From an uncultured Alphaproteobacteria bacterium (lineage in GTDB: Bacteria; Pseudomonadota; Alphaproteobacteria; Rs-D84): 64,000 nucleotides of DNA. This document shows, piece after piece, positions 1-64,000 of the stretch; positions within the stretch are counted from its first letter, which is position 1; each line of letters opens with the position of its first letter. The stretch covers positions 2,612-66,611 of the forward strand of contig CAJONJ010000039.1 in assembly GCA_905236005.1 (NCBI GenBank). The letters are read 5' to 3'. The position numbers and the translations under genes are program-made. Under the pieces are notes generated by a model. That model saw nothing but the letters and a program-made list of their open reading frames with translations. It made no database searches and was not told where the DNA came from.

Positions 1-2160
<2,160 letters not shown>

Positions 2161-2348
2161 TTATTATTCCTTTCTTTTTGCTATGTAAAACATAGCAATT
2201 TATGATATAATAAGCAAGGAAAAAGGGTATTTTATCGGCAAAAAAACAAAAAAAATTTGGAGAGAGGTTTTTTATGGTTATATTCTGATAAAGCACACAA
2301 AAAACAGTGTAAAAACAGTATATTACACATAACAAAAAGGCAACAAAC

Positions 2349-2918
2349 ATGAAATTTAAATTATTATATTATGGCGATATTTTAACAAACCCAAAAAAAC
2401 GTGCTCAACACATAGCGGACATACGTATGCAATTTCATCCACAGCTAAAAAAACTGGTTACTTTGAAACCTTGGGATAATCTGAATAAATTTATGATGCC
2501 TGATGCAACCAAAAGCCCTGTGATAACCAGACATGTTGGTGGTATGGATTGGAATCCGATTATTACATCTAATTTAAAAATGATTGCAGAGCTGGACATT
2601 TTGTTAATGCACCCAGAAATTGTTGGTGTTCCACATTCAGATATAGATAATCGTGTAAAAACTATTCTGGACGGATTACGTTGTCCACAAAACGAACATG
2701 AAATCGGACAAAATACACCACGTGATATTGGTCCGATTTACACCTTGTTGGACGACGATCACCTGGTAACAAAATTAAGTGTTAACACCAGCCATTTATT
2801 GGCAAATGATATTTTCCCATGCAACATGCAAACAACACCAGATTCTATATTTATGTTGATTGATGTAAATGTTCGTGTGACCGAAGGCACACTGGAAAAC
2901 CTGCCATTTATGGTATAA
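2349..2918 (+). CDS. hypothetical protein, 189 aa
   Basis: Intact ORF followed by a strong bidirectional terminator. No recognisable motifs. Confidence 0.4.
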   Translation: MKFKLLYYGDILTNPKKRAQHIADIRMQFHPQLKKLVTLKPWDNLNKFMMPDATKSPVITRHVGGMDWNPIITSNLKMIAELDILLMHPEIVGVPHSDIDNRVKTILDGLRCPQNEHEIGQNTPRDIGPIYTLLDDDHLVTKLSVNTSHLLANDIFPCNMQTTPDSIFMLIDVNVRVTEGTLENLPFMV

Positions 2919-2932
2919 AAAAATTAAAAAAA

Positions 2933-2957
2933 GGCCGGCAAATGCCGGTCTTTTTTT
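2933..2957. terminator. bidirectional intrinsic terminator hairpin GGCCGGCAAATGCCGGTC flanked by A-run and T-run
   Basis: Perfect GC-rich stem-loop between convergent genes, with an A7 run upstream and a T7 run downstream. Confidence 0.65.
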
Positions 2958-2968
2958 GATTGTTTATT

Positions 2969-4039
2969 TTACATAATTGCAGATGTGATTTGTTCTTGCA
3001 TTTGAAATGTTCCAAACACAACCCACCCAATTATAACAGCGACTAAAATGATACCAATACTGTTTAACACATTAGCTATACTTTCCATTTTACGAACAGA
3101 TTCTTCCATATAATCACGTGCAATTTGATTTATATTTTTATCAAAATCGTTCATATCAGCATAAATTATTAAATCACCTATGATTTCTTCACTTGGAAAA
3201 TCTTTACCAGTTAACGCTAATGCATTACCTAAATTTTCACCGTTTGCAATATAATGTAACGTTTCTTCTAAAACAGCAGACAAATATCTGTTTGAATTAT
3301 CAGCCAATAAACGCATCGCATCTGGAACACTGACCCCAGCAGACACCATCGCAGCCAAAGACATCAACCAACTGACCGAAGACTGTAATTTATATGTACT
3401 CCATGGTGGCAATTTATCAAAAAACGTTCTGATTCTTCCTGTCCATATTGGCAATGACAACCAAATCAAAGCTATCAAAGCTACAAACACTGCACCAAAA
3501 ACAAACCAATATTTATTTGCAAACTCAGATGTCCAAACCAACGATGCCGCTGTTCCATGCCAAACAACTTCACTGCCCGCAGCCTCTGCCAAAGGTGGCA
3601 CCAAATACACTCCAACCATAACAACTATACCCACAGTCAAAACAAACAAAAACAAAGGATACGCAACAGCATTTAACATAGCACGTTTAATACGCCTGAT
3701 ACCACCAACAACACGACCAACGTTTTCCAAAGAAATCAACAAAGATGAAACATTACCAGACATTAACAACAAAGTTTCTTCATATGGAACCCAACCACGT
3801 GTTGCTTCTGCAAAAGTCATACCACGTTCCAAATTTTTTTGTATTTCACGCATAGCAATCGCAAATGGTTCGTTTGGTTTTTTACCATTTTTTGATTCTA
3901 TCATTTCAATTCTATTTAAGGCATCCATCAAAGTAAAATTGTTACGCAACAATGATGCAACCTTACGCGAAATAGCCATACGCTTGTCAGCATCTAATTT
4001 AAAAACTAATTTTGCATAAAGTATTTCTAACTTGTTCAT
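2969..4039 (-). CDS. GspF/PilC-family inner-membrane platform protein of a type IV filament/T2SS-like system
   Basis: 356 aa with three hydrophobic segments and two cytoplasmic helical domains. Its size resembles type IVb platforms of the BfpE/TcpE/PilR kind. It lies immediately downstream of a GspE-type ATPase. Confidence 0.65.
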   Translation of the reverse strand: MNKLEILYAKLVFKLDADKRMAISRKVASLLRNNFTLMDALNRIEMIESKNGKKPNEPFAIAMREIQKNLERGMTFAEATRGWVPYEETLLLMSGNVSSLLISLENVGRVVGGIRRIKRAMLNAVAYPLFLFVLTVGIVVMVGVYLVPPLAEAAGSEVVWHGTAASLVWTSEFANKYWFVFGAVFVALIALIWLSLPIWTGRIRTFFDKLPPWSTYKLQSSVSWLMSLAAMVSAGVSVPDAMRLLADNSNRYLSAVLEETLHYIANGENLGNALALTGKDFPSEEIIGDLIIYADMNDFDKNINQIARDYMEESVRKMESIANVLNSIGIILVAVIIGWVVFGTFQMQEQITSAIM

Positions 4040-4042
4040 ATT

Positions 4043-5674
4043 TTAATACACCCATGGTCTGTCCAACAATCCAACCCAACGTTCTAATTCATCAACTCCA
4101 ATAACACCACGCAACATCAATTCAGTAGCAGCCTCTTTTAATGTACGTCCGTTCATTTTTTCAAGCCAAAAACGCAATGCTGTTTCTGTTTCACCAGATA
4201 GAACCAAATTTAAAAATTCACTGTTAGTAATAATTATTTCACCAGCTTTGACACGACCAGCTGTTCCTGTTCCTTTGCAGTGTTCGCATCCTTGTCCACG
4301 AACATAAGTTTGTTGTAAACCTAAATCACCCAAAGCTTCCATAACACGATGATATGCAGGATGTGTTGGTTTATCAATCAGCCTTTCCCGACAATATGGA
4401 CAAAGCTTTTTAAACAACCGCATTGAAACCAAACCACGCAACATAGTTTCATCTTTTAATTTAAAAGCCTCTACCCCCATATCTAATAAACGAGTCAACG
4501 CACCCATCGCAGAATTAGCATGCAACGTTGTCCACACATTATGTCCAGACAAAGCACCCTTAACCGTCAATTGTGCTGCAGCCAAAGTTCGTATTTCTCC
4601 AACCATCAAAGTATCTGGGTCACTTCGCAAAGCCGCCGCTAATGCTTCTGTAAATTTTTCTTCACGTTGTTCTTCGTTTAATGCATTTACCACAGGCATC
4701 TGATGTGCACCGAATATTTTTTGTTCAGCTGGGTCTTCCACAGTAATCAAATTTATTTCATATCTGCGTTCTTTTAACATCAATGCCATATTACGAACTA
4801 ATGTTGTTGATTTTCCAGATGATGTTGGTCCAGCAACAACAACTAACCCTGTTGGTGCTGCACGTAAACGCAACAATAATTTTTGTTCATATTCATTAAA
4901 TTCCTGTTCTGTCTTTAATCCTTCACTGGGGTTATCATACAGCAAACGCATAACAACATATTGACTGCCAAAAGAAATCGGATTAAATTGCATTCTGATG
5001 CCTAACACCCCAGCTGGCAAAAATAAATCTTTGGTTCCACGTAACGGTGTCCGACCATCTTTTAACGCAGTTTGATATTCATTTTGTGCATAACTAGAAT
5101 TAGAAATATCAGCTGATGCAAACGCAGCACGTGTAAAAGATTCCCCCCATTGTGAATTATATTCCAACACAGGTTGCATGCTGCCATCTATACGAAAATA
5201 AATTGTTGTTTGATCTGCGACTTCTATATGAATATCAGATACCTTTTGAGCAGCCGCACGTGCAATAATATCTACAAAATCCTTTTGCATCTGATTATCA
5301 TAATCTTGATGCGAATGAATATATGTTCCCAGCCGTTCATCATTTGTTTTATATATATTAGAAATCAAACCTAAATCGGAATAAAATGGGCTTTTAACCA
5401 ATTTGCCATTTTGTTTCAACAAATCCAAAAAAGCCAACACACGTCCATCATACCTGTGTGTTCTAGAAATAATCAATTCCCCACCAGAAAAATATGCCAT
5501 CAAAGCTTGACTGTCTTTCGGCAAAGCTAATTCATCAGCAGATGCTGTTAACAAACGATTATTATTAGCAAACAAATAATCCAAAATATCTTTACTGTTG
5601 GCATTTTCCAACCCAGCCGGCACAGATGGATTTTTAGAATTACTGTTCAAATCTAATTTATCTGTATCAACCAT
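4043..5674 (-). CDS. GspE/PilB-family secretion ATPase
   Basis: Walker A motif GPTSSGKST, Asp box, His box (TLHANSAMG) and the tetracysteine motif CPYC...CEHC that is typical of GspE/PilB. Confidence 0.85.
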   Translation of the reverse strand: MVDTDKLDLNSNSKNPSVPAGLENANSKDILDYLFANNNRLLTASADELALPKDSQALMAYFSGGELIISRTHRYDGRVLAFLDLLKQNGKLVKSPFYSDLGLISNIYKTNDERLGTYIHSHQDYDNQMQKDFVDIIARAAAQKVSDIHIEVADQTTIYFRIDGSMQPVLEYNSQWGESFTRAAFASADISNSSYAQNEYQTALKDGRTPLRGTKDLFLPAGVLGIRMQFNPISFGSQYVVMRLLYDNPSEGLKTEQEFNEYEQKLLLRLRAAPTGLVVVAGPTSSGKSTTLVRNMALMLKERRYEINLITVEDPAEQKIFGAHQMPVVNALNEEQREEKFTEALAAALRSDPDTLMVGEIRTLAAAQLTVKGALSGHNVWTTLHANSAMGALTRLLDMGVEAFKLKDETMLRGLVSMRLFKKLCPYCRERLIDKPTHPAYHRVMEALGDLGLQQTYVRGQGCEHCKGTGTAGRVKAGEIIITNSEFLNLVLSGETETALRFWLEKMNGRTLKEAATELMLRGVIGVDELERWVGLLDRPWVY

Positions 5675-5675
5675 A

Positions 5676-6374
5676 TTATTTCCCGATATTTAAATTTTCA
5701 GAAACACCGTCTTTTTCAAAAATAATTCCTTCGTTTAAAGATATAGATTTCACTCTGTATCCATCTAATTCTTTACCTACTGAAATTCTTTTAGTTTGCC
5801 CAGAAGAAATATTTTCTACGGTTGCCTGCAATTGATTACCAATACCAGCAATATTTATCAATTTATATCTAGATGCTAGATTTCCTGATTCTTGTTTTTG
5901 TTGTCCAGATTTTTTTTCAACAGATTGTTTTTCTATAGAATCTTCTAAACTTTCTTTTTGTCTTTTTAAACTTTCAGCTTGTGCTTCTAATTCTTGCTGT
6001 TGATGTTCTGCACGACCAGACAAAGTATCTAATTCCATTTGTAATTTTAATTTTTCAGCATTTAATCTTTCCAGCTCTAAATCTAATTGTGCACGTTCTT
6101 TTTCCAGTTGCAAAACTACTTTGTCTTGTTCCAACAAAGTTATCTTTTCAAACAAAGAACCAGACATATCATATTCATCCAAAGCAGCTACAGAAACCCT
6201 GTCTGCAAAATCATCATCAGCAACTTCATTTACTGTCGCAATTTCTTGTGTTTGTATAACCTCTGGTTGTGATAATTCTTCTGATTCATCAGCAAACTCA
6301 TATTCATCTGCATTTGCACAAACCCCAGAAATCACCAACATACAACATAAAAATATTTTTAATTTTTTTAACAT
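5676..6374 (-). CDS. periplasmic coiled-coil protein with PilP-like C-terminal beta domain
   Basis: N-terminal signal peptide MLKKLKIFLCCMLVISGVCA, a long heptad-rich E/Q/L coiled coil, and a C-terminal YKLINIAGIG...VGKELDGYRV...IIFEKDG segment that resembles PilP/GspC secretin-interacting domains. Confidence 0.35.
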   Translation of the reverse strand: MLKKLKIFLCCMLVISGVCANADEYEFADESEELSQPEVIQTQEIATVNEVADDDFADRVSVAALDEYDMSGSLFEKITLLEQDKVVLQLEKERAQLDLELERLNAEKLKLQMELDTLSGRAEHQQQELEAQAESLKRQKESLEDSIEKQSVEKKSGQQKQESGNLASRYKLINIAGIGNQLQATVENISSGQTKRISVGKELDGYRVKSISLNEGIIFEKDGVSENLNIGK

Positions 6375-6384
6375 ATTTTCACCT

Positions 6385-7662
6385 TTATTTTGTATAAATA
6401 ATTACTTCGTATTGCCACATACGTGTAACAGCATTCCACGCAACAGATGTCATATACACACCATCAAAATCATTAAATATATGCATAAATTCTGTTGGTA
6501 TTAATTTAGACGCAGCAGAAATTTCAACGATATTCACACTTTCTGTATCTACACCATTTGTCACAGTATCTGTTACAGGATTTATATCTGCACGTATATT
6601 TATCTGTTGAAAATTCGTAGTAATATCACGCACGGCACTGGCTATATCACGTTCATCCAATGATGCATACGTTTTTAATTGTGGTAATCTAACACGAACC
6701 ATAACTTCGTTTTCAGACAATTGCTGAACCATTGCACCAGGCATTAATTCTGCACCATTAAGATAAAATTCATTTATTGTTCCAAAATTACGTGCAAATG
6801 TAACAGACACAAAATCTTCACCACATTTTGCATAGGTTTGATTCCACCCGGGAATTGGCTGCATAACAAACGCAATAGCTTTATAGCATAATTTGGCACG
6901 TTCCATAACATTTGGTAAATAATCGTATGGAAATTCGATTGGTGTAACTTCTTGTTTTGCTATATCTAATTGTTTTGCTAATTCTTGTTTTTTTAATTCA
7001 ATATTACGTTTATATTCTGCAACTAATTCAGGATTAGTCTGCACAGGTGATGATGAAAAAAATACACGTCTTATTTTATCACGAAACAAAACCCCACCAA
7101 CCAACAGAACCAAAACAAAAAATATAATCGTTGGCCAAATAGAATTAAAAACATTTATTGGATGCAGTCTGGCAGAAACAGAAGGACGTATTAATTCAGA
7201 AATAAATTTTTCCTGTGCCTTAGGCATTCCCCACGATGCAGGCGCAAACAAACCACCCCAATCAGGAATATTTGATAATTCTGTATATAATTTACGTGCT
7301 TGTTCTGCTGTTTCAATTAAAACATCACGAATTATTACACCATTACGCACAGCCACCAGATAAAAATAATTATTTACCTGAAAAACTCCTAAAAAAGACA
7401 CAAATTCAGACAAAGAATCAACAATTTCAGCTGCCGCACTTGGTAAACCAACATAAACCCCTGTGTTTTTATCACCCAAACCAACCATGGATTTATAATC
7501 TACAAATAATGTATATTTTTTATCTATATTTTTAGATAATTGCTTTGCATAATTTAACGCAGTATTACCAACACTGACAGGCTGCCAAAACAAGCCCGTT
7601 GCAAATTTTTTACGATGAACTGTTATTATTTGCTTTATCAATTCTCTCTCTGTTATACACAC
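6385..7662 (-). CDS. bitopic inner-membrane protein with GspL/PilO-like topology
   Basis: 425 aa. A cytoplasmic N-domain of about 180 aa is followed by a single TM (IWPTIIFFVLVLLVGGVLF) and a periplasmic C-domain of about 220 aa. Its position upstream of the ATPase and platform matches GspL or R64 PilO. Confidence 0.3.
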   Translation of the reverse strand: MCITERELIKQIITVHRKKFATGLFWQPVSVGNTALNYAKQLSKNIDKKYTLFVDYKSMVGLGDKNTGVYVGLPSAAAEIVDSLSEFVSFLGVFQVNNYFYLVAVRNGVIIRDVLIETAEQARKLYTELSNIPDWGGLFAPASWGMPKAQEKFISELIRPSVSARLHPINVFNSIWPTIIFFVLVLLVGGVLFRDKIRRVFFSSSPVQTNPELVAEYKRNIELKKQELAKQLDIAKQEVTPIEFPYDYLPNVMERAKLCYKAIAFVMQPIPGWNQTYAKCGEDFVSVTFARNFGTINEFYLNGAELMPGAMVQQLSENEVMVRVRLPQLKTYASLDERDIASAVRDITTNFQQINIRADINPVTDTVTNGVDTESVNIVEISAASKLIPTEFMHIFNDFDGVYMTSVAWNAVTRMWQYEVIIYTK

Positions 7663-7733
7663 ATTATAAACAAACGAACCAAAAAAATAAAGCCATATTT
7701 TATAATAAAAAGTCGTTAAAAAACGACTTTTTA

Positions 7734-8045
7734 TTATTTGTTACAATTATAAACTTTAACCTTTAATGTATACGTTTGTTTTGGTCCAAATATTGCACCA
7801 ACATTATCAGCAATTGATTCATTGACTATATAATAAGAATCACCACGTTTTTGTTGATTTAATATTTTTTGTTCCAAATAATTATACACATCTTCTTTGG
7901 TATAGTTTGTTATATCAGATGTCATAGTATATAAATACGTACAATCTTTTGGTTCTTGATATAATCTATTCAAACCTGTTCCTGCAGTTATTGTTTCAGC
8001 ACATGCGACCAATACCCCACATAAACAAATTATGCTTTTTTTCAT
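7734..8045 (-). CDS. small lipoprotein, 103 aa
   Basis: Signal peptide with lipobox LVAC. Its start overlaps the lpxC stop codon (ATGA). Confidence 0.4.
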   Translation of the reverse strand: MKKSIICLCGVLVACAETITAGTGLNRLYQEPKDCTYLYTMTSDITNYTKEDVYNYLEQKILNQQKRGDSYYIVNESIADNVGAIFGPKQTYTLKVKVYNCNK

Positions 8046-8986
8046 TTTTTCTCTCCTTTTGGTTCAACTATTTCATAGTTAGATTTATCACTAAATAATT
8101 TACGTAAAATTAAATTATTCAATGCATGTGAACCCTTATAAGATTGCACCCAACCACACAAAAAACCGCCTGATGTAAACATATCACCCAGTATATCTAT
8201 ACATTTATGACGAACAAATTCATCTGGATAATACAATTTATTCATAGTGGCATCCCATCTTGAATTCACAGCAATAACATTATGCAAATTACAACCTAGA
8301 CCCATACCATGACGTTTACAATATTCCCATTCAGAATATCCACCAAACGATCTAGATTTTGCAATATTATCAATAAAATCTTTTACAGATGCTTTTGAAC
8401 CATCAAAAGTATAAGAATACGACTGGGTTCCAATAATTTTATTATTATAATCTAAAATAGCATCTATTAACATCCCGTTATCATATGGTGCAATCCTAAT
8501 AAAGCCGTCAGTAGTCATTCTGCCACTAAAAATTTTTGCCTTAACACGTTGCCAAAACGGTAATGTTTTAATTAAATCTTTACTTTTTACTTCTACTGTT
8601 TTTTTAACAACTATTTTTTTCATTTTAGTCTTGTCAGAAACATATTTTTCTAATACTTTATATAACTCAAACGCACTTCCGTCCAAAAATGGTACTTCTG
8701 GTCCATCTATTTCAATAATTGCACTGTCTATACCCAACAAAAATAATACAGCCATTAAATGTTCAATTGTTCTGACATTTGCACCATTTTTTTTACCAAT
8801 TTGCGTACTGCGAAGCATTGTATCACATACATTATCAAACGTTGCAGGTATTAAATCAGAACCCTTGATATCTGTTCTTTTAAAGAAAATTCCTGTTTTT
8901 TTTGATGGCATCACAACCATATTCACAGGCAACCCCATATGCATACCAATACCAGATATCTTAACATTTTTTGTCACAGTAGTCAT
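8042..8986 (-). CDS. lpxC: UDP-3-O-acyl-N-acetylglucosamine deacetylase
   Basis: Conserved LpxC blocks including HxxE/GHALNN-like KGSHALNN and the zinc-binding His/Asp positions. 314 aa. Confidence 0.9.
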   Translation of the reverse strand: MTTVTKNVKISGIGMHMGLPVNMVVMPSKKTGIFFKRTDIKGSDLIPATFDNVCDTMLRSTQIGKKNGANVRTIEHLMAVLFLLGIDSAIIEIDGPEVPFLDGSAFELYKVLEKYVSDKTKMKKIVVKKTVEVKSKDLIKTLPFWQRVKAKIFSGRMTTDGFIRIAPYDNGMLIDAILDYNNKIIGTQSYSYTFDGSKASVKDFIDNIAKSRSFGGYSEWEYCKRHGMGLGCNLHNVIAVNSRWDATMNKLYYPDEFVRHKCIDILGDMFTSGGFLCGWVQSYKGSHALNNLILRKLFSDKSNYEIVEPKGEKK

Positions 8987-9891
8987 TTGTTTACTCCTTT
9001 ATATAGCCAATCATAAAAATTATTTTCTATTTCGGTGTTTAATTTTGCAAATCTAATTTCTTGTTTTGCCCAATCAGGTAACCTGACCCAATCTTTTTCC
9101 GTGGTTAATAATTTTGCATTTTTACTTTTTGCAACTGCAATTAAATCTTTAATATCTTTTTCAGTATATTGATAATGGTCTGGATACACACGTGTTTCAA
9201 TCAATTTACATGTAATACTGTTAAAGAATTTTTTTGGATAACCAATACCAGCAAACGCAATAACTGACGTTTTATTATCATATGGCGATACAGTTTGATT
9301 ATGTGCATAAAACACTGGTATATTTGTAGGCAACGCAAAATCAGGTGCAACATCTTTGTTTTTTATCACAATTATTGCATCTGCCCTGTGTATAGCAGAT
9401 TTAGGTTCACGCATTGGGCCAGCAGGTAACAAAAACCCATTTCCAAAACCAATACTTTCATCAAAAACCAACACTGAAATATCTTTTTTAATTGATGAAT
9501 TTTGGAAACCATCATCCATAATAATTGGTGTATTAGACTTTTGTTTATTTAACAAAATCAAATTACTTTTTCTGTCACCAACATGCACTAAAATACCGTC
9601 CCCAGACAACATCTTAGCTTCGTCCCCTATACCCTCAGTTTTTTTAGATTTCTTATACCCACGCATAACCACAGGTGCATCAAAATATTTTGCAACATTT
9701 CTGACTATTGGTGTTTTACCAACACCACCTGCCAGTATATTACCAAAACAAATAACAGGTCTTTTGGATACATATTCATGTTTTTTACGTAAATTAAAAA
9801 CAACACGTGACCCAATCCAATAAAACAAAGACAATGGCCACAAAACACATGCAATTATATTTCTTTTTAAAAACCATTTTGGTGTTTTCAT
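8983..9891 (-). CDS. lpxK: tetraacyldisaccharide 4'-kinase
   Basis: P-loop GNILAGGVGKTP and LpxK length/architecture. Its stop overlaps the lpxC start. Confidence 0.8.
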   Translation of the reverse strand: MKTPKWFLKRNIIACVLWPLSLFYWIGSRVVFNLRKKHEYVSKRPVICFGNILAGGVGKTPIVRNVAKYFDAPVVMRGYKKSKKTEGIGDEAKMLSGDGILVHVGDRKSNLILLNKQKSNTPIIMDDGFQNSSIKKDISVLVFDESIGFGNGFLLPAGPMREPKSAIHRADAIIVIKNKDVAPDFALPTNIPVFYAHNQTVSPYDNKTSVIAFAGIGYPKKFFNSITCKLIETRVYPDHYQYTEKDIKDLIAVAKSKNAKLLTTEKDWVRLPDWAKQEIRFAKLNTEIENNFYDWLYKGVNK

Positions 9892-10646
9892 AGCATTTTC
9901 GCTTTTTCTTTAAAATTATCTGGTGTCAAATCTTGTTCTACTTTAAAATCAGTAAAAATTTTATCCAAATCGTATGCTTGTTGCACCATGATATCTTCCA
10001 GATTTTTTCTTATATATTCAAAATCCGATATTTCTGTTTTTTTATCTATATAAATCGGCTGTCCAACAATTCCTTTGATAATTGAAAAAGGTCTAGTTAA
10101 CAAATATCTATCCCAACGATTTTGAAACCAAGGTCTGCTGCATGACACACAAACTGGAATAATTGGTGCACCTGTCATTTTCGCAAAATACAAAGCCCCA
10201 TCATGAAACCGCATAGATGGTCCATTTGGGCCATCTGGTGACAAAGCCAAACACTTTGTTCCCTGGGATAATACCTTTACCCCTTTTCTAAGAACAGACA
10301 CACCACCACCAAAAGAAGAACCGAACATAGCCTTTAAACCAAATAATCTTTCCAGTTTTGCAATGGCACGACCATCTTTGCGTGGGTCAGCAACAGCATA
10401 ACCACGAACACCAGCCATAGCAATCAAAGGCGACAACATCATAGTCCGTCCATGCCAAAACACAAAAATAGCAGGCTTTTTGCTAAATTTCTTTAAAATA
10501 CTGTAACCCTTTATATCTTTACGTGAAGTAAAATAAACAAACCAGATTAAAATACAGTAAATACAAGCAATTGGCCATTGCACAATTGCCCAACCAGAAA
10601 CATTATTCAAAAAACGTCTAAATCTTTTTTTTAAAGATTTTTGCAT
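9888..10646 (-). CDS. DUF374/lysophospholipid-acyltransferase-like protein commonly encoded beside kdtA/lpxK
   Basis: FWHGR and SPDGPNGP motifs. Overlaps the lpxK start. Confidence 0.5.
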   Translation of the reverse strand: MQKSLKKRFRRFLNNVSGWAIVQWPIACIYCILIWFVYFTSRKDIKGYSILKKFSKKPAIFVFWHGRTMMLSPLIAMAGVRGYAVADPRKDGRAIAKLERLFGLKAMFGSSFGGGVSVLRKGVKVLSQGTKCLALSPDGPNGPSMRFHDGALYFAKMTGAPIIPVCVSCSRPWFQNRWDRYLLTRPFSIIKGIVGQPIYIDKKTEISDFEYIRKNLEDIMVQQAYDLDKIFTDFKVEQDLTPDNFKEKAKML

Positions 10647-10741
10647 AATTTAACCCTGTGTTGAACAAATTCTAGCAACAAAAAATGAACAATGCAAGCC
10701 AAGCAAACACACATAAAAAATAAGAATTAAATACTTTTTAT

Positions 10742-10769
10742 TTGACACAGAGGTTTAAAGCTATATAAT
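10742..10769 (+). promoter_or_regulatory. sigma70-type promoter TTGACA-N16-TATAAT driving tRNA-fMet
   Basis: Consensus -35 TTGACA at 10742-10747 and TATAAT at 10764-10769, with a 16-nt spacer, about 14 nt upstream of the tRNA 5' end. Confidence 0.5.
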
Positions 10770-10783
10770 ACAGATTACTTTAT

Positions 10784-10860
<77 letters not shown>

Positions 10861-10871
10861 GAGCTTCAAAA

Positions 10872-10903
10872 CTTGCCCATCGGGGCAAGTTTTTGTTTGT
10901 TTT
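10872..10903 (+). terminator. intrinsic terminator after tRNA-fMet
   Basis: CTTGCCC-ATCG-GGGCAAG hairpin followed by TTTTTGTTTGTTTT. Confidence 0.65.
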
Positions 10904-10919
10904 CCAATATCTACAAAAA

Positions 10920-10969
10920 GTTCGAAAGTTGTCTTTTTGAAAAAGGCTATTTTTCTACTACTTTTGAAC
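10920..10969. repeat. about 50-nt dispersed repeat with 9-bp imperfect terminal inverted repeats (GTTCGAAAG...CTTTTGAAC), copy 1
   Basis: Aligns with the copies at 11854-11903 and 13222-13270. All three share GTTCGAAAGT, a central TTTnAAAAAnGC block and a terminal CTTTTGAAC. Confidence 0.5.
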
Positions 10970-11683
10970 CATAGAATTTTGTTTTTGTTGTAAAAGTATA
11001 TAATCTTTCATCATTTTTTGCACTGCACCCGGTAAATCTGTTTTAATTGCTTCTGGTGTTATATACTTATCAACAAACGGATTTATAAACTTTTCTTGAA
11101 TATGTATACCAAAAAATTTTATACCAATTAAGTCAACAATCCGTTCTTTGAAATTTTGTGGAACATTATATTTTTCAATTATTGGTTTTTCTATTAAAAT
11201 ATGAATAACTTCATGCAACATAGTATTCAATATCTTTTCTTGATTATCTGGATACCGTGACATACGAAATACAATTTTTGCTTTTTTATCAGATGCAAAA
11301 TACGAAGCACCATTACCATATGCACATAATATTTCTAATTCATTTGGCATTGTCGTGTTCCACGATTTTAACAAAGGAACCAAAAACTTACTTATTCCAC
11401 GTTCCATCATCGGTATAACATAAGATTTCATAATTGAATCGTATTTTGTTAAATCATTAACGTTATAAATTTCTTGTTTGAAAAATTTACTATATTTTGC
11501 TATGTCTTTGTCAGTAAGAGTTTCTTTTTCAAACATTTCTTTGACTATTGGATTCTCGGGATTTGGAACAAAATTATTCATTGTATATCCAAAATGTTTT
11601 AAATTGGTATGAAACTCATGATGCTCTTCTAAAATAAATTGCCACATTTCTTTTTGGGTCATCGGTCTTATTGTTATTTGCAT
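10958..11683 (-). CDS. hypothetical protein with HEXXH motif (putative zinc metallopeptidase-like), 241 aa
   Basis: Intact ORF containing MLHEVIHILIE. Lies inside the tRNA-flanked islet. Confidence 0.4.
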   Translation of the reverse strand: MQITIRPMTQKEMWQFILEEHHEFHTNLKHFGYTMNNFVPNPENPIVKEMFEKETLTDKDIAKYSKFFKQEIYNVNDLTKYDSIMKSYVIPMMERGISKFLVPLLKSWNTTMPNELEILCAYGNGASYFASDKKAKIVFRMSRYPDNQEKILNTMLHEVIHILIEKPIIEKYNVPQNFKERIVDLIGIKFFGIHIQEKFINPFVDKYITPEAIKTDLPGAVQKMMKDYILLQQKQNSMVQK

Positions 11684-11762
11684 ATTAAATCCTTTTTATA
11701 CTGATAATTATATCATAAACTTGTTTTTAAAATCTATTATTTCCTGTCTAACATCCAACAAC

Positions 11763-11828
11763 TCGACTCGAGAACTGCACACACTGCACAACCAGAATTT
11801 ACAAAACCGTCCATAAGGGCGGTTTTTT
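11763..11828 (+). ncRNA. candidate small RNA or repeat unit (TCGACTCGAGAACTGCACAC...) ending in an intrinsic terminator, copy A
   Basis: About 40 nt are conserved with copy B at 13004-13072 (CTCGAGAACTGCACACnnnGCACAACCAgAATTTAACAAAA). Each copy is followed by its own hairpin plus T-run. No ORF. Confidence 0.25.
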
Positions 11829-11853
11829 ATTGGATTCTTAATACCTTCACAGA

Positions 11854-11903
11854 GTTCGAAAGTATAAGTTTCAAAAATGCACGTTTTTGTTCAACTTTTG
11901 AAC
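11854..11903. repeat. GTTCGAAAGT...CTTTTGAAC repeat, copy 2, overlapping the start of the transporter gene
   Basis: See copy 1. The ATG at 11877 lies inside the element. Confidence 0.5.
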
Positions 11904-12845
11904 TTTTTTGCAATTTGTTTCCTTTTATGCTACAATTCCTATGCTATGAATTTACTAGGTGTCTTGGTTTCTTTTATCAGTCCGATGGCATATGCAGTAT
12001 CAAATATCTTTGATGCGTATGTGTCTGGCAGTGTTTTCAAGCGTATTCCAACAACGATATTTTATGTAAACCTGACCAACATTCTGGGGATTCTATGTTT
12101 GCCACTGTTCGGGTCAATTCATTCTTTGTCGCCAGCTGCGTGGTTGTTTGTGTTGTTATCGTCCATCATAAATGTTGGGTACCAGTTTCCGTATTTTGCC
12201 GCATTAAATAAAACAGACACATCGGTGGTGGTGGCTCTGTTTCAATTGAAAAAGGTCTTTATACCATTGTGGGCTTTTTTGATTGTTGGCGAAGTTTTAC
12301 ATCCGGTTCAATATGCCGGGTTTGGTATCATAATCTTGTTTTCATTGCTGCTGAATATAAATCCAAAGGCAAATATAAAAATCAATGCTGGGTTTTGGTT
12401 GATGTGTCTGACGGCTATAATACTGTCGTTTGAGGGTGCTTTCTACAAGGCATTACTGGAACATACAGATTGGGTGTCGGCGGCATTCTGGGTGTCGGTT
12501 ATATCTTTTGTTGTCCAATTCATGATGATATTCTGTCGTCCAGTACGCAAAGATATTGTTAAAAACTTTGGCAAATATCGCAAAAAGTTCGGTATGTTTT
12601 TGTTTGTGGAATTCTTTGATCAATTGGGATCATTCAGTCCTATATTCGCACTGTCGTTGATTCCGGTTCTGGTTGATTCTGGGATTCAATCGGTTCAGCC
12701 GATTTTTGTTGTGCTTTATGGTGTAATCTTGGCACGATTTTTCGGCAAGCGATTCCACGAAGACATTTCTAGCGGCACGATGATTAAAAAGATAGTTTGT
12801 TTCGTTATGATTGGTGCCGGTGTAATGATGACATTGATATCATAA
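11877..12845 (+). CDS. DMT-superfamily (EamA-like) membrane transporter, about 10 TM
   Basis: 322 aa, polytopic, two-repeat hydrophobic architecture. The true start is possibly the downstream Met (MNLLGVL). Confidence 0.5.
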   Translation: MHVFVQLLNFFAICFLLCYNSYAMNLLGVLVSFISPMAYAVSNIFDAYVSGSVFKRIPTTIFYVNLTNILGILCLPLFGSIHSLSPAAWLFVLLSSIINVGYQFPYFAALNKTDTSVVVALFQLKKVFIPLWAFLIVGEVLHPVQYAGFGIIILFSLLLNINPKANIKINAGFWLMCLTAIILSFEGAFYKALLEHTDWVSAAFWVSVISFVVQFMMIFCRPVRKDIVKNFGKYRKKFGMFLFVEFFDQLGSFSPIFALSLIPVLVDSGIQSVQPIFVVLYGVILARFFGKRFHEDISSGTMIKKIVCFVMIGAGVMMTLIS

Positions 12846-13003
12846 ATTTAAACACAACATAAGTATTTTCTTCATATTTTAACCTTTGTTTTACAAGCAT
12901 GATAATACAACAAATCCTACCCTTTTTTCAAACCTATTATTTCAAATCTGCTAACCCTAATTTCTCTTTCAACGCATCAATCTCTTGACCTATTTCTAAT
13001 AAT

Positions 13004-13072
13004 TCGGCTCGAGAACTGCACACCGAGCACAACCAAGATTTAACAAAAAGCATCCATTGTGGATGTTTTTTT
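13004..13072 (+). ncRNA. candidate small RNA or repeat unit, copy B, with terminator CATCCATTGTGGATG plus T7
   Basis: See copy A. Lies downstream of the transporter gene. Confidence 0.25.
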
Positions 13073-13203
13073 GTTAAATATGTGTGTTGTGTTGGGTTTG
13101 AGCCACCAAAAAAGGTGGTTCACTACAAGCGAGAGCCAGACGGAAGTATGGCGGTCAACCTACAAGGTTGACGAGTGCAGTGAGGCAAAAATTTCATTTT
13201 TAC

Positions 13204-13218
13204 CAAATCCATCTCCCG
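13204..13218 (+). repeat. 15-nt direct repeat of the tRNA-fMet 3' end (CAAATCCATCTCCCG); putative distal att site
   Basis: Exact 15-mer match to tRNA positions 10840-10854, 2.36 kb downstream in the same orientation. Confidence 0.4.
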
Positions 13219-13221
13219 TAA

Positions 13222-13270
13222 AGTTGAAAGTTTGATTTTAAAAAATACGATTTTTATAGTGCTTTTGAAC
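13222..13270. repeat. GTTCGAAAGT...CTTTTGAAC repeat, copy 3 (AGTTGAAAGT variant)
   Basis: See copy 1. Immediately follows the att-like repeat and overlaps the 3' end of the 13254 gene. Confidence 0.45.
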
Positions 13271-13847
13271 CGTCTTTTAATATTTTCCCTAAAATAGCCA
13301 TATCTAATTTTTCAAAATCTGGTTTATATAATTCAAATTTATCTTGCTGTTGAATCAATTTATCCCATAAAATATCAGATTGTTTTCTGGACATATTTGC
13401 AAAAACAGTTTTATCTTTTAAAACATATATTTTTATGTTTTTGTCTTTAATTTCCTGCATAATATCAATTGTAATAACATTTTTTATTTTCACATCTGTC
13501 AAAGAATAATATTCATCTTCTATATCATGTTTAAAACCAACAGAATCTAATTCATAAACATATGCTTTTTCTGGAACATTTTGCTTTAAACATTCAACAT
13601 ATAATTCATTATTTTTTACTGGGCTTTTATAACCGGTAGCAACTAATCGCATAATTGCATAAAGACGTGCACGTACAAAATCAGATGTTGCAAAAGCAGC
13701 AATTATTGGTGTTTTCATATTATTGATGTAACCTGGTTTCATACGAATAAAACCATCTGTTATTTTTATTTCAGACCCATGATAAAGAATTTTTGGTAAA
13801 CTGTTATTCATAACGGATATTATATCACAAACCATAAAATAATTCAA
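13254..13847 (-). CDS. hypothetical protein, 197 aa, translationally coupled to the upstream surface-protein gene (ATGA overlap)
   Basis: Intact ORF with no recognisable motifs. Confidence 0.4.
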   Translation of the reverse strand: MNYFMVCDIISVMNNSLPKILYHGSEIKITDGFIRMKPGYINNMKTPIIAAFATSDFVRARLYAIMRLVATGYKSPVKNNELYVECLKQNVPEKAYVYELDSVGFKHDIEDEYYSLTDVKIKNVITIDIMQEIKDKNIKIYVLKDKTVFANMSRKQSDILWDKLIQQQDKFELYKPDFEKLDMAILGKILKDGSKAL

Positions 13848-16833
13848 TTTACACTGACAGTATCGTCATAAATATAATAAACACCACTCGAAACACTTGT
13901 CCCAACTGGAATATTTACTTTCAAACTATTACCGCTTTGTAAATTACTGAAATCTGCATTCATTGGCACAAGTGTTGTTCCCATATTAGCATAAAAATCA
14001 GGAATGCCGTCATTATCAATATCAACATTTAATGACGGTGTCATTTGTTTTGTTCTGCGTAAATACACATATTTATCTCCAATATGTAATATATGACCAC
14101 ATTGTGCAGATTCCCACATACCAGCGGGTGCAAACAAACCACTTTGACAAGGTATTATTCCCTGATTGTTTATTTCATCAAAACTGTAAGTACCACCAGG
14201 ACAATAATTATTTACTGGACATTTCGAGCACACATTGCTGTTAGCTGGCAAATAATATCCATTATTACAAGACAAACTGCTTGCCACAACTTCTAAGCAA
14301 CCATTAACACTTGTGGTCGCACCATTTGCTGTACCGTCTGCTGTATATCCAGAATCGCATGTACATGTACTACGTGTATTCTTAGCTGGTGTGGAGCTGT
14401 TTGCGCCACATGCATAGCAAGATGTACTATCATATTTATAATAATTTGTCGCACACGTTTTACGTGCATAATATGTTGTTATAGCAGGGACTGCTGATGT
14501 AACTGGTGCAATTGTTGTAACGGTATTATCAGTAATATCCTGAGTTATTGCCCAACTTGTTGAAATATCATAATGTCCGTTACCACCTGGTGCAGGCAAA
14601 CTAATCGCTGGTAATGTGCACGCTGTATTGTAGAACAATTTTAATTGTGCATTAGTTGTACCTTCTGCCACACTAGCAACATAACATCCAATTCCAGACA
14701 ACCCCTCTATTACACCAGAATAACCGTTTTTATGTAATGTAATCATATAATAACAATCTGTCTGAACAGTAGAACCCACATCACTAGACCAACCCACACC
14801 TATCTCTGTCGCACAACTATTTATACCTTGATCAGTAGTATCAAAATACAATTGCCCCCCAGGGCACCAATTGCCAGCAGTGCAAGTTGTGCAAGTTTGC
14901 GAGTTTGCAGGTATATATTTACCTGCAGAACAAACTGTAAAACCATCCGCCAAGACGCAATCAGCAGAACTGGTCGATGTTTCTGTCAGTGTGATATCCC
15001 CAGGGGCACATTGGGTTCTTTGGCTGACTGAACCATAAGATGTCATACTAGCAGAAGAATAATAACCTATTCCAACATTTTCACAAGAGGACCCACCAAA
15101 TGTCCCCAAAACACCCCCAGCAACAAAATCGCCAGTTCCACTGTTACCAAAGAATCTACCACTAACCAGATCATACATACCAATTGCGTTATCAGACACA
15201 CGCCTAGCAGGTATAAAATCAAAAATTAACGTACTGTTTTCATACATTTTAAACCAATGTATGCGACCAGTTAACAGCGTGTCGTTACACCCACCAACAC
15301 AACCATTAGAAAACAATCTATATTTGTTATTTGAAATAATTGACCCACTAAAAGTACCAGATGTAGATGCGTTATCCACAGATAAAGATCTATTGTTACC
15401 TGTAAATTCGTATGTAATATGTTTTATCTCCCCAGCATTAAAAATTCCACCGACTGTTATTTTTGAACCTGTGCTCGAACCTTGAGCATTAGCAAATGCA
15501 ACCCATACACCAAATTTGTTTTCCTTAAAATTAGCCGCATGACCATTCAACGCGTCCTGATTTCCACCAAAATGCCCAAGAGTTCCAGAACCTTCTACCG
15601 AAGAACTATATTCAAGTTCCGCTTTAAAAGACGTTGAAGAAATCACATGGCCCGTATCAATATACTGTTTTCCATTTGCTTCTATATACGACAACCTTTC
15701 GTATTCACCTGTCCATTTTCCAGCAGGGCAACTGATTTTACAATCAGAAATAGACGTTTTTCCATCTTGTACATCACCATCATAACCCGATGGACACGGC
15801 AAACAGACACTTCCACTAAGATATTCCGCACCTGTACACGAGGTATGCTGAATTATCGCACAGGCTTTTTTGCTGTCCCAACTGTTTTTATACGCACTAT
15901 AATAAGTATCGGTAACATCATCTGTTCCATTTGGACAGCTTGTTACCATGTTGGATTTTTTAAATGCAGAATTAAATAAATTAGTAGCAGTTTGTCCATG
16001 TAACCCCAGGAAAGTATTACCAGGAATATATTGATTAGTCGTCGTAAAATTAACCTCAAAAAAAACGTATACATAAACATGTTGGCCGCAGCACCATCTA
16101 TATTTGGGAATAAATTATCTGGAAACACAGACAGCTTCTTGCATTGATAGAAAGCACTACGAAACATACTTTCTGCAGACCCATATGCATAACTAAACAA
16201 ACCATCAGGAATACCTGTCAAATTTGTACATTTATCAAAAACGGAACGAAACAAATTTTTCTTCGCGGTTGTTACACCAGAAAATAAATTCCCAGAAATT
16301 GTTTGCAACTCTGTACACCCGTTGCATAAATCAAAAAACGTTGGTTTGTCACTGTCATTAGTACCACCATTCAGCGTCGGAAAAGCCGAACCAATACTGC
16401 CATCTAAAGAAGCAATAAGAGTTGGTGTTCCACCGGTGCGTGTTGATATATTGTTGTTTGAAGCACCAAATCTGATTGCGGCACCAGATGAATCTTTATC
16501 ATTATTATAACTTGTTGTATTATATCCTGTTGCAAGTCCTGCAAATTTTATTATTCTTTGACCAGCCGTCGCATAAGTATGAGAGTATTCTGTCGGGGTA
16601 GTATTGTTATTTCGTGTAATGATTTCCACAGAGCTTCCATCATTCCAATCAACATAGAATATTCCTGATGCCGATAAAACAAATTTAAATACCGCATTTG
16701 CATTCAGGTTTGTCGTAGTTATTGTAAATTTTGTATCAACACAACCGTTTCCTGTATCTATTTCAGATGCCGTACACGCAACAGCCACTGTAATATTCAT
16801 CACGAATATACAAAGTGCACATATAAAACACAA
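13844..16833 (-). pseudogene. frameshifted or phase-variable large secreted surface protein (BspA-like LRR N-region plus Cys-rich CPxG repeat region), about 1000 aa if restored
   Basis: The track gives two ORFs (15943..16833 and 13844..15949) overlapping by 7 nt. The 3' 45 codons of the upstream ORF are low-complexity junk that begins exactly at the A8 tract at 16058-16065. Adding one A fuses the frames in phase (...NMFMYTFFFEVNFTTTNQYIPGNTFLGLHGQTATNLFNSAFKKSNMVTSCPNG...). The protein has an N-terminal signal peptide, LRR-like FxxCxxLTxIPDxLF repeats and many CxxCPxG motifs. Confidence 0.55.
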
Positions 16834-17002
16834 AAAAATATTTTTTAATTTCTTTTCCTTTTTTTTAGTTTTTTTGTGTCATAGCAAAAAAAACATTCCC
16901 TCCATATTAGGAATAATACTAACAAAATTGGATAATTTTATACAAGCATATTTTTGTTAAAAATTGCAGCTGATAACAATAAATAGAAACCATATTTTAT
17001 GG

Positions 17003-20000
17003 TTATATATTTTCATAAACACCGTATAAATCAGGACTTGGTTGTACAGTTTGTCCATCTGTAATTTTTTCTCGCAATCTTTTATTTGCTAATTTTAACG
17101 CATTAACAATACTTAATTTTCCAGGAACCATACTATTTGATTGTTCTAAATTTTTAATTCTGTCTGTTGGAACCAATGTTGGTTTATAATCTTTAACATC
17201 TTCTATGTTTATAATTTTATCTAATATTTTAATTTTTTTATGGTTATGATTGTATTTAACAGACATATTTTTATTTAAAATTTTAGATATCATTTTATAA
17301 AACAAATCATTTTTAATACCCATATCGTCTGTAAAGGTATCATTAACATTTTTATCAATAACACCTGATGTTTTAAGTGCAACAATAATATCAAAAAAAT
17401 CTTTATCGGTTAAACTTTTACCAGGATGGTGTTTACCATCTTCATCTATAAATGGCTTTTTATATTCAATTATATCAGACAAAGCCAACAAGCCACGTCT
17501 GACACATTCAAGATATTCAGAATGTTTTTGTTTTATCAATTCTTTTTCTATGACACTAGTATCTGGCACTTGTATATTTGGCATATTCAGCATCGGTTCA
17601 TATTTGTTTTCGGCAAAAAACATATTACGTAAATCAGATTGATAATATTTATACATAATCTTGGTTATGTATTTTTTTATTGTTTCATCATTATTTTGAA
17701 TATCGTTTATTGCTTTATTTAAAACATCTGATATTGATTTATCTTTTCTAGAATTCTGTATAATTTTATAAATTAACAACCCCAATAATCTTCTATCTAT
17801 ATCACTTGGTAAATTATCTATTTGTGCACCAGTATCAAAAATACCTATATGAACAACACCTTCTTGATCTGTATAAAAATTTTGCTGTCCAGCATGCCTA
17901 TCTGTATCCCATTTTTTACCAGATAACAATATTGCTAGTTCCAAAGCAACATATGCTTTTGCGTTATCATGTTGTTGTTTATCTGTATGTTTTGCACTGG
18001 TCAAAGAATCACCTTTGGCTAATTTCATAATTTTAAAAGCATTTTTATTATTTGGCATTGCACCAAACGCAACCCATTCAGCCACATCCACTTTATATTT
18101 TTGATTATTTAAACTGATTTCAAAAGGCGAATAATTATCAACAGCTTGTTTATATTTTTCATAATCTTTGTCGATATCTATTTCGTTATGACAAGATTTT
18201 TCTGCTTGTTCAAAAATATTTTTTAAAACACCAAATTTCTTTTCATCTCGCCACACCATAGATTTAATAGTTCCAGAAATAAAATCCAAATTTGTCATCA
18301 TTTTGTTTTGAATATTTTCACGCATTAACGCAACAACACAATCTTGGTTATCATATTTTACCTGAACTGTAACATAAATAGAACCAGCACCTAAAACATC
18401 ACCAACATAAGATATTTTACTATATTCTTCTGACGGCAAAGATTGTTTCAACATATCAAAAATTTCTTTACGATCTGGAACACTTGCTTTATCACGCAAA
18501 GTTGCTAGTTCTGTTCGTATTTCTGCTGGCAAAGATGGTAAATACGATAACATTTGTCCAAATTTTATAAATGCATCACCTTTGTATTGGAAAAAACCTT
18601 TTAATCCACGACCAATTTGTTGATTAGAATCTGTATTTTTTACAACATTGTTTGTTTTCACCATTGTTAATAATGTGCACAAATCAAAATTACGTTCCGC
18701 CATGGTTTCATTATTATATACAGATTCGATAACTACACCTATGGCGTTTTTTGTTTCTTCATCTGTTTTCATACTTTTAAATATTCTATTTAAAACAAAT
18801 TGTATTTTTTCGTCTGGATTTTTGCTGTAACCATCTAATAATGGATTCAAAAAATATGCCTGAACCGGTAATGGCGAATGTGAAAAATTATCATGAATTT
18901 GTTCTAAAACTTGTTTATTTCCCCACTCTTCTTTTCCAAAAAAAGGCTTATTTTGAATTGCTGATAAAAATTTATTGCAAGATTCATCTGTAAAATTATT
19001 TGTTAAAAATTCTATACCTTCTTCTGCTAAATTGCTGACACATAAAAAATCCACAACATTTTGTGCAATACGTACAGGCCAATCATATTTCACAGCATCT
19101 TCATTACCTGCTTTGCTTTTATATTTAGCATCAAATAAATTTGCAATTTCAAATTGTGCAGTAATTTTATCTGCTATTTTTTTACTTAAATTTTCAATAC
19201 ATATATTTATACCTTCTTTGTTTATTGTTTTTAAATTATCCAACCATTTTACACAAGAATCCACTTTGTTTAAATAATCCATTTGTCTGGTATCTTTACC
19301 CAAACGCACAGCCCAATAATTTGCGATATAATCTAATAATTTTTCCCTTTCGGTCATTACACCCAAACATCTTTTTTCTTTATATTCACCATATTCTTGC
19401 AATAAAATATTCACAGCTAATCTTAAACGATTGTTTGTTTCCTGTGTATTAAAATTCGTTTCGTTAATTTTATACTTGGTTATATCATTAACCAATATTT
19501 TTAACATATCGTTTTTATGTGTAAAATATGTAGAGAAAAATTTATATTTTAACATATAATCATATATATCAATTTTATCTTGAACTGAATATTTTTTATA
19601 TGATTCTACATTAATACGCTTATCAATAAAATTCTGTTGAGGCAGTTTCAGTCCTATAATAAAATGGTCAAATAATTTATTATCTTTTGAAAATTTTACA
19701 AAATCTATTACATCTAATTCATATTTAGCCATATAATTAAATAATACTAAATTAAAAATAAATTCATCACTATCTTTTAACGTATAACAAATATTATATA
19801 ATTCATCTTTATTTTTTGGTGGTGTTATACCCAGAAAATCTAATATTTTTTGTGTTTTGTTTGCATCATCTATATTAGAACCATTTGCTAATATATGATA
19901 AGCTAATGATATAAATTGTGAATATTTTAATACACCAGAATATTTTTCAATAACATATTTATTATTAATCGCATGTTCCAGAATTATTTCTGAATCTTTT

Positions 20001-21745
20001 ATAAAAAACAATCTGTCATATACTTGTAAAACTTTATCTTTGTTTAATGATTTTTGTGTAGCGAAATCAATAACATTTAATATAACAGGACGTAGTTTTT
20101 CTTGTTTTAAATCTAAATGATGATCTACTGTGCTTTTGTTACCAGAATCATAAATATTACTTTGACAACCAAAATAATTATAAAAATATTCGTTCTGTAT
20201 TCTGTTATATATTTTTTGGTACAATACATCAAATTCGTTTGGTAACATACTATGATTTCCAAATAATTCATCAACATCATGTTTATCTATAAAATCCCAA
20301 CAATCTAAACAAGATTGAACGCTTTTTTCTTTATCATATTTTGCTAATAAATTTAACAATTTGATTTTATTATCATAAAAATCTTCAAACAAATATTCTT
20401 GAACAATACCGTTTTTATTTACAGAATATATTTCTGTTTTAACGGTGTCTTTATAACCATAAGAAATATTATTATAATACAATCGTATTACATCATTAAC
20501 AGATTGATTATCATAAGATTTTAATTGTTCAAATGGTAATAATTTACCAATATTATCTTTGCCAAAACCTGTAAAAATTGAAACATCTTTTTTATCTTTA
20601 TAATCAGCAAAAAAATCTAAATATTTATAAATATTTTTGTCATATTTTAATATTTTTTCTGCATATTTTACAGCATTGTCTTTGTTATACACGTTTTTAC
20701 TGAAATCTGTTAAACAATCATTAAATTCTTTAAAAATACCAAACAATTGTAATTGTAAATCTTTTAAATATATATCAGCATAATCCCATTGATATGTGTT
20801 CATAAATATATCTTGTAAAAATTTTTCTTCTTGTTTTGTCCCTGTTTTTTTAAGCATCTCAATATATAAAACAAGTTTTTTAAAAAAATCATCCTGTCTT
20901 TTTTTATTATTTTTAATTTCTTCCATACCACTCAGTTGTACCAAAAATTGCAAAAGAACCATCTGTCCAAATTTATCACGTATATCATAAAAACTAGTTG
21001 TTCCAAAATTATATTCTAATAATGTATCAATATACGATTCTTGATCTTCTTTTGGTAATAATTGTACTGTTTTTATTTTGAAAAAATTCCAATCAATATC
21101 AGTTTTATCTTTATCAATATCTGTAAAATGTTTACCACGTTGTCTTTCTAAAACAGCAATTGCAGCCATAACATTATTTAATCTAAAAGAATCACTGCCA
21201 TGAACATCAGCTATTCTAGCAATTACATCTGAAAAATTTTTATTTCCATTGATACCTATTTTTTCCCATGCAGACATTGCATAATTTGGATTATAACCAG
21301 CATTCATCATAAATTCAACCGCCAAAGTATCACAAGATTGTTCCTGAAAAATAGTATTTTTATTATTTGGAAATTTTAATTGCCAATAATAATGTCCCAA
21401 CTCATGTGCTAAAACAGCAGCAAATTCATCTTCGTTATCCAGTTGTTTTATCAACCCACCAGAAACAGCTAAAACAGCTTTATATTTTGGATCTTTTATA
21501 TATTGTGAATCAGTAACAGTAAAAGCACCTACTTCATCTGAATTATACCCTGAACAATAAACTTCTTCTGGTTTAAGATTTAATTTATCATTATTTGCAT
21601 TTAAAAGCTTAGTTAAAACATTTTTGATTTTTTCAGATATTAATTTATTTACTTTATCATCAGGATTATACAAACGCAGTTTTTCAAAAATATCTTTGTC
21701 TAATATTTCTTGATTTTCTACTTTTTTTTCTTCTGTATCAGCCAT
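17003..21745 (-). CDS. giant 1580-aa multidomain protein: N-terminal M48-like zinc metallopeptidase domain, long helical middle, C-terminal UbiB/ABC1-like atypical kinase domain
   Basis: The N-terminal region has AVLAHELGHYYW followed by EQSCDTLAVEFMMNAGYNP...EKI, matching the HEXXH...E..AD pattern of M48/HtpX peptidases. The C-terminal region has IKFGQMLSYLPSLPAEIRTELATLRDKASVP, ...GAGSIYVTVQV, ...TDRHAGQQNF and ...IGIFDTGAQ. These align with the UbiB/ADCK signature KFGQxLSxRxDxxP...LxxLQDxVxP, the ASIAQVH loop, HADxHPGN and IDxG. No TM segments. Confidence 0.6.
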   Translation of the reverse strand: MADTEEKKVENQEILDKDIFEKLRLYNPDDKVNKLISEKIKNVLTKLLNANNDKLNLKPEEVYCSGYNSDEVGAFTVTDSQYIKDPKYKAVLAVSGGLIKQLDNEDEFAAVLAHELGHYYWQLKFPNNKNTIFQEQSCDTLAVEFMMNAGYNPNYAMSAWEKIGINGNKNFSDVIARIADVHGSDSFRLNNVMAAIAVLERQRGKHFTDIDKDKTDIDWNFFKIKTVQLLPKEDQESYIDTLLEYNFGTTSFYDIRDKFGQMVLLQFLVQLSGMEEIKNNKKRQDDFFKKLVLYIEMLKKTGTKQEEKFLQDIFMNTYQWDYADIYLKDLQLQLFGIFKEFNDCLTDFSKNVYNKDNAVKYAEKILKYDKNIYKYLDFFADYKDKKDVSIFTGFGKDNIGKLLPFEQLKSYDNQSVNDVIRLYYNNISYGYKDTVKTEIYSVNKNGIVQEYLFEDFYDNKIKLLNLLAKYDKEKSVQSCLDCWDFIDKHDVDELFGNHSMLPNEFDVLYQKIYNRIQNEYFYNYFGCQSNIYDSGNKSTVDHHLDLKQEKLRPVILNVIDFATQKSLNKDKVLQVYDRLFFIKDSEIILEHAINNKYVIEKYSGVLKYSQFISLAYHILANGSNIDDANKTQKILDFLGITPPKNKDELYNICYTLKDSDEFIFNLVLFNYMAKYELDVIDFVKFSKDNKLFDHFIIGLKLPQQNFIDKRINVESYKKYSVQDKIDIYDYMLKYKFFSTYFTHKNDMLKILVNDITKYKINETNFNTQETNNRLRLAVNILLQEYGEYKEKRCLGVMTEREKLLDYIANYWAVRLGKDTRQMDYLNKVDSCVKWLDNLKTINKEGINICIENLSKKIADKITAQFEIANLFDAKYKSKAGNEDAVKYDWPVRIAQNVVDFLCVSNLAEEGIEFLTNNFTDESCNKFLSAIQNKPFFGKEEWGNKQVLEQIHDNFSHSPLPVQAYFLNPLLDGYSKNPDEKIQFVLNRIFKSMKTDEETKNAIGVVIESVYNNETMAERNFDLCTLLTMVKTNNVVKNTDSNQQIGRGLKGFFQYKGDAFIKFGQMLSYLPSLPAEIRTELATLRDKASVPDRKEIFDMLKQSLPSEEYSKISYVGDVLGAGSIYVTVQVKYDNQDCVVALMRENIQNKMMTNLDFISGTIKSMVWRDEKKFGVLKNIFEQAEKSCHNEIDIDKDYEKYKQAVDNYSPFEISLNNQKYKVDVAEWVAFGAMPNNKNAFKIMKLAKGDSLTSAKHTDKQQHDNAKAYVALELAILLSGKKWDTDRHAGQQNFYTDQEGVVHIGIFDTGAQIDNLPSDIDRRLLGLLIYKIIQNSRKDKSISDVLNKAINDIQNNDETIKKYITKIMYKYYQSDLRNMFFAENKYEPMLNMPNIQVPDTSVIEKELIKQKHSEYLECVRRGLLALSDIIEYKKPFIDEDGKHHPGKSLTDKDFFDIIVALKTSGVIDKNVNDTFTDDMGIKNDLFYKMISKILNKNMSVKYNHNHKKIKILDKIINIEDVKDYKPTLVPTDRIKNLEQSNSMVPGKLSIVNALKLANKRLREKITDGQTVQPSPDLYGVYENI

Positions 21746-21855
21746 AATTTTACCTTTATTTTTTTATTTTTCAGCAATAATTATAACAAATTTTACAGTT
21801 AAAAAAAACAGTTTTATGATATCTAGGACAATCTATTAAATTAAATATATTGATG

Positions 21856-22470
21856 TTATATTAAACATTTTTTTAAATTTTCACCTGTATCATTTTGATC
21901 AACATGTTTATTACGAATTTCTTCTTCTGCTTTGATACGTTGTTTTAACAAAATAATATCAGGATGATTTTGTATTTTTTCATTGATTTTATCTATGGCA
22001 GATTCTATATCTTGTTGATTTTTCACAAAAATTGGTGTAATAGAATCAGCAGCAGACATCACAGATTGCTTTAATAAATCTGCATTATCATCTATGATTG
22101 ATAAATATGCACGTATATGTTCATCTTCATGTTGTAAAATTGCGTTATATGAACAACTGTCTGGCTTATGAGAAATATCTATTTGAACCAAAAAATCAGA
22201 ATATCCAATAACAGCATCTACATTTTTCAATGCGACACAAAAACCATCTTCAATAGAAGTTATATCTGTTGTTATTTCATAATTATCAACCATTGTTGCA
22301 ATAACTTCACCATGTAATATATCCATCTGTTGCAAAGGTTGAACCACACTTTTTTCCCAAGATGGATTTTTTATATTTATTTTTGGTGTTAATTTATATC
22401 CTAAACAATCATCTCCAAAAGATATTGTTGGAACAAATAAAATTAATAAAAACAAATAAAATAATCTCAT
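21856..22470 (-). CDS. small secreted protein with HEXXH motif (HEDEH), 204 aa
   Basis: Signal peptide MRLFYLFLLILFVPTISFG. Motif LQHEDEHIRAY. Encoded between virB4 and the giant gene with only a 3-nt gap to virB4. Confidence 0.45.
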   Translation of the reverse strand: MRLFYLFLLILFVPTISFGDDCLGYKLTPKINIKNPSWEKSVVQPLQQMDILHGEVIATMVDNYEITTDITSIEDGFCVALKNVDAVIGYSDFLVQIDISHKPDSCSYNAILQHEDEHIRAYLSIIDDNADLLKQSVMSAADSITPIFVKNQQDIESAIDKINEKIQNHPDIILLKQRIKAEEEIRNKHVDQNDTGENLKKCLI

Positions 22471-22473
22471 GAA

Positions 22474-24888
22474 TTACATTGTTTGCTTTTTTAAATATTC
22501 TGCAACAAAATTATTTCCATAATTTTTATATAATTCTTCTGCCAGTAATACAGATGAACGCCCAGATTCAAATAAACGTAACATATTACCTAAACCACCT
22601 AATTCTGTATTTAAAACCACAGATTCACCATTAACAGGTCTTGATAATAACACAGCACGTTTTAAATTTGGATATGCTTTACCTTGAATAAACGCCATTT
22701 CCAAAGGATTTAAATTCCATTTTTCATAATCACTGATATCAGCGGCTGGATTACGGAAAAACAACACAGTTTGTGCCTGTCCACGAACAACATCACCTAT
22801 TCCCATTTTATCTAGAACATTTGCACGTTGGAAAGAAACCATATAAGCTTGTCTATTTTTACGTCCTTCTTGTAAACCAGCTATGAAATTATCACGAAAC
22901 ATTTTATTTTCTAACATAGGTGCTGTTTCATCAATCATAATTAATGAAGGATTTCCACCGGATACAGTTATTGTGTTTATTCTGTGTAATATATAAGATA
23001 TAACCGCAGGTGCCAAAATTTCATCTTGTAATATATCTGTGAAATCAAAAGTAGTTAACCGAGAATATAAATCCAAAGTATCTTCATTTTCATTAAATAT
23101 ATCACCATATTGTAAATCATCAACCCATTTTTTCAAAGCACTACGCATATTACCATCTGATGAAAAACAACTTTCATATAAATTTTTTAACAACCTGTCT
23201 TTATCTGATAAATAATCAAAATTCACAGACACAGCACGAGCAATTTCATCAGTTGATAAAACATCTGTTTGACCTGTTATTATTGCAAACCATCTACGCA
23301 AGAAAGCTCTGTTTACGGCTGTATCTGGCATTTTTAACGGATTTAAATGTGTTAAAAATGTATTATTTTCTTCATTTTTTTCTTTACCATTCATAGTGAT
23401 ATATTTACCACCAACAGACAAAGTGAAAATTTCAGCACCTTTGTTTCTATCAAAGAAAAATACTTTTAATTTCGGGTGTCTTAAAGATTGAGCAATCAAA
23501 AACGAAAATAAAGTTGTTTTACCACCACCTGTTGGACCAATTGTCAAAGTATGTCCCACAGCAGCTGGTTTATCAGATACATGAAATTGAAATTGATACG
23601 GTGTTCCTTGTGCTGTTGGAAATACAACCAATGGGCCAGGACCCCAATCACTGTTTTTAATACCCTGTGGCATAGAAGACAAAGGTATACTGATTGCAGC
23701 TGTCCTAGATAACATTTTAAAACTACGTGGGAAAACATCAAACCCTGGTATTTTAGCAAAAAATGATACTTTTGCTGCAAAATTTTCAACCACAGGTGAT
23801 ACACCAAAACCAGCACATATTTTTTTAAATTCTGCAATATATTGATTTAATTCATCTAAATTATATCCAAATAAAACAAAAGAAGGATAATAATCAACCA
23901 AAGTTTGATTTCCTGTAATATTTTCATCCATTGAAAATTCTGCTTCCGCTAATTGCTCTGTTGTAGATTCTCTATTTTTATCAGTAATTGTTGATTTATA
24001 TTGCCGTATTAAAAAATCAACATCTTTGTATTGCAATATACGAAAAGCATTCATTGTTATCATTTCACATTGCAAAGTAGATATAGAATCATAAAAATCT
24101 TCATCTAAATAATCAGGTGATATTTTAAAAGATAACATAGCTGAATAATATTTTTTATCACCACTAGTATATTCTACTATACCATTATTTTTAAAATCTA
24201 CATTATCAACTGTCACTACATTGGATATATTATCATCACATTTTTTTATCACAGGTTTTGATACAGGCGACAAAATTCTGCCAAAAAATGTAGCCATATT
24301 ATCAAAATTATCATTTTTTAATAATTCAGGTTTATAAACAGATAAAATAGATTCTATATATCCACAATATTTATCTAGTTTATCTTTATTATTTTGTCCA
24401 GAAACAGAAATAACAAGATAATATGTATTTGTATAAATTTTTAAACCTTGGTTATTCCATTTATTATATATTTTTTGTAACACAGGTTGATCAAATTCAT
24501 AATTTGTTTTTTCATCAGCAAAATCACGTATTGTAAAAAATCTTAAACAAACATCTGAATCTTGTATTTGATTAAATAATTGAGCTCTTAAATCCAGTAA
24601 TTTTTCACGATTTTTACTATCCATCATACTGGTTTGAACACCTTTGATTTTATAAACACGAACCAAAGAACCATCTGTGGTTGACAAAGTATTATCGGTA
24701 TAAACTTTATCAAATGGTAAATATTCAGAATATTTAACATAACCAAACTTTGGTAAAATCTTTTTATTTATCAAAGGAATAAATATTAACAATAAAATAA
24801 ATGCTAAAACTATCAATAAACAAACAACAGTTAGATTTAACATCATTGAATTAGTATTACCAGCAAAATAATCAAATATTTTTTCCAT
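22474..24888 (-). CDS. virB4: type IV secretion system ATPase VirB4
   Basis: 804 aa. Walker A motif IGPTGGGKTT, Walker B motif LIMIDE, CagE/TrbE/VirB4-like length, N-terminal hydrophobic segment. Preceded by virB3. Confidence 0.85.
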   Translation of the reverse strand: MEKIFDYFAGNTNSMMLNLTVVCLLIVLAFILLLIFIPLINKKILPKFGYVKYSEYLPFDKVYTDNTLSTTDGSLVRVYKIKGVQTSMMDSKNREKLLDLRAQLFNQIQDSDVCLRFFTIRDFADEKTNYEFDQPVLQKIYNKWNNQGLKIYTNTYYLVISVSGQNNKDKLDKYCGYIESILSVYKPELLKNDNFDNMATFFGRILSPVSKPVIKKCDDNISNVVTVDNVDFKNNGIVEYTSGDKKYYSAMLSFKISPDYLDEDFYDSISTLQCEMITMNAFRILQYKDVDFLIRQYKSTITDKNRESTTEQLAEAEFSMDENITGNQTLVDYYPSFVLFGYNLDELNQYIAEFKKICAGFGVSPVVENFAAKVSFFAKIPGFDVFPRSFKMLSRTAAISIPLSSMPQGIKNSDWGPGPLVVFPTAQGTPYQFQFHVSDKPAAVGHTLTIGPTGGGKTTLFSFLIAQSLRHPKLKVFFFDRNKGAEIFTLSVGGKYITMNGKEKNEENNTFLTHLNPLKMPDTAVNRAFLRRWFAIITGQTDVLSTDEIARAVSVNFDYLSDKDRLLKNLYESCFSSDGNMRSALKKWVDDLQYGDIFNENEDTLDLYSRLTTFDFTDILQDEILAPAVISYILHRINTITVSGGNPSLIMIDETAPMLENKMFRDNFIAGLQEGRKNRQAYMVSFQRANVLDKMGIGDVVRGQAQTVLFFRNPAADISDYEKWNLNPLEMAFIQGKAYPNLKRAVLLSRPVNGESVVLNTELGGLGNMLRLFESGRSSVLLAEELYKNYGNNFVAEYLKKQTM

Positions 24889-24891
24889 ATC

Positions 24892-25251
24892 TTATACCAC
24901 TAACCTTTTTGGAATTTTATTTCTTAATAATCTTAATTTAGAAAATATTATTTGTGCTATTTGTGGGTCACGTTTAGAATAAATACCTAAAATAGAATGA
25001 GATAATATTAAACAACCTAAAAAACTGAGTGGTAAAGCGAAACTGTTTACACCAAAAACTAAACTAAAAACCAATAACACAATAAATAAAACAAACCAAA
25101 ATATAAAATTTAATATAGCAAGAGAATACGGCACATAAAATATGCGTGGTGGATTTGCCAAAGCTTTTAGAACTTTTTGTTTCAAAACTCCCTCTCCTGA
25201 TATACTAATTATAACAATTTCAACTTTTTTCAACAAGCATAAAAGTAACAA
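24892..25251 (-). CDS. virB3: type IV secretion system protein VirB3
   Basis: About 100-120 aa with two TM segments and an LKALANPPRIFYVPY-like VirB3 N-motif. Lies immediately upstream of virB4. Confidence 0.55.
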   Translation of the reverse strand: MLLLCLLKKVEIVIISISGEGVLKQKVLKALANPPRIFYVPYSLAILNFIFWFVLFIVLLVFSLVFGVNSFALPLSFLGCLILSHSILGIYSKRDPQIAQIIFSKLRLLRNKIPKRLVV

Positions 25252-25405
25252 GTTTTAAAAATGTTGAAAATATTAAAAATACATTATTTTTCAACTGTTT
25301 ATTATTTTACGATTTTTTTCAACAATTTTATAAAAAATCCCTAAAATCTAAGATTTTTTTGTTGAAAACTTGTTTAAAAAAAGTTTATTTTAATTTTCAA
25401 CAAAA
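25216..25405. promoter_or_regulatory. array of six TTTTCAACA / TGTTGAAAA 9-mers upstream of virB3 (operator or iteron-like; alternatively degenerate DnaA-box cluster)
   Basis: Plus-orientation copies at about 25218, 25289, 25315 and 25395. Reverse copies at about 25262 and 25360. All lie in a very AT-rich 250-bp divergent intergenic region between virB3 and rpmJ. Confidence 0.4.
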
Positions 25406-25498
25406 CTAACAGACATAATAAAAACAATAAATAAATATAATAAATATTTGATTTTTTATAAAACTGGTTTATAATTGCCCAGTAAAAAGGATTTTGAT

Positions 25499-25633
25499 AT
25501 GAAATTTTTAAGTTCTTTAAAAGCTTGGAAAAAACGCGGAAATATTAAACAAATTCGTCGTGGAAAACAAGTTATATTAATTGACCCTGCAAATCCAAAA
25601 TTAAAGGCAAAACAGGGCTTTAAACGGAAATAA
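25499..25633 (+). CDS. rpmJ: 50S ribosomal protein bL36 (zinc-independent YkgO/alpha-type)
   Basis: 44 aa, MKFLSSLKAWKKRGNIKQIRRGKQVILIDPANPKLKAKQGFKRK. Close to the E. coli YkgO / Rickettsia L36 pattern MKVxxSLK...RRGKxxVI...NPRFKAxQG. Missed by the ORF track because of its size. Confidence 0.7.
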   Translation: MKFLSSLKAWKKRGNIKQIRRGKQVILIDPANPKLKAKQGFKRK

Positions 25634-25688
25634 TACAGTCCAATTGGATGATATTTTTCATACCCAGGTATTATATTTGGGTATTTTT

Positions 25689-26387
25689 TTATTGTTCTGA
25701 TAAAAATGCCTCTTGCAGCACTTTTTTTACTTCTATTTCACCCATACCAGACATACGTAAATAATTTATTTGTTCATTATTTGGTTTATAGATACTGGCA
25801 CTATGGACAGCATTTTTAGGGACAGATTGTATATATTGGGTTGGTTTTAATGTTATTTTAGCTGTTTCATCTGCCATAACAGAAAAAGAAATATCACTGT
25901 CACAGAATTTTTTATTTTTATTTATAATTGCATAACCATTTAATATAGTTTTTGTATTTTTATGTGCTAATACTTTTGTTTTTATAAAAATACCAGTATT
26001 TTCACATAAATGTTCACCTTTTGAATTTATTTCCAAAGAATCATAATTTTGTGCTATTATTTGTCCGTTAAAAACACTATTTTTACCGGTATTTTTAACA
26101 AAAATATTCAAAAAAGCCGGTTTTTTGTTAATAATTTTACCGGAAAATATAATATCAGTATTTTTAGCAGTTATATCTATATTTATATTGATATTACCGG
26201 TTATTTCACCAACATATATAATATGTATTTGTAATTTAGGTGTTTTTAAAATAGATATAGTATTGTTATCAGAATTATAATTTATATTAGTATAATCTGA
26301 TAAATCTTCACAAAAAACACCATCACGAAAAACTAAAGTTTCCGCAGGAAATGTTTTTATATTGAATTCTTGCCAAAGGTATGACAT
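25689..26387 (-). CDS. SufB/SufD-family protein (short, 232 aa)
   Basis: C-terminal block DSDISFSVMADETAKITLKP...EQINYLRMSGMGE matches the SufBD signature DDVxCxHGATxGxLDEExLFYLxSRG. No sufC or sufS adjacent. Confidence 0.5.
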   Translation of the reverse strand: MSYLWQEFNIKTFPAETLVFRDGVFCEDLSDYTNINYNSDNNTISILKTPKLQIHIIYVGEITGNININIDITAKNTDIIFSGKIINKKPAFLNIFVKNTGKNSVFNGQIIAQNYDSLEINSKGEHLCENTGIFIKTKVLAHKNTKTILNGYAIINKNKKFCDSDISFSVMADETAKITLKPTQYIQSVPKNAVHSASIYKPNNEQINYLRMSGMGEIEVKKVLQEAFLSEQ

Positions 26388-26463
26388 ATTTATATCCAGT
26401 TATTTATATGAATAATATAATAAAAAACAAATAAACAAACAACAAATTAATTGGTGAAAAGAT

Positions 26464-27543
26464 ATGGGATTTAATTGTGGTATAGTTGGATTACCAAACG
26501 TTGGTAAATCTACATTATTTAATGCATTAACACAAAGTGCAGCTGCGGATGCTCAAAATTATCCGTTTTGCACTATTGAACCAAATACAGGTCGTGTAGT
26601 TGTTCCTGATGAAACACTGCATAATCTGGCCAAGGTTGCTGGTGCAGAAAGAATAATACCAACACAGCTTGAAATTGTTGATATTGCTGGACTTGTCAAG
26701 GGTGCATCAAGTGGTGAAGGTCTTGGAAATAAATTTTTATCAAATATTTTATCAACTGACGCAATTATTCATGTGGTTAGATGTTTTGAAAATGATGATA
26801 TTGTTCATGTAAATGGTAAAATTGACCCATTATCTGATATAGAAACAATAGAAACAGAATTAATGTTGGCTGATTTAGAAAGTTTAGATAATCAAATAAA
26901 AAAACTTGAAAAAAAAGTTCATGGCCAAGATAAAAATGCCGCTAAATTACTAGCTGATGCAAATAGTATAAAAACAGGTCTTGAAAAATCTATACCAGCA
27001 CGTGATCAAGAAACAGATTCATCACCTTTTAATTTATTAACCAGTAAACCTGTTGTTTATGTATGTAATGTTGAAGAAGCGGCTGCCAGTAAAGGTAATA
27101 AATATTCTGATATTGTTCGTGAAAAATTTGGTTCAAAGGCACCTGTTTTGATTATATCTTCTAAAATAGAAATGGAAATAGCACAAATTGTTGATGTTGA
27201 TGAAAGAAAAATGTTTTTAAATGAACTAGGTTTAAATCAATCAGGTTTAGATCAAGTTATTCACACAGGTTATGATACTTTAGGATTACAAACTTTTTAT
27301 ACTGTTGGACCAAAAGAAGCACATGCTTGGACTATTACAAAAGGAATGACAGCACCACAAGCAGCCGGAAAAATACACAGTGATTTTGAACGTGGTTTTA
27401 TACGTGCAGAAATTATATCACCATCAGATTATATTGAATATGGTGGTGAAGTGGCTGTCAAAGAAGCTGGTAAAATGAGATTAGTTGGTAAAGAATATAT
27501 AATGCAAGAAGGTGATATATGTCATTTCTTGTTTAATGTATAA
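26464..27543 (+). CDS. ychF: ribosome-binding ATPase YchF
   Basis: MGFNCGIVGLPNVGKSTLFNALT G1 motif, 359 aa, TGS-like C-terminus. Confidence 0.85.
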   Translation: MGFNCGIVGLPNVGKSTLFNALTQSAAADAQNYPFCTIEPNTGRVVVPDETLHNLAKVAGAERIIPTQLEIVDIAGLVKGASSGEGLGNKFLSNILSTDAIIHVVRCFENDDIVHVNGKIDPLSDIETIETELMLADLESLDNQIKKLEKKVHGQDKNAAKLLADANSIKTGLEKSIPARDQETDSSPFNLLTSKPVVYVCNVEEAAASKGNKYSDIVREKFGSKAPVLIISSKIEMEIAQIVDVDERKMFLNELGLNQSGLDQVIHTGYDTLGLQTFYTVGPKEAHAWTITKGMTAPQAAGKIHSDFERGFIRAEIISPSDYIEYGGEVAVKEAGKMRLVGKEYIMQEGDICHFLFNV

Positions 27544-27594
27544 AAATAAAAAGCCGGCTTTTTTGATAAAAATATTCAAAAAGGCCGGTATTTT

Positions 27595-29220
27595 TTATTG
27601 ATTATTCATATCCAGTAATAAATCTAATTTTTCTTGTGCTTCGGTAATTTTTTTATCAATTTCTTTTAAAGAATCACTATTTCCATCAGATTTGTTTAAA
27701 ATATCCGCTAATAATTTTTGTTTTTCTAAATTTAATTTTTGAATATATCTTTGTAATTTAAAAGAAACTATAAATTTTTCGGCTTTTTCTAAATTTAAAT
27801 CTGTTTTTGGAACATCTTCATCAAAAGAAATATTCAAAGATGATAAAAAATCTACATACTTTTCAGACAATTCTGGATATGTTTGGACAACAGATTTTAT
27901 AACATTTAAAGTCATATTATCTGCATCAGGTAATTCTATTTCTGGAATATATTTTTGTTTTTTCCATTTATGCCATTGATTAAATTTACGACTGTTGTAT
28001 TCTTGTTCAATTTCATTTTGAAATATTTTATCTGTTATTTTAGATAAACAATCTTTCAAAAATTTTTCAGCTTGTGTTCGTCCATTTGGTGTGTTTGTTA
28101 AATAATTTTTATTTACACTGTCCCATAAAAAATCAATTAAAGAAATTGAATCATCTATTATTTTACGCATAGCAGATTCACCTTGATTTTTTAATATTTC
28201 ATCTGGGTCTTTACCACCAGAAACAAATGCAAAACGAACATCAGAATTATCACGTAAAAATGGTAAAACCAAGACACAGGCCCGTACAGCAGCTTTTTGT
28301 CCTGCTGTATCACCATCAAAACAAAATGTAATATTACGGTTAGATTTACATAAAATTGCAACATGGTCTTCTGTTAATGCTGTTCCAAGTGGTGCGACAG
28401 TTTCAGGAAACCCATGATTTTGCATTTGTATTGCATCTATTTGACCTTCTACTATAATGCTGCGATTTTGGCGATGAATAGCATCACGTGCAAAATTAAA
28501 TCCGAATATAGTTTGTCTTTTATGAAATAATTCTGTATCAGTTGTATTTATATACTTAGGTTCACTGCCATCCAAAGAACGCCCAGAAAAAGCAACAACT
28601 TGACCATGTGCATTAAATATAGGAAACATCAATTTATCACGAAAAAAATCGTATAAGCCATAGTTTCCAACACGTACAAGACCTGTGGCAAGTAATTTAT
28701 CTTTGTTTATATTCGCAAATTTAGATGAAATAACACTGTTTTTTGGTGCATAACCAATTCTATATTTTTTTATCATTTCATCTGAAAAACCACGTTTTTT
28801 TATATAATCTAATGCGATTTTACCGGCATCTGTAAATAATAATTCTTGATAAATTTTTGTTGCAGATTCTGTAATCTGAATATAATTTTCTTCCGCTTGT
28901 TTTTGTTCAGGTGTTTTTTGTTTTATATCTGGCATTTTTATACCAGCCATATCAGCTAGTTCTGTTATAGCTGTTTTGAAATCTACATTTTCAGATTTCA
29001 TTACAAAAGAAATAATATCACCATGTTCGCCACAACCAAAACAATGATAAAATCCTTTTTCTTCTGATACAGAAAAAGAGGGTGTTTTTTCATTATGAAA
29101 AGGACAACATCCCCAATAATTTTGACCCTTTTTTTTCAGTGGTATACGGCGAGAAATCACGTCTACCAAAGATAATCTTTGTCTTAATTCATCAGTAAAA
29201 GAATTATCAAATTTTGCCAA
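27595..29220 (-). CDS. dnaG: DNA primase
   Basis: Zinc ribbon CCPFHNEKTPSFSV...CFGCG, TOPRIM domain, 541 aa. Confidence 0.9.
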   Translation of the reverse strand: MAKFDNSFTDELRQRLSLVDVISRRIPLKKKGQNYWGCCPFHNEKTPSFSVSEEKGFYHCFGCGEHGDIISFVMKSENVDFKTAITELADMAGIKMPDIKQKTPEQKQAEENYIQITESATKIYQELLFTDAGKIALDYIKKRGFSDEMIKKYRIGYAPKNSVISSKFANINKDKLLATGLVRVGNYGLYDFFRDKLMFPIFNAHGQVVAFSGRSLDGSEPKYINTTDTELFHKRQTIFGFNFARDAIHRQNRSIIVEGQIDAIQMQNHGFPETVAPLGTALTEDHVAILCKSNRNITFCFDGDTAGQKAAVRACVLVLPFLRDNSDVRFAFVSGGKDPDEILKNQGESAMRKIIDDSISLIDFLWDSVNKNYLTNTPNGRTQAEKFLKDCLSKITDKIFQNEIEQEYNSRKFNQWHKWKKQKYIPEIELPDADNMTLNVIKSVVQTYPELSEKYVDFLSSLNISFDEDVPKTDLNLEKAEKFIVSFKLQRYIQKLNLEKQKLLADILNKSDGNSDSLKEIDKKITEAQEKLDLLLDMNNQ

Positions 29221-31467
29221 TTATTTTGCCTTTTTAACAAATGAACGTTTTACAGTTTTTTTGCTGTTTATTAAATCAATAGCCTCTTCTAGACCAGGTT
29301 TTTCTTTTACAGAAACATTTACACGATTAGAAGATAAATACGGACCATATCTGCCATCAGAATAATAATAAATAGGTTTGTCTGTTTCTGGATTTTTTCC
29401 AAGAATAATTGGTTCTACTTTTTTCTTTTCACCATTTAATAATTCTTTGGCTATATCCAAACTAATATTTTCAAAATTATATTTCTTTGCAGAAACATTT
29501 TTTTCACCATTTGTAACATACGGTCCATATTTACCAATACGGAAAAATATATTCTCACCTAATTCTTTTTCAGATTGTGTTTTTTCAGTTGTCTGTTCTT
29601 CAGGTGTTGGTGCATTATCAGTCAATTTCATAGTATAATTACATTTCGGATAATTATTACAACCGATAAATGCACCATATTTAGATAATTTTATACCCAA
29701 TTTTGCACCGCATTTTGGACATACATTGTTATTATCTTTGAATAAATGATTATGCATAAAATCATTTATATTGTTTATAATATCAACAGTTTTTACATCT
29801 TTTGCAGAATTTATCATGTTATTTGTTGGATTCCAGAAAGATTGTAACGAAGATAATTTATCTTTTTTGCCATTTGACACATCATCTAATGTATCTTCTG
29901 TTTTTGCTGTAAAATTAACATCAACTAAATCTTTGAAATAATTCGCCAAATAAGACACTAAAACCCATCCGGCAACAGTTGGATGAAAACGATGTTGTTT
30001 ATCTTGTTCAACATATTTTCTATCTACAATTGTTGACATAATCGTTGCATACGTTGATGGACGGCCAATTCCAAGTTCTTCAAGTTTTTTAACCAATGAT
30101 GCTTCTGTAAAACGTGCAGGTGGTTGTGTAAAATGTTGTTCAGGTTTTAATGATGTAATTTCAATTTTATCATTTATATTTAACACAGGTAATTTTACAT
30201 CACCAGATTCTTTTTCATCATCATTATCTTCTATATAAACTTTCATAAAACCATCAAATATGCGTGTTGTGCCGACACAATGAAAAACTGCATTTTTAAC
30301 ATCTATATCCACAGAAACAGAATCAAATTCAGCATTACTCATTTGACAAGCAACTGTTCTTTTCCATATTAATTCATACAATTTTGCTTCATCACCAGAT
30401 AAATTTACTTTTTGATTCAGAAAATGTGTTGGACGAATTGCTTCGTGTGCTTCTTGTGCATTTTTAGATTTTGTTACATAAATATTTGGTGTTGGTGGTA
30501 AAAATTTATCACCATATTCTTTGGATATATATTCACGAATTTCACCGACTGCTTCCACAGATAAATTAGTAGCATCAGTTCGCATGTATGTTATAAATCC
30601 TTGTTCATATAATTTTTGAGCCGTAGCCATAGTTCTTTTAGAAGAAAAATGCAATTTACGTGCAGCTTCCTGTTGTAACGTAGATGTTGTAAAAGGTGCT
30701 GCTGCATGTCTTTGAACTTTTTTCTTTTCTATATTTGAAACAATACCTGTGGTTGGTGTGTTTATAACAGATATTATATCATCAACCATTTTTTGATTTT
30801 CAATGGTCATTTTTTCTATTTTTTTACCATTGAATTTTACAAGACCAGCAATAAACGTATTTTTATCAACATTGCAATTTGCATCTACAGACCAATATTC
30901 AATAGGTTTAAAAGCTTCTATTTCTTTTTCACGGTCAACTACCAATTTTACAGCCACAGATTGAACACGTCCGGCAGATTTACCAAGATTACGTCTCCAT
31001 AACAAAGGTGAAATACTGAAACCAATTAAATAATCTAAAATTCTGCGGACCAGATAAGCATCAACCAAATTATTATCTATTTCACGTGGTTCTTTTAATG
31101 CTGCTAAAATAGCATTTTTTGTAATCTCGTGAAAAGTTACACGATATACAGGTTTGCTTTTGATAACATCACGGGTATTTAAAATATCATTTATATGCCA
31201 AGCAATGGCTTCACCTTCACGATCCGGATCGGATGCCAGATATATTGCATCTGCTTTTTTAATTTCATCAATTATCAATTTAATTTGTTTTTCTTTACCA
31301 GGCATAATTTGCCATTTAGGTTTAAAATCATGTTCTATATCAACACTGCCGGATTCTGGTACTAAATCACGAACGTGTCCCACAGATGCAATAACACGCC
31401 AACCGTTTCCCAGATATTTTTCAATTGTTTTTGCTTTTGATGGTGATTCAACAATAAGTAGATTCAT
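29221..31467 (-). CDS. topA: DNA topoisomerase I
   Basis: N-terminal MNLLIVESPSKAKTIEKYLG...SVGHVRDL TOPRIM domain, active-site Tyr region, and C-terminal zinc ribbons CPKCGAKL...C. Confidence 0.9.
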   Translation of the reverse strand: MNLLIVESPSKAKTIEKYLGNGWRVIASVGHVRDLVPESGSVDIEHDFKPKWQIMPGKEKQIKLIIDEIKKADAIYLASDPDREGEAIAWHINDILNTRDVIKSKPVYRVTFHEITKNAILAALKEPREIDNNLVDAYLVRRILDYLIGFSISPLLWRRNLGKSAGRVQSVAVKLVVDREKEIEAFKPIEYWSVDANCNVDKNTFIAGLVKFNGKKIEKMTIENQKMVDDIISVINTPTTGIVSNIEKKKVQRHAAAPFTTSTLQQEAARKLHFSSKRTMATAQKLYEQGFITYMRTDATNLSVEAVGEIREYISKEYGDKFLPPTPNIYVTKSKNAQEAHEAIRPTHFLNQKVNLSGDEAKLYELIWKRTVACQMSNAEFDSVSVDIDVKNAVFHCVGTTRIFDGFMKVYIEDNDDEKESGDVKLPVLNINDKIEITSLKPEQHFTQPPARFTEASLVKKLEELGIGRPSTYATIMSTIVDRKYVEQDKQHRFHPTVAGWVLVSYLANYFKDLVDVNFTAKTEDTLDDVSNGKKDKLSSLQSFWNPTNNMINSAKDVKTVDIINNINDFMHNHLFKDNNNVCPKCGAKLGIKLSKYGAFIGCNNYPKCNYTMKLTDNAPTPEEQTTEKTQSEKELGENIFFRIGKYGPYVTNGEKNVSAKKYNFENISLDIAKELLNGEKKKVEPIILGKNPETDKPIYYYSDGRYGPYLSSNRVNVSVKEKPGLEEAIDLINSKKTVKRSFVKKAK

Positions 31468-31470
31468 TTT

Positions 31471-32616
31471 TTAAAACCCTTTAGATGATAATTGTTGGTC
31501 TTTGTGTATTTGTGCGTTTTGACATAAACCAAAACCAAACAGTAACGACATCAGGCTGCTGCCACCAAAAGACATTAACGGCAAAGGAACACCCACAGTC
31601 GGTAATAAACCTAAGACCATAGAGATATTTATAAAATAATAAATGAAAAAGTTCAACATAAAACCAAAACAAATTAACTGCCCAAACCTGTTTCTGCATT
31701 TTTTAGCAGACCAAAACAGTATTACAACAATAAAAGTGTATATCATTAACAACATAAATGCCCCTAAAAACCCAAATTCTTCACCCAACATAGTAAATAT
31801 AAAATCAGTCTGTTTTTCTGGTAAAAATGATTGTTGTGATTGTGTTCCAGACATATATCCTTTGCCCAGCATTCCACCAGACCCAAAGGCAATTTTAGCT
31901 TGGTTTATCTGATAACCTGCCCCACGTGAATCTTGTTCCGGATTTAAAAAAGTAATAATTCTGTCTCGTTGATAATTATGCATTGCACCATACCAGACAG
32001 CTGGTGCAGCCAGCAAACCTAATATAAACGCAATTAAAAACCATTTTTTGTTTGCACCAACTATGTAAAACATACCTATTGTAATCAATGCCAAAGAAAT
32101 TCCTGTGCCTAAATCAGGTTGTAAAAATATGAATATAAATGGAATTATCAACATCAAAACAGGTATTAAATAATTTTTAAATTGTGATAATTCAACAGAA
32201 TTTTTCCAAGCAAAATAGCGTGCCAAAGCTAATACAAGTGCGATTTTTATGAATTCAGATGGTTGAATATTTATAAACCCCAAAGATAACCATCTTTGTG
32301 CACCCATACCAACATTACCAATAAAAGTAACCAAAACTATTAAAACCAAAGCAATTCCATACCAAATGTAAGCTGATTTTATCCAAAATTTAATATTTGA
32401 AAAAGCAACAACAAAAAACACCACCATACAAAAAATTATTTTCAGTAACTGTGATGTTGCAAATGGAAACCATGAACCACCACCAGCACTGAATAAAACC
32501 ACCAAAGATAAAATCAAAACAACACACATTGGTATAAACAAAGACCATGAAAAACGTGACAGTTTTTCACCAAAATTCATCATATTTGCATTAGAGACAC
32601 GTGTTGTTGCTGCCAT
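31471..32616 (-). CDS. mrdB: SEDS-family peptidoglycan glycosyltransferase RodA
   Basis: 10-TM FtsW/RodA architecture. Located immediately downstream of PBP2 and mreCD. Confidence 0.8.
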   Translation of the reverse strand: MAATTRVSNANMMNFGEKLSRFSWSLFIPMCVVLILSLVVLFSAGGGSWFPFATSQLLKIIFCMVVFFVVAFSNIKFWIKSAYIWYGIALVLIVLVTFIGNVGMGAQRWLSLGFINIQPSEFIKIALVLALARYFAWKNSVELSQFKNYLIPVLMLIIPFIFIFLQPDLGTGISLALITIGMFYIVGANKKWFLIAFILGLLAAPAVWYGAMHNYQRDRIITFLNPEQDSRGAGYQINQAKIAFGSGGMLGKGYMSGTQSQQSFLPEKQTDFIFTMLGEEFGFLGAFMLLMIYTFIVVILFWSAKKCRNRFGQLICFGFMLNFFIYYFINISMVLGLLPTVGVPLPLMSFGGSSLMSLLFGFGLCQNAQIHKDQQLSSKGF

Positions 32617-32617
32617 T

Positions 32618-34396
32618 TTATTTTAATAATTCCTTTAATATTGTTGCTGTTGCTTTTGCAGCCGGTGAAGATCCACCAGCATGTTCCATAATTACGCATA
32701 CGGCGTATTTTGGGGCGTTTGTGGGTGCATATCCGACAAATAATCCATGATTACGCAAATTCCATTTTAATTGTTCCGTGGTTAAAACACCATGTTGTCT
32801 TTCTGTTTTAGAAATATTTCTGACTTGTGATGTTCCTGTCTTTCCACCCATTTTTTTACCATCTATATTGATTGCACTGCCGGCAGCTGTGCCACCCTTT
32901 TTTGTTACTTGTTCCAGACCATTTAATACATATTGAATATTCTTTTCTTGAATTCCTAAATTTTTAAACGTTTGTTTTTTATCAGAATATATCAGACGTG
33001 GAATAACAACTTTATTAGATGCTACACGTGCCATCATAACAGCTAACTGTAAACAATTAGTTAAAATAAATCCCTGACCAATTCCAGAAATAATAGTATC
33101 ACCATGTACCCAATAAGAACCTATATTTTTTTCTTTCCATCGTCTGTTCGGCATAATTCCAGGCATTTCATTAACCAGAATATCGTCCATATATTTTTGA
33201 TTTAATCCCAATTTCAAAGCCATTGCTTTAATAGCATCAATACCAATACGCAAAGCAATCTGGTAAAAATATATGTCGCATGAATGTTTCAAAGCACCGA
33301 TTAAATCAACCCAACCATGCCCGTCTTTTTCCCAACAATGGTATTTATGATTACCATATTCCCAAAACCCTGGACAAAATATTTTTTCATTTGGTGTAAT
33401 AGCACCACTTTCCAAAGCTGCCAAAGCAACAACAATTTTAAATGTTGATCCAGGTGGATATAAACCTTCTATTGCTTTGTTCATAAACGGTTTAGCTACA
33501 TCAGTTAACAACGAAGAAATATATTCTTCACCGTCATCAGTTTTAAAATTATTTGGATCAAAACTTGGGGTAGAAGCCATCGCTAAGATATCACCAGTTT
33601 CTATATCCAATACAACGCCGCAACCAGCACGATTCAAAGCTAGTGCATCATATAAAACTTTTTGAACATTTTCTTTGATAGTCAGTTTTATATCAGAACC
33701 ATATTGTGGTTGAATAAATTGTGATTTATCTTCACCTGTGATACGCCCAACAGCATTTGTAATTAATACAGTTTGTCCTGATTTACCAGATAAATCTTTA
33801 TTAAATTTTTTTTCCAGTCCAGTTATACCAGTTGTAAAAAATGGTGCATTAGGTAATGGTTTTTTAGGTACACCAACATATCCGAATATTTGTGCCCCAG
33901 CTGGCCCCATTTTATATATACGTGAAAAACCGGTGCTGATATGAATTCCTGGTATGTTTTTTGCTGCCAATTTTGCCAATGTATCCCAATTAGAGCTTTC
34001 ACTTATAAGAACAGGTTGAAAAGCTTGCTGTTTTTTTATATTTCGCCAAATTCTATCCACAGTTTTTTTACGTAATTTTAAATCTTTTGTAACAATATCA
34101 ATCAACGATTGTATATCATCAGTTTCTTCTGGAATAATATATATTCTGTATACAGAAATATCTTTGGAAATTGGTGAACCAGATTCTGATAAAATACTGC
34201 CACGTTTTGGCATAGTTATTTGAACACGAAAAGAATTGTTTTCACTTTTTCTGGTATATTCTTTGTATTCAAAAACCTGCATTTGCAACATTCGTAATAC
34301 TAATACAGAAGTCAAAATTGCACCACCTGTTAAAAACAAAGCACTGCGTCTGTCAAAAGTACGTGCAACTTCTGTATCTATCATTTTTTTACCCAT
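32618..34396 (-). CDS. mrdA: penicillin-binding protein 2 (elongasome transpeptidase)
   Basis: N-terminal anchor. STFK, SxN and KTGT transpeptidase motifs. 592 aa. Sits in the mreC-mreD-mrdA-rodA gene order. Confidence 0.85.
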   Translation of the reverse strand: MGKKMIDTEVARTFDRRSALFLTGGAILTSVLVLRMLQMQVFEYKEYTRKSENNSFRVQITMPKRGSILSESGSPISKDISVYRIYIIPEETDDIQSLIDIVTKDLKLRKKTVDRIWRNIKKQQAFQPVLISESSNWDTLAKLAAKNIPGIHISTGFSRIYKMGPAGAQIFGYVGVPKKPLPNAPFFTTGITGLEKKFNKDLSGKSGQTVLITNAVGRITGEDKSQFIQPQYGSDIKLTIKENVQKVLYDALALNRAGCGVVLDIETGDILAMASTPSFDPNNFKTDDGEEYISSLLTDVAKPFMNKAIEGLYPPGSTFKIVVALAALESGAITPNEKIFCPGFWEYGNHKYHCWEKDGHGWVDLIGALKHSCDIYFYQIALRIGIDAIKAMALKLGLNQKYMDDILVNEMPGIMPNRRWKEKNIGSYWVHGDTIISGIGQGFILTNCLQLAVMMARVASNKVVIPRLIYSDKKQTFKNLGIQEKNIQYVLNGLEQVTKKGGTAAGSAINIDGKKMGGKTGTSQVRNISKTERQHGVLTTEQLKWNLRNHGLFVGYAPTNAPKYAVCVIMEHAGGSSPAAKATATILKELLK

Positions 34397-34833
34397 TTAT
34401 CTGAGGCTGTTATTGGTGTATATAAGACACTTAACCAAACAAACAACCAAATGTTATTTATAAAACTGATCCATGTCCAACCAGAAAATATTAAAATTAA
34501 AAGTCCCAGCCCGATAAACAGCATAAATAAATACAAAGAATTATTTTCAAAATGTGTTGCATCAATATAATTCTGAAAACCATTTACCGCATAAAATAAA
34601 CAAAATAAACTGGTCCAAAACAAAGGTAAATTACATCTGTAATCTATCAAAAAACAAAATAATAAACCGAACAAAACAAACCAATTTATCGGGCGAACAA
34701 AAGTATAATAAAATACAGGTATCAAAGCCAATATTCCAGCCGGATTCCACCAAGGTATAGATAATCGCCACAAAAATACCGTTATTAGAAACGGAAAAGA
34801 TTTATGAAAAAAACGAACAAAATCGTTAATCAT
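34381..34833 (-). CDS. mreD: rod shape-determining protein MreD
   Basis: 150-aa polytopic membrane protein between mreC and mrdA. Confidence 0.55.
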   Translation of the reverse strand: MINDFVRFFHKSFPFLITVFLWRLSIPWWNPAGILALIPVFYYTFVRPINWFVLFGLLFCFLIDYRCNLPLFWTSLFCLFYAVNGFQNYIDATHFENNSLYLFMLFIGLGLLILIFSGWTWISFINNIWLFVWLSVLYTPITASDKWVKK

Positions 34834-35687
34834 TTATACGAATCCATATTATTGTGTTTTAATACCATAACACGAGATACTTGATTAGGACGTAATACAT
34901 CAACATGTTTATCGTCAATCATATTTCCGATATAAATACCAGCAGGTAAAATTCCACTAATATTACTGGTTATAACTTTTAATCCAGCATGACCAACAAA
35001 CGCAGGATTACTGAAAAAACCAATAAATGATTTATTTTTACCATTTCCTTGTAAAAAACCAGAAATATCAGTTCCTGAAATTCTGACAGCTAAATTTGTA
35101 TCTGCATCTGTCAGGGCACGTACACGGCAAAACACAGAACCACAATCAATAATTGTTCCAATTAACCTGTTATCAAAAGACACAACAACCATACCGTGTT
35201 CTAAATCAGATTTTTTGCCACGATTTATTAAAAATGTTGTGTGATGAAACGCAGAATCATCAAATTGGATGTCTGCGATGACTGTCTTGAACGGAGAAGC
35301 ACGTTTTATATCCATCTCTTGTTCCAGTTTTTTATTTTCATCTATGGCAATTTCACATTGATGTTGGTTAGACAAAGCCATATCTAGACGTGCACGCAAT
35401 TCTTCGTTTTCAGCCCGTAACAAAGATGTTTCACGAATCCATGTAACACTTTGCCCAATAACATGAACAGGCCATGTAATAACATCTCCGACCCAATGTG
35501 CAACAGGTAACACAATATGAGCCAATCCGTTCATAATCGTATAATCAGGCTTTGCAACCATAATATATATTATAAATATAGGTAAAGCCGCCGCCGCTAA
35601 AACGGATTTTAACATTTTTGTCAGTTTATAAGATAACTTATCCTTGGTCATACTAAACACTTTAAACGCAAAAAAACCAATATTCAA
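34830..35687 (-). CDS. mreC: rod shape-determining protein MreC
   Basis: N-terminal TM, coiled coil, and beta-rich C-domain. 285 aa. Confidence 0.7.
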   Translation of the reverse strand: MNIGFFAFKVFSMTKDKLSYKLTKMLKSVLAAAALPIFIIYIMVAKPDYTIMNGLAHIVLPVAHWVGDVITWPVHVIGQSVTWIRETSLLRAENEELRARLDMALSNQHQCEIAIDENKKLEQEMDIKRASPFKTVIADIQFDDSAFHHTTFLINRGKKSDLEHGMVVVSFDNRLIGTIIDCGSVFCRVRALTDADTNLAVRISGTDISGFLQGNGKNKSFIGFFSNPAFVGHAGLKVITSNISGILPAGIYIGNMIDDKHVDVLRPNQVSRVMVLKHNNMDSYK

Positions 35688-35777
35688 TAAAAACTTGATT
35701 TTTCGTTTTTATCTGTCAAAATAAAGGACGACCGACATGGCAAGGCATTGCCACGAGGATAAAAAAAAGGATATAAA

Positions 35778-35981
35778 ATGCCAAAAATGAAAACAAAATC
35801 ATATATGAAAAAACGTGCGTCCATGACTGCAACTGGTAAGATCCGTGTTGCAAGAAATGCCCACAAAAAACGTCTTATGCACCAATCTAAACGTGCAAAT
35901 AAAGCTGGGGCAAAACCACAGTATTTGAACAAGAACATGATGGGTCAGGCAAAAATCTTGGCTCCATATGGATTAGATTAA
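35778..35981 (+). CDS. rpmI: 50S ribosomal protein bL35
   Basis: MPKMKTKSYMKKRASMTATGKIRVARNAHKKRLM... Confidence 0.85.
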   Translation: MPKMKTKSYMKKRASMTATGKIRVARNAHKKRLMHQSKRANKAGAKPQYLNKNMMGQAKILAPYGLD

Positions 35982-35992
35982 GGGGGCATATT

Positions 35993-36361
35993 ATGGCAAG
36001 GGTAAAACGTGGAACAACCGTAAAACAAAAACACAAAAAGATACTTGACAGAGCAAAAGGATATTTGGCTCGTCATCATTCTACTTATCGTGCTGCTCGT
36101 GAAAAAACTGAAAAAGCAGGTCAGTATGCATACCGTGATCGTCGTCAAAAGAAACGTGATTTTCGTTCAATATGGATTGTCCGTATTAATGCTGCTGTTC
36201 GTCCAAACGGTTTAACATACAGCCAGTTCATGAATGGTTTGAAGAAAGCAGGTATTGCTTTGGACCGCAAAGTATTGGCCCAAATGGCATATGATGCTGA
36301 TAAAAACTTCAATACATTGATTGAAACTGCAAAACGATTTATTTCCGCTTCAGCTAAATAA
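35993..36361 (+). CDS. rplT: 50S ribosomal protein bL20
   Basis: MARVKRGTTVKQKHKKILDRAKGY...RDRRQKKRDFRSIWIVRINAA. Confidence 0.9.
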   Translation: MARVKRGTTVKQKHKKILDRAKGYLARHHSTYRAAREKTEKAGQYAYRDRRQKKRDFRSIWIVRINAAVRPNGLTYSQFMNGLKKAGIALDRKVLAQMAYDADKNFNTLIETAKRFISASAK

Positions 36362-36438
36362 CTCTTGGCGGCGGGGTTTTGTTTTGTAATAATAAGGCCG
36401 TAGATATACGGTCTTGTTTTTTTATAACGGGGAATACA

Positions 36439-37380
36439 ATGAAAGATAAAATTAAAAATATTGGTTCATTAGAAGATTTACAGGCATTATATACCGAAAT
36501 ATTTGGTAAAAATGGCACTATGACCCAAAAATTAAAAAATATGGCAAATTTAACAAACGAAGAACGAACAGTTATTAACGCGGAAAACGCAGAATTACGT
36601 CAATTGTTCAAAGACAAACAAAATGAATTAGAATTGGCGGCGTTGAATGCTAAATTGGCGACTGAAAAAATAGATGTTACTTTAGATGTTGAACCCAAAA
36701 ATCGTGGAACAATACATCCGCTGACACAAGCATTAAAAGAAATTTCATCTATTGCACAATCTTTGGGATATACATTGATGACTGGACCAGAAATAGAAGA
36801 TGATTGGCATAATTTTACTGCTTTAAATACGCCAGAATATCATCCCGCTCGTGATATGCAAGATACTTTCTTTTTAGAAAATGGTAATGTAATGCGGACA
36901 CAGACATCTGCAGTTCAGATTCGTGCGATGGAAAAATATGGCACACCAATAAAAATGTTTTTTATTGGGCCAACATATCGCAAAGAAATGAATGCTACTC
37001 ATACCCCAATGTTTCATCAAATAGAAGGTTTATGTGTTGATAAAAACGTTACCATAGCAGATTTACTTGGTACTTTGCGGACAATTTTATCAAAGTTTTT
37101 TGAAAAGGACATAGAAATGCGTGTTCGTCCTTCGTATTTTCCGTTTACAGAACCGTCTGTTGAAATAGATATGAAATGGGGTGACAAATGGCTTGAATTA
37201 CTAGGTGGCGGTATAGTGCACCCAAATGTTTTGCGTAATTGTGGTATTGACCCAGAACAATATCAGGGCTTTGCTTTTGGTCTTGGATGGGACAGATTAG
37301 CAATGTTGAAATATGGCTTGAACGATTTGCGTGCTTTTTATGATGGCGATATCAGATGGCTGAAAAACAGTGGTTTTTAA
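36439..37380 (+). CDS. pheS: phenylalanine--tRNA ligase alpha subunit
   Basis: Class II motifs (FPFTEPS, GLGWDRLAML). The track ORF starts at 36379, but the ATG at 36439 (MKDKIKN) follows a terminator-like hairpin and is preferred. Confidence 0.85.
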   Translation: MKDKIKNIGSLEDLQALYTEIFGKNGTMTQKLKNMANLTNEERTVINAENAELRQLFKDKQNELELAALNAKLATEKIDVTLDVEPKNRGTIHPLTQALKEISSIAQSLGYTLMTGPEIEDDWHNFTALNTPEYHPARDMQDTFFLENGNVMRTQTSAVQIRAMEKYGTPIKMFFIGPTYRKEMNATHTPMFHQIEGLCVDKNVTIADLLGTLRTILSKFFEKDIEMRVRPSYFPFTEPSVEIDMKWGDKWLELLGGGIVHPNVLRNCGIDPEQYQGFAFGLGWDRLAMLKYGLNDLRAFYDGDIRWLKNSGF

Positions 37381-37394
37381 TAAGGGGGTAAAAA

Positions 37395-39716
37395 ATGAAA
37401 TGGTCTTATGAATGGTTAAAACAATATTTGAAAACAGATTTAACCCCACAGCAAATTGCTGATAAATTGACATCTATTGGACTGGAAGTTGAAGATTTGG
37501 AAACACCTGTTTTGCCGATTGCTGCAAAAATTGTTGAATGTGTTGCACACCCAGACAGTGATCATTTACATATATTACAGGTTGATGATGGTTCTGGAAA
37601 ATTACGTCAGATTGTATGTGGTGCACCAAACGCACGTGTTGGATTGGTTTCTGCGTTGGCATTACCTGGTTGCAAAATCGGTGATACAATCATTCAAAAT
37701 GGTAAATTACGTGGTGTTGAATCCAAAGGCATGATGTGCAGTGGTAAAGAACTTGGTATCAATGATGACCACAGTGGTATTATAGAATTAGATGAAAAAC
37801 AAGAAACAATCGGTCAAACAATATCTGCTTTGGCTGATTCTGCATCTGCGATAATAGAAACTTCAATAACACCAAACCGTCCTGATTATTTGGCTGTGCG
37901 TGGAATTGCACTGGATTTAAGTGCGTCCGGCATTGGTGAATATGTTGAAGATAAAATCAAAGAACTTGATTTAGTTCCGGGCAAAAGAAAGGTTAATTTA
38001 TTAGCACCAGAGACATGTCCAACATATAGATTCTGTGAAATACACGGAATTAAAAATGCTCCGTCAAACGGTATAATTCAAAGACGTTTACGTAGTGCCG
38101 GGATAAATCCAAAAAATGCACCGATAGACGCTACTAATTACATTTGTTATGATATGGCACAACCTATGCATTGCTTTGATGCAGATAAAATTGTAGGTGA
38201 TATTACTGTGCGTATGGCAAAAGATGGTGAAAAATTCACAGATTTGTTTGGAACCGAACATACATTAAATGAAAAAGATTTGGTGATTTGTGATGATGCA
38301 GGAATACTTGCTTTGGCTGGTGTTGTTGGTGGCGACAGGGCTTCTACAACAAATGACACGAAAAATATTATTTTGGAATCCGCATATTTTAATCCTGTAT
38401 CAATTCGTAAATCGTCAAAGAAAATTGGTTTGTCCACCGATTCTTCATACAGATATGAACGTGGTATAGATCCGAATTTGTCGGCCAAAGCATTAGCGTA
38501 TGCAGCAAAAATTATAATGGATACATGTAGTGGTAAAATCGTCAATGTTTCTGTTGCTGGTCGTGCATCCTATACACCAGAATCTGTGCGTTATAACCCA
38601 TCGTTGTTTGAACAAAAAACAGGTATCAAGCTTGATGAAGAAACACAAAGAAAGATTTTAACTGATTTACATTATGATATTAAAAATACTAAAAACGGCG
38701 ATTGGATGGTGACACCTATTCCATCACGTGTTGATGTTGTTATCCCAGAAAATATAGTTTCTGATTTAATACGTATGTATGGTTATGATAAAATCGGTTT
38801 GAATTATGTTTCTGAAAATAATACGACAAAAATAAACAATGATATAAACATATCGTTAAAAGAAAAATTAGCAGGACTCGGCTTAAATGAATCTGTTTCA
38901 TTTGGTTTAGGAAACAGTAAAATTGAACAAATTTTGACAGATAAACCTGTTATTAAAATTGCAAATCCTATTGTCATAGATTTGGATACAGCACGTAATA
39001 ATTTATTGGAAAATCTGTTAATTGCTGTTGAAAAAAATGAAAGTCGTGGTTTTATGGACATAAATATATTTGAACAAGGAACTGTTTTTGATGGTGATAA
39101 ACCTGGTGAACAACATACATCTGTTTGTATAATTCGGACAGGTTCTACATCACCAAAACATTGGCAGAAACGTAATCGCCAGGTTGATATATTTGATGTC
39201 AAGGCTGATTTAGTATCATTGCTGGGGGCACAAAAATACACAATTGATACTGCAAATGCACCACGTTGGGCACACCCATACAGATATGGTGCGATTGTTC
39301 AAGGTAAAAAGGTTTTGGCACAATTTGGACAATTACATCCGTCAATTGCTAAACAAATGCGTATTAAAAGTAATGTGTATATTGGCTTGGTTGAAGATAT
39401 TGAAAATCTGCCAAAAAATCCAAAACATAAAAAAATACCAATGACTGATTTTATGCCGATAACACGTGATTTTGCGTTTGTCGTTGATGATAATTTTGAA
39501 TCTCAGAAAATGGTGTCGGTTGCATTAGCTTCTGACCCAAGAATTTCTGATATTGTTATATTTGATTCGTTTGATATGGGTGATGGAAAAAAATCTGTGG
39601 CTTTCACAATCACAATTTATCCAGAACAAAATATGAACGATGAAGAATTATTAAAGATTCAAGATGCGATTATCAAAAATGTTGAATCAAAATGCGGTGC
39701 AAAATTGCGTGCATAA
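37395..39716 (+). CDS. pheT: phenylalanine--tRNA ligase beta subunit
   Basis: 773 aa. N-terminal tRNA-binding domain, B3/B4, B5 and FDX anticodon-binding C-terminus. Confidence 0.9.
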   Translation: MKWSYEWLKQYLKTDLTPQQIADKLTSIGLEVEDLETPVLPIAAKIVECVAHPDSDHLHILQVDDGSGKLRQIVCGAPNARVGLVSALALPGCKIGDTIIQNGKLRGVESKGMMCSGKELGINDDHSGIIELDEKQETIGQTISALADSASAIIETSITPNRPDYLAVRGIALDLSASGIGEYVEDKIKELDLVPGKRKVNLLAPETCPTYRFCEIHGIKNAPSNGIIQRRLRSAGINPKNAPIDATNYICYDMAQPMHCFDADKIVGDITVRMAKDGEKFTDLFGTEHTLNEKDLVICDDAGILALAGVVGGDRASTTNDTKNIILESAYFNPVSIRKSSKKIGLSTDSSYRYERGIDPNLSAKALAYAAKIIMDTCSGKIVNVSVAGRASYTPESVRYNPSLFEQKTGIKLDEETQRKILTDLHYDIKNTKNGDWMVTPIPSRVDVVIPENIVSDLIRMYGYDKIGLNYVSENNTTKINNDINISLKEKLAGLGLNESVSFGLGNSKIEQILTDKPVIKIANPIVIDLDTARNNLLENLLIAVEKNESRGFMDINIFEQGTVFDGDKPGEQHTSVCIIRTGSTSPKHWQKRNRQVDIFDVKADLVSLLGAQKYTIDTANAPRWAHPYRYGAIVQGKKVLAQFGQLHPSIAKQMRIKSNVYIGLVEDIENLPKNPKHKKIPMTDFMPITRDFAFVVDDNFESQKMVSVALASDPRISDIVIFDSFDMGDGKKSVAFTITIYPEQNMNDEELLKIQDAIIKNVESKCGAKLRA

Positions 39717-39729
39717 ATGGTTTGAAAAA

Positions 39730-39754
39730 TGTTAAAAAACACCGGCATTTGCCG
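39730..39754. terminator. bidirectional terminator CACCGGCATTTGCCGGTG plus T-run
   Basis: Lies between convergent pheT and nth. Member of the recurrent CCGGCAAATGCCGG hairpin family. Confidence 0.65.
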
Positions 39755-39761
39755 GTGTTTT

Positions 39762-40436
39762 TTATATGTTTTTATCGGTTGAATTACACCATTTTGCAAC
39801 TGGGCAATTTATACATCTGGGTTTTATTGCTTTGCATGTATAACGTCCATGTAAAACCATAACATGATTTACCATTTCATGATATTTTGCTGGAATATAT
39901 TTTAATAATTTTTCTTCTACTTTTTCTGGTGTGTTATCGTTTTCGTTAACCCAGTTAAAACGATGTGATAATCTAAAAACATGTGTGTCTACGCCGATGT
40001 TTGGTGCGTGCCACAAAACGTTCATAATTACATTTGCGGTCTTTTGACCAACACCAGACAATTTCATCAATTCATCACGGTTATGATATTTGTTCGGAAA
40101 ATGATAATTTATATCGTTACTGTTTTTATCAAGTATTTGTTCTGATAATTTAATAATGTTTTCTGCTTTGTTATTAAAAAAAGAAATAACCCGAATATGT
40201 TTTTTTAAACCATCAGTTCCCAGTTTTAACATTTTATCTGGTGTTGGTGCAATTTTGAAAAGTTCGGGTGTTACTTCGTTTACTTTTTTATCGGTTGCTT
40301 GGGCTGATAAAATCACAGCCACAGCAAAAGTAAATTCATTTATCGCATATAACTCTGACCGAATATCCATATTTAATGTTGGACAAACATTTGTAAAATA
40401 GATATCCGGTGTCAAAGTTATGTTTTTTGTTTTCAT
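39762..40436 (-). CDS. nth: endonuclease III
   Basis: HhH-GPD motif (LSGVGQKTANVIM) and a 4Fe-4S cluster loop CxxxxxxCxxCxxxxxC at the C-terminus. Confidence 0.85.
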   Translation of the reverse strand: MKTKNITLTPDIYFTNVCPTLNMDIRSELYAINEFTFAVAVILSAQATDKKVNEVTPELFKIAPTPDKMLKLGTDGLKKHIRVISFFNNKAENIIKLSEQILDKNSNDINYHFPNKYHNRDELMKLSGVGQKTANVIMNVLWHAPNIGVDTHVFRLSHRFNWVNENDNTPEKVEEKLLKYIPAKYHEMVNHVMVLHGRYTCKAIKPRCINCPVAKWCNSTDKNI

Positions 40437-43400
40437 TATGCTTTTTTAATATTGATTGATAAATTATAGCCTTCTATTTCAGTAGAAAATTGATTAGCTT
40501 CACCAAATTCCATTTCAACAATCAAAGCATCGTGCATAATACGTTTTTTGTGTGTTTCAATCGCATTGTGCATAGCTATTTCTGTATTGTATGTCAGTTT
40601 AATTCTGTCAGATACATCTAAATTTGCTGCTTTTCTTGAATCTTGGATGAAACGCAAAGCATCGTTTACCAGTCCTTCTGCAATAAGTTCTGCATTTGTT
40701 TCTGTATTCAAAACAACAACAGCTGTGTTATCTGGCAAAGCAATACCAGTTACATCATTTTTAACAGTCAAACGGTTTTCAAATTCATCACTGTTCAAAG
40801 TATATTCACCAACAATCAATTCGTCGCCTTTGATTTCATAATCGCCACGTTTAACAGCTGGGATTATATCTTTCAAAGCACCACCAAGGCGTGCCCCAAT
40901 TTTTGGTGTTATTAAATATACAAATGAATCTGCAACGTTATGAATATCTTTTGTAAACTTAACATGTTTTACATTTAATTCATCTTTGATAATATCGGCA
41001 TATTCAGGCATATTAACACCAGCGATTGTGACATCTAGTAACGGCAGACGATTACGCAATTTATATTGTTCACGTAATTGTTTTCCGACAGACACAATCA
41101 TCTGAACACGACGCATATCATTAACGATTTGTTCATCTGTATTTGTTGCCTTTGGCCAATTCTGTAAATGAACAGATTCTTCACCAGTTAAATTCTTGAA
41201 TATATATTCGGAAATAAATGGTGCAAAAGGTGCTAAACAAGTGCAGAATGTTTTCAACACATAATGCAATGTTTCAAACGCACTTTCATCTTCGTCCCAG
41301 AATCTGTCACGATTACGACGAATATACCAATTATTTAACACATCTAAGAACCGAACAAATTCTTTAACAGCAATATCTGATCTATAATCTTCTAATGCGT
41401 TTGTCGTTATTTTTACCAATTCATTTAGTTCAGATAAAATATATTTATCTAATAAATTGTCAGAATTTGGTTCTTTCTTTACGGTGATATTCGCTGCGTT
41501 TGCATATAATGTAAAGAAATGATACGCATTCCAAAGCGGTGTTAAAATAGTTTTTATTGTATCGTTAAATACTTTACCGTCTTTGTCTACACCAACTGGT
41601 TCAGCTTTCATAAAATTGCTGCCTTGGATAAACAAACGTATAGCATCTGCGCCGTATGTTTCCATCTGTTCAGTCGGATCAACGTAATTTTTTAATGATT
41701 TAGAAAATTTACGTTTTTGTTCATCACAGATAATTCCATTACAAGAAACAACTTTGAATGCTGGTTTATCAAACAAAGCAACCGCCATTACCATTAAACC
41801 ATAAAACCAACCACGTGTTTGTTCGTTTGCTTCAAAAACATAATCTGCTGGGAAAACCTTTTCAAATTTATCTTGGTTTTCAAACGGATAATGCAAATGT
41901 GCAAATGGCATAGAACCACTTTCAAACCAACAGTCTAAAACGTCAGGTATTCTGTGCCAACCGTCTTTTGTTAATTTATCAAGTGTTGGACGATGCAAAT
42001 CATCAATTTTGACGCCAAAGAAATCTTCTATTTCTTTGATAGAACCAAACACTTTATATTCGCCATCTTTTTCCCAAATTGGTAATGGAACACCCCAGAA
42101 TCTGTTTCTGGTAATACCCCATTCACGAGCATTTTCAATCCATGCCATAAAACGATTACCGGCAGATGTCCATTTAGTTTGAGTTTTTGTGATTTCGACC
42201 AATCTGTTGCGGATTTTTGGAACATCAACATACCATGCATCAGTAGCACGTTGAATCAGTTTTTCCTTGCTGCGTGGACCATATGGATAACTGTGTTTAT
42301 GTTGTTCTTTTTTAACCAAAATACCATTTTGTTTTAACCAATCTATGACCTTTGGATTAGCGTCAAATATATTTTCGCCAGCCCAATCTTTCACAGTATT
42401 ATCAAAATTACCATAATCGTCCACATTCAAAATCACAGGAAATTTTGAATTTAATGCTTTGGCTGCAAAATAGTCTTCTTCACCAAATGCAGGTGCAATA
42501 TGAACGATACCTGTTCCATCACCATCACTGACATAATCAGCGGATATGATTTGATGTAACAATGGGCTTTGATTTTCATAATAATTAAATATAGGTTTAT
42601 AATGCAATCCAACCAATTCTGAACCCATAATTTCGCCAACTTTTTCAGAACCAGCAAAGATTTTTTCATATTCTTTTAATCTGGTTTCAGCCAAAACATA
42701 AACATGTCCGTCTTCGTGTTTCATGCGTACATATTTCATGTTTGGGTTTACAGCCAAAGCAGAATTCGCAGGTAATGTCCATGGTGTTGTTGTCCATGCG
42801 ATTGCCCTGTCCCCATTTTCTAATTCAAACCAAACAGTTACAGTATCGTCAACAACATCACGATAATCTTCGCTGGCTTCACTGTTTGATAAAACTGTTC
42901 CCAGTTTCCAATCATATGGATTTACTTTGAAATCTTTATAAAGTAAACCTTTGTCATATAATTGTTTTAATCCCCATATAACAGATTCCATATAGGTTTT
43001 ATCCATTGTACGGTAACCGTAACCGTCACCCATATCAACCCAACGACCAATACGTTCAATAAAACGCAACCATTCTGTTGAATATTTCATAACACCGGCT
43101 TGGCACATATCACAAAAAGCACCGATGCCCTGTTCTGCAACAATGTTTTTGGCACTTTTACCAGTTTCGTTTTCAACTGCTATTTCTGCTGGTAATCCAT
43201 GGCAATCCCAACCAAGCTCACGTTCAACATGTCTGCCACACATAGTTTTATAACGTGAAACCATATCTTTGATACTTGATACACCCAAATGTCCCCAATG
43301 AGGTAACCCATTTGCAAACGGTGGGCCGTCATAGAAATTAAATGGTTCACCCATCTTTGTTTTATTCAAAGATTTATGGAACGTATCGTTTTCACGCCAA

Positions 43401-43465
43401 AACTGCAAAACATCATGTTCCAGTTGTGTAAAATTTGCTTTCTGTTCAGTTTTTTTGTATGCCAT
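40436..43465 (-). CDS. ileS: isoleucine--tRNA ligase, type 2 (eukaryote-like)
   Basis: GPPFANGLPHWGH (HIGH-class) and KFSKS motifs, about 1010 aa. The start is taken at the ATG at 43465 (MAYKKTEQ...) because the track start at 43537 reads through a GC-rich terminator hairpin. Confidence 0.9.
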   Translation of the reverse strand: MAYKKTEQKANFTQLEHDVLQFWRENDTFHKSLNKTKMGEPFNFYDGPPFANGLPHWGHLGVSSIKDMVSRYKTMCGRHVERELGWDCHGLPAEIAVENETGKSAKNIVAEQGIGAFCDMCQAGVMKYSTEWLRFIERIGRWVDMGDGYGYRTMDKTYMESVIWGLKQLYDKGLLYKDFKVNPYDWKLGTVLSNSEASEDYRDVVDDTVTVWFELENGDRAIAWTTTPWTLPANSALAVNPNMKYVRMKHEDGHVYVLAETRLKEYEKIFAGSEKVGEIMGSELVGLHYKPIFNYYENQSPLLHQIISADYVSDGDGTGIVHIAPAFGEEDYFAAKALNSKFPVILNVDDYGNFDNTVKDWAGENIFDANPKVIDWLKQNGILVKKEQHKHSYPYGPRSKEKLIQRATDAWYVDVPKIRNRLVEITKTQTKWTSAGNRFMAWIENAREWGITRNRFWGVPLPIWEKDGEYKVFGSIKEIEDFFGVKIDDLHRPTLDKLTKDGWHRIPDVLDCWFESGSMPFAHLHYPFENQDKFEKVFPADYVFEANEQTRGWFYGLMVMAVALFDKPAFKVVSCNGIICDEQKRKFSKSLKNYVDPTEQMETYGADAIRLFIQGSNFMKAEPVGVDKDGKVFNDTIKTILTPLWNAYHFFTLYANAANITVKKEPNSDNLLDKYILSELNELVKITTNALEDYRSDIAVKEFVRFLDVLNNWYIRRNRDRFWDEDESAFETLHYVLKTFCTCLAPFAPFISEYIFKNLTGEESVHLQNWPKATNTDEQIVNDMRRVQMIVSVGKQLREQYKLRNRLPLLDVTIAGVNMPEYADIIKDELNVKHVKFTKDIHNVADSFVYLITPKIGARLGGALKDIIPAVKRGDYEIKGDELIVGEYTLNSDEFENRLTVKNDVTGIALPDNTAVVVLNTETNAELIAEGLVNDALRFIQDSRKAANLDVSDRIKLTYNTEIAMHNAIETHKKRIMHDALIVEMEFGEANQFSTEIEGYNLSINIKKA

Positions 43466-43653
43466 TGTGTAGCCCTTTGTTATATAAAAAATGGCGCCCA
43501 AGCGCCCCAGCCACCGCCAAAGCGCAGTGTCTGTCATTTAATAATAATTATTGTTTTTGTGTTCATACCCATATTTATACAATACTTTTTTGCAAAAAGC
43601 AAGTTATAAAACTTGAAAAATCCCAAAGGTTTGGTTATACTGTCGCATGTCAA

Positions 43654-43729
43654 GCCGGTTTAGCTCAGTTGGTAGAGCATCTCATTCGTAATGAGGGGGT
43701 CGTAGGTTCAAGTCCTATAACCGGCACCA
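43654..43729 (+). tRNA. tRNA-Thr (anticodon CGT)
   Basis: Acceptor GCCGGTT/AACCGGC, D-arm AGCTCAGTTGGTAGAGC, anticodon loop TTCGTAA, T-arm GGTTCAAGTCC, and encoded CCA. Confidence 0.85.
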
Positions 43730-43782
43730 CCATTTACATCTGCAATGCAGTCTGGTTGGCATAAAACACAAAAGGTTTTTTT

Positions 43783-44568
43783 ATGATTATTAAACAAAAA
43801 TTTCCAATACTTGAATATGATGATTCCAAAGATGTTAAAATTTCTGCAAAAGAATTAGAAAAACGTGAAAATATTGGTATCAAATATGGTGTAATTGATT
43901 TTTGTTCAGATAGTCGTGAATTGATGGCGAAAAATTATCCTTCTAAAATTGTTGGTACGTTAAAAGGCTGTGGAATTGCACCAGTGAACATTTATGAAAT
44001 TGATTTTAATGGTACAAAAATACTTTTGCATCAGGGAATAATTGGTTCACCTTTGGCGGCGGCTGTTATGGAAGATTTAATTGCGATGGGCTGTGATACA
44101 ATCGTAGCAGTTGGTGATTGTGGGGTTTTAGATAAAACAATAAAACGGGCAGGAATTATAGTTCCCACAGCTGCTGTGCGTTCAGAAGGAACTTCGTATC
44201 ATTATGTTGCACCCAGCAGAACGATTGATTATTCTTCGGACATAATACAAAAAGCTTGTGATTTTTATACTTCAAAAAATATTCCATTTGTTAAAGGGTT
44301 AACATGGACAACTGATGGTTTTTATCGTGAAACAGAAGATGCTGTAAAATTACGTCAACAAGAAGGTTGTATTTGTGTTGAAATGGAAAATGCTACATTT
44401 GGTGCAGTTGCACAATATTATGGTGTTAAATTTTTTCAATTATTATACGGTGGTGATTGCTTAGATGCTGAAACGTGGGATTCACGTCCATGGTGCAGCC
44501 CCGAAGAAAGATTAAAAACAAAATATGAATTGTTAAAAATAGCAATGGAATTAGTATTAAAAATTTAA
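43783..44568 (+). CDS. PNP/UDP-family nucleoside phosphorylase
   Basis: 261 aa. GIIGSPLAAAV...GDCGVL and VEMENATF blocks typical of purine/uridine phosphorylase family 1. Confidence 0.55.
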   Translation: MIIKQKFPILEYDDSKDVKISAKELEKRENIGIKYGVIDFCSDSRELMAKNYPSKIVGTLKGCGIAPVNIYEIDFNGTKILLHQGIIGSPLAAAVMEDLIAMGCDTIVAVGDCGVLDKTIKRAGIIVPTAAVRSEGTSYHYVAPSRTIDYSSDIIQKACDFYTSKNIPFVKGLTWTTDGFYRETEDAVKLRQQEGCICVEMENATFGAVAQYYGVKFFQLLYGGDCLDAETWDSRPWCSPEERLKTKYELLKIAMELVLKI

Positions 44569-44575
44569 TAAAAAT

Positions 44576-44598
44576 ACCGGCAAATGCCGGTGTTTTTA
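44576..44598. terminator. bidirectional terminator TACCGGCAAATGCCGGTG plus T-run
   Basis: Lies between the convergent phosphorylase gene and mnmG. Confidence 0.65.
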
Positions 44599-44643
44599 TA
44601 ATAAAGAAAGCAAAAAATTTGATATTGGGAACTGTATTAAATT

Positions 44644-46299
44644 TTATGCTTTGTTGCCACATCTTAGTTTGCGAAGCACAACCATTATCCCAGCCGGTGT
44701 CATACCCGGTATTCTTGAAAGTGACGCGATTGTTTCAGGTCTGGTTTTGGTCAATTTTTCAATCAATTCGTTTGTTAAACCAGACAAAGATTTATAATCA
44801 AAATCACGTGGAATTTTTAATTCTGCATCTTTTTTATAATTTGCAATTTCACGTTCGTTTCTTGAAATGTATCCAGCATAAAATTTATCATTTTCAATTG
44901 CGGTATTTTCACGTAATTTTTTAATTTTATCGTACAATTCTTTTTTGATTAAACCCAGTGTTTCTGCCGTATTACCTAGACGCAATATTGCATTATCTGC
45001 ACGTAAATTTAATCTGTATTCAGCACGTGAAGTGAACATACGGTATGGTTCATCAACCCCCAGTGTTGTTATGTCATCTATCAATACACCAATCATAGAA
45101 TTTGTTCTGTCCAGAATCAGCGGTTGTTTGTTTAATGCAAATGCTGCTGCGTTGCTGCCTGCAACCAAGCCTTGTGCGGCGGCTTCTTCATATCCGCTGG
45201 TTCCGTTGATTTGACCTGCGAAAAATAAACCGCTTATGTCTTTTGATTCCAGTGTTGATTTCAAAGCACGTGCATCAATTGCATCATATTCAATTGCATA
45301 TCCATATCGTGCAATTTTTGCGTTCTCTAAACCAGGTATAGTGCGTATCCATTTATCTTGGATATCAGCCCCAAAACTGGTTGATATACCGTTTGGATAA
45401 ATTAAATCGCTGTTAAAACCTTCTGGTTCTAAAAATACATGATGTGTTTTATGTTCCGGAAAACGCATAACTTTGTCTTCCAGTGATGGACAATAACGTG
45501 GTCCCAATCCCACAATATCGCCATTGTACATAGGTGCATTTTTTATGTTTTGACGAATTATTTCATGAGTTGTTTCATTTGTATGTGTTATAAAACATTT
45601 GTCATTATATTTATTGTTATCATCACCTAAGCCAAACCAATCATGTGGAAAATCACCGGGCTGTTCTTCGCATACAGAAAAATCAATACTGTTGCGATAT
45701 ATACGTGCAGGTGTTCCTGTTTTTAATCTTAATAAATCAAAACCAGATTTTTTTAATACGGACGAAATATGTGTATCGTTTTCTTGATATTCACCATTAT
45801 CCATTAAACGACCAGATTGAATTTTTTCATTTCCACGTGTGACCAATCCACCAAGAAAAGTTCCAGTGGTTAATACAATCGCTTGTGCAGAATATTTTTT
45901 ATTTACGATTTTATTTTCAATATCTAAATCAAATACAGATTCAAATACATACGTCAAGTTTTCTGTCGTATTCAAAATATTCATCACAGCATCATGATAA
46001 AAATTTCTATCTATTTGTGCACGCAGTGCCTGGGTTGCAGAACCATGTGTTGCATTTAATGTTCGCCAATGAATACCAGCTTTGTCTGCTGCAAATGGCA
46101 TAACACCACCAAATACAGCCATTTCAGCAACCATTTGTGATTTACCAGGACCACCAATAGATGGATTACAAGACATCGCACCGATATCGCTTTCACGCAT
46201 AGTAATCAAAAGGGTTTTTGCACCACGACGTGCAGATGCAGTTGCTGCTTCAACCCCTGCGTGTCCACCGCCGATAATAATCACATCATAATTTTGCAT
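44644..46299 (-). CDS. mnmG: tRNA uridine 5-carboxymethylaminomethyl modification enzyme MnmG (GidA), short form 551 aa
   Basis: [22 protein letters not shown] motif, [24 protein letters not shown], and C-terminal [11 protein letters not shown]. Confidence 0.85.
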
Positions 46300-46300
46300 T

Positions 46301-46855
46301 TTATTTAGTATTTATTTTTGCATACAAAGCCATATCTTCACGTCTATTCAAAGGTTTGTTAAATTCGTAACTTTTCATGACACCTTCACGTATAAAACCG
46401 CATTTTTCTGCTGTTTTACATGATGGAATATTTTCTATATCTGCTTTTAAAATAATACGTTTGAAACCTATATTGAAAAACTCTTGAACAATTGCTTGGA
46501 CAGCTTCGGACATATAACCTTGTCTTGCAAATTTTGGATTTAACCAATATCCAATTTCACCGGTTTCATGTGACCAATTTATGTCCATCAAACTGCAAAC
46601 ACCAACAAAAGAATTATCTGAACGCAGATACATACCATAATTAGCACTGGTTTGGTTTTTCCACTTCTTTTCGGAGCCACGCAAAAAATCAAATTCTTGT
46701 TCTGGATTTTTTATGTCTGACCATGGCATAAATCTGAAATATTCACGATTTTTATCAATCATATCAAAGATTTCTGTTGCAAAACCAAAAGTTGCAACCA
46801 ATGGTTTCAAATCTAGACGTGTTGTTTGTAAAGGTTTAAATTCTTGTGGTTTCAT
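46301..46855 (-). CDS. GNAT-family N-acetyltransferase (RimJ/RimL-like), paralog 2
   Basis: 184 aa. GNAT motifs A and B (VGVCSL...[17 protein letters not shown]). Confidence 0.6.
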
Positions 46856-46857
46856 GA

Positions 46858-47424
46858 TTAGTCCTTTATTTTTGCATATAAAGCTGCATCATCAACTTTG
46901 TTTACATTTGGATTAAAACACCATTTACGCATAATACCTTCGCGTACAAATCCGCATTTTTCAGCCACCTTGCAAGATGCAATATTTTGTGGACTGGCGG
47001 TTAAAACAAAACGATTAAAACCATAATTAAAAAATTCTTGTGTAACCGCATTAACTGCTTCTGATATAAAACCTTGGCTTGTGTATTTGGGATTTATCCA
47101 ATAAGCTATTTCACCGTTTCCATCACGCCAATTGATGCCACGTAAAGTGCATATACCAATAAACACACCATTATCACGCAGATATAAACCATACGTTGCA
47201 CGTGTTTGTTTTTTCCAACCGTTTTCTTGTTCCCGTAACCAATCAAATTCTTGTTCTGGTACTTCTATTTCAGTCAAAGACGGAACATAAGTAAAATAAT
47301 CAAGATTTGTTGCTTTAATACCTGAAATAATATCAAACAGTTCGTTTGCAAAACCAAAAGTTGCAACCAATGGTTTTAAATCCAGACGTGTTGTTTGTAA
47401 CGGTTTGAATTCTTGTGGTTTCAT
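46858..47424 (-). CDS. GNAT-family N-acetyltransferase (RimJ/RimL-like), paralog 1
   Basis: 188 aa. Roughly 50% identical to the downstream paralog, with an identical first 26 aa. Confidence 0.6.
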   Translation of the reverse strand: MKPQEFKPLQTTRLDLKPLVATFGFANELFDIISGIKATNLDYFTYVPSLTEIEVPEQEFDWLREQENGWKKQTRATYGLYLRDNGVFIGICTLRGINWRDGNGEIAYWINPKYTSQGFISEAVNAVTQEFFNYGFNRFVLTASPQNIASCKVAEKCGFVREGIMRKWCFNPNVNKVDDAALYAKIKD

Positions 47425-47426
47425 GT

Positions 47427-48155
47427 TTAAAATCTCCCCATGCCACCATTCACATGTATTGTTTGTCCGGTGATATATGATGCTTCATCGCTGGCCAAAA
47501 ATACACACAAGTTTGCAACGTCAACTGGTTCTCCAAAGCGACCTGCTGGTATTTGTGATAAATAATTTTTCTTTAAATCATCGCTTAATACATCTGTCAT
47601 AGGTGTTTTGATAAATCCTGGTGCAACGCAGTTTGCAGTTATACCACGTGATGCAACTTCTGCTGCTATGGATTTTGTTAAACCAATAATGCCTGCTTTG
47701 GATGCAGCATAATTTGCCTGACCCGCACCACCAACAACACCAACAATAGAAGACATATTTATAATGCGACCATATTTTTGTTTCATCATCGGCATAATTA
47801 CAGCCCTGCACATCTTAAATGTCGCACGTAAATTAGTATTTATAACATCTTCAAATTGTTCATCACTCATACGCATCAACAAAGTGTCTTTGGTTATACC
47901 TGCGTTGTTGATTAGAATATCCAGATGTCCAGTTTTTCCAATTGTATCAGAAATCAATTTGTCGCATGCACCATCCACAGATAAATCAGATACGATTTTT
48001 ATAAAACTGTCGTCAAAATCTTTATTTAATTTTTCAGAATTGCGACCAGAAACAACAACTGTTGCACCAGCTTTTTTCATTTCTTTTGCAATTTCACCAC
48101 CAATACCGCCTGTGGCACCAGTGATTAAAACAACTTTATCTGTTAAATCAAACAT
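47427..48155 (-). CDS. fabG: 3-oxoacyl-[ACP] reductase
   Basis: SDR family. TGATGGIG, NNAG, YAASK motifs. 242 aa. Confidence 0.85.
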   Translation of the reverse strand: MFDLTDKVVLITGATGGIGGEIAKEMKKAGATVVVSGRNSEKLNKDFDDSFIKIVSDLSVDGACDKLISDTIGKTGHLDILINNAGITKDTLLMRMSDEQFEDVINTNLRATFKMCRAVIMPMMKQKYGRIINMSSIVGVVGGAGQANYAASKAGIIGLTKSIAAEVASRGITANCVAPGFIKTPMTDVLSDDLKKNYLSQIPAGRFGEPVDVANLCVFLASDEASYITGQTIHVNGGMGRF

Positions 48156-48157
48156 TT

Positions 48158-49051
48158 TTATATCTCCAATTTGTGTGTGACAATTTTGTCTGTTATACGT
48201 GAAACTAAACCAATCAAAGCACTTCCTGGTCCGATTTCTGTTAAATCAGTTATACCTAAATCAACCATATTCAATACAGATTCACGCCAGCGAACCCCAT
48301 GTGTGATTTGATAAATCAAAGATTCTTTGATTTCATTAACATCGGTCATAGGTTGACATGTTTTGTTGGATATCAACGGAACACGTGGTGTTTTTATTTC
48401 TATTTCATCCAACGCAATTTTCATTTTTTCTGCAACAGGTGCCATAAGTCTTGAATGTGGTGGAACAGACAATGGTAATTTCATAGCCCGTTTTGCACCA
48501 TTTTCTTTTGCGATTTCCATAGCTTTTTCTATGGCAACAGTTGCACCAGATATAACAATTTGACCATCACAATTATCATTTGCAATATCGCACACAGCAT
48601 TTGTTTCTTGTTCCGCTTTTGCACAAACATTTTGCAATGTGTTTATATCCAGACCTAAAATAACAGCCATTGCACCCTGCCCGTTTGGAACGGCGTTTTG
48701 CATAGCTTCACCACGCAGCCGAACCAGTTTAATAGCATCATTTAAAGACAATGCGTCTGCAATACATAATGCGGTATATTCACCCAAAGAATGTCCTGCA
48801 ACGTAATCTGGTAATGGTATTTGGGCAGCACGAAACATGGCAACAGAGGTTACCAGAATGGCCGGTTGAACATTAGCCGTCAAAGTCAATGTTTCCATTG
48901 GACCATTGAAAATAATATCTGACAGTTTTTCGTTCAATACCAAATCAGCCGTATCAAAAACTTTACGTGCATCATTGTTATTTTTATATAATTCGTATCC
49001 CATACCAACGGTTTGTGAACCTTGCCCTGGGAAAACATATACAGATGACAT
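48158..49051 (-). CDS. fabD: malonyl CoA-ACP transacylase
   Basis: FPGQGSQ and GHSLGEY motifs. Confidence 0.9.
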   Translation of the reverse strand: MSSVYVFPGQGSQTVGMGYELYKNNNDARKVFDTADLVLNEKLSDIIFNGPMETLTLTANVQPAILVTSVAMFRAAQIPLPDYVAGHSLGEYTALCIADALSLNDAIKLVRLRGEAMQNAVPNGQGAMAVILGLDINTLQNVCAKAEQETNAVCDIANDNCDGQIVISGATVAIEKAMEIAKENGAKRAMKLPLSVPPHSRLMAPVAEKMKIALDEIEIKTPRVPLISNKTCQPMTDVNEIKESLIYQITHGVRWRESVLNMVDLGITDLTEIGPGSALIGLVSRITDKIVTHKLEI

Positions 49052-49108
49052 AATCGTCCTTTTGTTTGTATTTAATAAAATTATAGGAAATTAAAAGCAA
49101 AAATCAAT

Positions 49109-49645
49109 TTATTTACGCATAGAAAATTCACAACCACAATAATTTTGCCGATAAAAATCAGATTCATGATTTATTGACTGACGTAATTTTTCATCCCAAT
49201 CAACAGGCAAATATTTTATTTCAGTGCAAGATTGTTGCCCCGCAGCATCAACTTGTGCTTGATTTTTGTGTTTGGATACACCAAATACAGACGCAATCGC
49301 ATTAAATCCATGTTTTTTAGCATAATTGCATGCATAACAAAAACGATATGCAAAACATTTACTGCAACGCGCACCACGTTCTGGTTCGTTTTCAAGACCA
49401 GCGATTTCCGTTTTCCATTTATTGTGGTCATAATCGCCAACGACATATTTTACACCCATTTTTTCACAGAATTTAATTTGTTCATCTAAACGCTTTTGAT
49501 ATTCAGTTTCTGGAAAAATATTTGGGTTGAAAAACATAACAATAAAATCGTCTATGCCGCATATTTCACCGTTTACAAGCTGTTGAATAGCACCACATGA
49601 ACATGGTGCACAACAAGACATTAAAATCAGTTTAATTCCGTCCAT
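49109..49645 (-). CDS. queH: epoxyqueuosine reductase QueH (DUF208)
   Basis: CCAPCS motif plus additional conserved cysteines. 178 aa. Confidence 0.75.
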   Translation of the reverse strand: MDGIKLILMSCCAPCSCGAIQQLVNGEICGIDDFIVMFFNPNIFPETEYQKRLDEQIKFCEKMGVKYVVGDYDHNKWKTEIAGLENEPERGARCSKCFAYRFCYACNYAKKHGFNAIASVFGVSKHKNQAQVDAAGQQSCTEIKYLPVDWDEKLRQSINHESDFYRQNYCGCEFSMRK

Positions 49646-50027
49646 TTCGTTTTGTGTCTATAAATGGTATAATTGGCTTTGGAACACATATATTTAATAT
49701 TTCATCATTAGTATAATCACGTTTTATTTGCTTTAATGTGTCACGTTTATCTTCTTGGTTTTCTGTGTCATCATCATCGATAACATTGTCAATATCAACA
49801 AAAAACTTAGTTGAATCTGTTTCTATCCTGGCACAGAAATTACAATTAGATACAGTGTTGGTTATTTCATAATTTACAGCACAATTTTCACGTTCTTTTG
49901 GTGATTTTGAACATGTGTCCCCATATTCACAGTTCATACAAGAAAGCCCAAATAACAATGATTGACCTGGTTTTCCTGATTTTTCTATATCAAATACTTT
50001 AACTGAATTATAAATTCTTTTTGTCAT
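49632..50027 (-). CDS. hypothetical Cys-rich acidic protein, 131 aa
   Basis: ORF overlaps both the metG stop (ATGA) and the queH start. Cys pattern CxxC...C...C...CxxC. Acidic D/E run. Confidence 0.3.
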   Translation of the reverse strand: MTKRIYNSVKVFDIEKSGKPGQSLLFGLSCMNCEYGDTCSKSPKERENCAVNYEITNTVSNCNFCARIETDSTKFFVDIDNVIDDDDTENQEDKRDTLKQIKRDYTNDEILNICVPKPIIPFIDTKRNGRN

Positions 50028-51997
50028 TTTAATACCTGTCCTGGTTTTTTATCTGCAATTTCATAAATTCCTGTGTCGTCATCTGATAAGTTTAATTCTG
50101 CCCCACTGCAAAGCATACCTTTGGATTCTACACCTGCGACAGAACGTGGTTTAATTGCTTTTCCTGTCTTTGGTAAAATTGCCCCGACAGGTGCAAATGC
50201 TGCCAACATATCTTTATGAACATTTTTTGCACCGCATACGATATCTTGTTTTGTATTACCGTCATCAACAGTGACAATATGTAAATCTTCACGGTTTGGA
50301 TGATTTTTTATATCAACTATTTTGACAACAGTAATCTGAGGTTGTTTATTCACAGTTGAATATTTTTCATTTATATAATTGATTTTTTCATCATCAAATC
50401 TTTCAAATAAATTGTCTGAAATTGAAAATTCTGTTCCATTTTTGATGCGTGCTTGGAGTTGTTCTGGCCATGATAAATCAAGTTTTGTATTGAATATTTT
50501 CTGCATTTTTTCTGCGGTGTCTGGAATAAACGGTGCAGACACACGTGCATAAAAATCAATCAGTTGAAAACAATTATTTAATACTTTTGCAGCTTCATCA
50601 TTTTTGCCGTCTTTAATCAATGCCCATGGTGCATTGGCAGTCATATATTCATTTCCAATTGCCCATAATGAACGCAAAGCAAAAATAGATGCACGAAATT
50701 CACATTTTTCCATTGCGTTTGTTAAATCGTTTAGCTTTTCATCAATTTTAGATTTTAATTCTGTATCAAATTCACTAGCATTTGGAACAATATTACCAAA
50801 ATTTTTATCTGATAATTTGCATACACGTGAAACAAAATTACCTAGCATACCATTTAAATCTTTGTTTACGATATCTGCAAAACGTGAAACGGTAAAATCT
50901 GTGTCATCTGTTTCAGGTGCAGATGCCAGCAAAGCATAACGCCAATAATCAGCTGGTGCAATATTTAATGCTTCGTCCAAGAATATACCATTTCCAGTAG
51001 ATTTGGAAATCTTTGCACCATTAAAATTCAAGAAATTGGATGCTTTTAAAACATCAACTGTCTTCCAGTTATCGTCCATGGCCAATTCTTGTGCAGGAAA
51101 AAATACAGAATGAAAAGATACATTATCTTTGCCCATAAATTCCGTATAATGACAATCAGGATTTTTCCACCAAGATGCCCAATCAGGTGTTGCAATTTGT
51201 GAAATAGAAATATATCCCCATGGTGCATCAAACCATACATAAAACACTTTACCTTCATAACCAGGTTTGTTCACAGGAATTCCCCAGTCTAAATCACGTG
51301 TAATAGGATTATCATGTAAACCTTCGTCTAGCCATTTGTTTGCAATTGCAATAGCTGTCTTTGGCCATCCTTTGCGTGAATTAATCCAATCACGTAATTT
51401 ATTTTGCATTTTGCTTAATTTAAAATATAAATGTTTTGTTTCACGCATTTCAACTGGTGAATCAGGATTAACTGCACTGTGTGGATTAATCAATTCGTCA
51501 GGGTTTAATGATGCACAACATTTATCACATTCGTTTCCATAGGCACGTTCATATCCACATCTTGGGCAAGTTCCAATAACATAACGGTCAGCCAAGAATT
51601 TTTTTTCATTAACAGAATAAGGTTGCAAAGAAACTTTTTCTTCTATCATACCCAATGAATCCAAACGATTAAATAATTCTTGAATCAGTTTTTCGTGTTG
51701 TTTGGTATGTGTACGACCATAAAAATCAAAAGATAAATTAAAATTATTAAGACCAGCAATTTGAATTTCACGATATTTATTAACATAATCTTCGGTTGAA
51801 ATACCTTCTTTTGCAGCACCAATTGCAGATGCGGTTCCGTGTTCATCGGTTCCGCATATATAAAGCACATCATAACCACGTGCACGACAAAATCTGGCAT
51901 ATACATCACTTGGTAACAGGCATCCAATTAAATGCCCAATATGTAATTGATTATTTACGTATGGTAATGCAGATGTTATTAAATATTTTTGTGCCAT
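50024..51997 (-). CDS. metG: methionine--tRNA ligase with C-terminal tRNA-binding domain
   Basis: HIGH motif (HIGHLIG), KISKS motif, and zinc knuckle CPRCGYERAYGNECDKCC. 657 aa. Confidence 0.9.
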   Translation of the reverse strand: MAQKYLITSALPYVNNQLHIGHLIGCLLPSDVYARFCRARGYDVLYICGTDEHGTASAIGAAKEGISTEDYVNKYREIQIAGLNNFNLSFDFYGRTHTKQHEKLIQELFNRLDSLGMIEEKVSLQPYSVNEKKFLADRYVIGTCPRCGYERAYGNECDKCCASLNPDELINPHSAVNPDSPVEMRETKHLYFKLSKMQNKLRDWINSRKGWPKTAIAIANKWLDEGLHDNPITRDLDWGIPVNKPGYEGKVFYVWFDAPWGYISISQIATPDWASWWKNPDCHYTEFMGKDNVSFHSVFFPAQELAMDDNWKTVDVLKASNFLNFNGAKISKSTGNGIFLDEALNIAPADYWRYALLASAPETDDTDFTVSRFADIVNKDLNGMLGNFVSRVCKLSDKNFGNIVPNASEFDTELKSKIDEKLNDLTNAMEKCEFRASIFALRSLWAIGNEYMTANAPWALIKDGKNDEAAKVLNNCFQLIDFYARVSAPFIPDTAEKMQKIFNTKLDLSWPEQLQARIKNGTEFSISDNLFERFDDEKINYINEKYSTVNKQPQITVVKIVDIKNHPNREDLHIVTVDDGNTKQDIVCGAKNVHKDMLAAFAPVGAILPKTGKAIKPRSVAGVESKGMLCSGAELNLSDDDTGIYEIADKKPGQVLK

Positions 51998-52123
51998 GTT
52001 TTAAATTCCTTTTTATAAAAAAAGCCCAAAACGGGCATTGTAATTTCCCGCAAATTTGTTAATAAAGATTATTTATACATTCGCATTTTATATTTTTCTA
52101 AGATTGTCCGCAATAACGAAACT

Positions 52124-52200
52124 TGGTGGGTGGTATTGGGCTCGAACCAACGACCTCCACGATGTCAACGTGACGCTCTAGCCAACTGAGCTAACCACCC
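52124..52200 (-). tRNA. tRNA-Val (anticodon GAC)
   Basis: Reverse complement folds as a cloverleaf. Acceptor GGGTGGT/ACCACCC, anticodon loop TTGACAT, T-loop GGTTCGAGCC, and encoded CCA. Confidence 0.85.
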
Positions 52201-52242
52201 AAGGCAGTCTGAATTATAACAATAAAAATCCATATTGCAATA

Positions 52243-52590
52243 TCATTTTTGAGGGGAGTTTATTTTAAGTAGCTCATCCACCCAAACGTTTGAAACTGAA
52301 ACTTTACCCTTCTTAAAAACTTCTGCAAGTAAATAATCTTGGATTACCATTGTTTGGGCTATTCCGCGTTCTATATAGCACATCTGTCTTATTCCAGTTT
52401 TTGTATGAACAGTGTAGGCAACCACATTTATACCAGTATTGCGAAGCATTGTTGGGATTTTGCATTCGTGTCTATCGCAACAGGACTTTTGTTTACATCC
52501 GTTGCAATTGAAGCTAACACAAGAGAGGTGAAGATCAACAAGTGCGGGCTCTTGATATATTCTTACATCGTTTATTTTTTTTTCTGACAT
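52243..52590 (-). CDS. YkgJ/UPF0153-family putative Fe-S or Zn-binding protein (CxxCxxCC)
   Basis: CNGCKQKSCC motif plus additional Cys/His. 115 aa. Confidence 0.45.
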   Translation of the reverse strand: MSEKKINDVRIYQEPALVDLHLSCVSFNCNGCKQKSCCDRHECKIPTMLRNTGINVVAYTVHTKTGIRQMCYIERGIAQTMVIQDYLLAEVFKKGKVSVSNVWVDELLKINSPQK

Positions 52591-52758
52591 TTTTAATCCT
52601 TTTTGTATCTAATTAGTCTAATAGAGCATTATGTATAGTATTACAAATAATCATTTTGTCAAGAATATTTTGTGTTTGAACCATTTAAAAGAATACCGAC
52701 GTATGCCGGTATCTTGAATTTTTTGATGCGGTCGTGTCTTTGTATCCGCAAAAACGGA

Positions 52759-53841
<1,083 letters not shown>

Positions 53842-53930
53842 TTATAAACCAGTCAATTAAAAAATCAAGTGCCGCAGACAATTTTTGCTTTTTTGTTTGC
53901 AAATCATTATATTTTGGTATTATTAAGGCT

Positions 53931-54290
53931 ATGAAACATAAAACGATATTAAATCACAAAGACTTTCTTGTCTCGTCAAATGACGTGCATGGTTTTGTTG
54001 TGCGGACTGATGATTTTATGGTAAAAACAAAATCTAGCAAAGAATATGGGAACAATAGATATGGTTTGGTTGTTACCAAAAAAAACTTTAAGTTTGCAGT
54101 GCAAAGAAATCGTGCAAAGCGGTTATTGCGTGATTGGATTGCTTTTAATGAAGATCTAATGTTGCCAGATTTAGACTATATTTTGATTGCCAAGACATCT
54201 GTTTTGGAATGTTCTCGTGAAAAAGGTCGCAAAGCAATGCGGGATGCTTTCAAAGAAATTGCAAAATTATATGAACAAAATGTCAAATAG
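53931..54290 (+). CDS. rnpA: ribonuclease P protein component
   Basis: Basic protein of about 119 aa with the RNR-like block [14 protein letters not shown]. The track start at 53811 was rejected in favour of the ATG at 53931. Confidence 0.75.
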
Positions 54291-54516
54291 TGGTAGTTTT
54301 TTTGTTCGTTTTGGCTGTGCATTTGTCAGGTTTTATCAAATATGCATATCACCTGTTGTTGGTGGACGTTGTGCGTGCAGATTTACTCCAACGTGCAGCG
54401 AATATACGCATCAGGCAATTCAAAAATATGGTTTTTGTCATGGCGTGTGGTTGGGGATAAAAAGGATATCACGTTGCAGGCCTGGTGGTGGGTGTGGTTA
54501 TGACCCTGTGCCTTGA
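54280..54516 (+). CDS. yidD: membrane protein insertion efficiency factor YidD
   Basis: [25 protein letters not shown]...GxxRIxRCxPxxxxGxDPVP. Overlaps the rnpA stop. The exact start codon is uncertain. Confidence 0.75.
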
Positions 54517-54575
54517 CATAATAAATCAATGTGATAAAATCTTAAATAACAGGTAAATAAAAAGGATTTAAAAAT

Positions 54576-55007
54576 ATGACATCTTTTCGTGCAACAGTTG
54601 AAAATATGTCCAAATTAATGGATGAAATGGGCATAACAGAACTGGATATAGAACGACAATTATTATTGGGTTTATACCGTAAACATATTCATTTATCAAA
54701 ACAACAAACAGTGGCAGCACCAGTTGGATTTGTTTCTGCCCAGCAAAAATGTGCTGATGAAACTAAAATTTCTGGACATGTATTAAAATCTCCGATGGTT
54801 GGGGTTGTTTATTTGGCTCCGGAACCAGGTGCTAAACGTTTTGTAGAGGTTGGGGATACTGTGAAAGTTGGTGATACAGTAGCACTGGTAGAAGCTATGA
54901 AAACTTTCAACCCTATCAAATCTGACATAGACGGTGTTGTCAAAGAAATATTGGTTTCGGACAGTGCTGCCGTTGAATTTGATTCTCCGATTGTCGTAAT
55001 AGAATAG
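54576..55007 (+). CDS. accB: biotin carboxyl carrier protein of acetyl-CoA carboxylase
   Basis: Biotinyl-lysine motif VEAMKTFN, 143 aa. Followed by accC. Confidence 0.85.
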   Translation: MTSFRATVENMSKLMDEMGITELDIERQLLLGLYRKHIHLSKQQTVAAPVGFVSAQQKCADETKISGHVLKSPMVGVVYLAPEPGAKRFVEVGDTVKVGDTVALVEAMKTFNPIKSDIDGVVKEILVSDSAAVEFDSPIVVIE

Positions 55008-55014
55008 GTTTCAC

Positions 55015-56403
55015 ATGCCACAAATTAAAAAAGTTTTAATTGCAAATCGTGGTGAAATTGCACTGCGTGTTATTCGTGCATGTCGTGATATGGGAATTCG
55101 CACAGTAGCTGTGTATTCTACCGCAGACAAAGATGCGATGCATGTTAAATTGGCTGATGAATCTGTGTGTATTGGACCAGCACCATCGTCTGAATCATAT
55201 TTAAATGAATCTGCAATTTTAACGGCTGCGTTATTAGCAAATGCAGATGCAATTCACCCAGGATATGGTTTTTTGTCTGAACGTGCAGATTTTGTTGAAA
55301 AAGTTGAACAACACGGTTTAATTTGGATTGGACCCAGTGCATCTATGATTCGTCAAATGGGCGACAAAGTAAATGCAAAACAAACTGCTATAAAATGTGG
55401 TTTACCAGTTGTTCCTGGTTCTGATGGGGCCATAAATACAATTGAAGATGCGATTGTATGGGCTGATAAAATTGGTTATCCTGTGATGATAAAGGCTGCT
55501 GCTGGTGGTGGCGGTCGTGGTATGCGTGCTGTGCATAACGAAGAAGAATTACGTGAAGCATTTCCATTAACCAAAGCGGAATCTAAATCTGCATTTGGTG
55601 ATGATACATTGTATATGGAAAAATTATTATTGCATCCACGTCATATTGAATTTCAGGTTTTAGGTGACCAACATGGTAACGTTGTGATTTTTGGTGAACG
55701 TGATTGTTCTTTGCAACGTAAAAATCAAAAAGTTATGGAAGAATGTCCAGCTGCTGTTTTAACACAAAAACAACACGAAGATATGATTGAAATTTGTAAA
55801 ACAGCTGCCAAGAAAATGGGATATTCAAATGCTGGAACGTTTGAATTTATGTTTGAAGATGGTAATTTTTATTTCTTGGAAATGAATACCAGATTACAGG
55901 TTGAACATCCAGTAACAGAAATGGTTTATGGTGTTGATTTGGTTCGTGAACAAATCAGAATTGCTGCGGGCGAAAAATTGGGTTATACACAATCAAATAT
56001 TGTGGCACATGGACATGCAATTGAATTTCGTATAAATGCAGAAGATCCTGAAACGTTTATTCCAAACCCTGGTAAAATAACATTATATGCACCGTCTGGT
56101 GGTTTGGGGGTTCGTGTGGATTCTGCTGTATACAGTGGATATACAATACCGCCAACATACGATTCTATGATTGCAAAATTGATTGTTCATGCACAATCTA
56201 GAACTGCTTGTATTATGCGTGCAGATCGTGCATTGGACGAATTTGTGATTGAGGGTATTAAAACAACGATCCCACTACAAAAGAAATTGTTAAATAATTC
56301 TGATGTCCGCCAATTAAAAACAGACAATCATTGGTTGGAACATTTCTTGGAAGAAGAAAAAAGTAAATCAGAAGAACCAGTAACAGAAAATCACGAAGAA
56401 TAA
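55015..56403 (+). CDS. accC: biotin carboxylase
   Basis: ATP-grasp fold, KVLIANRGEIA start. 462 aa. Confidence 0.9.
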   Translation: MPQIKKVLIANRGEIALRVIRACRDMGIRTVAVYSTADKDAMHVKLADESVCIGPAPSSESYLNESAILTAALLANADAIHPGYGFLSERADFVEKVEQHGLIWIGPSASMIRQMGDKVNAKQTAIKCGLPVVPGSDGAINTIEDAIVWADKIGYPVMIKAAAGGGGRGMRAVHNEEELREAFPLTKAESKSAFGDDTLYMEKLLLHPRHIEFQVLGDQHGNVVIFGERDCSLQRKNQKVMEECPAAVLTQKQHEDMIEICKTAAKKMGYSNAGTFEFMFEDGNFYFLEMNTRLQVEHPVTEMVYGVDLVREQIRIAAGEKLGYTQSNIVAHGHAIEFRINAEDPETFIPNPGKITLYAPSGGLGVRVDSAVYSGYTIPPTYDSMIAKLIVHAQSRTACIMRADRALDEFVIEGIKTTIPLQKKLLNNSDVRQLKTDNHWLEHFLEEEKSKSEEPVTENHEE

Positions 56404-56407
56404 AAAA

Positions 56408-56436
56408 TACCGCCCGAAAGGGTGGTATTTTATAGA
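56408..56436. terminator. intrinsic terminator ATACCGCCC-GAAA-GGGTGGTAT plus T-run
   Basis: Lies between convergent accC and the minus-strand gene at 56430. Confidence 0.6.
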
Positions 56437-57452
56437 GATATTTTTATAATCGGAATTTGGGTTTCTTCATCCGTTATACCTGCATGATGACTTTTGCAAG
56501 TTTGGCAATCATGATTTTCCCATAAATTATAATGCCCAGTTGCCAAGGCAACATAATCACCAACAAAGCGAACAGGTTTATCTGAATGTAAATATTTCTT
56601 TTCAAATTCGTCTTTTGTCACCAATTTGAATTTATCACCAAAATATTTATTAAAAACATCTGGAAATGTTTTTATGTATTCTGGTTTTATAAAACATGAT
56701 ACACAACGTGCTTCTAACGAAGTTGGTACAGCAAAACATTGTGCAACATCTGGATAATCAGACAAAAACAGATTGTCTGTATCTGTATGCCCATGATCAG
56801 CAGTTATTAACACATCTGTTTTATTATGTATTTTTTGAAAAGCTGTCTCTATTTTTTGTTCCATATCACGCAACAAAGTTTTTATTTTTGGATCTTTGGA
56901 ACCTGTTTCATGTAGTGTGCTGTCTGGTTCAGGCCAGTATGCGTATATGTATGCGTCTGTTTCTTTATTACAAGTTTCTACGATTTTATCAATCCATTCA
57001 TCAAAAGTAGCAACACCACCCATAAACCAAGGAACAATTGCACAAGCACGACGACCATTATCATTCATTTCTTCAACAACCGTTTTACATGGCAGTGTAT
57101 TAGAATGCTGTGGCAGTTTAGAATCTGTCCATGTGTAAAAGTTTTTATTAGAAAACATTTCTATAACTTCATCTATTTCAGGAAAATATTGAGACCAACC
57201 AATAAAACCAGTTTCGTATGGCATTTTGCCAGTACGATATGCAGTTGTGGCTGCTACAGTCGTTGCTGGAATAATTGCGTGTTCTATATCAACTAAATGA
57301 TGTTGAAAAAAACCGTTTTTATCCAGTAATTTATTTATTACTGCAACCCCCATACCATCTAACACCATCACTAAACGATTTTTTCCAGTTGCTGTTTGCA
57401 TTTCTTTTAATCGTTCTAATATAGCCATTTTTATATCCTTTTTGTTAATCAC
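56430..57452 (-). CDS. alkaline-phosphatase-superfamily metalloenzyme (phosphopentomutase/iPGM- or nucleotide pyrophosphatase-like)
   Basis: VMVLDGMG and VLITADHGHTD metal-binding blocks. 340 aa. Confidence 0.5.
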   Translation of the reverse strand: MINKKDIKMAILERLKEMQTATGKNRLVMVLDGMGVAVINKLLDKNGFFQHHLVDIEHAIIPATTVAATTAYRTGKMPYETGFIGWSQYFPEIDEVIEMFSNKNFYTWTDSKLPQHSNTLPCKTVVEEMNDNGRRACAIVPWFMGGVATFDEWIDKIVETCNKETDAYIYAYWPEPDSTLHETGSKDPKIKTLLRDMEQKIETAFQKIHNKTDVLITADHGHTDTDNLFLSDYPDVAQCFAVPTSLEARCVSCFIKPEYIKTFPDVFNKYFGDKFKLVTKDEFEKKYLHSDKPVRFVGDYVALATGHYNLWENHDCQTCKSHHAGITDEETQIPIIKISL

Positions 57453-57664
57453 TTTAAATAAAAAAAATTGGCTTTGAACAATACCCCTACGGTGTCAAAG
57501 CCAATCAACCCATAACACCGTAAGGGCTTAATAGGCGAAATACAAAACACATGCACAAAGTTGTGCAAAACCAGAAAAACAACTAAAATTCACAAATAAT
57601 GTTTTCATTTCAGAAAAAATTGTACTGTAAATTTCTTGAAAGTCAAGCATGTGACAGCAGGTGT

Positions 57665-58135
57665 TTATTGATTGCGTTTTTTTCTGAACTCGTCCAAAGA
57701 AACAATTCTTTTGTCATCTGGAACTGTACCAGCTTTTTCGTCTAACGGTAATTCTATATCGTTATCTGGTGCAGCAGTTGTTGTTTGTTTTGGGTGAAAC
57801 GATAACATAAATTCAGTAGATGGATCTTTGAATTCAACCAATGCAGAAAATGGAACCCGTATAAAAAATGGACGACCATCAAAAGTTAATTGCACACCAA
57901 ATTCTTTGTCAGATACATTAAGATTATTATAAGAATATTGTAATACAATTGTCATAATATCTGGATATCTTATACGTAAAAAATCTGGCAATACAACACC
58001 TGGGTCACGTGTTTTAAAAGTGATAAAAAATCCAGCATCATCGCCCAGACCATTAAATTGTGCATACAGTAATGCTTCTTTGACGACTGTCTTCAAAGCA
58101 TTGTCTAGTAATTGTTGATAATCTATTTTATGCAT
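57665..58135 (-). CDS. SspB-like ClpXP adaptor (tentative)
   Basis: 156 aa. N-terminal YQQLLDNALK block and an acidic disordered tail ending in a basic patch, resembling alphaproteobacterial SspB. Its stop overlaps the recF start. Confidence 0.4.
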   Translation of the reverse strand: MHKIDYQQLLDNALKTVVKEALLYAQFNGLGDDAGFFITFKTRDPGVVLPDFLRIRYPDIMTIVLQYSYNNLNVSDKEFGVQLTFDGRPFFIRVPFSALVEFKDPSTEFMLSFHPKQTTTAAPDNDIELPLDEKAGTVPDDKRIVSLDEFRKKRNQ

Positions 58136-58137
58136 GT

Positions 58138-59217
58138 TTATTCTCCGCTGGTTACTATATTACTTATTGTGCCATCTTGGCAAGTAACAAATAAAGCATT
58201 TGGAATGTTTTGAAAAATATTTACATCTAATCCAGTAGCCCAAACCTGTGCATCTGATGCGTTTAATTCTTGGAATAATCTGATGCGTGCTTCGTTATCC
58301 AGATGTGCAGCTGCTTCGTCCAGCAATATTAATGGGTTTTGACCTGTTTTTATATGAATCAATTTTGCGTGTGCTAGAATCAAATCAATCAATATAGATT
58401 TTTGTTGTCCTGTACTGGTTATGTGTGCTGGCAGATTTAATTTTTTATTAAATACCCCAAAATCAGATTTGTGAACACCGTCTATAACCATTTTATCACC
58501 AGTCAATTCACGATTTTGTTGTAAATATTCAAAATAAATATTTTCAGCATTTGTCGTAGTATTTTCAATAATCAATTTTTCAATCATGCCATCTACAGAT
58601 ACGCCACCTGTTTCAAAAAAATAATTTATTTCAGCAGAATATCTAATACGACCGGCACCAATAGCAACTGCTGTTGCAGCAATTTGTTTATCTAAAACAT
58701 TTAACCAATTCGTGTCAGCTGAATTTTTTAAAGCCCCTGCCCGTTCTGATAATAATTTATTTAAACGTGCGATTCTTCCAATATGTGCAGGTTCAAAACT
58801 GGCGGCTAATCTGTCAAAGAAAGCCCGTCTGTCTGATGCTGATTCCATAAAAATTCTGTCTTCTTTTGGGGTCAACCACACAATACGTAAATGTTTAGCT
58901 AAATCAGACAAAGTTGCATTTTCGTTATCTATTTTAGCATGTCTGTTTGTTTCGCCTGGATTTAAAAATACGCAAATATCTGTATCGTTTTGTGTTGTTG
59001 CAAATACGGAAAAACCGCCATTTCCGTTAAATCTGGGCAACATTTGTGTATCTGCACTACGTAAACCACGTTCGCCAGATAACAAAGAAACAGCTTCCAG
59101 CAAAGCTGTTTTGCCAGCACCATTTAATCCTGTGATTATAATATTCTTATAACCATCAGTTCTGATTCTGGAACATTCATGATTTCTGAAATTTGTAACA
59201 GTGATTTGATTTATCAT
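58138..59217 (-). CDS. recF: DNA replication and repair protein RecF
   Basis: N-terminal ITVTNFRNH..., P-loop GLNGAGKTALLEAV, and a C-terminal ABC-like signature/Walker B region. 359 aa. Confidence 0.85.
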   Translation of the reverse strand: MINQITVTNFRNHECSRIRTDGYKNIIITGLNGAGKTALLEAVSLLSGERGLRSADTQMLPRFNGNGGFSVFATTQNDTDICVFLNPGETNRHAKIDNENATLSDLAKHLRIVWLTPKEDRIFMESASDRRAFFDRLAASFEPAHIGRIARLNKLLSERAGALKNSADTNWLNVLDKQIAATAVAIGAGRIRYSAEINYFFETGGVSVDGMIEKLIIENTTTNAENIYFEYLQQNRELTGDKMVIDGVHKSDFGVFNKKLNLPAHITSTGQQKSILIDLILAHAKLIHIKTGQNPLILLDEAAAHLDNEARIRLFQELNASDAQVWATGLDVNIFQNIPNALFVTCQDGTISNIVTSGE

Positions 59218-59228
59218 TTTAAAAAACT

Positions 59229-59302
59229 TGGAGGCCAGGGTCGGAATCGAACCGGCATAGAAGGATTTGCAGTCCTCTGCATAACCACTCTGCCACCTGG
59301 CC
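59229..59302 (-). tRNA. tRNA-Cys (anticodon GCA)
   Basis: Reverse complement is GGCCAGGTGGCAGAGTGGTTATGCAGAGGACTGCAAATCCTTCTATGCCGGTTCGATTCCGACCCTGGCCTCCA. Cloverleaf with one C-A mismatch in the T-stem. Similar to E. coli tRNA-Cys. Confidence 0.75.
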
Positions 59303-59445
59303 TTTTGTGCAAAGCTATATTAGGCAAAAAATAAAACTATTGCAACATAAAAATAAAAAAATAATACAGGGATAATTTCATATAAAAAAGTTATAGCCAA
59401 GGTATGTTTTTATGCTATAATCAATCAAAACGAGAGAGAGTATAT

Positions 59446-60768
59446 ATGAAAAAATTGGCTGTTTTTCTGGTGTTTTTTCCATTGTATGCGATGGCAAAAG
59501 ATGATTGTGCAACAATGCATAATGTTCCAGAAACCCCGATGTCTTTACAGGATGTTTTGAATCTTGGGTTGTGTCGCAATCCACAGACGGCTGCTGCTTA
59601 TGCATCGTTGCAATCGTCAAAATATACCAAAAATGCCAGCTATTCTAATTATTTGCCGTCTATCAGTGCTCATGGTGGTGCAGACCGTTTGCATACTCAA
59701 CATGATGCTTGGGCATATAACGCATCGTTATCTGCTTCATATTTAATATTTGATTTTGGTAAACGTGAATCAGATTTTGCACAAACATTAGCAACATATC
59801 GTGCAGCTGGGTTTGATTATGATGAAACAATTCAAAATTATGTGTATTCAGTAATTGGTGCATATTATTCGCTGTTAAATGCAGATGCAGATGTTAAATC
59901 TGCAACATCCGCTTTGACTGTTGCACAAACAGCAAAAAATACAGCTGATAAAAAATTCAAAGCTGGGGCTGTGGCCAAAGCTGACGTTTACAAGGCTGAT
60001 ACCACATTGGCCAGTTCGCAGTTATCTTTGGAACGTGCAAAAAATAATCGTGAAATTGCCAAGGGTACATTGTTAAACAAATTATCATTTCCAGCAAATC
60101 AGGATATAAAAATTCAAGATATGCCTGCAACATTTGGCTCTGATGCAGAAATGGAAAATTTAGAAGAATTAATATCTGTTGCACAAAAGAAAAGACCGGA
60201 TTTATTGAAAGCAAATGCTAGAACCAGTGCTGCATGGCATAAACGCAATGCTGCTTTTTTGAAAAATTTACCATCTATATCAGTTACTGGGACGGCTGGT
60301 ATAAACGCAGACAGTATGGGCGGTTTGTTTGAACACATGTCTGGTCGTGTAAATGGCAGAATTGGGGTATCTGTATCAATGCCTATATTTGCAGGTTTTG
60401 CAAATATGTATAATGCCCGTTCTGCTGGTGCGGATTATGAAAATGCGAAATATACAGAACAAAGTGTTAAAAATAATGCGATGATGGATGTGTTTACGGC
60501 CTATCAAAATTATAAGACGGCTAAAACTGTTTTAAATCAATCTGAAACTTTGTTGAAATCTGCCACAGAAAGTGAACGTGTAACGTCGGGTATGTATAAG
60601 GTTGGACGTGCAACAATGTTAGATTGGCAGACTGCTCAATCAGAATTAGTTGATGCACAAAAACAAAACAATTCAGCAAAATATGATTTGTTTGTAAAGC
60701 GTGCTGCTGTTGCATTGGCTATTGGTGATATAAAATCTGGGTTAAAGGAAGAATATGATGAAAAATAA
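59446..60768 (+). CDS. TolC-like outer membrane efflux protein (OMF family)
   Basis: Signal peptide MKKLAVFLVFFPLYAMA and two tandem alpha-helical/beta repeats of about 200 aa. The track start at 59404 was rejected. Overlaps the downstream adaptor gene. Confidence 0.65.
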   Translation: MKKLAVFLVFFPLYAMAKDDCATMHNVPETPMSLQDVLNLGLCRNPQTAAAYASLQSSKYTKNASYSNYLPSISAHGGADRLHTQHDAWAYNASLSASYLIFDFGKRESDFAQTLATYRAAGFDYDETIQNYVYSVIGAYYSLLNADADVKSATSALTVAQTAKNTADKKFKAGAVAKADVYKADTTLASSQLSLERAKNNREIAKGTLLNKLSFPANQDIKIQDMPATFGSDAEMENLEELISVAQKKRPDLLKANARTSAAWHKRNAAFLKNLPSISVTGTAGINADSMGGLFEHMSGRVNGRIGVSVSMPIFAGFANMYNARSAGADYENAKYTEQSVKNNAMMDVFTAYQNYKTAKTVLNQSETLLKSATESERVTSGMYKVGRATMLDWQTAQSELVDAQKQNNSAKYDLFVKRAAVALAIGDIKSGLKEEYDEK

Positions 60769-61945
60769 AAACACGGAACAAAGACCATCTTTTATTAAAA
60801 GATTTTTTTCTTGGATATGGCGGAACAAATGGTGGTTGATAATAATATTGTTAATCGCTGGCGGTTTGTGTTGGTGGCTGTGTCCAAAATCAAACAAAAA
60901 GAAAGAATTTGTAACAGTAGATATTGTTCGTGGTGATATTATCCAAACAGTAACAGCTACTGGTGAAATACAACCTGTAAATACTGTCAGCATTGGTTCA
61001 CAAGTGTCTGGCACCATAGAAGATATTTTTGTGGATTATAATTCCAAAGTTAAAAAAGGTGATATTTTATTAACCATAGAACCGTCAGTTTTGCAATCGT
61101 CTGTAGATGAATCAAATGCGTCTTTGAAATCAGCACAATCACAGTTAAAATATGCAAAAAGTGAATATAAACGTAATCAAGCCTTATACAAAGATGGTTT
61201 TATTTCACGTGCTGAGATGGAAAAATCACAAACAACATATGAACAGGCAGAACAAGCAGTTAAAAAGGCTCAGTATTCATACGACAGAGCTGTTACTAAT
61301 TTGGGTTATGCAACCATTACATCGCCTGTGGATGGAACTGTAATTTCAAGAAAAGTAGACAAAGGTCAAACTGTGGCTGCGTCTTTCCAAACCCCAGATT
61401 TATTTGAAATTGCCGAAGATTTATCCAAAATGCAAATAGAAACAGCTGTATCCGAAGCAGATATTGGTATGATAACAGAAGGTTTACCTGTAACGTTTAC
61501 GGTTGATGCGTATTCTGGTCAAACGTTCAAAGGTGATGTTTATCAAATCAGATTATCTCCGACAAATGTGTCAAATGTGGTCGTGTATACTGTTGTGATA
61601 AATGTTGATAATTCGGATTTGCGTTTGATGCCAGGTATGACGGCATTTGTTACAATTGTTGTCGCAGAAGCCAAAGATGCATGGAAAACAAAAAATTCTG
61701 GTTTGTTGATTCGTTCTTATAAAAATTTAGCAGAAAATGTTCCAGAAGATATTACACCTAAAACACATCTTGCAATACAACGTGACGGTAAATTAGAATT
61801 TGTTCCATATACAAAAGGCTTGGTAACACCAACCGAAACACAATTAATATCCGATGCAATCAAAGAAAAAGATAAATTAGTTGTTGGTTTTATTGGTCAG
61901 GTATCTACAAACAAAAGCACTATGCGTGGTGGTCCAAGAATGTAG
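60755..61945 (+). CDS. macA: HlyD/MacA-family periplasmic adaptor (membrane fusion protein)
   Basis: N-terminal TM, coiled-coil hairpin, and lipoyl/beta-barrel segments. 396 aa. Upstream of the MacB-like ABC pair. Confidence 0.7.
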   Translation: MMKNKNTEQRPSFIKRFFSWIWRNKWWLIIILLIAGGLCWWLCPKSNKKKEFVTVDIVRGDIIQTVTATGEIQPVNTVSIGSQVSGTIEDIFVDYNSKVKKGDILLTIEPSVLQSSVDESNASLKSAQSQLKYAKSEYKRNQALYKDGFISRAEMEKSQTTYEQAEQAVKKAQYSYDRAVTNLGYATITSPVDGTVISRKVDKGQTVAASFQTPDLFEIAEDLSKMQIETAVSEADIGMITEGLPVTFTVDAYSGQTFKGDVYQIRLSPTNVSNVVVYTVVINVDNSDLRLMPGMTAFVTIVVAEAKDAWKTKNSGLLIRSYKNLAENVPEDITPKTHLAIQRDGKLEFVPYTKGLVTPTETQLISDAIKEKDKLVVGFIGQVSTNKSTMRGGPRM

Positions 61946-61954
61946 GATAAATGT

Positions 61955-62701
61955 ATGAAAAAACAGATACCGATTATCGCATTACATAAAGTTTGTAAAA
62001 GTTTTCCATTGGCAATCGGTGGTGAACAACAGGTTTTGTTTGATGTCAGTTTTACGGTGAATTCTAGCGAATTTGTTGCGATTATGGGACCATCTGGGTC
62101 TGGTAAATCTACGTGTATGAATATTGTTGGTGCTTTGGATTCTGCAACATCTGGAACATACGAATTATACGGGAAAGATATTACAACTATGACTAATGAT
62201 GAATTAGCAACAGTTCGTAATGAATATATTGGTTTTGTTTTTCAGAATTTTAATTTGTTGGCAAAAAGAAATATTTTAGATAATGTAATGTTACCTTTGA
62301 TGTATCGTGGATGGGTTATGGACGACAGAATTCGCCGTGCACGTGAAATGTTGAAATTGGTTGGGTTGGAAAAATTTGAAACGTATTTACCAACACAATT
62401 ATCTGGTGGTATGAAACAGCGTGTCGCAATTGCACGTGCATTGGCTGGTAATCCGAAATTGATTTTAGCAGATGAACCAACTGGTGCATTGGATTCTAAG
62501 ATGGGTAATGAAATTTTACATTTCTTTAAAAAATTAAATAAAGATATGGGGATAACTATCATAATGATTACGCATGAATTTGAAATTGCAAAATACGCAG
62601 ACAGAATTATTCATGTATATGATGGGCGTATCGTTTTTGATGGTCCTGTCCCAGCTAATGAAAATGTATTATTAAAAGCAGAAAAAGGCCATAAAAAATG
62701 A
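61955..62701 (+). CDS. macB: MacB/LolD-type ABC transporter ATP-binding protein
   Basis: Walker A GPSGSGKST, signature LSGGMKQRVAIARAL, Walker B ILADEPTGALD. Confidence 0.85.
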   Translation: MKKQIPIIALHKVCKSFPLAIGGEQQVLFDVSFTVNSSEFVAIMGPSGSGKSTCMNIVGALDSATSGTYELYGKDITTMTNDELATVRNEYIGFVFQNFNLLAKRNILDNVMLPLMYRGWVMDDRIRRAREMLKLVGLEKFETYLPTQLSGGMKQRVAIARALAGNPKLILADEPTGALDSKMGNEILHFFKKLNKDMGITIIMITHEFEIAKYADRIIHVYDGRIVFDGPVPANENVLLKAEKGHKK

Positions 62702-63915
62702 CACTGCGTGATATATTAAAAGAATCTTGGTTATCTATCAGCGGAAATAAATTACGTTCGTTTCTGACTGTTTTGGGAATTATTATTGGTGTAATGGCGG
62801 TGGTGATTATGGTTGCAGTTGGTGAAACTGTTCAACAATCTATCACAGACCAGTTTTCATCGCTTGGAACAAATACCATTGTTATTCGTGCTGGTGCGGC
62901 ACGTGCTGGTGGGGTCAGGATGGGTAATCGTCAAACACTGACAATCAGTGATGCTGAACAAATCAGAAAATTACCAGATGTGGTTGCTATATCACCTGCA
63001 CAAAATTCTGGTGCCCAGGTAATTTATGGAAACAAGAATTGGGCTACGTCTATGGTTGGGGTTTATCCAGATTATACAACCATTCAGAATATAGAAATGG
63101 AATATGGAACGTTTTTTGATCAATCTGCAATAAAAAATGCTTCAACATATGCGGTTATTGGTCCTGATACAGCCAGGGAATTAAATATGCCAGAAAACCC
63201 TGTGGGTGAAATAATTCGTGTTCAAAATATGCCGTTCGTTATAATTGGTCAAATGAAAGCAAAAGGTGATTCTGCGATGGGATCACAAGATGATATGGTC
63301 ATTATTCCAATCACAACATTAAAGAAAAGGTTACAGGGATCTCGTTTTCCTGATTCTGTTGCTATGATTGCGTTAAAATTGTATCAGGATGCTGATAATG
63401 CTGTGGTCACAGAACAAATAACATCTTTACTTCGTCAAAGACACAGAATCAAAGAAAATGATGAAAACGATTTTCAGGTTACAGATATGAAACAAATTAT
63501 GGAAACAATGAATACTGTGACGGGGTATTTAAAGTTATTATTGGTTGCAATTGCGGCGGTTTCATTATTGGTTGGTTCAATTGGTATTATGAATATGATG
63601 TTGGTATCTGTGGCTGAACGCACACGTGAAATTGGGGTTCGTAAAGCAATTGGTGCACGTGAACGTGTGATTATTATTCAGTTTTTATCAGAATCTGTAT
63701 TGATATCTTTTATTGGTTCTATGTTTGGACTTGTGATGGGGGTTGGATTATCACAAGGTGTTGGCAGGTTCATATTGCATTATAATGTTCCGTTCAGTAT
63801 TTGGCCAGTTATTGTGTCTGTTACAGTTGCGGTGGTTGTGGGATTAGCATCAGGGGTTGCACCTGCGATTAAGGCTGCAAAATTAAATCCAATAGACAGT
63901 TTAAGATACGAATAA
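62698..63915 (+). CDS. FtsX-like ABC transporter permease (MacB permease half)
   Basis: N-terminal TM, large periplasmic MacB_PCD-like domain, and three C-terminal TM segments. 405 aa. Overlaps the ATPase gene stop. Confidence 0.8.
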   Translation: MTLRDILKESWLSISGNKLRSFLTVLGIIIGVMAVVIMVAVGETVQQSITDQFSSLGTNTIVIRAGAARAGGVRMGNRQTLTISDAEQIRKLPDVVAISPAQNSGAQVIYGNKNWATSMVGVYPDYTTIQNIEMEYGTFFDQSAIKNASTYAVIGPDTARELNMPENPVGEIIRVQNMPFVIIGQMKAKGDSAMGSQDDMVIIPITTLKKRLQGSRFPDSVAMIALKLYQDADNAVVTEQITSLLRQRHRIKENDENDFQVTDMKQIMETMNTVTGYLKLLLVAIAAVSLLVGSIGIMNMMLVSVAERTREIGVRKAIGARERVIIIQFLSESVLISFIGSMFGLVMGVGLSQGVGRFILHYNVPFSIWPVIVSVTVAVVVGLASGVAPAIKAAKLNPIDSLRYE

Positions 63916-63927
63916 AGTATAAAAAAA

Positions 63928-63950
63928 CACCGGTATTTACCGGTGTTTTT
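63928..63950. terminator. terminator CACCGGTATTTACCGGTG plus T-run
   Basis: Same hairpin family as the terminators at 2933, 39730 and 44576. Confidence 0.6.
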
Positions 63951-63957
63951 CTTATTA

Positions 63958-64000
63958 TTTACGCAGACCCAATTTTTTAATCAGTGCGTCATATTCAGCA
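63958..64000 (-). CDS. 3' end of an unidentified minus-strand gene (...AEYDALIKKLGLRK*), truncated by window edge
   Basis: Open frame reading into the window edge with a stop codon at 63958-63960. Too short to identify. Confidence 0.2.

What the first reader, a model, noticed from the sequence alone, without database searches (positions are those of the whole stretch)
2969..10646. Minimal type-IV-filament / T2SS-like module translationally chained to lipid A genes lpxK-lpxC
Eight minus-strand genes are packed head-to-tail, several with overlapping stop/start codons (ATGA at 9888-9891, 8983-8986 and 8042-8045). The order is a DUF374 acyltransferase-like gene, lpxK, lpxC, a 103-aa lipoprotein, a 425-aa bitopic protein (cytoplasmic domain, one TM, periplasmic domain), a 232-aa signal-peptide coiled-coil protein with a PilP-like C-terminus, a GspE/PilB ATPase with a tetracysteine motif, and a 356-aa GspF-family platform. 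The last four match the size and order of pilO-pilP-pilQ-pilR of IncI1-type type IVb pili, or GspL-M-E-F of a T2SS. The window contains no pilin, prepilin peptidase or secretin. A filament-assembly core co-transcribed with outer-membrane lipid A biosynthesis is unusual. In an intracellular bacterium it may be a reduced, repurposed secretion or surface-assembly machine.
Basis: partly seen in the sequence, partly recalled or inferred. Interest (0 to 1): 0.7.

Follow-up and report, generated by a model that had tools for sequence, protein, structure and literature searches.

The report
Stripped-down type IVb pilus core operon
A tiny-genome gut alphaproteobacterium (Candidatus Enterousia group) keeps only the four inner-membrane "engine" genes of a plasmid-type type IVb pilus as a separate, highly conserved operon that merely sits beside ordinary lipid A genes; where its filament and outer-membrane parts are encoded, if anywhere, is unknown.

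Summary

All three ATGA overlaps lie inside the lipid A block (DUF374-lpxK-lpxC-lipoprotein). A 71-nt spacer separates that block from pilO2. It holds a terminator-like hairpin and a sigma-70 promoter. Both are conserved in position across about 78 species-level genomes, so the pil genes form their own operon.

The organism belongs to the uncultured gut/rumen order Rs-D84 (Ca. Enterousia; genomes under 1 Mb). Its lifestyle is unknown, and it has not been shown to be intracellular.

The four-gene order is kept in all 80 genomes examined. The ATPase is 82% identical on average, with every catalytic motif intact. Sister lineages and 80 metagenome loci all keep TcpQ-secretin directly upstream of pilO2; only this clade lacks them there. 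No pilin, peptidase or secretin lies within about 81 kb here or within ±10 kb in 80 genomes. Whole genomes could not be searched. PilP keeps a secretin-docking HR domain, so an outer-membrane partner probably exists elsewhere. Verdict: a new variant of a known kind, of moderate interest.

The parts
2969..4039 (-). pilR-like polytopic inner-membrane platform (356 aa; three TM segments; two T2SSF domains)
   Evidence: Pfam T2SSF 9.2e-25 with 2 stretches. Profile from three R64/PAPI-type PilR references: best loci about 1e-98. 34.6% identical to Bosea plasmid PilR. TM segments at 129-147, 180-198 and 324-342.
4043..5674 (-). pilQ-like type IVb extension ATPase (543 aa) with Walker A, Asp box, Walker B, His box and a CxxC...CxxC zinc motif
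   Evidence: Pfam T2SSE 2.7e-67. Best solved relative is BfpD 8dze, 7.5e-74, full length. All motifs intact in 81/81 orthologues. Mean 82% identity across 80 genomes.
5676..6374 (-). pilP-like periplasmic adaptor (232 aa): signal-like N-terminal helix, acidic linker, about 70-residue conserved coiled coil, C-terminal HR beta-domain
6385..7662 (-). pilO2-like bitopic protein (425 aa as called): cytoplasmic actin-like domain, one TM (175-193), periplasmic GspL/PilO-like domain. The start codon is uncertain; relatives start at the position of 7641.
7663..7691 (-). Promoter-like element of the pil operon: -35-like TTTATT (7686-7691), 17-nt spacer, -10 TATAAT (7663-7668). In more distant relatives it reads TTGCCA-N15-TGnTATAAT.
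   Evidence: Sequence read. An extended -10 promoter motif is found in 69/78 orthologous spacers, 14-20 nt after the hairpin.
7702..7737 (-). Intrinsic-terminator-like hairpin (core stem 7707-7732, AAAAAGTCGTT-TTTT-AACGACTTTTT) plus T-tract, ending the lipid A/lipoprotein operon
   Evidence: RNA fold dG -18.4 kcal/mol, z -4.23, 0/200 shuffles as good. A hairpin plus T-run is present in 68/78 orthologous spacers, with quite different stem sequences.
2922..2961 (.). Bidirectional terminator between pilR and the convergent 189-aa gene; the 3' end of the pil operon
   Evidence: 18-bp stem with 6 GC pairs, T-runs on both strands.
7734..10646 (-). Neighbouring, separate operon: DUF374 (9888-10646), lpxK (8983-9891), lpxC (8042-8986) and a 103-aa lipoprotein (7734-8045), joined by three ATGA overlaps. 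Not part of the pilus machine.
   Evidence: Pfam/NCBIfam hits above cutoffs for DUF374, LpxK and LpxC. ATGA overlaps verified. The lipoprotein matches no family and is unrelated to TcpQ or PilM.

Best explanation
The four genes at 2969-7662 are a self-contained operon. They encode the inner-membrane and cytoplasmic assembly core of an R64/PAPI-1-type type IVb pilus.

Shown here:
- The family identities of the four proteins.
- The operon's own promoter-like element, and terminator-like hairpins on both sides.
- Vertical inheritance of the gene order across the Ca. Enterousia / Rs-D84 clade.
- The adjacent DUF374-lpxK-lpxC-lipoprotein operon is an ordinary lipid A unit that ends at the terminator. 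It is a neighbour, not a partner.

Inferred from homology (how it works):
- The ATPase hexamer docks on the cytoplasmic actin-like domain of PilO2 and on the PilR platform. It uses ATP to lift pilin subunits out of the inner membrane into a growing filament.
- PilO2's periplasmic domain and PilP's coiled coil form the periplasmic alignment ring.
- PilP's HR domain docks that ring onto an outer-membrane channel.

Inferred from comparison (origin):
- The operon descends from a chromosomal unknown-TcpQ-secretin-PilO2-PilP-ATPase-platform operon that sister lineages still keep.
- In this clade the TcpQ-secretin half left the locus. The pilin genes had already been uncoupled earlier.

Not shown (most likely scenario):
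- Pilin(s), a prepilin peptidase and an outer-membrane partner are encoded elsewhere in the 0.7-1 Mb genome.
- The filament mediates attachment to a partner cell or host surface, possibly together with the VirB-type type IV secretion system whose virB3-virB4 genes lie 15 kb away.
For: Family identity:
- ATPase: BfpD 7.5e-74.
- Profiles from three annotated T4b operons reach E of about 1e-36 (PilO2), 1e-119 (ATPase) and 1e-98 (platform) in the best loci, and match in essentially every locus.

Own operon:
- Hairpin plus T-tract in the spacer, conserved in 68/78 loci.
- Promoter motif conserved in 69/78 loci. The spacer is never shorter than 60 nt.
- Strong terminator after pilR.

Functional and vertically inherited:
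- Same gene order in all 80 species-level genomes.
- ATPase mean identity 82%, against 89% for GyrB and 58-65% for LpxC/LpxK.
- All catalytic motifs intact in 81/81 orthologues.

Ancestry:
- Sister clade (ATPase 52-53% identical) has TcpQ-Secretin-PAP_PilO-x-T2SSE-T2SSF on chromosomal contigs.
- All 80 metagenome secretin loci keep secretin followed by pilO2.

Dispersal of pilins is plausible:
- Only 2 of 12 sister-type loci have a prepilin nearby, against 33 of 41 generic T4b loci.
- L098 has two prepilins 5 kb from its operon.

The retained, conserved HR domain in PilP implies a docking partner.
Against: - No pilin, prepilin peptidase, secretin, TcpQ, PilM or PilV was found in the 64-kb window, in 17 kb of extra flank, or within ±10 kb in 80 genomes.
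- The metagenome scan found no orphan PilN-type secretin.
- So a complete machine is inferred, not shown.
- The published genomic survey of Rs-D84 lists no type IV pili for this order (PMC12306168).
- In this particular genome, the TTG start codon used by close relatives for pilO2 reads TTA. Translation initiation of the first gene is therefore unclear.
- The terminator and promoter are sequence predictions without transcript data.
Confidence: 0.6

Rival explanations
1. The clade really has no pilin-type filament channel of the canonical kind. The four-protein core has been repurposed and works without a PilN-type secretin. For example, PilP's HR domain might dock on the outer-membrane core of the VirB type IV secretion system (as the DotF HR-like domain does in Dot/Icm), or the core might drive a short periplasmic pseudopilus.
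For: - No secretin or TcpQ was found with reference or sister-clade queries in about 81 kb of this genome or in 80 genomes' flanks.
- No orphan secretin of this type was found in metagenomes, while every other lineage keeps it fused to pilO2.
- virB3/virB4 lie at 22474-25251.
- The Rs-D84 genome survey reports no type IV pili.
Against: - Only about 10% of one genome and a single region of the others were searched.
- No extension ATPase/platform pair is known (to my knowledge) to work without pilin-like substrates.
- Pilin genes are demonstrably dispersed in a related lineage (L098).
Confidence: 0.17
2. The module works as a type II secretion-like piston (GspL-GspC/M-GspE-GspF equivalents) that exports proteins, rather than as a surface pilus.
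For: - The PilO2 periplasmic domain matches PulL/XcpY/EpsL and EpsM.
- No retraction ATPase or adhesin gene is linked.
Against: - By sequence, all four proteins are T4b-type: PF06864, TIGR03021, BfpD far better than GspE, and T4b platform profile 1e-98 against GspF 8e-18.
- HR domains and GspL-like folds are shared by all type IV filament systems, so the fold matches do not discriminate.
- The ancestral operon carries TcpQ plus a PilN-type lipoprotein secretin, typical of T4b pili.
Confidence: 0.12
3. One reading: the filament core is co-transcribed and functionally coupled with lipid A biosynthesis as one eight-gene unit.
For: - The adjacency DUF374-lpxK-lpxC-lipoprotein-pilO2 is conserved in nearly all 80 genomes.
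- Some terminator read-through is always possible.
Against: - The spacer carries a conserved hairpin plus T-tract and a conserved promoter, and is never shorter than 60 nt.
- Synteny extends equally to the unrelated gyrB and a convergent gene. This indicates general genome stasis rather than functional linkage.
- Sister lineages have the pil operon next to entirely different genes.
Confidence: 0.06
4. The four genes are a decaying remnant of an integrated conjugative element or plasmid pil operon, with no present function.
For: - The closest annotated relatives are on conjugative plasmids and ICE-like elements.
- The operon is truncated at both ends relative to them.
Against: - It is conserved in order and reading frame in 80 species-level genomes.
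- ATPase identity is 78-93%, with all catalytic motifs intact in 81/81.
- The promoter is conserved.
- These genomes are streamlined, with about 90% coding density (PMC12306168).
Confidence: 0.02

Closest known systems
R64 (IncI1) thin pilus / PAPI-1 type IVb pilus assembly genes pilO2-pilP2-pilQ2-pilR2 (annotated examples: Bosea pBSY19_1, Methylovorus pMsip01, a P. aeruginosa plasmid)
   Same: - The same four families in the same order, with similar sizes: PilO2 425 vs 439-446 aa; ATPase 543 vs 497-642 aa; platform 356 vs 356-364 aa.
- ATPase and platform are 31-35% identical; PilO2 is about 26% identical.
   Different: - The reference operons are mobile-element borne and contiguous with TcpQ and the PilN secretin upstream, and with PilS pilin, a PilT-like ATPase, PilM and PilV downstream.
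- Here the core is chromosomal, clade-wide, and stripped of all of those at the locus.
- PilP here is longer than two of the three references (232 vs 148 and 173 aa; the Bosea one is 307 aa) and has a highly conserved coiled coil.
Chromosomal T4b-like operon of the sister lineage of uncultured gut/rumen Alphaproteobacteria (L087-L089; e.g. GCA_017559525.1)
   Same: - Closest relatives of all four proteins: ATPase 53%, platform 44%, PilO2 27%, PilP-like 26%.
- Chromosomal context.
- No pilin gene directly after the platform.
   Different: - The sister lineage keeps an unknown 366-aa protein, TcpQ and a 546-aa secretin directly upstream of pilO2.
- Its ATPase has a 150-250-aa N-terminal extension.
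- It has no lipid A genes nearby.
Bundle-forming pilus of enteropathogenic E. coli (BfpC bitopic protein, BfpD ATPase, BfpE platform)
   Same: - BfpD is the best solved-structure relative of the ATPase (7.5e-74, full length).
   Different: Bfp is a plasmid-encoded 14-gene operon with bundlin, a peptidase, a secretin and a retraction ATPase. Sequence identity to it is low.
Type II secretion system inner-membrane platform (GspL, GspC/GspM, GspE, GspF)
   Same: - The same architecture of parts: a bitopic actin-like/ferredoxin-like protein, an HR-domain adaptor, a zinc-binding ATPase and a polytopic platform.
   Different: Sequence profiles place every component in the T4b families, not the Gsp families. 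No pseudopilins or GspD were found.

Membership tests
R64/PAPI-1-type type IVb pilus machinery | PilO2 (PF06864) bitopic protein with an actin-like cytoplasmic domain | tested here: met
R64/PAPI-1-type type IVb pilus machinery | PilP (TIGR03021) adaptor encoded between pilO2 and the ATPase gene | tested here: met
R64/PAPI-1-type type IVb pilus machinery | GspE/PilB-superfamily extension ATPase of T4b type with intact motifs and a zinc site | tested here: met
   T2SSE 2.7e-67. BfpD is the best PDB relative. Motifs intact in 81/81.
R64/PAPI-1-type type IVb pilus machinery | GspF/PilC-family platform with two T2SSF domains | tested here: met
   T2SSF 9.2e-25 with 2 stretches. T4b PilR profile, best loci about 1e-98. 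Three TM segments.
R64/PAPI-1-type type IVb pilus machinery | PilN-type lipoprotein secretin (with TcpQ/PilL) encoded with the core | tested here: not met
   There were no hits with reference or sister-clade secretin and TcpQ queries in the window, its flanks or 80 genomes' ±10 kb. No orphan secretin was found in the metagenome scan. Presence elsewhere in the genome was not testable.
R64/PAPI-1-type type IVb pilus machinery | Major pilin PilS and minor pilin/adhesin PilV with a class III signal peptide | tested here: not met
   No prepilin was found by profile or by motif scan. The positive control recovered PilS and PilV in the reference operons. This covers the locus and flanks only; the whole genome was not testable.
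R64/PAPI-1-type type IVb pilus machinery | Prepilin peptidase (A24), either its own or borrowed from another system | not testable with these tools
   None lies in the window or flanks (Pfam scans). Several known T4b operons also lack their own (PMC3984277). A whole-genome search is needed.
Type II secretion system | GspE/GspF/GspL/GspM equivalog-level matches, plus GspD and pseudopilins GspG-K | tested here: not met
   GspE TIGR02533 scores 223 bits against a cutoff of 630. GspF TIGR02120 scores 65 bits against 424. No GspD or pseudopilins were found.
   The spacer is 71 nt (median 106 nt in relatives) with a hairpin plus T-tract and a promoter motif, conserved in 68/78 and 69/78 loci.

The most novel reading that the evidence does not exclude
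The whole Ca. Enterousia / Rs-D84 clade has discarded the canonical secretin, and possibly canonical pilins. It runs a four-protein type IVb inner-membrane motor against a different outer-membrane partner. One candidate is the VirB-type type IV secretion core, reached through the DotF-like HR domain of PilP. That would be a hybrid contact or feeding machine in a partner-dependent, reduced-genome gut bacterium.
Probability: 0.12. Interest if true: 0.8.

Novelty: new variant of a known kind. Interest (0 to 1): 0.42.

Why it matters
Rs-D84 / Ca. Enterousia are widespread gut and rumen bacteria. Their genomes are under 1 Mb and lack most biosynthesis, and they are thought to depend on other cells. 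How they contact a partner is unknown. The one genomic survey found for this order lists no pili for it (PMC12306168).

A type IVb pilus motor whose ATPase is nearly as conserved as GyrB, kept in every genome examined, is a strong candidate for that contact apparatus. Other reduced-genome epibionts are known to rely on type IV pili in a similar way (my own knowledge, not tested here).

The locus also shows stepwise dismantling of a plasmid-type pil operon:
- full operon on plasmids;
- pilin genes uncoupled in the sister lineages;
- secretin also uncoupled in this clade.

If whole genomes prove to lack a secretin, this would be a new way of using a type IV filament motor.

As a caution, this case shows that conserved adjacency and tight packing in a streamlined genome do not by themselves indicate co-transcription.

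Tried and rejected
- Prepilin motif scans (G/A/S-x4-E plus a hydrophobic stretch) gave only false positives inside larger genes, both in the window and across all fetched Enterousia DNA.
- HMMs of TcpQ, PilN, PilS, PilM and PilV built from three annotated operons gave no hits. The closer sister-clade TcpQ, secretin and flanking unknowns also gave no hits, as did the L098 pilins.
- The 103-aa lipoprotein as a TcpQ/PilM/pilotin analogue: hhalign probabilities of 1% or less; no Pfam or PDB sequence match across 78 orthologues. It belongs to the upstream operon.
- The convergent 189-aa gene as a pilus part: no signal peptide or TM segment; no Pfam, NCBIfam or PDB hit. Rejected as a pilin.
- Extending beyond the window showed only housekeeping and envelope genes.
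- The PilP profile against PDB sequences gave only coiled-coil noise. The fold search was needed.
- Whole-genome searching of a complete Rs-D84 chromosome was not possible.
- The rival 'decaying ICE remnant' was rejected on the conservation data.

Full report
**1. The observation**

The eight minus-strand ORFs exist at exactly the stated coordinates and sizes. The minus-strand sequence at 9888-9891, 8983-8986 and 8042-8045 is ATGA in each case.

Pfam and NCBIfam give these results:
- DUF374 (41.5 bits), LpxK (214 bits) and LpxC (225 bits) for the three upstream enzymes.
- No family for the 103-aa lipoprotein.
- PF06864 PAP_PilO (37 bits, cutoff 26.7) for the 425-aa protein.
- TIGR03021 pilP_fam (30.9 bits, cutoff 34.65) for the 232-aa protein.
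- T2SSE (227 bits) for the 543-aa protein.
- T2SSF (two stretches, 87.5 bits) for the 356-aa protein.

The ATPase carries CPYC...CEHC. Nearly all ORFs of 90 aa or more were scanned, and none matches a secretin or an A24 peptidase. A class III signal-peptide scan finds no prepilin.

**2. What organism this is**

The window is chromosomal. It holds gyrB, dnaG, topA, rodA, pbp2, mreBC, pheST, ileS, metG, four tRNAs, virB3-virB4 and more.

A scan of one genome per species found 201 loci encoding this ATPase. The best 80 are 78-93% identical. All come from uncultured gut, rumen or faecal Alphaproteobacteria, many named Candidatus Enterousia.

The literature places Enterousia in the GTDB order Rs-D84. 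These genomes are under 1 Mb and lack respiration and most biosynthesis. They have no flagella and are predicted to depend on a partner organism. That paper mentions type IV pili only for a different lineage (PMC12306168). Rs-D84 MAGs also occur in termite guts with and without flagellates (PMC11257099). 'Intracellular' is therefore unproven.

**3. The pil genes are not chained to the lipid A genes**

All three ATGA overlaps join DUF374/lpxK, lpxK/lpxC and lpxC/lipoprotein. Between the lipoprotein stop (7734) and pilO2 lie 71 nt.

That spacer contains:
- AAAAAGTCGTT-TTTT-AACGACTTTTT, flanked by A- and T-tracts. It folds at -18.4 kcal/mol, z = -4.2, and none of 200 shuffles folds as well.
- A TATAAT box at 7663-7668.

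In 77 orthologous loci this spacer has a median of 106 nt and is never below 60 nt. The junctions inside each block are -26 to about +20 nt. Of 78 spacers, 68 have a hairpin plus T-run by a strict rule. The stems differ completely between lineages (AAAGTCGTA.., ACCCGCCG.., CAGGGGGC.., ACCGTTAA..), which is the pattern expected of a conserved intrinsic terminator. Most of the misses, including the window itself (which failed the strict rule), show a hairpin on RNA folding.

Also, 69 of 78 have TTGnnn-N15-TGnTATAAT 14-20 nt downstream, followed by GAGAGAGA and a start codon. A strong bidirectional terminator (2922-2961) follows pilR.

So pilO2-pilP-pilQ-pilR is its own transcription unit, with internal gaps of 10, 1 and 3 nt. 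The lipoprotein belongs to the lipid A operon.

The conserved adjacency does not argue for functional coupling:
- The same synteny extends to a convergent 189-aa gene and gyrB in 55 or more of 80 genomes.
- Sister lineages have the pil operon next to unrelated genes.

**4. What the four proteins are**

- ATPase. Its best solved relative is BfpD, the T4b bundle-forming-pilus extension ATPase (7.5e-74, full length). GspE scores 8.5e-44 and T4a PilF/PilB about 1e-41 or weaker. On plasmids the best matches (34%) sit in operons annotated TcpQ / PilN / PilO2 / PilP / ATPase / platform / major pilin / PilM / PilV.
- Profiles. Profiles built from those three operons reach E of about 1e-36 (PilO2), 1e-119 (ATPase) and 1e-98 (platform) in the best loci. 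They recover all three in essentially every Enterousia locus, and PilP weakly but always at the same ORF.
- PilP. TIGR03021 hits 80 of 81 PilP orthologues (best 4.7e-12). hhalign aligns the C-terminal 60 columns to reference PilP (E 1.5e-4).

The T4b reading is preferred over the T2SS reading.

**5. Conservation**

Mean amino-acid identity to the window across the 80 genomes:

| Protein | Mean identity |
|---|---|
| GyrB | 89% |
| ATPase | 82% |
| 189-aa convergent ORF | 81% |
| Platform | 71.5% |
| LpxK | 65% |
| DUF374 | 61% |
| LpxC | 58% |
| PilO2 | 53% |
| PilP | 52% |
| Lipoprotein | 41% |

Walker A, Asp box, Walker B, His box and the tetracysteine are intact in 81/81 ATPases. This is a functional, strongly constrained machine, not a relic.

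**6. The missing parts**

Reference-operon profiles for TcpQ, PilN, PilS, PilM and PilV find nothing in the window or in ±10 kb of 80 genomes. The motif scan recovers PilS and PilV in the references but finds nothing credible in the Enterousia DNA. Seven kb beyond gyrB and 10 kb beyond the right edge hold only housekeeping and envelope genes.

A search of 1.84 billion representatives shows the nearest non-Enterousia ATPases at 52-53% identity, then 41%, then about 37%.

The 52-53% clade is also from uncultured Alphaproteobacteria and is chromosomal. It has [366-aa unknown]-TcpQ-Secretin-PAP_PilO-[321-387-aa PilP-like]-T2SSE-T2SSF, with no pilin after the platform. Its secretin, TcpQ and flanking unknowns have no counterpart in the Enterousia data.

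A metagenome scan with a secretin alignment returned 80 loci. Wherever the contig allows, the secretin is followed by pilO2 and then the ATPase and platform. No orphan secretin appeared, and none is linked to an Enterousia-type ATPase.

Prepilin genes lie beside 33 of 41 generic T4b loci but only 2 of 12 sister-type loci. One of these, L098, has two tandem prepilins (KG|RSM[V/I]EML...) 5 kb from its operon, behind housekeeping genes.

The most economical history is stepwise dispersal. Pilin genes left the operon first. Then, in the Enterousia clade, TcpQ-secretin left as well, and a new promoter served the remaining four genes.

**7. Mechanism and confidence**

Shown:
- Family identities.
- Operon boundaries, at the level of sequence prediction with comparative support.
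- Conservation.
- The derived, stripped architecture.

Inferred from homology:
- The ATPase hexamer on PilO2's cytoplasmic domain and the PilR platform polymerises pilins.
- PilP's HR domain docks on an outer-membrane channel.

Not shown:
- That pilins, a peptidase and a channel exist in these genomes.
- What the filament binds.

I put 0.6 on 'core of a working T4b filament machine whose other genes are elsewhere'. The rivals are:
- about 0.17 on a truly secretin-less or repurposed machine;
- about 0.12 on a secretion-piston role;
- about 0.06 on real co-transcription with lipid A genes;
- about 0.02 on a relic.

**8. Novelty**

The components are known families. NCBI already names orthologues 'type 4b pilus protein PilO2' and 'ATPase, T2SS/T4P/T4SS family', while PilP is left 'hypothetical'.

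New here:
- A chromosomal, clade-wide four-gene core lacking the secretin and pilin genes that accompany it in every other lineage sampled.
- Its presence in an order whose published description lists no pili.

I rate it a new variant of a known kind, of moderate interest. The interest would rise sharply if complete genomes prove to lack a secretin.

Noticed in passing
window 7639-7662 (minus strand): Close relatives start pilO2 with TTG right after a GAGAGAGAA Shine-Dalgarno-like run. In this genome that codon is TTA (7641-7639). The ORF caller falls back on a GTG at 7662-7660, which abuts the predicted -10 box and would probably lie upstream of the transcript start. How pilO2 is initiated here is unclear (in-frame ATA next door, read error, or a different transcription start site).
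   Followed up: partly
window 2349-2918 (+): A convergent 189-aa ORF directly after pilR is one of the most conserved genes of the region: 81% mean identity across genomes and 88% mean column identity in the alignment. It has no Pfam, NCBIfam or PDB sequence match, and no signal peptide or TM segment. By eye it contains a RusA-like 'DIDNRVKTILDGL ... LLDDD' motif. That resemblance was not tested.
   Followed up: partly
window 13254-16833 (minus strand): Three consecutive ORFs (197, 701 and 296 aa) match no family. The 701-aa protein is very cysteine-rich, with repeated C-x2-C / 'NWCPGG'-like motifs. Homologues sit at different positions in a few other genomes, and one sister-clade locus has a 39%-identical relative. 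They may be variable surface proteins or adhesins.
   Followed up: no
window 17003-25251 (minus strand): A partial VirB-type type IV secretion cluster: virB3 (24892-25251), virB4 (22474-24888, TIGR00929 3.6e-114), a 204-aa unknown, and a 1580-aa giant protein. The giant protein has weak N-terminal HtpX/M48-like and central UbiB-kinase-like matches. No other VirB components are in the window.
   Followed up: partly
window 10742-10893 (+): A perfect 12/12 sigma-70 consensus promoter (TTGACA-16-TATAAT) at 10742-10769 precedes tRNA-Met (10784-10860). An 11-bp terminator hairpin follows at 10868-10893. This compact tRNA unit is wedged between the lipid A operon and the next gene.
   Followed up: no
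L084 15913-16497 (about 5 kb beyond the window's left edge): A PagL-family lipid A deacylase gene lies a few kb downstream of gyrB, so lipid A synthesis and remodelling genes flank the pil operon on both sides. The flank also holds GT2 and UDP-galactopyranose mutase genes.
   Followed up: no
L087 3409-3795; L098 147-1111: In the sister lineage, a TrbC/VirB2-family (type IV secretion pilin) gene sits about 1.4 kb upstream of the unknown-TcpQ-secretin-PilO2 operon on the opposite strand. In the intermediate lineage L098, two tandem type IV prepilin genes with Cys-rich C-termini lie 5 kb upstream.
   Followed up: partly
L041 (CAVGNU010000019.1) and L054 (OZ246409.1): Two public records that carry this Enterousia-type operon are labelled 'Bacteroides fragilis' and 'uncultured Muribaculaceae bacterium' (the latter a 716-kb 'chromosome'). 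Given the gene content and about 80% ATPase identity to Enterousia, these look like taxonomic mislabels or binning errors.
   Followed up: no
window 25475-25633 (+) and 25689-26387 (-): A 52-aa ORF resembling a type-B ribosomal protein L36 (by eye). Beside it is a short 232-aa SufBD-core-like protein (PF01458 1.6e-09) standing alone next to virB3.
   Followed up: no

Follow-up and report, generated by a model that had tools for sequence, protein, structure and literature searches.

Palindromes in a cassette array at tRNA-Met of a gut alphaproteobacterium: candidate attachment-type sites related to the 3' ends of large serine recombinase genes

The locus described here lies in a stretch of 64,000 nt (the window) from an uncultured gut or rumen alphaproteobacterium, a relative of Candidatus Enterousia, and raises a simple question: what are the three palindromes of about 50 nt that stand in it at gene boundaries? 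An earlier, sequence-only reading had likened them to Rickettsia palindromic elements (RPE) and MITEs or, alternatively, to a palindromic operator pair for a shared regulator. The three copies are where that reading had put them, all on the plus strand and in the same orientation, and measure 51-52 nt with one base added on each side (copy 3: 13222-13271). Their array lies directly 3' of a tRNA-Met gene (10784-10860), a contact that the reading had missed. It had missed, too, that 15 nt of the tRNA 3' end recur immediately ahead of copy 3 (13204-13218) and that the repeat unit, at ca. 135 nt, is longer than the 50 nt described. Each palindrome is the core, and the best-conserved part, of a junction module of that length, composed of a tRNA-like end (...CAACCA), a hairpin, a spacer and the palindrome, and these modules separate single-gene cassettes that follow one another head-to-tail from the 3' end of tRNA-Met. 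Read in the sense of the tRNA, a cassette consists of CAACCA, a short hairpin or terminator, a spacer, the palindrome, one cargo gene (in either orientation and with its own promoter), an X-box, and again CAACCA, which occurs in the window at 10855, 11789 and 13030. The features are as follows.

10784..10860, plus strand: tRNA-Met(CAT), the anchor of the array (ARAGORN, Rfam)
24 nt from the CCA end, plus strand: tRNA-Met T-loop GGTTCAAATCC, the putative B half-site
10855-10860, plus strand: CAACCA, the putative crossover region; boundaries of transferred cassettes fall at CAACCA
10861..10918, plus strand: proximal part of junction module 1, with GAGCTTCAAAAC, hairpin, T run and a spacer ending in TTCCAATATCTACAAAAA
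10872-10889, plus strand: hairpin of module 1, CTTGCCC-ATCG-GGGCAAG, then a T run
10919-10970, plus strand: palindrome copy 1, AGTTCGAAAGT...ACTTTTGAACC, holding the ORF241 stop codon
10958..11683, minus strand: cargo of cassette 1, ORF241 (241 aa, HExxH motif)
~11707-11718, minus strand: ORF241 promoter, an extended -10 element, TATGATATAAT
11766..11794, plus strand: X-box 1, the putative P half-site of cassette 1, ACTCGAGAA-N14-CAACCA (CAACCA at 11789-11794)
11795..11852, plus strand: proximal part of junction module 2, with GAATTTACAAAAC, hairpin CCGTCC-ATAA-GGGCGG (11807-11822) and spacer
11853-11904, plus strand: palindrome copy 2, whose reverse complement, KSSKVEQKRAFLKLILSN, is near-identical to the corresponding codons of the large serine recombinase (LSR) gene of locus L018
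11908..12845, plus strand: cargo of cassette 2, an EamA-family transporter (Pfam EamA, E = 1e-12)
13007..13035, plus strand: X-box 2, the putative P half-site of cassette 2, GCTCGAGAA-N14-CAACCA, 29 nt
13036..13075, plus strand: proximal part of junction module 3, with AGATTTAACAAAA and hairpin GCATCCA-TTG-TGGATG (13050-13065)
13076..13221, plus strand: insert of ~145 nt splitting module 3 and ending in a copy of the tRNA-Met 3' end, AAATCCATCTCCCG (13205-13218)
13222-13271, plus strand: palindrome copy 3, with a 1-nt deletion in the left arm, holding the ORF197 stop codon
13254..13847, minus strand: cargo of cassette 3, ORF197 (197 aa)

The terminal inverted repeats were confirmed: the outer arms AGTTCGAAAGT and ACTTTTGAAC pair with one G.T position, and an inner inverted repeat (A5-N4-6-T5) lies within them. 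The pattern GTTCRAAAG-N25-45-CTTTYGAAC is exact at copies 1 and 2 and is expected 0.00 times in the window (100 shuffles). Palindromes related to mobile DNA do stand at these gene boundaries and are not chance. Copy 3, in which one base of the left arm is deleted (AGTT-GAAAGT), was grouped with the other two by the repeat search (family D1; 69-81% identity over 36 nt) and was also recovered by a profile HMM of the family; pattern, repeat and profile HMM searches found no fourth copy within the 64-kb window. An HMM of the 136-148-nt module matches 10836-10972, which takes in the proximal part of module 1, and its positions 11-70 align to 13013-13076 in module 3. The stems of the module hairpins differ from one module to the next while their pairing is kept, and X-box 1 spans 29 nt from the start of the motif to the CCA-like end. 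The insert that splits module 3 is a candidate tRNA-like structured RNA, and no Rfam family matches it.

At the gene ends, the stops of the minus-strand ORFs (10958-11683 and 13254-13847) do fall inside copies 1 and 3. The ATG at 11877, taken as the transporter start by the gene callers and by the sequence-only reading, lies within copy 2 as described; as a true start it is doubtful because a sigma-70-like promoter of the transporter's own (TTGCAA-N17-TACAAT, 11908-11936) is followed by an in-frame ATG at 11946, the likely start. The ORF241 protein belongs to no Pfam or PADLOC family and the ORF197 protein to no Pfam family; judged by eye, ORF197 resembles cargo of tRNA-Gln arrays in other species (the 180-aa ORFs of L123 and L100). 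Cassettes 1 and 2 hold cargo only, with no recombinase inside, and the neighbours of the array in the window are DUF374/LpxK/LpxC, large secreted proteins, and then VirB4/VirB3.

Beyond the window, a scan of the genome collection with the element pattern found further copies in related genomes, with at least 120 stretches among the matches listed. These loci carry arrays of 2-6 modules beside tRNA-Met or tRNA-Gln, and in them, together with the first eight loci, the module HMM has 144 matches, 89 of them full length; within an array all matches point the same way, whichever way the genes run. The cargo region measures 377-1607 nt (one outlier of 3883 nt), and its gene lies in plus orientation in 25 cases and in minus in 17; the cassettes have extended -10 promoters of their own, TATGATATAAT or TGTGGTATAAT. 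GNAT acetyltransferases, nucleotidyltransferases, small kinases and genes of no known function are abundant in the cargo. In the cassettes the palindrome most often lies 58 nt from the tRNA-like end (53/88). Intact LSR elements lie tRNA-proximal to such modules in L064, and in L086 the P arm of an LSR element is followed by modules.

Evidently, from the identities between genomes, the cassettes have moved between species. An identical ORF241 protein is encoded on 13 contigs with differing neighbours, and its cassette is 98.5% identical between L001 and L002, against 78-81% in the flanking core; more generally, cassettes are 97-99% identical across species whose core genes are only about 80% identical, and other cassettes common to several MAGs share 94-99% over 720-930 nt. 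The orthologous locus in L034 (core 80.5% identical) lacks cassette 1 altogether, and its identity to the window jumps to 98.8% exactly from 11789, that is, at CAACCA. With three more clean CAACCA boundaries (L068/L114, L063/L128 and L004/window) the independent cases amount to four, and by these alignments CAACCA is evidently the cleanest boundary of the cassettes. The sequence-only reading would have been refuted by a lack of further copies together with ordinary conserved coding ends in relatives; on this point the further copies and the L034 locus without cassette 1 speak in its favour. Some boundaries are found elsewhere in the module: at the centre of the palindrome (L109/L020; L009/L080 versus L117), at its outer edge, or in the spacer.

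The source of the module is to be sought in LSR genes. In L018, an ORF (1853-3358) with Resolvase, Recombinase and Zn_ribbon_recom domains contains the palindrome as its codons SSKVEQKR..LSN, and its last codons overlap a tRNA-Gln gene. We collected 80 LSR loci by peptide patterns from elsewhere in the protein, independently of the palindrome region; in 73 LSR genes gathered in this way the palindrome encodes SSKVEQKR..LSN. It stands 27 codons before the stop and, in most of the 48 LSR loci with a detectable tRNA, 81 nt from the tRNA end, and the family that bears it spans many phyla. Searched with the module HMM, LSR 3' ends align to its positions 9-144, strongly in L129, L130 and L135 (E = 1e-12 to 1e-16) and more weakly in L132 and L140 (6e-07 and 3e-09). 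An LSR of the three-domain type lies beside the attachment site in L018, L055, L064, L120, L129-L135 and others, and is absent from the window. From these alignments, the junction module is clearly homologous to the last ~190 nt of an LSR gene that overlaps its tRNA target.

This origin bears on two other explanations. One, hardly credible by now, is that offered first: a MITE or RPE at gene ends, or an operator pair for a shared regulator. Its terminal inverted repeats of 9-11 bp, its overlap with ORF termini and its small, AT-rich alphaproteobacterial host do recall the short palindromic repeats of the RPE, MITE, REP and BIME kinds. Those repeats are dispersed, however, whereas the three copies in the window sit in one array and the others in oriented arrays beside tRNAs or inside LSR genes; neither a target-site duplication nor a duplicated flank was seen, and the mobile unit is the whole cassette bounded at CAACCA, not the 50-nt repeat. 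RPE are palindromic repeats of 100-150 bp, found in-frame in ORFs as well as in RNA genes and dispersed through the genome. They were rejected as candidates at 51-52 bp against 100-150 bp, with ORFs that run only a few codons into the edge, in different frames and not as in-frame insertions. One orientation per array regardless of gene orientation speaks against this explanation too, and neither a MITE nor an operator explains why recombinase ORFs of many phyla contain the sequence and why its distance to the tRNA site is fixed there.

The other explanation takes the palindromes for inert relics of decayed recombinase genes, the arrays being shuffled only by homologous recombination between the ~135-nt modules. 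We consider it very improbable, even though the module so clearly derives from LSR 3' ends, longer LSR remnants persist by tRNA-Gln in L059 (residues 440-501) and deeper in the L068 array (residues 332-501, 26% identity), and breakpoints are not all at one position, as homologous exchange predicts. Against it, arm columns are at least 90% conserved over 81 distinct cassette palindromes, with interiors (30-70% per column) diverged beyond recognition, and in dozens of unrelated cassettes the LSR-derived remnant goes exactly as far as the right arm's outer edge and no further. Moreover, the conserved stretches in modules are mostly shorter than 20 nt, a poor substrate for RecA, and the four boundaries named above fall exactly at CAACCA.

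The palindrome is also constrained as nucleic acid. In the LSR loci the arms change together: AGTTCGAAAGT/ACTTTCGAAC, AGTTCTGAAG/CTTCAGAAC, AGTTCGCAAGT/ACTTGCGAAC and AGTTCGAGAGT/ACTCTCGAAC. Paired arm cells amount to 78.5%, against 25-45% when the partner columns are slid, and 65 cells have changed on both sides, a number reached in 0/500 shuffles; at codon 449 (Ser) the synonymous third base follows the second base of codon 463. As judged from these patterns, the palindrome is clearly a nucleic-acid-level element within the LSR reading frame, with co-varying arms and a constant spacing to the end of the tRNA.

Co-variation could also be base pairing and not a matter of protein half-sites, if the palindrome worked in single-stranded, folded form (as RNA stem-loop, DNA hairpin or cruciform) and was itself the recombination substrate or a structural signal, like the folded bottom strands of integron attC sites. 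Compensatory changes in the arms are strong, and on the tRNA-sense strand arm mismatches are G.T in 36 cases and A.C in 4 (81 unique cassette palindromes), with the same bias in LSR genes (50 versus 14); this G.T excess favours single-strand folding over pure duplex recognition, but shared ancestry, inheritance from a few ancestors, could also yield it. Conserved ends with a variable centre, as in attC, and the boundaries at the palindrome centre are in keeping with folding as well. Folding as single strands, a check of the kind proposed by the sequence-only reading, separates the copies: copies 1 and 2 outdo shuffled sequence (z -2.1 and -2.3), copy 3 does not, and a loop of ~29 nt makes for a weak hairpin. 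Serine recombinases act on duplex DNA, and the arrays inspected had neither a tyrosine nor a HUH recombinase next to them. Nor would pairing explain why the outermost GTTC...GAAC never varies, where it would permit change, or why a single, unpaired arm motif stands in the P half-site at a fixed 29 nt. On balance we regard the folded strand as unlikely.

Less likely again, and improbable, is that the palindrome serves mainly as a bidirectional terminator or insulator between the cassettes and the tRNA gene, isolating the expression of the cargo. At other loci many interiors do have an inner GC-rich hairpin with a T run behind it (e.g. GTGGCGAAAAATCGCCAC-TTTTTT), stop codons of minus-strand cargo lie inside the palindrome, and T-rich sequence, then a promoter, often comes after the right arm. 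Termination needs structure, however, and not an invariant arm sequence of 9-11 nt; the copies in the window have only weak A/T inner stems, and within the LSR ORF a terminator 27 codons before the stop would truncate the mRNA. Each module, besides, already has its separate GC-rich hairpin with a T run, whose stem drifts with compensation and which fits an intrinsic terminator (GC-rich stem-loop and U tract).

The geometry of the sites leads back to the recombinase. LSR sites of the A118, Bxb1 and phiC31 type comprise an attP of ~50 bp and an attB of ~40 bp, and in the half-site model of Rutherford and Van Duyne, P half-sites reportedly have their outer motif 5 bp further out from the centre than B half-sites. 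In our loci the non-tRNA motif G[TC]TC[GA]A[AG]A...CAACCA always spans 29 nt (9 distinct sequences in 3 sequence families, among them the far ends of LSR elements in L064, L086 and L130), while the counterpart distance in tRNA-Gln and tRNA-Met is 24 nt. The arm motif in the P half-site is thus 5 bp further out than in the tRNA, and this offset, a signature of LSR attP/attB pairs, supports reading the two as LSR half-sites. L147, with palindrome arms GTTCTGAAG, has a candidate far end GTTCTGAA with the same outward shift of 5 nt (27 versus 22 nt); it is the only far end found for the lineage with GTTCTGAA arms. In such lineages the T-loop of the tRNA is still GTTCGAA, which argues that the arms are not simple mimics of the T-loop. 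When candidate far ends from all loci are plotted as a histogram, 29 nt is not enriched, and no clear inverted motif was seen at the expected spacing for the right half-sites P' and B'.

With moderate confidence, we therefore favour a reading, built from sequence comparison, in which the palindromes are cis-acting LSR sites of attP geometry kept by recombinase-less single-gene cassettes. The cassettes would be miniature integrative elements that depend for their movement on a cognate LSR acting in trans; the window encodes no LSR (tblastn, 64 kb) and no recombinase is found among the scanned ORFs flanking the array, so that mobilisation in trans is an inference. Crossover would take place within CAACCA; the T-loop of the tRNA (GTTCRAA, 24 nt from the CCA end) would be the B half-site and the X-box the P half-site (G[CT]TCGAGAA, at 29 nt from its CCA-like end). 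The palindrome itself, as two inverted P-type motifs in a 25+25-bp attP geometry, would be a second, symmetric binding site for an LSR dimer, ~90-110 bp from the crossover site, which may be needed in cis for excision or integration or may allow occasional cassette exchange at its centre; in an alternative form, the same site might be extruded as a hairpin.

Canonical LSR rules (attP x attB only) give no account of tandem arrays. To our knowledge, canonical LSRs have neither an accessory site nor tandem arrays of recombinase-less elements, and we know of none that needs such a site. The likeness to their att sites consists in the ~50-bp and ~40-bp sizes, the outer inverted motifs, displaced by 5 bp in P (29 versus 24 nt here), and the short core identity: the same CAACCA occurs at both ends of a cassette and at the boundaries of transferred DNA, some other boundaries lying elsewhere in the module. 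The palindrome differs in that it is not the crossover site but a putative second, symmetric P/P-type site in the recombinase's own coding sequence, 81 nt from the tRNA end. Accessory sites are known from small serine recombinases: sites II and III of Tn3/gamma-delta res, and site II of Sin res. These likewise provide a second dimer-binding inverted repeat at a fixed distance from the crossover in a module of ~100-120 bp, and the spacings of 58, 81 and 104 nt found here are steps of about two helical turns. Here, by contrast, another recombinase subfamily is concerned, binding is putative, the site lies in coding sequence, and the outcome is integration or excision at a tRNA and not resolution.

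Recombinase-less elements stacked by a tRNA gene are also a feature of CIMEs and tandem accretion, and the cassettes share with CIMEs att-type sites on both sides, no recombinase inside, and cognate LSR elements in related genomes. Tycheposons and their degenerate remnants in Prochlorococcus islands resemble them in that newer arrivals lie by the tRNA, partial tRNA copies occur in the island and the host is streamlined (bioRxiv 10.1101/2020.12.28.424599). Of 937 tycheposons, 910 are tyrosine recombinase elements (bioRxiv 10.1101/2020.12.28.424599), whereas a serine recombinase is involved here. Unlike either kind, the present units are uniform, very small (cargo of 0.4-1.6 kb) and single-gene, with a conserved 135-nt module and an embedded palindrome that has no counterpart there.

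The closest parallel in organisation is the integron: arrays of mostly single-gene cassettes exchanged between species; one imperfect palindrome per cassette, placed like attC where the cargo ORF ends, its outer parts conserved and its middle variable; and cargo rich in GNAT acetyltransferases, nucleotidyltransferases, small kinases and genes of unknown function. The differences are as plain. Here a tRNA gene anchors the array, a serine recombinase gene is the source of the site, and the main boundary, at CAACCA, lies ~60 nt from the palindrome. Integron cassettes are mostly promoterless, in one orientation and expressed from Pc; those described here have their own promoters and both orientations (25 versus 17). 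Neither an IntI tyrosine recombinase nor attI was found beside the array in the window, and no Phage_integrase-family gene among the called genes of L001-L006. The attC core RYYYAAC...GTTRRRY is satisfied on neither strand: the element reads 5'-GTTCGAAAG...CTTTYGAAC-3', with GTT/AAC outermost and not inner as in attC. Integrons are said, after work by Cury et al. in 2016, to be absent from Alphaproteobacteria.

A more far-reaching version, which we put forward tentatively, would make the arrays a serine-recombinase counterpart of the integron. A widespread, tRNA-targeting LSR family with a second, symmetric recombinase site in its own coding sequence would have given rise, by this site and the att core together, to a portable ~135-nt module with two recombination sites per cassette, co-opted in reduced-genome gut Alphaproteobacteria so that recombinase-less single-gene cassettes are captured, stacked at tRNA-Met and tRNA-Gln, exchanged from species to species and now and then swapped at the centre of the palindrome. 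No such system was found in the literature searched.

If true, gene-cassette arrays would not be unique to integrons and tyrosine recombinases, the attachment module of a serine recombinase playing the same role. The 51-bp palindrome is a clear DNA or RNA signal overprinted on the protein sequence of a large, phylum-spanning LSR family, where it forces paired amino-acid changes (K/S, E/Q, Q/A). LSRs are tools of genome engineering and are thought to need only a minimal attP and attB; an accessory site or built-in directionality element, if real, would matter for predicting LSR sites and for controlling integration versus excision. For the little-studied, small-genome gut and rumen lineage itself, the array would apparently be a main route to accessory genes, and acetyltransferases, kinases, nucleotidyltransferases and transporters would be among the functions so gained.

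The array begins 58 nt after a tRNA-Met(CAT) gene and contains three palindromes, whose positions in the sequence-only reading were confirmed. The search pattern of that reading matches copies 1 and 2 exactly (chance expectation 0.00), and copy 3 lacks one base of its left arm.

Palindromes of the array, located by sequence, and the tRNA gene at its 5' side
10784-10860, tRNA-Met(CAT), 5' neighbour of the array
10919-10970, + strand, palindrome copy 1
11853-11904, + strand, palindrome copy 2
13222-13271, + strand, palindrome copy 3

Pattern and profile scans of the whole 64 kb found no fourth copy. The palindrome is nested, with outer arms AGTTCGAAAGT/ACTTTTGAAC and an inner A5...T5 repeat. Fifteen bases of the tRNA-Met 3' end are repeated at 13204-13218, immediately before copy 3. 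The EamA transporter gene, cargo of the second cassette, was called from an ATG inside copy 2 (11877), giving 322 aa; a good -35/-10 pair lies at 11908-11936, 3' of this ATG and 10 nt 5' of an in-frame ATG at 11946, a promoter position that suggests a nearly leaderless product of 299 aa starting at ATG 11946.

The expectation of further copies beyond the window was borne out in many related genomes; the notion of a 50-nt repeat unit had to be given up, the unit being longer and bounding mobile cassettes. Among the matches listed for species-representative genomes, the pattern AGTTCGAAAGT-N30-40-CTTTYRAAC is found in more than 120 stretches, nearly all from uncultured gut or rumen Alphaproteobacteria, many of them Candidatus Enterousia. 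Many matching loci hold 3-6 copies at a spacing of about 750-1650 bp. A profile of the whole junction module, from its tRNA-like end to the palindrome (136-148 nt), gave 144 matches (89 of full length), always in a single orientation within any array; in arrays with a tRNA inside the locus this is the sense of the adjoining tRNA-Met or tRNA-Gln. Read in that sense, the unit consists of CAACCA, a stretch of about 12 nt, a hairpin with a T run (its stem sequence varies and its pairing is kept), a spacer (..TTCCAATATCTACAAAAA), the palindrome, a cargo gene, and a conserved stretch, the X-box, that again ends in CAACCA. There is one cargo gene per unit, in either orientation and with its own extended -10 promoter, and cargo regions measure 377-1607 nt (one outlier, 3883 nt).

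The origin of the module is indicated by copy 2, whose reverse complement, KSSKVEQKRAFLKLILSN, is at the DNA level nearly identical to codons of a 501-aa ORF in a related locus, L018. From its Resolvase, Recombinase and Zn_ribbon_recom domains this ORF is a large serine recombinase (LSR). The final codons of the ORF run into the 3' end of a tRNA-Gln on the opposite strand, and relatives of this LSR, from several phyla, adjoin tRNA-Pro, Asp, Val, Glu, Asn and Gln. The module profile aligns over almost its whole length with the 3' ends of Enterousia-type LSR genes. No LSR gene is encoded in the window, and no recombinase is among the scanned ORFs flanking the array. The palindromes very probably belong to a cassette-boundary module of LSR origin, and the earlier readings as MITEs, RPEs or operators were rejected. 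A phage origin was also discarded, the palindrome pattern matching just 5 times in 2.9 million viral contigs. Joining L018 and L086 into one map of the same contig was abandoned because the two stretches do not overlap. Direct repeats of tRNA 3' ends that would delimit the LSR elements were absent at 14 nt in the 8-kb loci, and 7-nt matches were mostly chance. Members of this LSR family carrying the same palindrome are also present on contigs assigned to Spirochaetes (L047, 794-844, labelled Brachyspira) and to candidate-phyla-radiation bacteria (the Patescibacteria loci L013, L025, L026, L051 and L066). L047 is 97-99% identical over about 830 nt to the alphaproteobacterial loci L036 and L049, reflecting either recent inter-phylum transfer or mis-binning.

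In the LSR genes the palindrome is part of the reading frame. We collected 80 LSR homologues from metagenomes with peptide patterns that lie about 120 and 340 residues N-terminal to the palindrome region, so the sample is unbiased with respect to the palindrome itself. In almost all 80, the 51 nt encoding SS[KEQR]..[SQAT]N form a palindrome whose arms change in concert.

Peptide types and palindrome arms in the LSR genes
SSK..LSN, left arm AGTTCGAAAGT, right arm ACTTTCGAAC
SSE..LQN, left arm AGTTCTGAAG, right arm CTTCAGAAC
SSQ..LAN, left arm AGTTCGCAAGT, right arm ACTTGCGAAC
SSR..LSN, left arm AGTTCGAGAGT, right arm ACTCTCGAAC

Among the 73 distinct LSR sequences, 78.5% of arm cells are paired (25-45% with slid partner columns), and changes on both sides affect 65 cells, a number reached by 0 of 500 shuffles. 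Of the two co-varying positions, one is a synonymous site, the third base of a serine codon, and varies with the second base of codon 463, which encodes S, Q, A, T, R or L, yet always ends in G. Co-variation at a synonymous site places the constraint on the nucleic acid. Arm conservation in the cassettes is at least 90%, whereas the interiors have changed so far that the ancestral codons can no longer be recognised; the arms are therefore under selection even without a recombinase ORF.

The distance from palindrome to tRNA 3' end is also regular: 81 nt in most of the 48 LSR loci with a callable tRNA, 83 nt for tRNAs without an encoded CCA, and 104 nt for a Glu/Lys subgroup. The equivalent distance in the cassettes is 58 nt in 53 of 88, and the three classes differ by about 22-23 nt, or about two helical turns. 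Within this interval the LSR codons KPF..NG form a second palindrome (L018, 3280-3325; L130, +10 to +40 after the CCA end in the tRNA sense), CCGTTC/GAACGG or CCGTTCAA/TTGAACGG, again with GTTC...GAAC; in the cassettes its place is taken by an unrelated GC-rich terminator hairpin.

Locus L130 contains an intact element, in which a tRNA-Gln is followed by an LSR and five cargo genes, including one for an AriA/HEC-02-like ATPase. Its far end reads AGTTCGAAATTCGTTTGCTATCGTCAACCA, then AGATAGACAAAAC and a hairpin; the stretch that opens with GTTCGAAA and closes at the CCA-like end measures 29 nt. The T-loop GTTCRAA, which we read as the B half-site, lies 24 nt from the CCA end in both tRNA-Gln and tRNA-Met. 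Outside tRNAs, the motif G[TC]TC[GA]A[AG]A...CAACCA measures 29 nt in nine of nine distinct sequences from the loci examined, and these fall into three unrelated families: the X-box, the far ends of L064, L086 and L130, and a type in L030 and L140. An outer motif placed 5 bp further outward is the mark that distinguishes LSR attP from attB half-sites in A118 integrase-DNA structures. In L147 the palindrome arms are GTTCTGAAG and the candidate far end carries GTTCTGAA, 27 nt from a shared GGAGC (22 nt for the tRNA-Asn counterpart); in this one element of its lineage the P-arm motif therefore follows the palindrome arms and not the invariant T-loop. Over all LSR lineages the P-arm test gave no enrichment at 29 nt, probably because most far ends lie beyond the 6-kb flanks; the informative loci were L130, L064, L086 and L147 only. 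The palindrome itself is composed of two inverted P-type motifs (25 + 25 bp), a geometry that would make it a symmetric attP-type site. The central dinucleotides of the window palindromes, AG and TG, differ from the presumed core AA.

Two other interpretations of the X-box were dropped. Minus-strand ORFs at 11708-11791 and 12937-13053, upstream of modules, share WLCSVCSSR[AV]ELL, and the stretch first looked coding from an AGT/TCG serine swap and apparent protein-level conservation. Small CxxC peptide genes were rejected since the stretch is read as a P half-site, the distance of the motif from CAACCA being a constant 29 nt, and indels break the "ORF" in other loci; the ORFs coincide with the X-box and are unlikely to be genes, and gene callers might take them for small zinc-ribbon peptides. 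Read as a degenerate tRNA 3' half, the X-box showed no consistent T-arm or acceptor register. Rfam returned tRNAs only, even at permissive thresholds.

Cassette boundaries were placed by comparing related loci. L034, a goat MAG locus with a core 80.5% identical to the window, lacks cassette 1 and is the kind of orthologous locus proposed for comparison; its identity to the window rises to 98.8% exactly at 11789, where the second CAACCA starts. In three further pairs (L068/L114, L063/L128 and L004/window) shared and unrelated sequence likewise meet exactly at CAACCA. Breakpoints elsewhere are in the minority: the palindrome centre for L109/L020, a half-palindrome for L117, the left arm's outer edge for L123/L100 and the spacer for L035/L020. 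Palindrome, spacer and hairpin are linked to the cargo on their right and the X-box to the cargo on its left, a profile that agrees with CAACCA as the main boundary. A crossover only at the palindrome centre, prompted by a divergence step in the palindrome of ORF241 (the 241-aa cargo ORF of cassette 1) and by the L117 half-palindrome, was rejected on this linkage analysis and the four clean CAACCA boundaries; exchange at the centre remains as a putative minority event.

In the mechanism we propose, the palindrome is predicted to be a second binding site for an LSR dimer, required in cis, with a possible role in the control of excision or synapsis and perhaps an occasional one as a point of exchange. 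It is quite possible, if short of probable, that the palindrome works as such a duplex site. To our knowledge, canonical LSRs need no accessory site, which counts against this reading, nor would they keep integrating at an attB that has been used, a rule that makes the growth of arrays hard to account for. In L064 an intact LSR element lies tRNA-proximal and is followed by a further module, an arrangement that fits the entry of newcomers at the tRNA. The palindrome could instead act as a folded strand, which we consider unlikely. The folding check, run on single strands, found copies 1 and 2 modestly better than shuffled sequence. On the tRNA-sense strand of 81 distinct palindromes the cassette arm mismatches are G.T in 36 cases and A.C in 4, with the LSR genes biased in the same direction; unless due to shared ancestry, the excess suggests that a single strand folds, as attC does.

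Some loci carry a conserved insert, about 150 nt long, either between module hairpin and palindrome or straight after tRNA-Met.

Copies of the tRNA-like insert
Window, 13076-13221
L002, 12560-12712 and 10824-10975
L034, 7690-7842
L006, 902-1055
L035, 3230-3395
L020, 320-486

Its fold is closed by an acceptor-like stem (GTTGTG..GGG / CCC.GCAAC), its ACCA end is a copy of that of tRNA-Met, two internal hairpins differ between two clades by compensatory changes, and the sequence includes GGTGGTTCA, the 5' half of the tRNA-Met T-arm. No Rfam family matched it; it could represent a small RNA gene of tRNA-like form or else the relic of a T-loop event. After the array, at 13844-21745, come three very large Cys/Thr-rich predicted proteins (701, 296 and 1580 aa) whose sole match is a weak one to Peptidase_M48; the block is about 78% identical in L002 and partial in L067. 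In L020, L024, L044, L116 and L127 the tRNA-Met array directly precedes homologues of the window from about 21856 to 24888, so the whole 11 kb from the tRNA to 21.8 kb is a variable region. Just past it, at 22474-25251, are type IV secretion genes, VirB4/TrbE-like (804 aa) and VirB3-like (119 aa). GC content is 24-30% at 18001-28000, a stretch overlapping the 1580-aa ORF and these genes, against 33-38% elsewhere in the window.

With integrons the arrays share single-gene cassettes, palindromic boundary sites with conserved ends, the kind of cargo and inter-species exchange, but they lack IntI, an attC core and a common promoter. Integron attC sites proper were rejected: the arms do not fit RYYYAAC/GTTRRRY and no integrase lies beside the array. 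With CIMEs (cis-mobilizable elements) and tycheposon remnants they share the class of recombinase-less satellites of integrative elements. Literature searches on Enterousia, serine recombinase cassette arrays, integron-like serine systems and LSR accessory sites yielded nothing relevant, and for uniform mini-cassettes with a coding-sequence palindrome we found no apparent described counterpart.

Movement of cargo between species is illustrated by ORF241, whose protein is identical on 13 metagenome contigs with different neighbours each time (Fic, HD, SHOCT-like, EamA and LPS genes); DUF374-LpxK-LpxC is present on every one of these contigs with enough flank. Between the window's own contig and L002, core genes are 78-81% identical and an 883-nt block with the ORF241 gene 98.5%. 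Of 30 scanned cargo proteins, four are GNAT acetyltransferases (Acetyltransf_1); other cargo comprises histidine phosphatases, P-loop kinases, nucleotidyltransferases, NUDIX, RNase T, radical SAM, serine hydrolase and ADP-ribosyltransferase, together with EamA, Fic and HD proteins. The L130 element (4001-5880; 6001-7506) encodes a 444-aa ABC/OLD-type ATPase and a 174-aa partner, the ATPase matching the defence families HEC-02A (E = 7e-31) and AriA (E = 2e-21). From this match, full-size elements may ferry anti-phage systems, whereas the mini-cassettes carry small enzymes.

Follow-up and report, generated by a model that had tools for sequence, protein, structure and literature searches.

The genes around virB4 in this Rs-D84 genome are best explained, with a probability of roughly 0.7, as two things lying side by side: a vertically inherited virB3-virB4-x204 operon and a variable slot linked to a tRNA-Met gene. 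The six minus-strand open reading frames that a sequence-only reading of the window (the whole 64,000-nucleotide stretch analyzed) had described are all present where it placed them (Table 1), and its grouping of them into a single operon of type IV secretion system (T4SS)-linked cargo is not supported, given that the linkage is broken in relatives, that separate promoter-like elements are found, and that the downstream genes lie in a tRNA-Met slot. The gene truly linked to virB3-virB4 is that of the 204-aa HExxH protein (x204), which had been listed as mere cargo; virB3-virB4-x204 is the only conserved gene unit of the six across 29 related species genomes. In the scheme we propose, this vertically inherited three-gene operon would be driven by a promoter region that is conserved and unusually elaborate, and the variable stretch from x204 to the DUF374-lpxK-lpxC backbone would be a slot holding independently promoted accessory genes. 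The giant, Cys-rich, 197-aa, and x241-EamA genes would thus adjoin virB4 because the site is an integration hot spot and not because they are members of a T4SS operon.

The genomes nearest to that of the host are rumen and fecal MAGs of "Ca. Enterousia"/Rs-D84. The host is therefore an alphaproteobacterium of the gut, of Rs-D84 or "Ca. Enterousia"-like type and with a reduced genome, and not a member of the Rickettsiales, the order in which the sequence-only reading had placed its relatives. Rs-D84/Enterousia bacteria are widespread in ruminant and horse guts and are presumed to live at the expense of a partner cell; their genomes are <1 Mb, and partner dependence has been predicted (PMC12306168). 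We compared the locus with those of 29 related Rs-D84 species (~22 kb each) and read ~81 kb of the source scaffold around the window (-7 kb to +74 kb in window positions, or ~9% of the genome). In the 29 species loci the backbone runs rodA-topA-dnaG, ychF, sufBD-like, rpmJ, virB3, virB4, and x204, followed by a variable segment of 0.4 to >9 kb and then by tRNA-Met, DUF374, lpxK, and lpxC.

Table 1. Features of the virB3-virB4-x204 operon and of the adjoining slot, in window coordinates
Feature	Position	Strand	Description
Control region of virB3 operon	25183..25410	-	Conserved; promoter-like block, Shine-Dalgarno (SD) sequence, boxes
virB3	24892..25182	-	96 aa; conserved TTG start at about 25182; Pfam VirB3
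virB4 ATPase	22474..24888	-	804 aa; TIGR00929, Pfam PF03135, and TrwK matches
x204	21856..22470	-	204 aa; signal peptide; third conserved operon gene
x204-giant intergenic region	21746..21855	-	110 nt; promoter-like TTTGTTATAAT and SD upstream of giant gene
Giant 1580-aa protein gene	17003..21745	-	M48-like N-terminus and UbiB/ABC1-like C-terminus; variable-slot occupant
Cys/Gly/Ser/Thr-rich exported-protein gene, disrupted	13844..16833	-	Intact L010 ortholog, 1005 aa
193-197 aa ORF	13254..13847	-	4-nt overlap with stop of Cys-rich gene
att-like scar	13204..13221	+	17/18 direct repeat of tRNA-Met 3' end (10840-10857)
Backbone tRNA-Met	10784..10860	+	Far slot end; 3' end faces slot

The identities originally given to virB3 and virB4 are supported by HMM matches to both proteins and by intact Walker motifs in VirB4. 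VirB3, which is found in every related locus, scores 24.7 bits against Pfam VirB3 (PF05101; cutoff, 23.9) and has a hydrophobic stretch at residues 14 to 61; an alignment of 12 species places its start at a conserved TTG codon instead of at position 25251, where it had been set. VirB4 has a hydrophobic segment at its N-terminus and matches TIGR00929 over residues 190 to 800 (E value of 3.6e-114; 382.7 bits, below the full-length cutoff of 643), Pfam CagE_TrbE_VirB (PF03135; 49.7 bits; cutoff, 21), and TrwK of R388 (E value of 5e-37). Its Walker A (GPTGGGKTT, residues 451 to 459) and Walker B (IMIDET, residues 650 to 655) motifs are conserved in the related genome L003, and its identity among Rs-D84 species (78 to 86%) is about equal to that of TopA and DnaG. 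Homology shows that VirB3 and VirB4 make up the inner-membrane ATPase module of a machine of the type IV secretion kind. The tight spacing ascribed to all six genes is true of virB3-virB4-x204, which are packed with 3-nt gaps, but not of x204 and the giant gene (110 nt) or of the giant and Cys-rich genes (about 170 nt, with a promoter-like element).

The locus had also been called an rvh-type module, which we could not confirm: the taxon is Rs-D84, and the best-scoring NCBIfam equivalog model for VirB4, PRK13898, which we take to be the Rickettsiales-type model, gave 238 bits, far under its cutoff of 1050. Islet A of the Rickettsiales rvh T4SS consists of virB3-virB4a-virB6a-e (Gillespie et al. 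2009, PMC2653234). The locus described here resembles this islet in having a chromosomal virB3-virB4 pair that, within the sequence read, lies apart from any virB8-virB11/virD4 cluster, and it resembles the rvh system as a whole in its reduced-genome alphaproteobacterial host and in having no VirB5. It differs in that virB4 is followed in the window and in the 29 related loci by the gene for an exported HExxH protein rather than by virB6 paralogs, as the sequence-only reading had seen for the window, in that the host is an animal-gut Rs-D84/Enterousia bacterium, and in that the system is known here from the virB3-virB4 locus alone. Among plasmid-borne VirB4 proteins, the closest (about 32% identity, E value of 1e-122) belong to canonical P-type virB plasmids of Erythrobacter aureus and Microvirga (pMVF16-3), which have the order virB2-3-4-5-6-8-9-10-11-D4 and share with the window a virB3 gene directly before virB4 and a secreted protein of ~200 to 270 aa encoded directly after it. 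In those plasmids, however, the gene after virB4 encodes VirB5 (PF07996) or an unrelated hypothetical protein with no detectable homology to x204, and the other subunits, which are absent from this locus, are contiguous.

The description of x204 as a 204-aa HEDEH (HExxH) protein was borne out; its N-terminus is hydrophobic, here read as a signal peptide, and four conserved Cys residues can be added. H114, E115, and H118 do not vary among 61 divergent members of the x204 family, in which D191 is the only further acidic residue without variation, and in a predicted structure the HExxH motif falls within helix 106-128. No Pfam family matches x204, and its family, comprising about 300 clusters, is unannotated; single members give weak matches to DUF922, M56, Tox-MPTase2, and eCIS_core, while for x204 itself we obtained no Foldseek match and no significant sequence match to small HExxH zincins. 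Its small size and the modeled placement of HExxH on a long helix after a beta subdomain are nonetheless shared with minigluzincins and other small HExxH zincins (proabylysin 4jiu, TTHA0227 2ejq, SprT/Spartan, and DUF922), from which it is set apart by its signal peptide, its four conserved Cys residues, and a C-terminal N...D...C motif specific to the x204 family. The protein is probably an exported, disulfide-bonded, small zincin-like protein, and from the motif and weak fold matches only, we infer that it may act in the periplasm on or with the VirB machine as a metallopeptidase. In that role x204 would process a pilin or other subunit, or it would remodel the envelope as VirB1 does elsewhere. 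It is a candidate for a new T4SS-associated family, an undescribed exported zincin-like protein.

VirB5 was rejected as an identity for x204 (no PF07996 match to x204 or to 61 family members; a probability of 0.1% when hhalign compared it with the Erythrobacter plasmid's PF07996 protein), as was VirB8/TrbF (hhalign probability of 0.2%). Could x204 still be a structural T4SS subunit, a lineage-specific substitute for VirB5, VirB7, or VirB8 whose HExxH binds metal in a structural role or is vestigial? Its gene occupies the VirB5 position after virB4, as the PF07996 gene of the Erythrobacter plasmid does, and the protein is of similar size and carries a signal peptide; moreover, Rickettsiales rvh systems have no VirB5 (PMC2653234), and x204 (69 to 84% identity across Rs-D84 species) is very strongly conserved along its whole length, beyond the motif. 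We consider this unlikely in view of the hhalign probabilities of 0.1 to 0.2% against VirB5-like and VirB8 proteins, the invariance of H-E-x-x-H over the roughly 300 divergent clusters of the family, which is typical of catalytic sites, and the occurrence of some family members alone, far from any virB4.

The triad virB3-virB4-x204 extends beyond Rs-D84 relatives with the same flanks. It occurs in the distant L032 (VirB4 identity, 55%), where the window neighborhood is partly kept in that DUF374-lpxK-lpxC follow after a tsaE-like ORF, and in a second lineage (L044, L048, L049, and L051; VirB4 44 to 46% identical) with different flanks. Three other lineages (L042, L045, L046, and L043) have x204-family genes away from virB4. 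Among 72,556 plasmids searched by tblastn with two family members as queries, a single one carries the family, Microvirga pMVF16-3; this plasmid also encodes the plasmid-borne VirB4 closest to that of the window and has a full virB2-virB11 set, and its x204-family gene lies 44 kb from the virB cluster.

VirB6, VirB8, VirB9, VirB10, VirB11, VirD4, relaxase, and integrase had been reported missing from the window, and Pfam detected none of them there or in the entire -7 kb to +74 kb read; nor were further Vir genes present in the ~22-kb loci of the 29 related species. One explanation is that VirB3-VirB4-x204 is an orphan remnant without other T4SS parts, retained for a nonclassical function such as work with an R64-type type IVb pilus or uptake of DNA or nutrients from a partner cell. 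A PilO/T2SSE/T2SSF cluster of that pilus type lies in the same conserved backbone, ~15 kb from virB3-virB4-x204, a type IVb pilin is encoded 4 kb from the x204-family gene of L045, and the small genome and predicted partner dependence of Rs-D84 (PMC12306168) would suit such a function. This is a real possibility, if a somewhat doubtful one, since the sequence read covers about 9% of the genome and Rickettsiales-type systems are scattered in islets (PMC2653234), since the x204-family carriers L042 and L046 have VirD4, and since a complete system is present on the Microvirga plasmid. More speculatively, and in our judgment rather improbably, x204 may found a hitherto unrecognized family of exported HExxH proteins devoted to one particular clade of VirB3-VirB4; in gut alphaproteobacteria that depend on a host and have sub-megabase genomes, namely, Rs-D84 and another lineage of low GC, the triad would then be a pared-down, VirB4-driven envelope machine, perhaps working with the neighboring type IVb pilus genes and perhaps not a classical complete T4SS.

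Upstream of the three-gene operon, the repeat-rich control region described earlier is indeed present: of five exact copies of the 10-mer TTTTCAACAA in the 64-kb window, where 1.96 would be expected, four lie at positions 25227 to 25403. The region contains an invariant promoter-like block (CTTGTTGAAAAAAGTTGAAATTGTTATAATT) with an extended -10 element (TGTTATAAT), an SD sequence (GGAGAGGGA), and 5 to 7 positionally conserved GTTGAAAA/TTTTCAAC boxes of alternating orientation. An alignment of 12 species shows the box positions to be conserved, and the distant L032 still has two of the boxes. A VirB4 about as conserved as topoisomerase I, its constant pairing with x204, and an elaborate conserved promoter together make this operon a candidate for interaction machinery.

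The slot downstream of x204 ends at the backbone tRNA-Met, the 3' end of which points into the slot in most species scanned; its orientation differs in L015, L027, and L036, in the last of which the 3' end still faces the cargo. In its minimal form (L037) the region consists of x204, about 190 bp, tRNA-Met, and DUF374, while in the window the slot is occupied by the giant gene, the Cys-rich gene, the 197-aa ORF, and the x241-EamA islet. The genes downstream of x204 had been called lineage-specific, and rightly so: most of the 29 species have unrelated genes in the slot (glycosyltransferases, GDP-sugar enzymes, LrgAB, and others among the species compared) and lack the giant, Cys-rich, and 197-aa genes.

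These comparisons make it quite improbable that all six genes form one T4SS-linked operon in which the giant, Cys-rich, and 197-aa proteins are secreted effectors or host-interaction cargo. The six genes do share one strand, and no intrinsic terminator is predicted between x204 and the giant gene, so that read-through from the virB3 promoter is possible. The giant protein also resembles many effectors in its fast evolution, its two enzyme-like domains, and its lack of a signal peptide; a distant homolog adjoins an ankyrin-repeat protein; and each of the four genomes found to carry the giant gene has it no more than 10 kb from virB4, which leaves room for some looser connection in function, such as secretion of the protein as a substrate. 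Linkage is not conserved, however, as an inversion in L003 and L018 separates the giant gene from virB and puts it downstream of ychF, and in L002 the gene is divergent from DUF374, 9 kb from virB4. Further evidence against a single operon comes from the promoter-like elements that the giant and Cys-rich genes each possess, from the double disruption and signal-peptide-like N-terminus of the latter, and from a slot that ends at tRNA-Met and is partly bracketed by a tRNA-end repeat. The sequence-only reading had named, as evidence that would speak against it, the same genes in unrelated contexts together with virB6 paralogs following virB4 elsewhere; the giant and Cys-rich genes do occur in other contexts, but no virB6 paralogs were found after virB4 in this lineage. 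More generally, large "effector-like" genes beside secretion genes can owe their position solely to an adjacent tRNA integration hot spot.

The giant protein has, in line with the first proposal, a peptidase-like and a kinase-like domain, and it is of cytoplasmic type, with no signal peptide or transmembrane segment. Its N-terminus, with an HExxH motif, matches Pfam M48 (PF01435; 31.9 bits; cutoff, 20.3; E value of 1.4e-7), the family profile matches the M48 structure 3c37 (E value of 2e-12), and residues H114, E115, H118, N130, and E135 do not vary among 8 homologs. Residues 1010 to 1200 are UbiB/ABC1-like (TIGR01982; E value of 6e-10, a partial match with 38 bits against a cutoff of 487), and the C-terminal part, which would have an atypical kinase fold, contains the invariant kinase-like motifs K1061-F-G-Q, G1119xG1121S, D1280xDRHxGQQN, and F1303-D-T; the position expected to hold the VAxK lysine is A, S, or Q, which makes kinase activity uncertain. 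The protein is about 35% identical to its homologs, which are patchily distributed, compared with 78 to 86% for VirB4 and 69 to 84% for x204 across species.

For the neighboring gene, which had been described as a frameshifted LRR/Cys-rich surface protein, the frameshift is real and the LRR assignment is not supported by any HMM: Pfam returned nothing for the fragments or for the intact 1005-aa ortholog that would indicate a BspA-type LRR surface protein or any other family, and the sole profile match is a PHROG of unknown function (E value of 1e-15). The +2 frameshift reflects a T8 run at positions 16058 to 16065 in place of T6 in the intact L010 ortholog, and the ATG used by L010 has been lost from the window copy as a second lesion. 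In L010 the Cys-rich gene comes immediately after x204, without the giant gene in between, and the cassette brings with it about 160 bp from upstream of the Cys-rich gene. The signal-peptide-like N-terminus would make the protein a substrate of Sec and not of a T4SS. No homolog of the 197-aa ORF was found in the other related loci; its match to ART-PolyVal has an E value of 0.079 only, and its AF2 model (pLDDT of 45) is unusable.

The slot resembles tRNA-linked genomic islands and plasticity zones in that a variable segment ends at a tRNA, an att-like repeat is present, and the cargo differs by species, and it is unlike them in that the genes annotated by Pfam in the window include neither an integrase nor a recombinase. 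A compositional check, proposed with the original description, was likewise unlike that expected of such islands, as GC3 flagged only EamA as an outlier and marked none of the giant, Cys-rich, and 197-aa genes as foreign. The tRNA-Met and the repeat at 13204 to 13221 bracket the x241-EamA islet, which is part of the slot. This x241-EamA segment recurs in L008 at another place and in permuted order with 95.5 to 97.8% nucleotide identity, whereas the core genes of L008 are far more diverged than the shared block.

Comparative genomics shows x204, the 204-aa HExxH protein encoded next to virB4, to be co-inherited with the VirB3/VirB4 module, and indicates that it is probably co-transcribed with it. 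Scanning one genome per species with VirB4 recovered 30 related loci, 29 of them with assembled sequence past virB4, onto which we mapped the window proteins to derive a shared gene order. The backbone runs rodA-topA-dnaG / ychF / sufBD-like / (rpmJ) / virB3-virB4-x204 / variable segment, then tRNA-Met, and continues beyond the tRNA with DUF374-lpxK-lpxC / pilO-like-x232-T2SSE-T2SSF. x204 lies 3' of virB4 in every related locus that reaches that far; six species (L003, L018, L027, L028, L030, and L031) carry an extra diverged paralog (about 26 to 32% identical) between virB4 and the conserved x204. Cross-species identities of 78 to 86% for VirB4 and 69 to 84% for x204 are comparable to those of TopA and DnaG, and the giant 1580-aa protein encoded farther along the run shares about 35% identity with its nearest homologs. 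The neighborhood comparison thus upheld the linkage of virB3, virB4, and x204 but not that of the giant, Cys-rich, and 197-aa genes, which are not constant companions. Two other parts of the backbone deserve mention: a short SufB/SufD-core-like protein, unaccompanied by any other visible suf gene, keeps its place throughout the related species, and a conserved pilus-like cluster of the R64 (type IVb) type has neither a pilin nor a secretin in view.

The window belongs to a 138.8-kb metagenome scaffold, and its nearest genomes are "Candidatus Enterousia"/Rs-D84 MAGs from the rumen, omasum, ileum, and faeces of goats, sheep, yaks, and horses. The sequence-only reading had assumed a member of the Rickettsiales; with these nearest genomes, that placement does not hold. 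Members of this alphaproteobacterial order have genomes mostly <1 Mb and are predicted to be partner dependent (PMC12306168); the same paper makes no mention of T4SS, and we found no literature tying Rs-D84 or Enterousia to type IV secretion.

Features of the window discussed in the text, by position
Feature	Position	Strand	Remarks
Pilus-like cluster	2969-8045		small lipoprotein-like ORF, PAP_PilO-like, coiled-coil signal-peptide protein, T2SSE ATPase, T2SSF platform
Last 18 nt of tRNA-Met	10840-10857		
Islet	10861-13221		2.4 kb between tRNA-Met 3' end and 17/18 repeat; 241-aa HEVIH (HExxH) protein + EamA transporter
GAACTGCACACCGAGCACAACC copies	10913-10930, 11772-11793, 13013-13034		22-nt motif at islet cassette junctions
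tRNA-end repeat	13204-13221		17/18 match
197-aa ORF	13254-13847	-	
Cys-rich gene	13844-16833	-	T8 run at 16058-16065
Giant gene	17003-21745	-	1580 aa, M48/UbiB-like
x204	21856-22470	-	204 aa
virB4	22474-24888	-	TIGR00929 E 3.6e-114; Pfam CagE_TrbE_VirB match
virB3 start	near 25182	-	conserved TTG
GTTGAAAA/TTTTCAAC array	25227-25403		
rpmJ-like ORF	25499-25633	+	44 aa, conserved; full-length Pfam L36 match, 23.4 bits, E 6e-5, just below cutoff
Hairpin terminator	25660-25684		after rpmJ-like ORF
SufB/SufD-core-like gene	25689-26387		232 aa

As an observation, the earlier description of this locus was largely correct, and all six listed minus-strand ORFs were found at 13254-25251. The virB4 assignment is unambiguous, with TIGR00929 and Pfam matches joined by a match to TrwK of plasmid R388 (E 5e-37) and with Walker A and Walker B both intact, while virB3 narrowly exceeds its Pfam threshold (24.7 versus 23.9 bits). 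A 12-species alignment places the virB3 start at a TTG codon preceded by a Shine-Dalgarno sequence, GGAGAGGGA, giving a protein of 96 aa. The signal-peptide-like N terminus and HEDEH motif ascribed to x204 are both present. The tight spacing described for the whole run applies to virB3-virB4-x204 only, where the gaps are 3 nt, but not to the next two gaps of 110 and about 170 nt.

Conservation is striking in the 290 bp that separate virB3 from the divergent rpmJ-like gene. This region contains an invariant extended -10 promoter block together with five to seven GTTGAAAA/TTTTCAAC boxes, whose positions are fixed and whose orientation alternates. The box positions are kept across Rs-D84 species, and two copies occur in the distant locus L032. 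The boxes and the invariant -10 block suggest a dedicated DNA-binding regulator, for which the boxes are probably the sites. A search of Rfam over 10 to 27 kb detected the tRNA alone.

The x204 family is large and unannotated. We found 547 close homologs, and a profile searched against 1.84 billion cluster representatives recovered 299 clusters, nearly all of proteins of 200 to 250 aa. Among 61 divergent members, G54, C78, H114, E115, H118, D191, and C202 are invariant, and C22, C106, and P146 are conserved in ≥90%. No family was found in Pfam, NCBIfam, PHROGs, or PADLOC, comparison with HExxH families gave sporadic weak matches of single members only, and PDB sequences gave no match. In the confident AF2 model (pLDDT 88.8), a helical bundle with the HExxH motif on helix 106-128 comes after a beta-hairpin subdomain; Foldseek returned nothing significant for it in PDB or BFVD. 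An identity as VirB5 or VirB8 was rejected, as hhalign probabilities were 0.1 to 0.2% in comparisons with VirB5-like and VirB8 proteins from the closest plasmid systems. The words metalloprotease, metallopeptidase, and HExxH are all absent from a 2025 T4SS nomenclature review. What is new here is a VirB3-VirB4-zincin-like unit conserved in a gut lineage that is understudied and predicted to be host dependent, together with the unannotated protein family associated with it.

The association extends beyond the nearest relatives. L032 (GC 47%), whose VirB4 is 55% identical to that of the window, has the triad, and in a second low-GC lineage (VirB4 44 to 46% and IleRS 44% identical to those of the window) a VirB3-VirB4-x225 triad is present in each of the four contigs that include upstream sequence (L044, L048, L049, and L051), between different flanks, with DUF2062 upstream and FYDLN_acid and HSP20 downstream. 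The virB4 of L044 (MAG GCA_965319815.1) has an in-frame TGA at 2203-2205; L049 has TTA at the same position, so an alternative genetic code was rejected in favor of a point nonsense change or sequencing error. The x204-family gene stands alone in L042, L043, L045, and L046, lying 6 kb from virD4 in L042 and L046. In these two contigs of another alphaproteobacterial lineage (L042 1-4587, L046 1-4661), three conserved genes without Pfam matches precede virD4; their products (over 545-713 aa, 161-164 aa, and 409-414 aa) have hydrophobic N termini and may be divergent T4SS parts, and no homologs of the virD4-flanking genes were found in the Rs-D84 loci. In L042, L045, and L046, a gene for a type IVb pilin (Bundlin/PilS) lies 2 to 4 kb away from the x204-family gene. 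When x204 and the family member P0299 were searched by tblastn against 72,556 plasmids, the sole match was Microvirga pMVF16-3, whose protein aligns to the family with an hhalign probability of 99.8%. This plasmid is also the top match of the window VirB4 among at least 5,000 matching plasmids, and its complete virB2-virB11 cluster lies 44 kb from the x204-family gene.

Homology identifies VirB3 and VirB4 as the inner-membrane ATPase module of a T4SS-type machine. We infer that x204 is exported and disulfide bonded and acts in the periplasm as a zinc metallopeptidase, with a machine component, a machine substrate, or the cell wall as its putative target. About 9% of the genome was inspected; the other T4SS parts may lie elsewhere, like the Rickettsia "archipelago" (PMC2653234), or the system may be pared down.

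The claim of a single operon with effector cargo is mostly unsupported, and a tRNA-linked variable region fits better. The variable segment separating x204 from tRNA-Met differs in length among species, from about 0.4 kb in L037 to >9 kb, and the tRNA, which adjoins DUF374, points its 3' end toward it in most species scanned. Elsewhere the segment holds glycosyltransferases, GDP-sugar enzymes, LrgA/LrgB, and ORFs with a common N terminus that gives the impression of phage tail fibers. It would thus be a tRNA-linked plasticity zone, with the "cargo" genes as its current occupants. Among related loci, the giant gene is present only in the window, L002, L003/L004, and L018. It is divergent from DUF374 and 9 kb from virB4 in L002, and in L003 and L018 the ychF-to-x204 block is inverted, leaving it behind ychF rather than x204. 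In the window, a promoter-like element, TTTGTTATAAT, lies about 35 nt before its ATG with the same extended -10 as the virB3 promoter; no terminator is predicted ahead of the gene, and the x204-giant spacer RNA folds no better than shuffled sequence.

The giant protein carries an M48-type HExxH domain at its N terminus (Pfam E 1.4e-7; family profile versus PDB 3c37, 2e-12) and a C-terminal UbiB/ABC1-like region (TIGR01982 E 6e-10), with KxGQ, Gly-loop, catalytic-loop, and DFG-like motifs invariant among eight homologs and no signal peptide or transmembrane segment. Its most distant homolog, P0008 (1892 aa, 27% identity; loci L005-L007), has no M48 match on record among its precomputed Pfam matches and is encoded near an ankyrin-repeat protein gene and a PFOR gene. 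Among the related loci, the Cys-rich gene recurs only in L010, where it lies directly 3' of x204 and is accompanied by about 160 bp of the sequence upstream of it. The intact L010 ortholog encodes 1005 aa and has T6 where the window has T8, which bears out the frameshift; the leucine-rich repeats proposed for it have no HMM support. A second lesion relative to L010 changes ATG to AAA at about 16850, and the lesions could reflect a phase-variable off state, a pseudogene, or a homopolymer assembly error. The 197-aa ORF was not found in other related loci and had no match in PDB, PHROG, or PADLOC; its match to ART-PolyVal is weak (E 0.079), and its single-sequence AF2 model is unusable (pLDDT 45).

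Compositional analysis, proposed as a check on the cargo, singled out only EamA (GC3 z = +4.4). Because the giant, Cys-rich, and 197-aa genes resemble the local backbone, composition speaks neither for nor against their acquisition. EamA belongs to an islet bounded by the tRNA-Met 3' end and a near-perfect repeat of it, 33 nt past the stop of the 197-aa ORF; the islet contains no integrase. Its two genes recur at another site in L008, with their order permuted and at 95.5 to 97.8% nucleotide identity, which suggests a mobile cassette that was recently exchanged or circularly permuted; the VirB4 protein of L008 is only 86% identical. The motif GAACTGCACACCGAGCACAACC recurs at the junctions of the islet's gene cassettes in the window and in L008 (1720-1900), and a hairpin terminator and a ACAAAAAGTTCGAAAGTT box come after it in that order; with zero copies expected by chance, GAACTGCACACCGAGCACAACC may be a recombination or junction element.

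Follow-up and report, generated by a model that had tools for sequence, protein, structure and literature searches.

Simple sequence repeat contingency loci, such as those of Neisseria, Campylobacter, Haemophilus and Mycoplasma, carry tracts of poly-G/C or poly-A/T within genes for surface proteins. Rescue of interrupted frames by slippage is documented for the poly(A) genes of endosymbionts. Transcriptional slippage on A/T runs is also documented for tssM1 of Citrobacter rodentium, which has an A11 run (PMC4256274). The locus described here lies in a window of 64,000 nucleotides, the whole stretch of DNA analysed, from a reduced-genome gut alphaproteobacterium of the order Rs-D84 near Ca. Enterousia. 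It resembles the contingency loci in having a homopolymer in an adhesin-type ORF with the frame set by run length, whereas the tract is short, unconserved and without length polymorphism among assemblies, and the start codon is lost. As in tssM1, the interrupted frame is restorable by one nucleotide added in an A/T run, although the run is 8 nt rather than 11 nt and the arrangement is unconserved. As in the slipped-strand homopolymer pseudogenes of AT-rich host-associated bacteria, an indel in an A/T run within a codon pair truncates the protein, the orthologues are intact, a second lesion is present and the host has a reduced genome rich in A and T (33% GC). The difference from those pseudogenes is that the present case looks isolated, in a window with a coding density of 89% and in an order, Rs-D84, whose genomes are reported to have coding densities of 81-94% without pseudogene accumulation (PMC12306168). 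Overall, the locus is probably a recently inactivated pseudogene whose intact counterparts encode a conserved, adhesin-like secreted protein with LRR, LamG and Cys-rich parts.

Two ORFs are present on the minus strand, an upstream ORF of 296 aa with a TTG start (15943..16833) and a downstream ORF of 701 aa (13844..15949), and the previously noted overlap of 7 nt between them was confirmed. A T8 run (16058..16065, minus strand; A8 on the plus strand) is located at the Phe-Phe pair of an LRR repeat (..NMFMYTFF|EVNF..) and exceeds the T6 run of the orthologues by two T's. Addition of one T (T9) produced an open frame of 996 aa, while T7 and T10 did not open the frame. Full-length homologues of 986-1005 aa with 76-88% identity aligned end to end with the restored protein and spanned 99-100% of it, which rules out chance as the source of the split-gene reading. 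The first-pass annotation had proposed a single gene, encoding about 1000 aa and split by a homopolymer frameshift, and the uninterrupted ORF of the relatives and the sizes of the restored protein and its homologues bear this out. Removal of two T's likewise yields one gene of about 1003 codons (13844..16857, minus strand), extending from the position of the orthologous start codon at 16857-16855 to the stop codon at 13846-13844. Reading of TGA as Trp in an alternative genetic code was also considered and rejected, since TGA terminates 8 of the 49 ORFs, which read without interruption in table 11.

The upstream ORF ends with about 38 out-of-frame codons (LRLILRRLINIF...KNPTW; 15946..16057, minus strand), followed by TAA at 15943..15945 (minus strand). 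In the correct frame this DNA specifies the last LRR repeats, and in relatives it encodes the conserved EVNFTTTNQYIPGNTF... sequence. The tail had been described as junk of 45 codons; it is indeed an out-of-frame reading, although its length is about 38-40 codons. The downstream ORF opens with ATG at 15947..15949 (minus strand), overlapping the out-of-frame stop (ATGGTAA); this codon is CTG or TTG (Leu) in 10 relatives, and TTG in two of them. The position of this ATG exactly at the junction would suit a fission into two separate functional genes, with the 701-aa ORF translated by coupling from the new start. Fission is the least probable of the explanations considered. The 701-aa product would have no signal peptide, yet contains most of the 41 Cys residues and the extracellular-type domains, and the upstream product terminates in the out-of-frame residues within a broken LRR. 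Because two relatives already carry a potential start here, TTG, neutrality is the simplest account of the change from L to M.

Comparison with relatives established the direction of the change. The gene was a single intact ORF, uninterrupted across the break, at all 15 related loci examined, and the arrangement that would have spoken against the first-pass reading, namely relatives with the same two ORFs, was not found. Synteny around the locus is shared with L010, L006 and L008, and the 30 nt flanking the T run are the same as in L008 and L010. The local sequence is retained at 12 of the 15 loci as ACG TTT TTT GAG (T6) or ACG TTT TAT GAG, with TTTTTT at the site in L003, L004, L006, L008-L011, L013 and L016-L018, and TTTTAT in L005 and L007. 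No T7, T8, T9 or T10 allele was present at the related loci that keep the local sequence, and a pattern scan of JGI metagenomes permitting any 4-12 nt at the site recovered only T6 alleles. Since the relatives have T6, the lesion is an insertion of two nucleotides (T6 to T8) rather than a base lost from A9. The earlier suggestion of an A8 tract missing one base was thus correct in that an extra T reopens the frame, but not in the lesion itself, and the restored 'FFF' differs from the ancestral Phe-Phe.

The T8 allele was found in every assembly of the strain. The window, ENA scaffold L001 and Logan contig L002 were 100% identical over 3400 nt, all with T8, although these agreeing assemblies may share one sample of origin. 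The 701-aa and 285-aa fragments were recorded on 4-5 contigs, and a search by exact match for the adjacent 193-aa and EamA products revealed the split into 285 and 701 aa on every contig with the strain-specific context and no intact allele in near-identical strains. An intact protein with more than 90% identity was not detected among 5.8 billion clusters searched. Homopolymers are classic sites of indel errors and all copies may come from one read set, so a true run of T6 or T9 in an intact gene was considered. Such a sequencing or assembly error is very improbable. The change is +2 rather than +/-1, the sequence is identical in the products of three pipelines (the NCBI MAG from which the window derives, the ENA scaffold and the Logan contig), 14 other A8/T8 runs in ORFs stay in frame, and the same gene carries an independent lesion outside any homopolymer, ATG to GAA.

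That second lesion removes the canonical start. All seven aligned orthologues begin with ATG AAG AAA TTA AAA AAT, while the window has GAA in the alignment at the position of their ATG (16855..16857, minus strand), and the remaining in-frame starts are all inside the signal peptide. The gene therefore has more than one disabling lesion, the +2 indel and the loss of the start codon. The first in-frame ATG, GTG or TTG past the upstream stop is a TTG (16831..16833, minus strand) within the hydrophobic core of the ancestral signal peptide, giving MCFICALCIFV.. without a charged n-region, and public gene calls on identical contigs use a still later ATG that yields 285 aa. Thus the signal peptide claimed for the restored protein is present as an ancestral hydrophobic core, but its ATG and charged MKKLK n-region are not translatable in the window. 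The TTG start at 16833 could give a weak signal peptide, in which case the loss of the canonical start may inactivate the gene only in part.

Upstream of the gene, a block common to all orthologues in the alignment (AAAAATAT.CTTGT....ATTTTG.TA; 16913..16955, minus strand) is kept in the window and, judged by its conservation, is probably the promoter; a promoter scan of 13000-17300 scored no better than shuffles. This promoter-like block, intact, and the lack of further decay in the ORF would likewise be expected of a gene that is still used. The intervening leader reads an out-of-frame ATG (16882-16880) followed by an A7 run (16875-16869; together 16869..16882, minus strand), and loss of one A from that run would put the ATG in frame. 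As a candidate for the ancestral start this combination was judged fortuitous, since the aligned stretch of the orthologues is untranslated, A-rich leader, and the occurrence of the combination in such a leader is probably due to chance.

The start-codon lesion also bears on phase variation, in which the T run would toggle between T8 (OFF) and T9 or T6 (ON) with the assembly representing the OFF state. The gene product is surface or secreted and adhesin-like, a class that is typically phase-varied, the ORF is otherwise pristine with its promoter block retained, and the run is longer than that of the orthologues. At 8 nt it is at the lower edge of instability and long enough for measurable slippage (PMC5084427), and deep sequencing in Neisseria found runs of 8 or more to be mostly variable, although A/T tracts were mostly weak candidates in that survey (PMC5084427). 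A contingency locus of this kind is nonetheless unlikely. ON and OFF lengths were not found together among the assemblies, in which only T8 is known for the strain and T6 or TTTTAT for the relatives with no ON allele recorded, and a long tract is not conserved in the orthologues. The tract is not distinctive in a genome of 33% GC, as the window contains 95 long homopolymers (at least 7 nt for A/T, at least 6 nt for G/C) and its 14 other A8/T8 runs sit in long, ordinary, intact ORFs. With the canonical start gone, one slip would be too little to recover the normal precursor; T9 reopens the frame but leaves GAA in place of the orthologous ATG. Of the two possibilities first offered for the locus, a phase-variation candidate or a fresh pseudogene, the evidence therefore favors the latter.

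In a variant of this idea, expansion of an ordinary Phe-Phe T6 to T8 has only just created a functioning switch, operating by DNA or RNA polymerase slippage with translation from a non-ATG start and the strain in the OFF state, and has placed the most conserved large surface protein of the host under slippage control. This is considered quite improbable. If true, it would represent a contingency locus at the moment of its origin in a reduced-genome gut symbiont, a host that probably lives attached to other cells.

Slippage during expression was evaluated as a source of some full-length protein from an otherwise inactivated gene, either by RNA polymerase on T8/A8 or by a -1 ribosomal slip on U UUU UUG. 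A -1 shift brings the frame back, and the U together with the zero-frame codons UUU UUG reads as an X XXY YYZ heptamer. However, documented runs are longer, as with A11 in tssM1 (PMC4256274), and the RNA downstream of the run forms no stable structure (MFE -8.6 versus a shuffle mean of -12.1, z = +1.15), a result that led to rejection of a downstream stimulator for -1 frameshifting. The orthologues are in frame with T6, and since none of them has the arrangement the slippage site is not programmed. The missing start codon is also left unsolved by slippage, and production of full-length protein in this way is rather improbable.

The age of the break was assessed from the coding sequence. Values of dN/dS were 0.18-0.24 for pairs including the window gene compared with 0.16-0.25 for intact pairs, and singleton changes at conserved columns numbered 6 in the window compared with 3-12 in close relatives, with no excess. 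Relaxed selection on the coding sequence was thus not detected, a result that fits only recent inactivation, and the match between window and intact pairs indicates that the break is recent.

In the intact protein family, the architecture consists of a signal peptide, a PKD-like motif, LRR, Cys-rich modules, LamG and further Cys-rich modules. The N-terminal domain (residues about 30-115; 16513..16770, minus strand) is predicted to be an all-beta sandwich with pLDDT of 85-94, and contains a PKD-like motif (YVDWxDGS...EYSHTY..G...IKF) recognized in the residues themselves, without profile confirmation. The LRR solenoid (residues about 145-335; 15851..16425, minus strand), with repeats of ~24 residues (MFrsxFxxCxxLxxIPxxLFxg), holds the frameshift and is curved and superposable on solved LRR domains. 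A LamG-like (laminin G / LNS) beta-sandwich at residues about 385-590 (15086..15703, minus strand; range inferred from secondary structure) is flanked on either side by Cys-rich modules; the model of this region is beta-rich and of moderate confidence (pLDDT about 70-88). Foldseek matched it to single-domain neurexin, agrin and laminin LG chains with E of 1e-7 to 8e-6 and TM (target) of 0.54-0.67. These results support the earlier description of a large secreted, Cys-rich, LRR-containing adhesin-like protein, although the "many" CxxCPxG repeats were overstated, the 41 Cys residues including four or five CxxC motifs.

Assignment to the BspA type was less direct. The protein shares with BspA-type LRR proteins (LRR_5, PF13306; 4h09, 4gt6) the ~24-residue F..C..L..IP..LF repeat and the solenoid fold, whereas its best structural matches are eukaryotic Slit/Slitrk-type LRRs, and its LamG and Cys-rich modules are not typical of BspA. 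The restored protein had no significant match in Pfam or NCBIfam and no match in a sequence profile search of the PDB, and LRR_5 was not matched at E up to 1 by it or by the 16 closest homologues. Four of 27 distant homologous segments did match LRR_5 (best E 3.4e-4), and the label is valid only at the level of an LRR solenoid that is distantly LRR_5-like. The domain types and their order, with LRR solenoid, Cys-rich modules and LamG-like sandwich, also resemble those of eukaryotic Slit, neurexin and agrin, but the host is bacterial and no sequence homology was detectable; the resemblance to eukaryotic LRR-EGF-LamG proteins may be convergent or at the domain level only.

Two changes are evident from the comparison with relatives. 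The TTT TTT pair encoding Phe-Phe in an LRR repeat has gained two T's, the insertion presumably arising by replication slippage. Translation now stops about 38 codons past T8, and about 74% of the protein is not made from the normal frame. In addition, GAA stands in place of the orthologous ATG. Presumably no properly targeted full-length precursor is produced, and full-length protein, if any is left, would depend on slippage of polymerase or ribosome on T8 at a low level. The loss is probably recent, given the signs of constraint that persist in the coding sequence.

In itself the split gene is one more homopolymer-broken gene and matters little; no paralogue of it was found in the window. 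The main value of the result is that it keeps the locus from being filed as a phase-variable adhesin or as two genes. The intact family of ~1000 residues occurs across Rs-D84 / Enterousia-like genomes of under 1 Mb and is uncharacterized. Loss in one strain indicates that the gene is dispensable in at least some settings. The nucleotide identity of the gene is 88%, above the 80-83% of neighbouring housekeeping genes, which makes the intact family a candidate for the cell-contact function proposed for the partner-dependent Rs-D84 / Enterousia-like bacteria.

The gene under study lies on the minus strand and had been described in the first-pass annotation as an adhesin gene split at a homopolymer by a frameshift. 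The split was borne out, with the overlapping reading frames (upstream, 15943..16833; downstream, 13844..15949; overlap 7 nt), the T8 run at 16065-16058 and the one-T repair all reproduced, and the described feature is real with minor corrections needed. The coding strand at the break reads ...ATG TTT ATG TAT ACG TTTTTTTT GAG GTT AAT... (minus strand). Addition of one T to the run yielded an open frame of 996 codons, while T7 and T10 left the frame closed. The junk tail of the upstream frame past T8, previously given as 45 codons, was measured at ~38-40 codons and is a wrong-frame reading of DNA coding conserved protein in relatives.

A protein-cluster search (5.8 billion clusters) retrieved 62 homologues, the best of which (P0001-P0008) were 986-1003 aa in length with 68-87% identity to the restored protein, the ~1000-aa translation of the repaired frame, at 99-100% coverage. 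The cluster containing the two fragments of the window also includes the intact P0065 (994 aa; read on 9 contigs) and the intact 1005-aa P0066 from MAG UBA1185, and an alignment of 17 sequences was collinear through the junction. By these comparisons the two ORFs are one gene. Fission into two genes is extremely improbable: the downstream frame does begin with an ATG at 15949-15947 (minus) where 10 relatives have CTG or TTG (Leu), forming with the out-of-frame stop an ATGGTAA overlap that mimics a translational-coupling junction, but a separate 701-aa product would have no signal peptide although it is rich in Cys and its domains are of extracellular type. The ATG is probably a neutral, chance Leu-to-Met substitution.

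Comparison with relatives, proposed in the first-pass annotation, revealed a single open frame in all orthologous DNA examined (loci L003-L011, L013 and L016-L018) and in the more distant L012, L014 and L015. All orthologues with the local sequence kept have ACG TTT TTT GAG (T6, Phe-Phe) or ACG TTT TAT GAG (Phe-Tyr) at the site, including L008 and L010 in which 30 nt on both flanks of the run are the same as in the window. A pattern scan of JGI metagenomes, with a spacer of any 4-12 nt permitted between the flanks, yielded T6 alleles only. Since the orthologues carry T6 or TTTTAT, the window differs by two T's, and the lesion is, on this comparison, a +2 insertion and not a -1 deletion. The insertion of one A (A9 on the plus strand) proposed earlier does reopen the frame, but the resulting Phe-Phe-Phe is not ancestral.

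A sequencing error as the source of T8 is very improbable. An ENA scaffold (L001, 138.8 kb) and a Logan contig (L002) were 100% identical to the window across 3400 nt, T8 and the start region included, and both fragments are recorded on 4-5 contigs (NCBI, ENA, Logan), although these may share one sample, so that the agreement is between assemblers, not samples. Long homopolymer runs (at least 7 nt for A/T, at least 6 nt for G/C) number 95 in the window; 14 other A8/T8 runs lie within long ORFs that are intact, and 89% of the window is coding. A +2 consensus error at a single run, in a gene with an additional non-homopolymer lesion, is improbable.

That lesion is at the start codon. The 7 aligned orthologues all start ATG AAG AAA TTA AAA AAT (MKKLKN), after which come a hydrophobic core and an AxA-type cleavage site. 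The window has GAA in place of ATG at 16857-16855, with AAG AAA TTA AAA AAT retained in frame. The earliest ATG/GTG/TTG downstream of the upstream in-frame stop is the TTG at 16833, within the hydrophobic core, and public gene calls on identical contigs use an ATG even further in (285 aa). Since the orthologous ATG is lost, a T9 or T6 revertant would still be without the normal charged n-region. A further ATG, out of frame at 16882, precedes an A7 run, loss of one A from which would bring it into frame; it was rejected as the ancestral start and considered fortuitous because its counterpart in the orthologues is the A-rich leader, which is untranslated. Some 100 nt before the start, a block at 16913-16955 (minus; AAAAATAT.CTTGT....ATTTTG.TA) occupies the same position in L003-L010. 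It is kept in 8 of 8 aligned loci, while the remaining leader varies freely, and is likely a promoter or operator.

The gene is probably a recent pseudogene, in which slippage would have inserted two T's and the start codon has also been lost. Pairwise dN/dS was 0.18-0.24 with the window versus 0.16-0.25 among intact genes, and singleton changes at otherwise invariant columns numbered 6 in the window and 3-12 in close relatives. We read this absence of coding decay, together with the retained upstream block, as recent inactivation, a pattern that a gene in occasional use would also fit. Phase variation at a contingency locus, as suggested in the first-pass annotation, is an unlikely reading. 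T8 is long enough to slip, and deep sequencing in Neisseria found runs of 8 or more mostly variable with A/T tracts mainly weak candidates (PMC5084427), but the defining evidence is absent: the assemblies contain no tract-length polymorphism with both states, the 5.8 billion clusters contain no intact allele >90% identical, and all contigs with the strain-specific neighbours carry the 285 + 701 aa split. No long repeat is conserved at this site, and runs of this kind are commonplace in this 33% GC genome. Rescue of the frame during expression is also unlikely. The transcript would carry a U UUU UUG heptamer at the run, but with no downstream RNA structure (z = +1.15) and with orthologues that are in frame without any shift, programmed -1 ribosomal frameshifting is unlikely. 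Transcriptional slippage is documented to rescue genes with longer runs (A11 in the case of tssM1; PMC4256274), in contrast to T8 here.

Relatives with the gene are the Alphaproteobacteria MAGs UBA1185, UBA1218, UBA2947 and RUG791 and a Candidatus Enterousia sp. All belong to the order Rs-D84, gut bacteria with genomes <1 Mb and a presumed dependence on partner cells (PMC12306168). The gene is located in a variable segment between a VirB4/204-aa gene pair and DUF374-LpxK-LpxC. Nucleotide identity to L010 was 88% in the gene versus 80-83% in the housekeeping flanks, indicating that the intact relatives are other species and that the gene is unusually well conserved. The 1580-aa ORF at 17003-21745 (minus) has very low GC (24-30%), with a short Peptidase_M48 match (residues 92-120) as its sole profile match; it is missing at that position in L010 and L005, in which the surface-protein gene stands immediately next to the 204-aa gene, and is probably a strain-specific insertion adjoining the broken gene. 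The 197-aa ORF at 13254-13847 (minus; 193 aa in public calls) has no family match and a TTG start that shares a 4-nt overlap with the stop of the broken gene, and was found solely on contigs of this strain. At least 23 public contigs, with at least 3 different gene contexts among them, encode the exact 322-aa product of the EamA transporter gene at 11877-12845 (plus), and the adjoining 241-aa ORF at 10958-11683 (minus), with no Pfam match, has 95-98.5% nucleotide identity to loci with housekeeping flanks of only ~80%; the pair has the look of a cassette that Rs-D84 species exchange. In L008 (4157-4675) and L009 (4157-4786), the intact orthologue is preceded, 1.3 kb upstream, by an ORF with an Mtd_N domain, which forms the N-terminus of the major tropism determinant in diversity-generating retroelements.

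Searches of Pfam and NCBIfam with the protein gave no family match, and a PDB sequence search gave no match. The AlphaFold2 model of the whole protein was confident in the N-terminal 590 residues only, in which a beta-sandwich at ~385-590 gave Foldseek matches (E about 1e-7) to the laminin-G/LNS domains of neurexin, agrin and laminin. The LRR domain contains the frameshift site. Pfam LRR_5 was matched by 4 of 27 distant homologous segments (best E 3.4e-4); thus, of the BspA-type LRR assigned earlier, LRR is confirmed while BspA-type is a distant affinity only. A PKD-like motif at residues ~30-115 was seen in sequence only, and the remainder of the protein is rich in cysteine, with 41 Cys and four or five CxxC motifs. 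In the order of its domains (LRR, Cys-rich, LamG, Cys-rich), the whole protein (13844-16857, minus) recalls eukaryotic adhesion proteins of the Slit/neurexin type. The split itself is unremarkable and of a familiar type; the by-product of greater interest is the protein family, which is uncharacterised.
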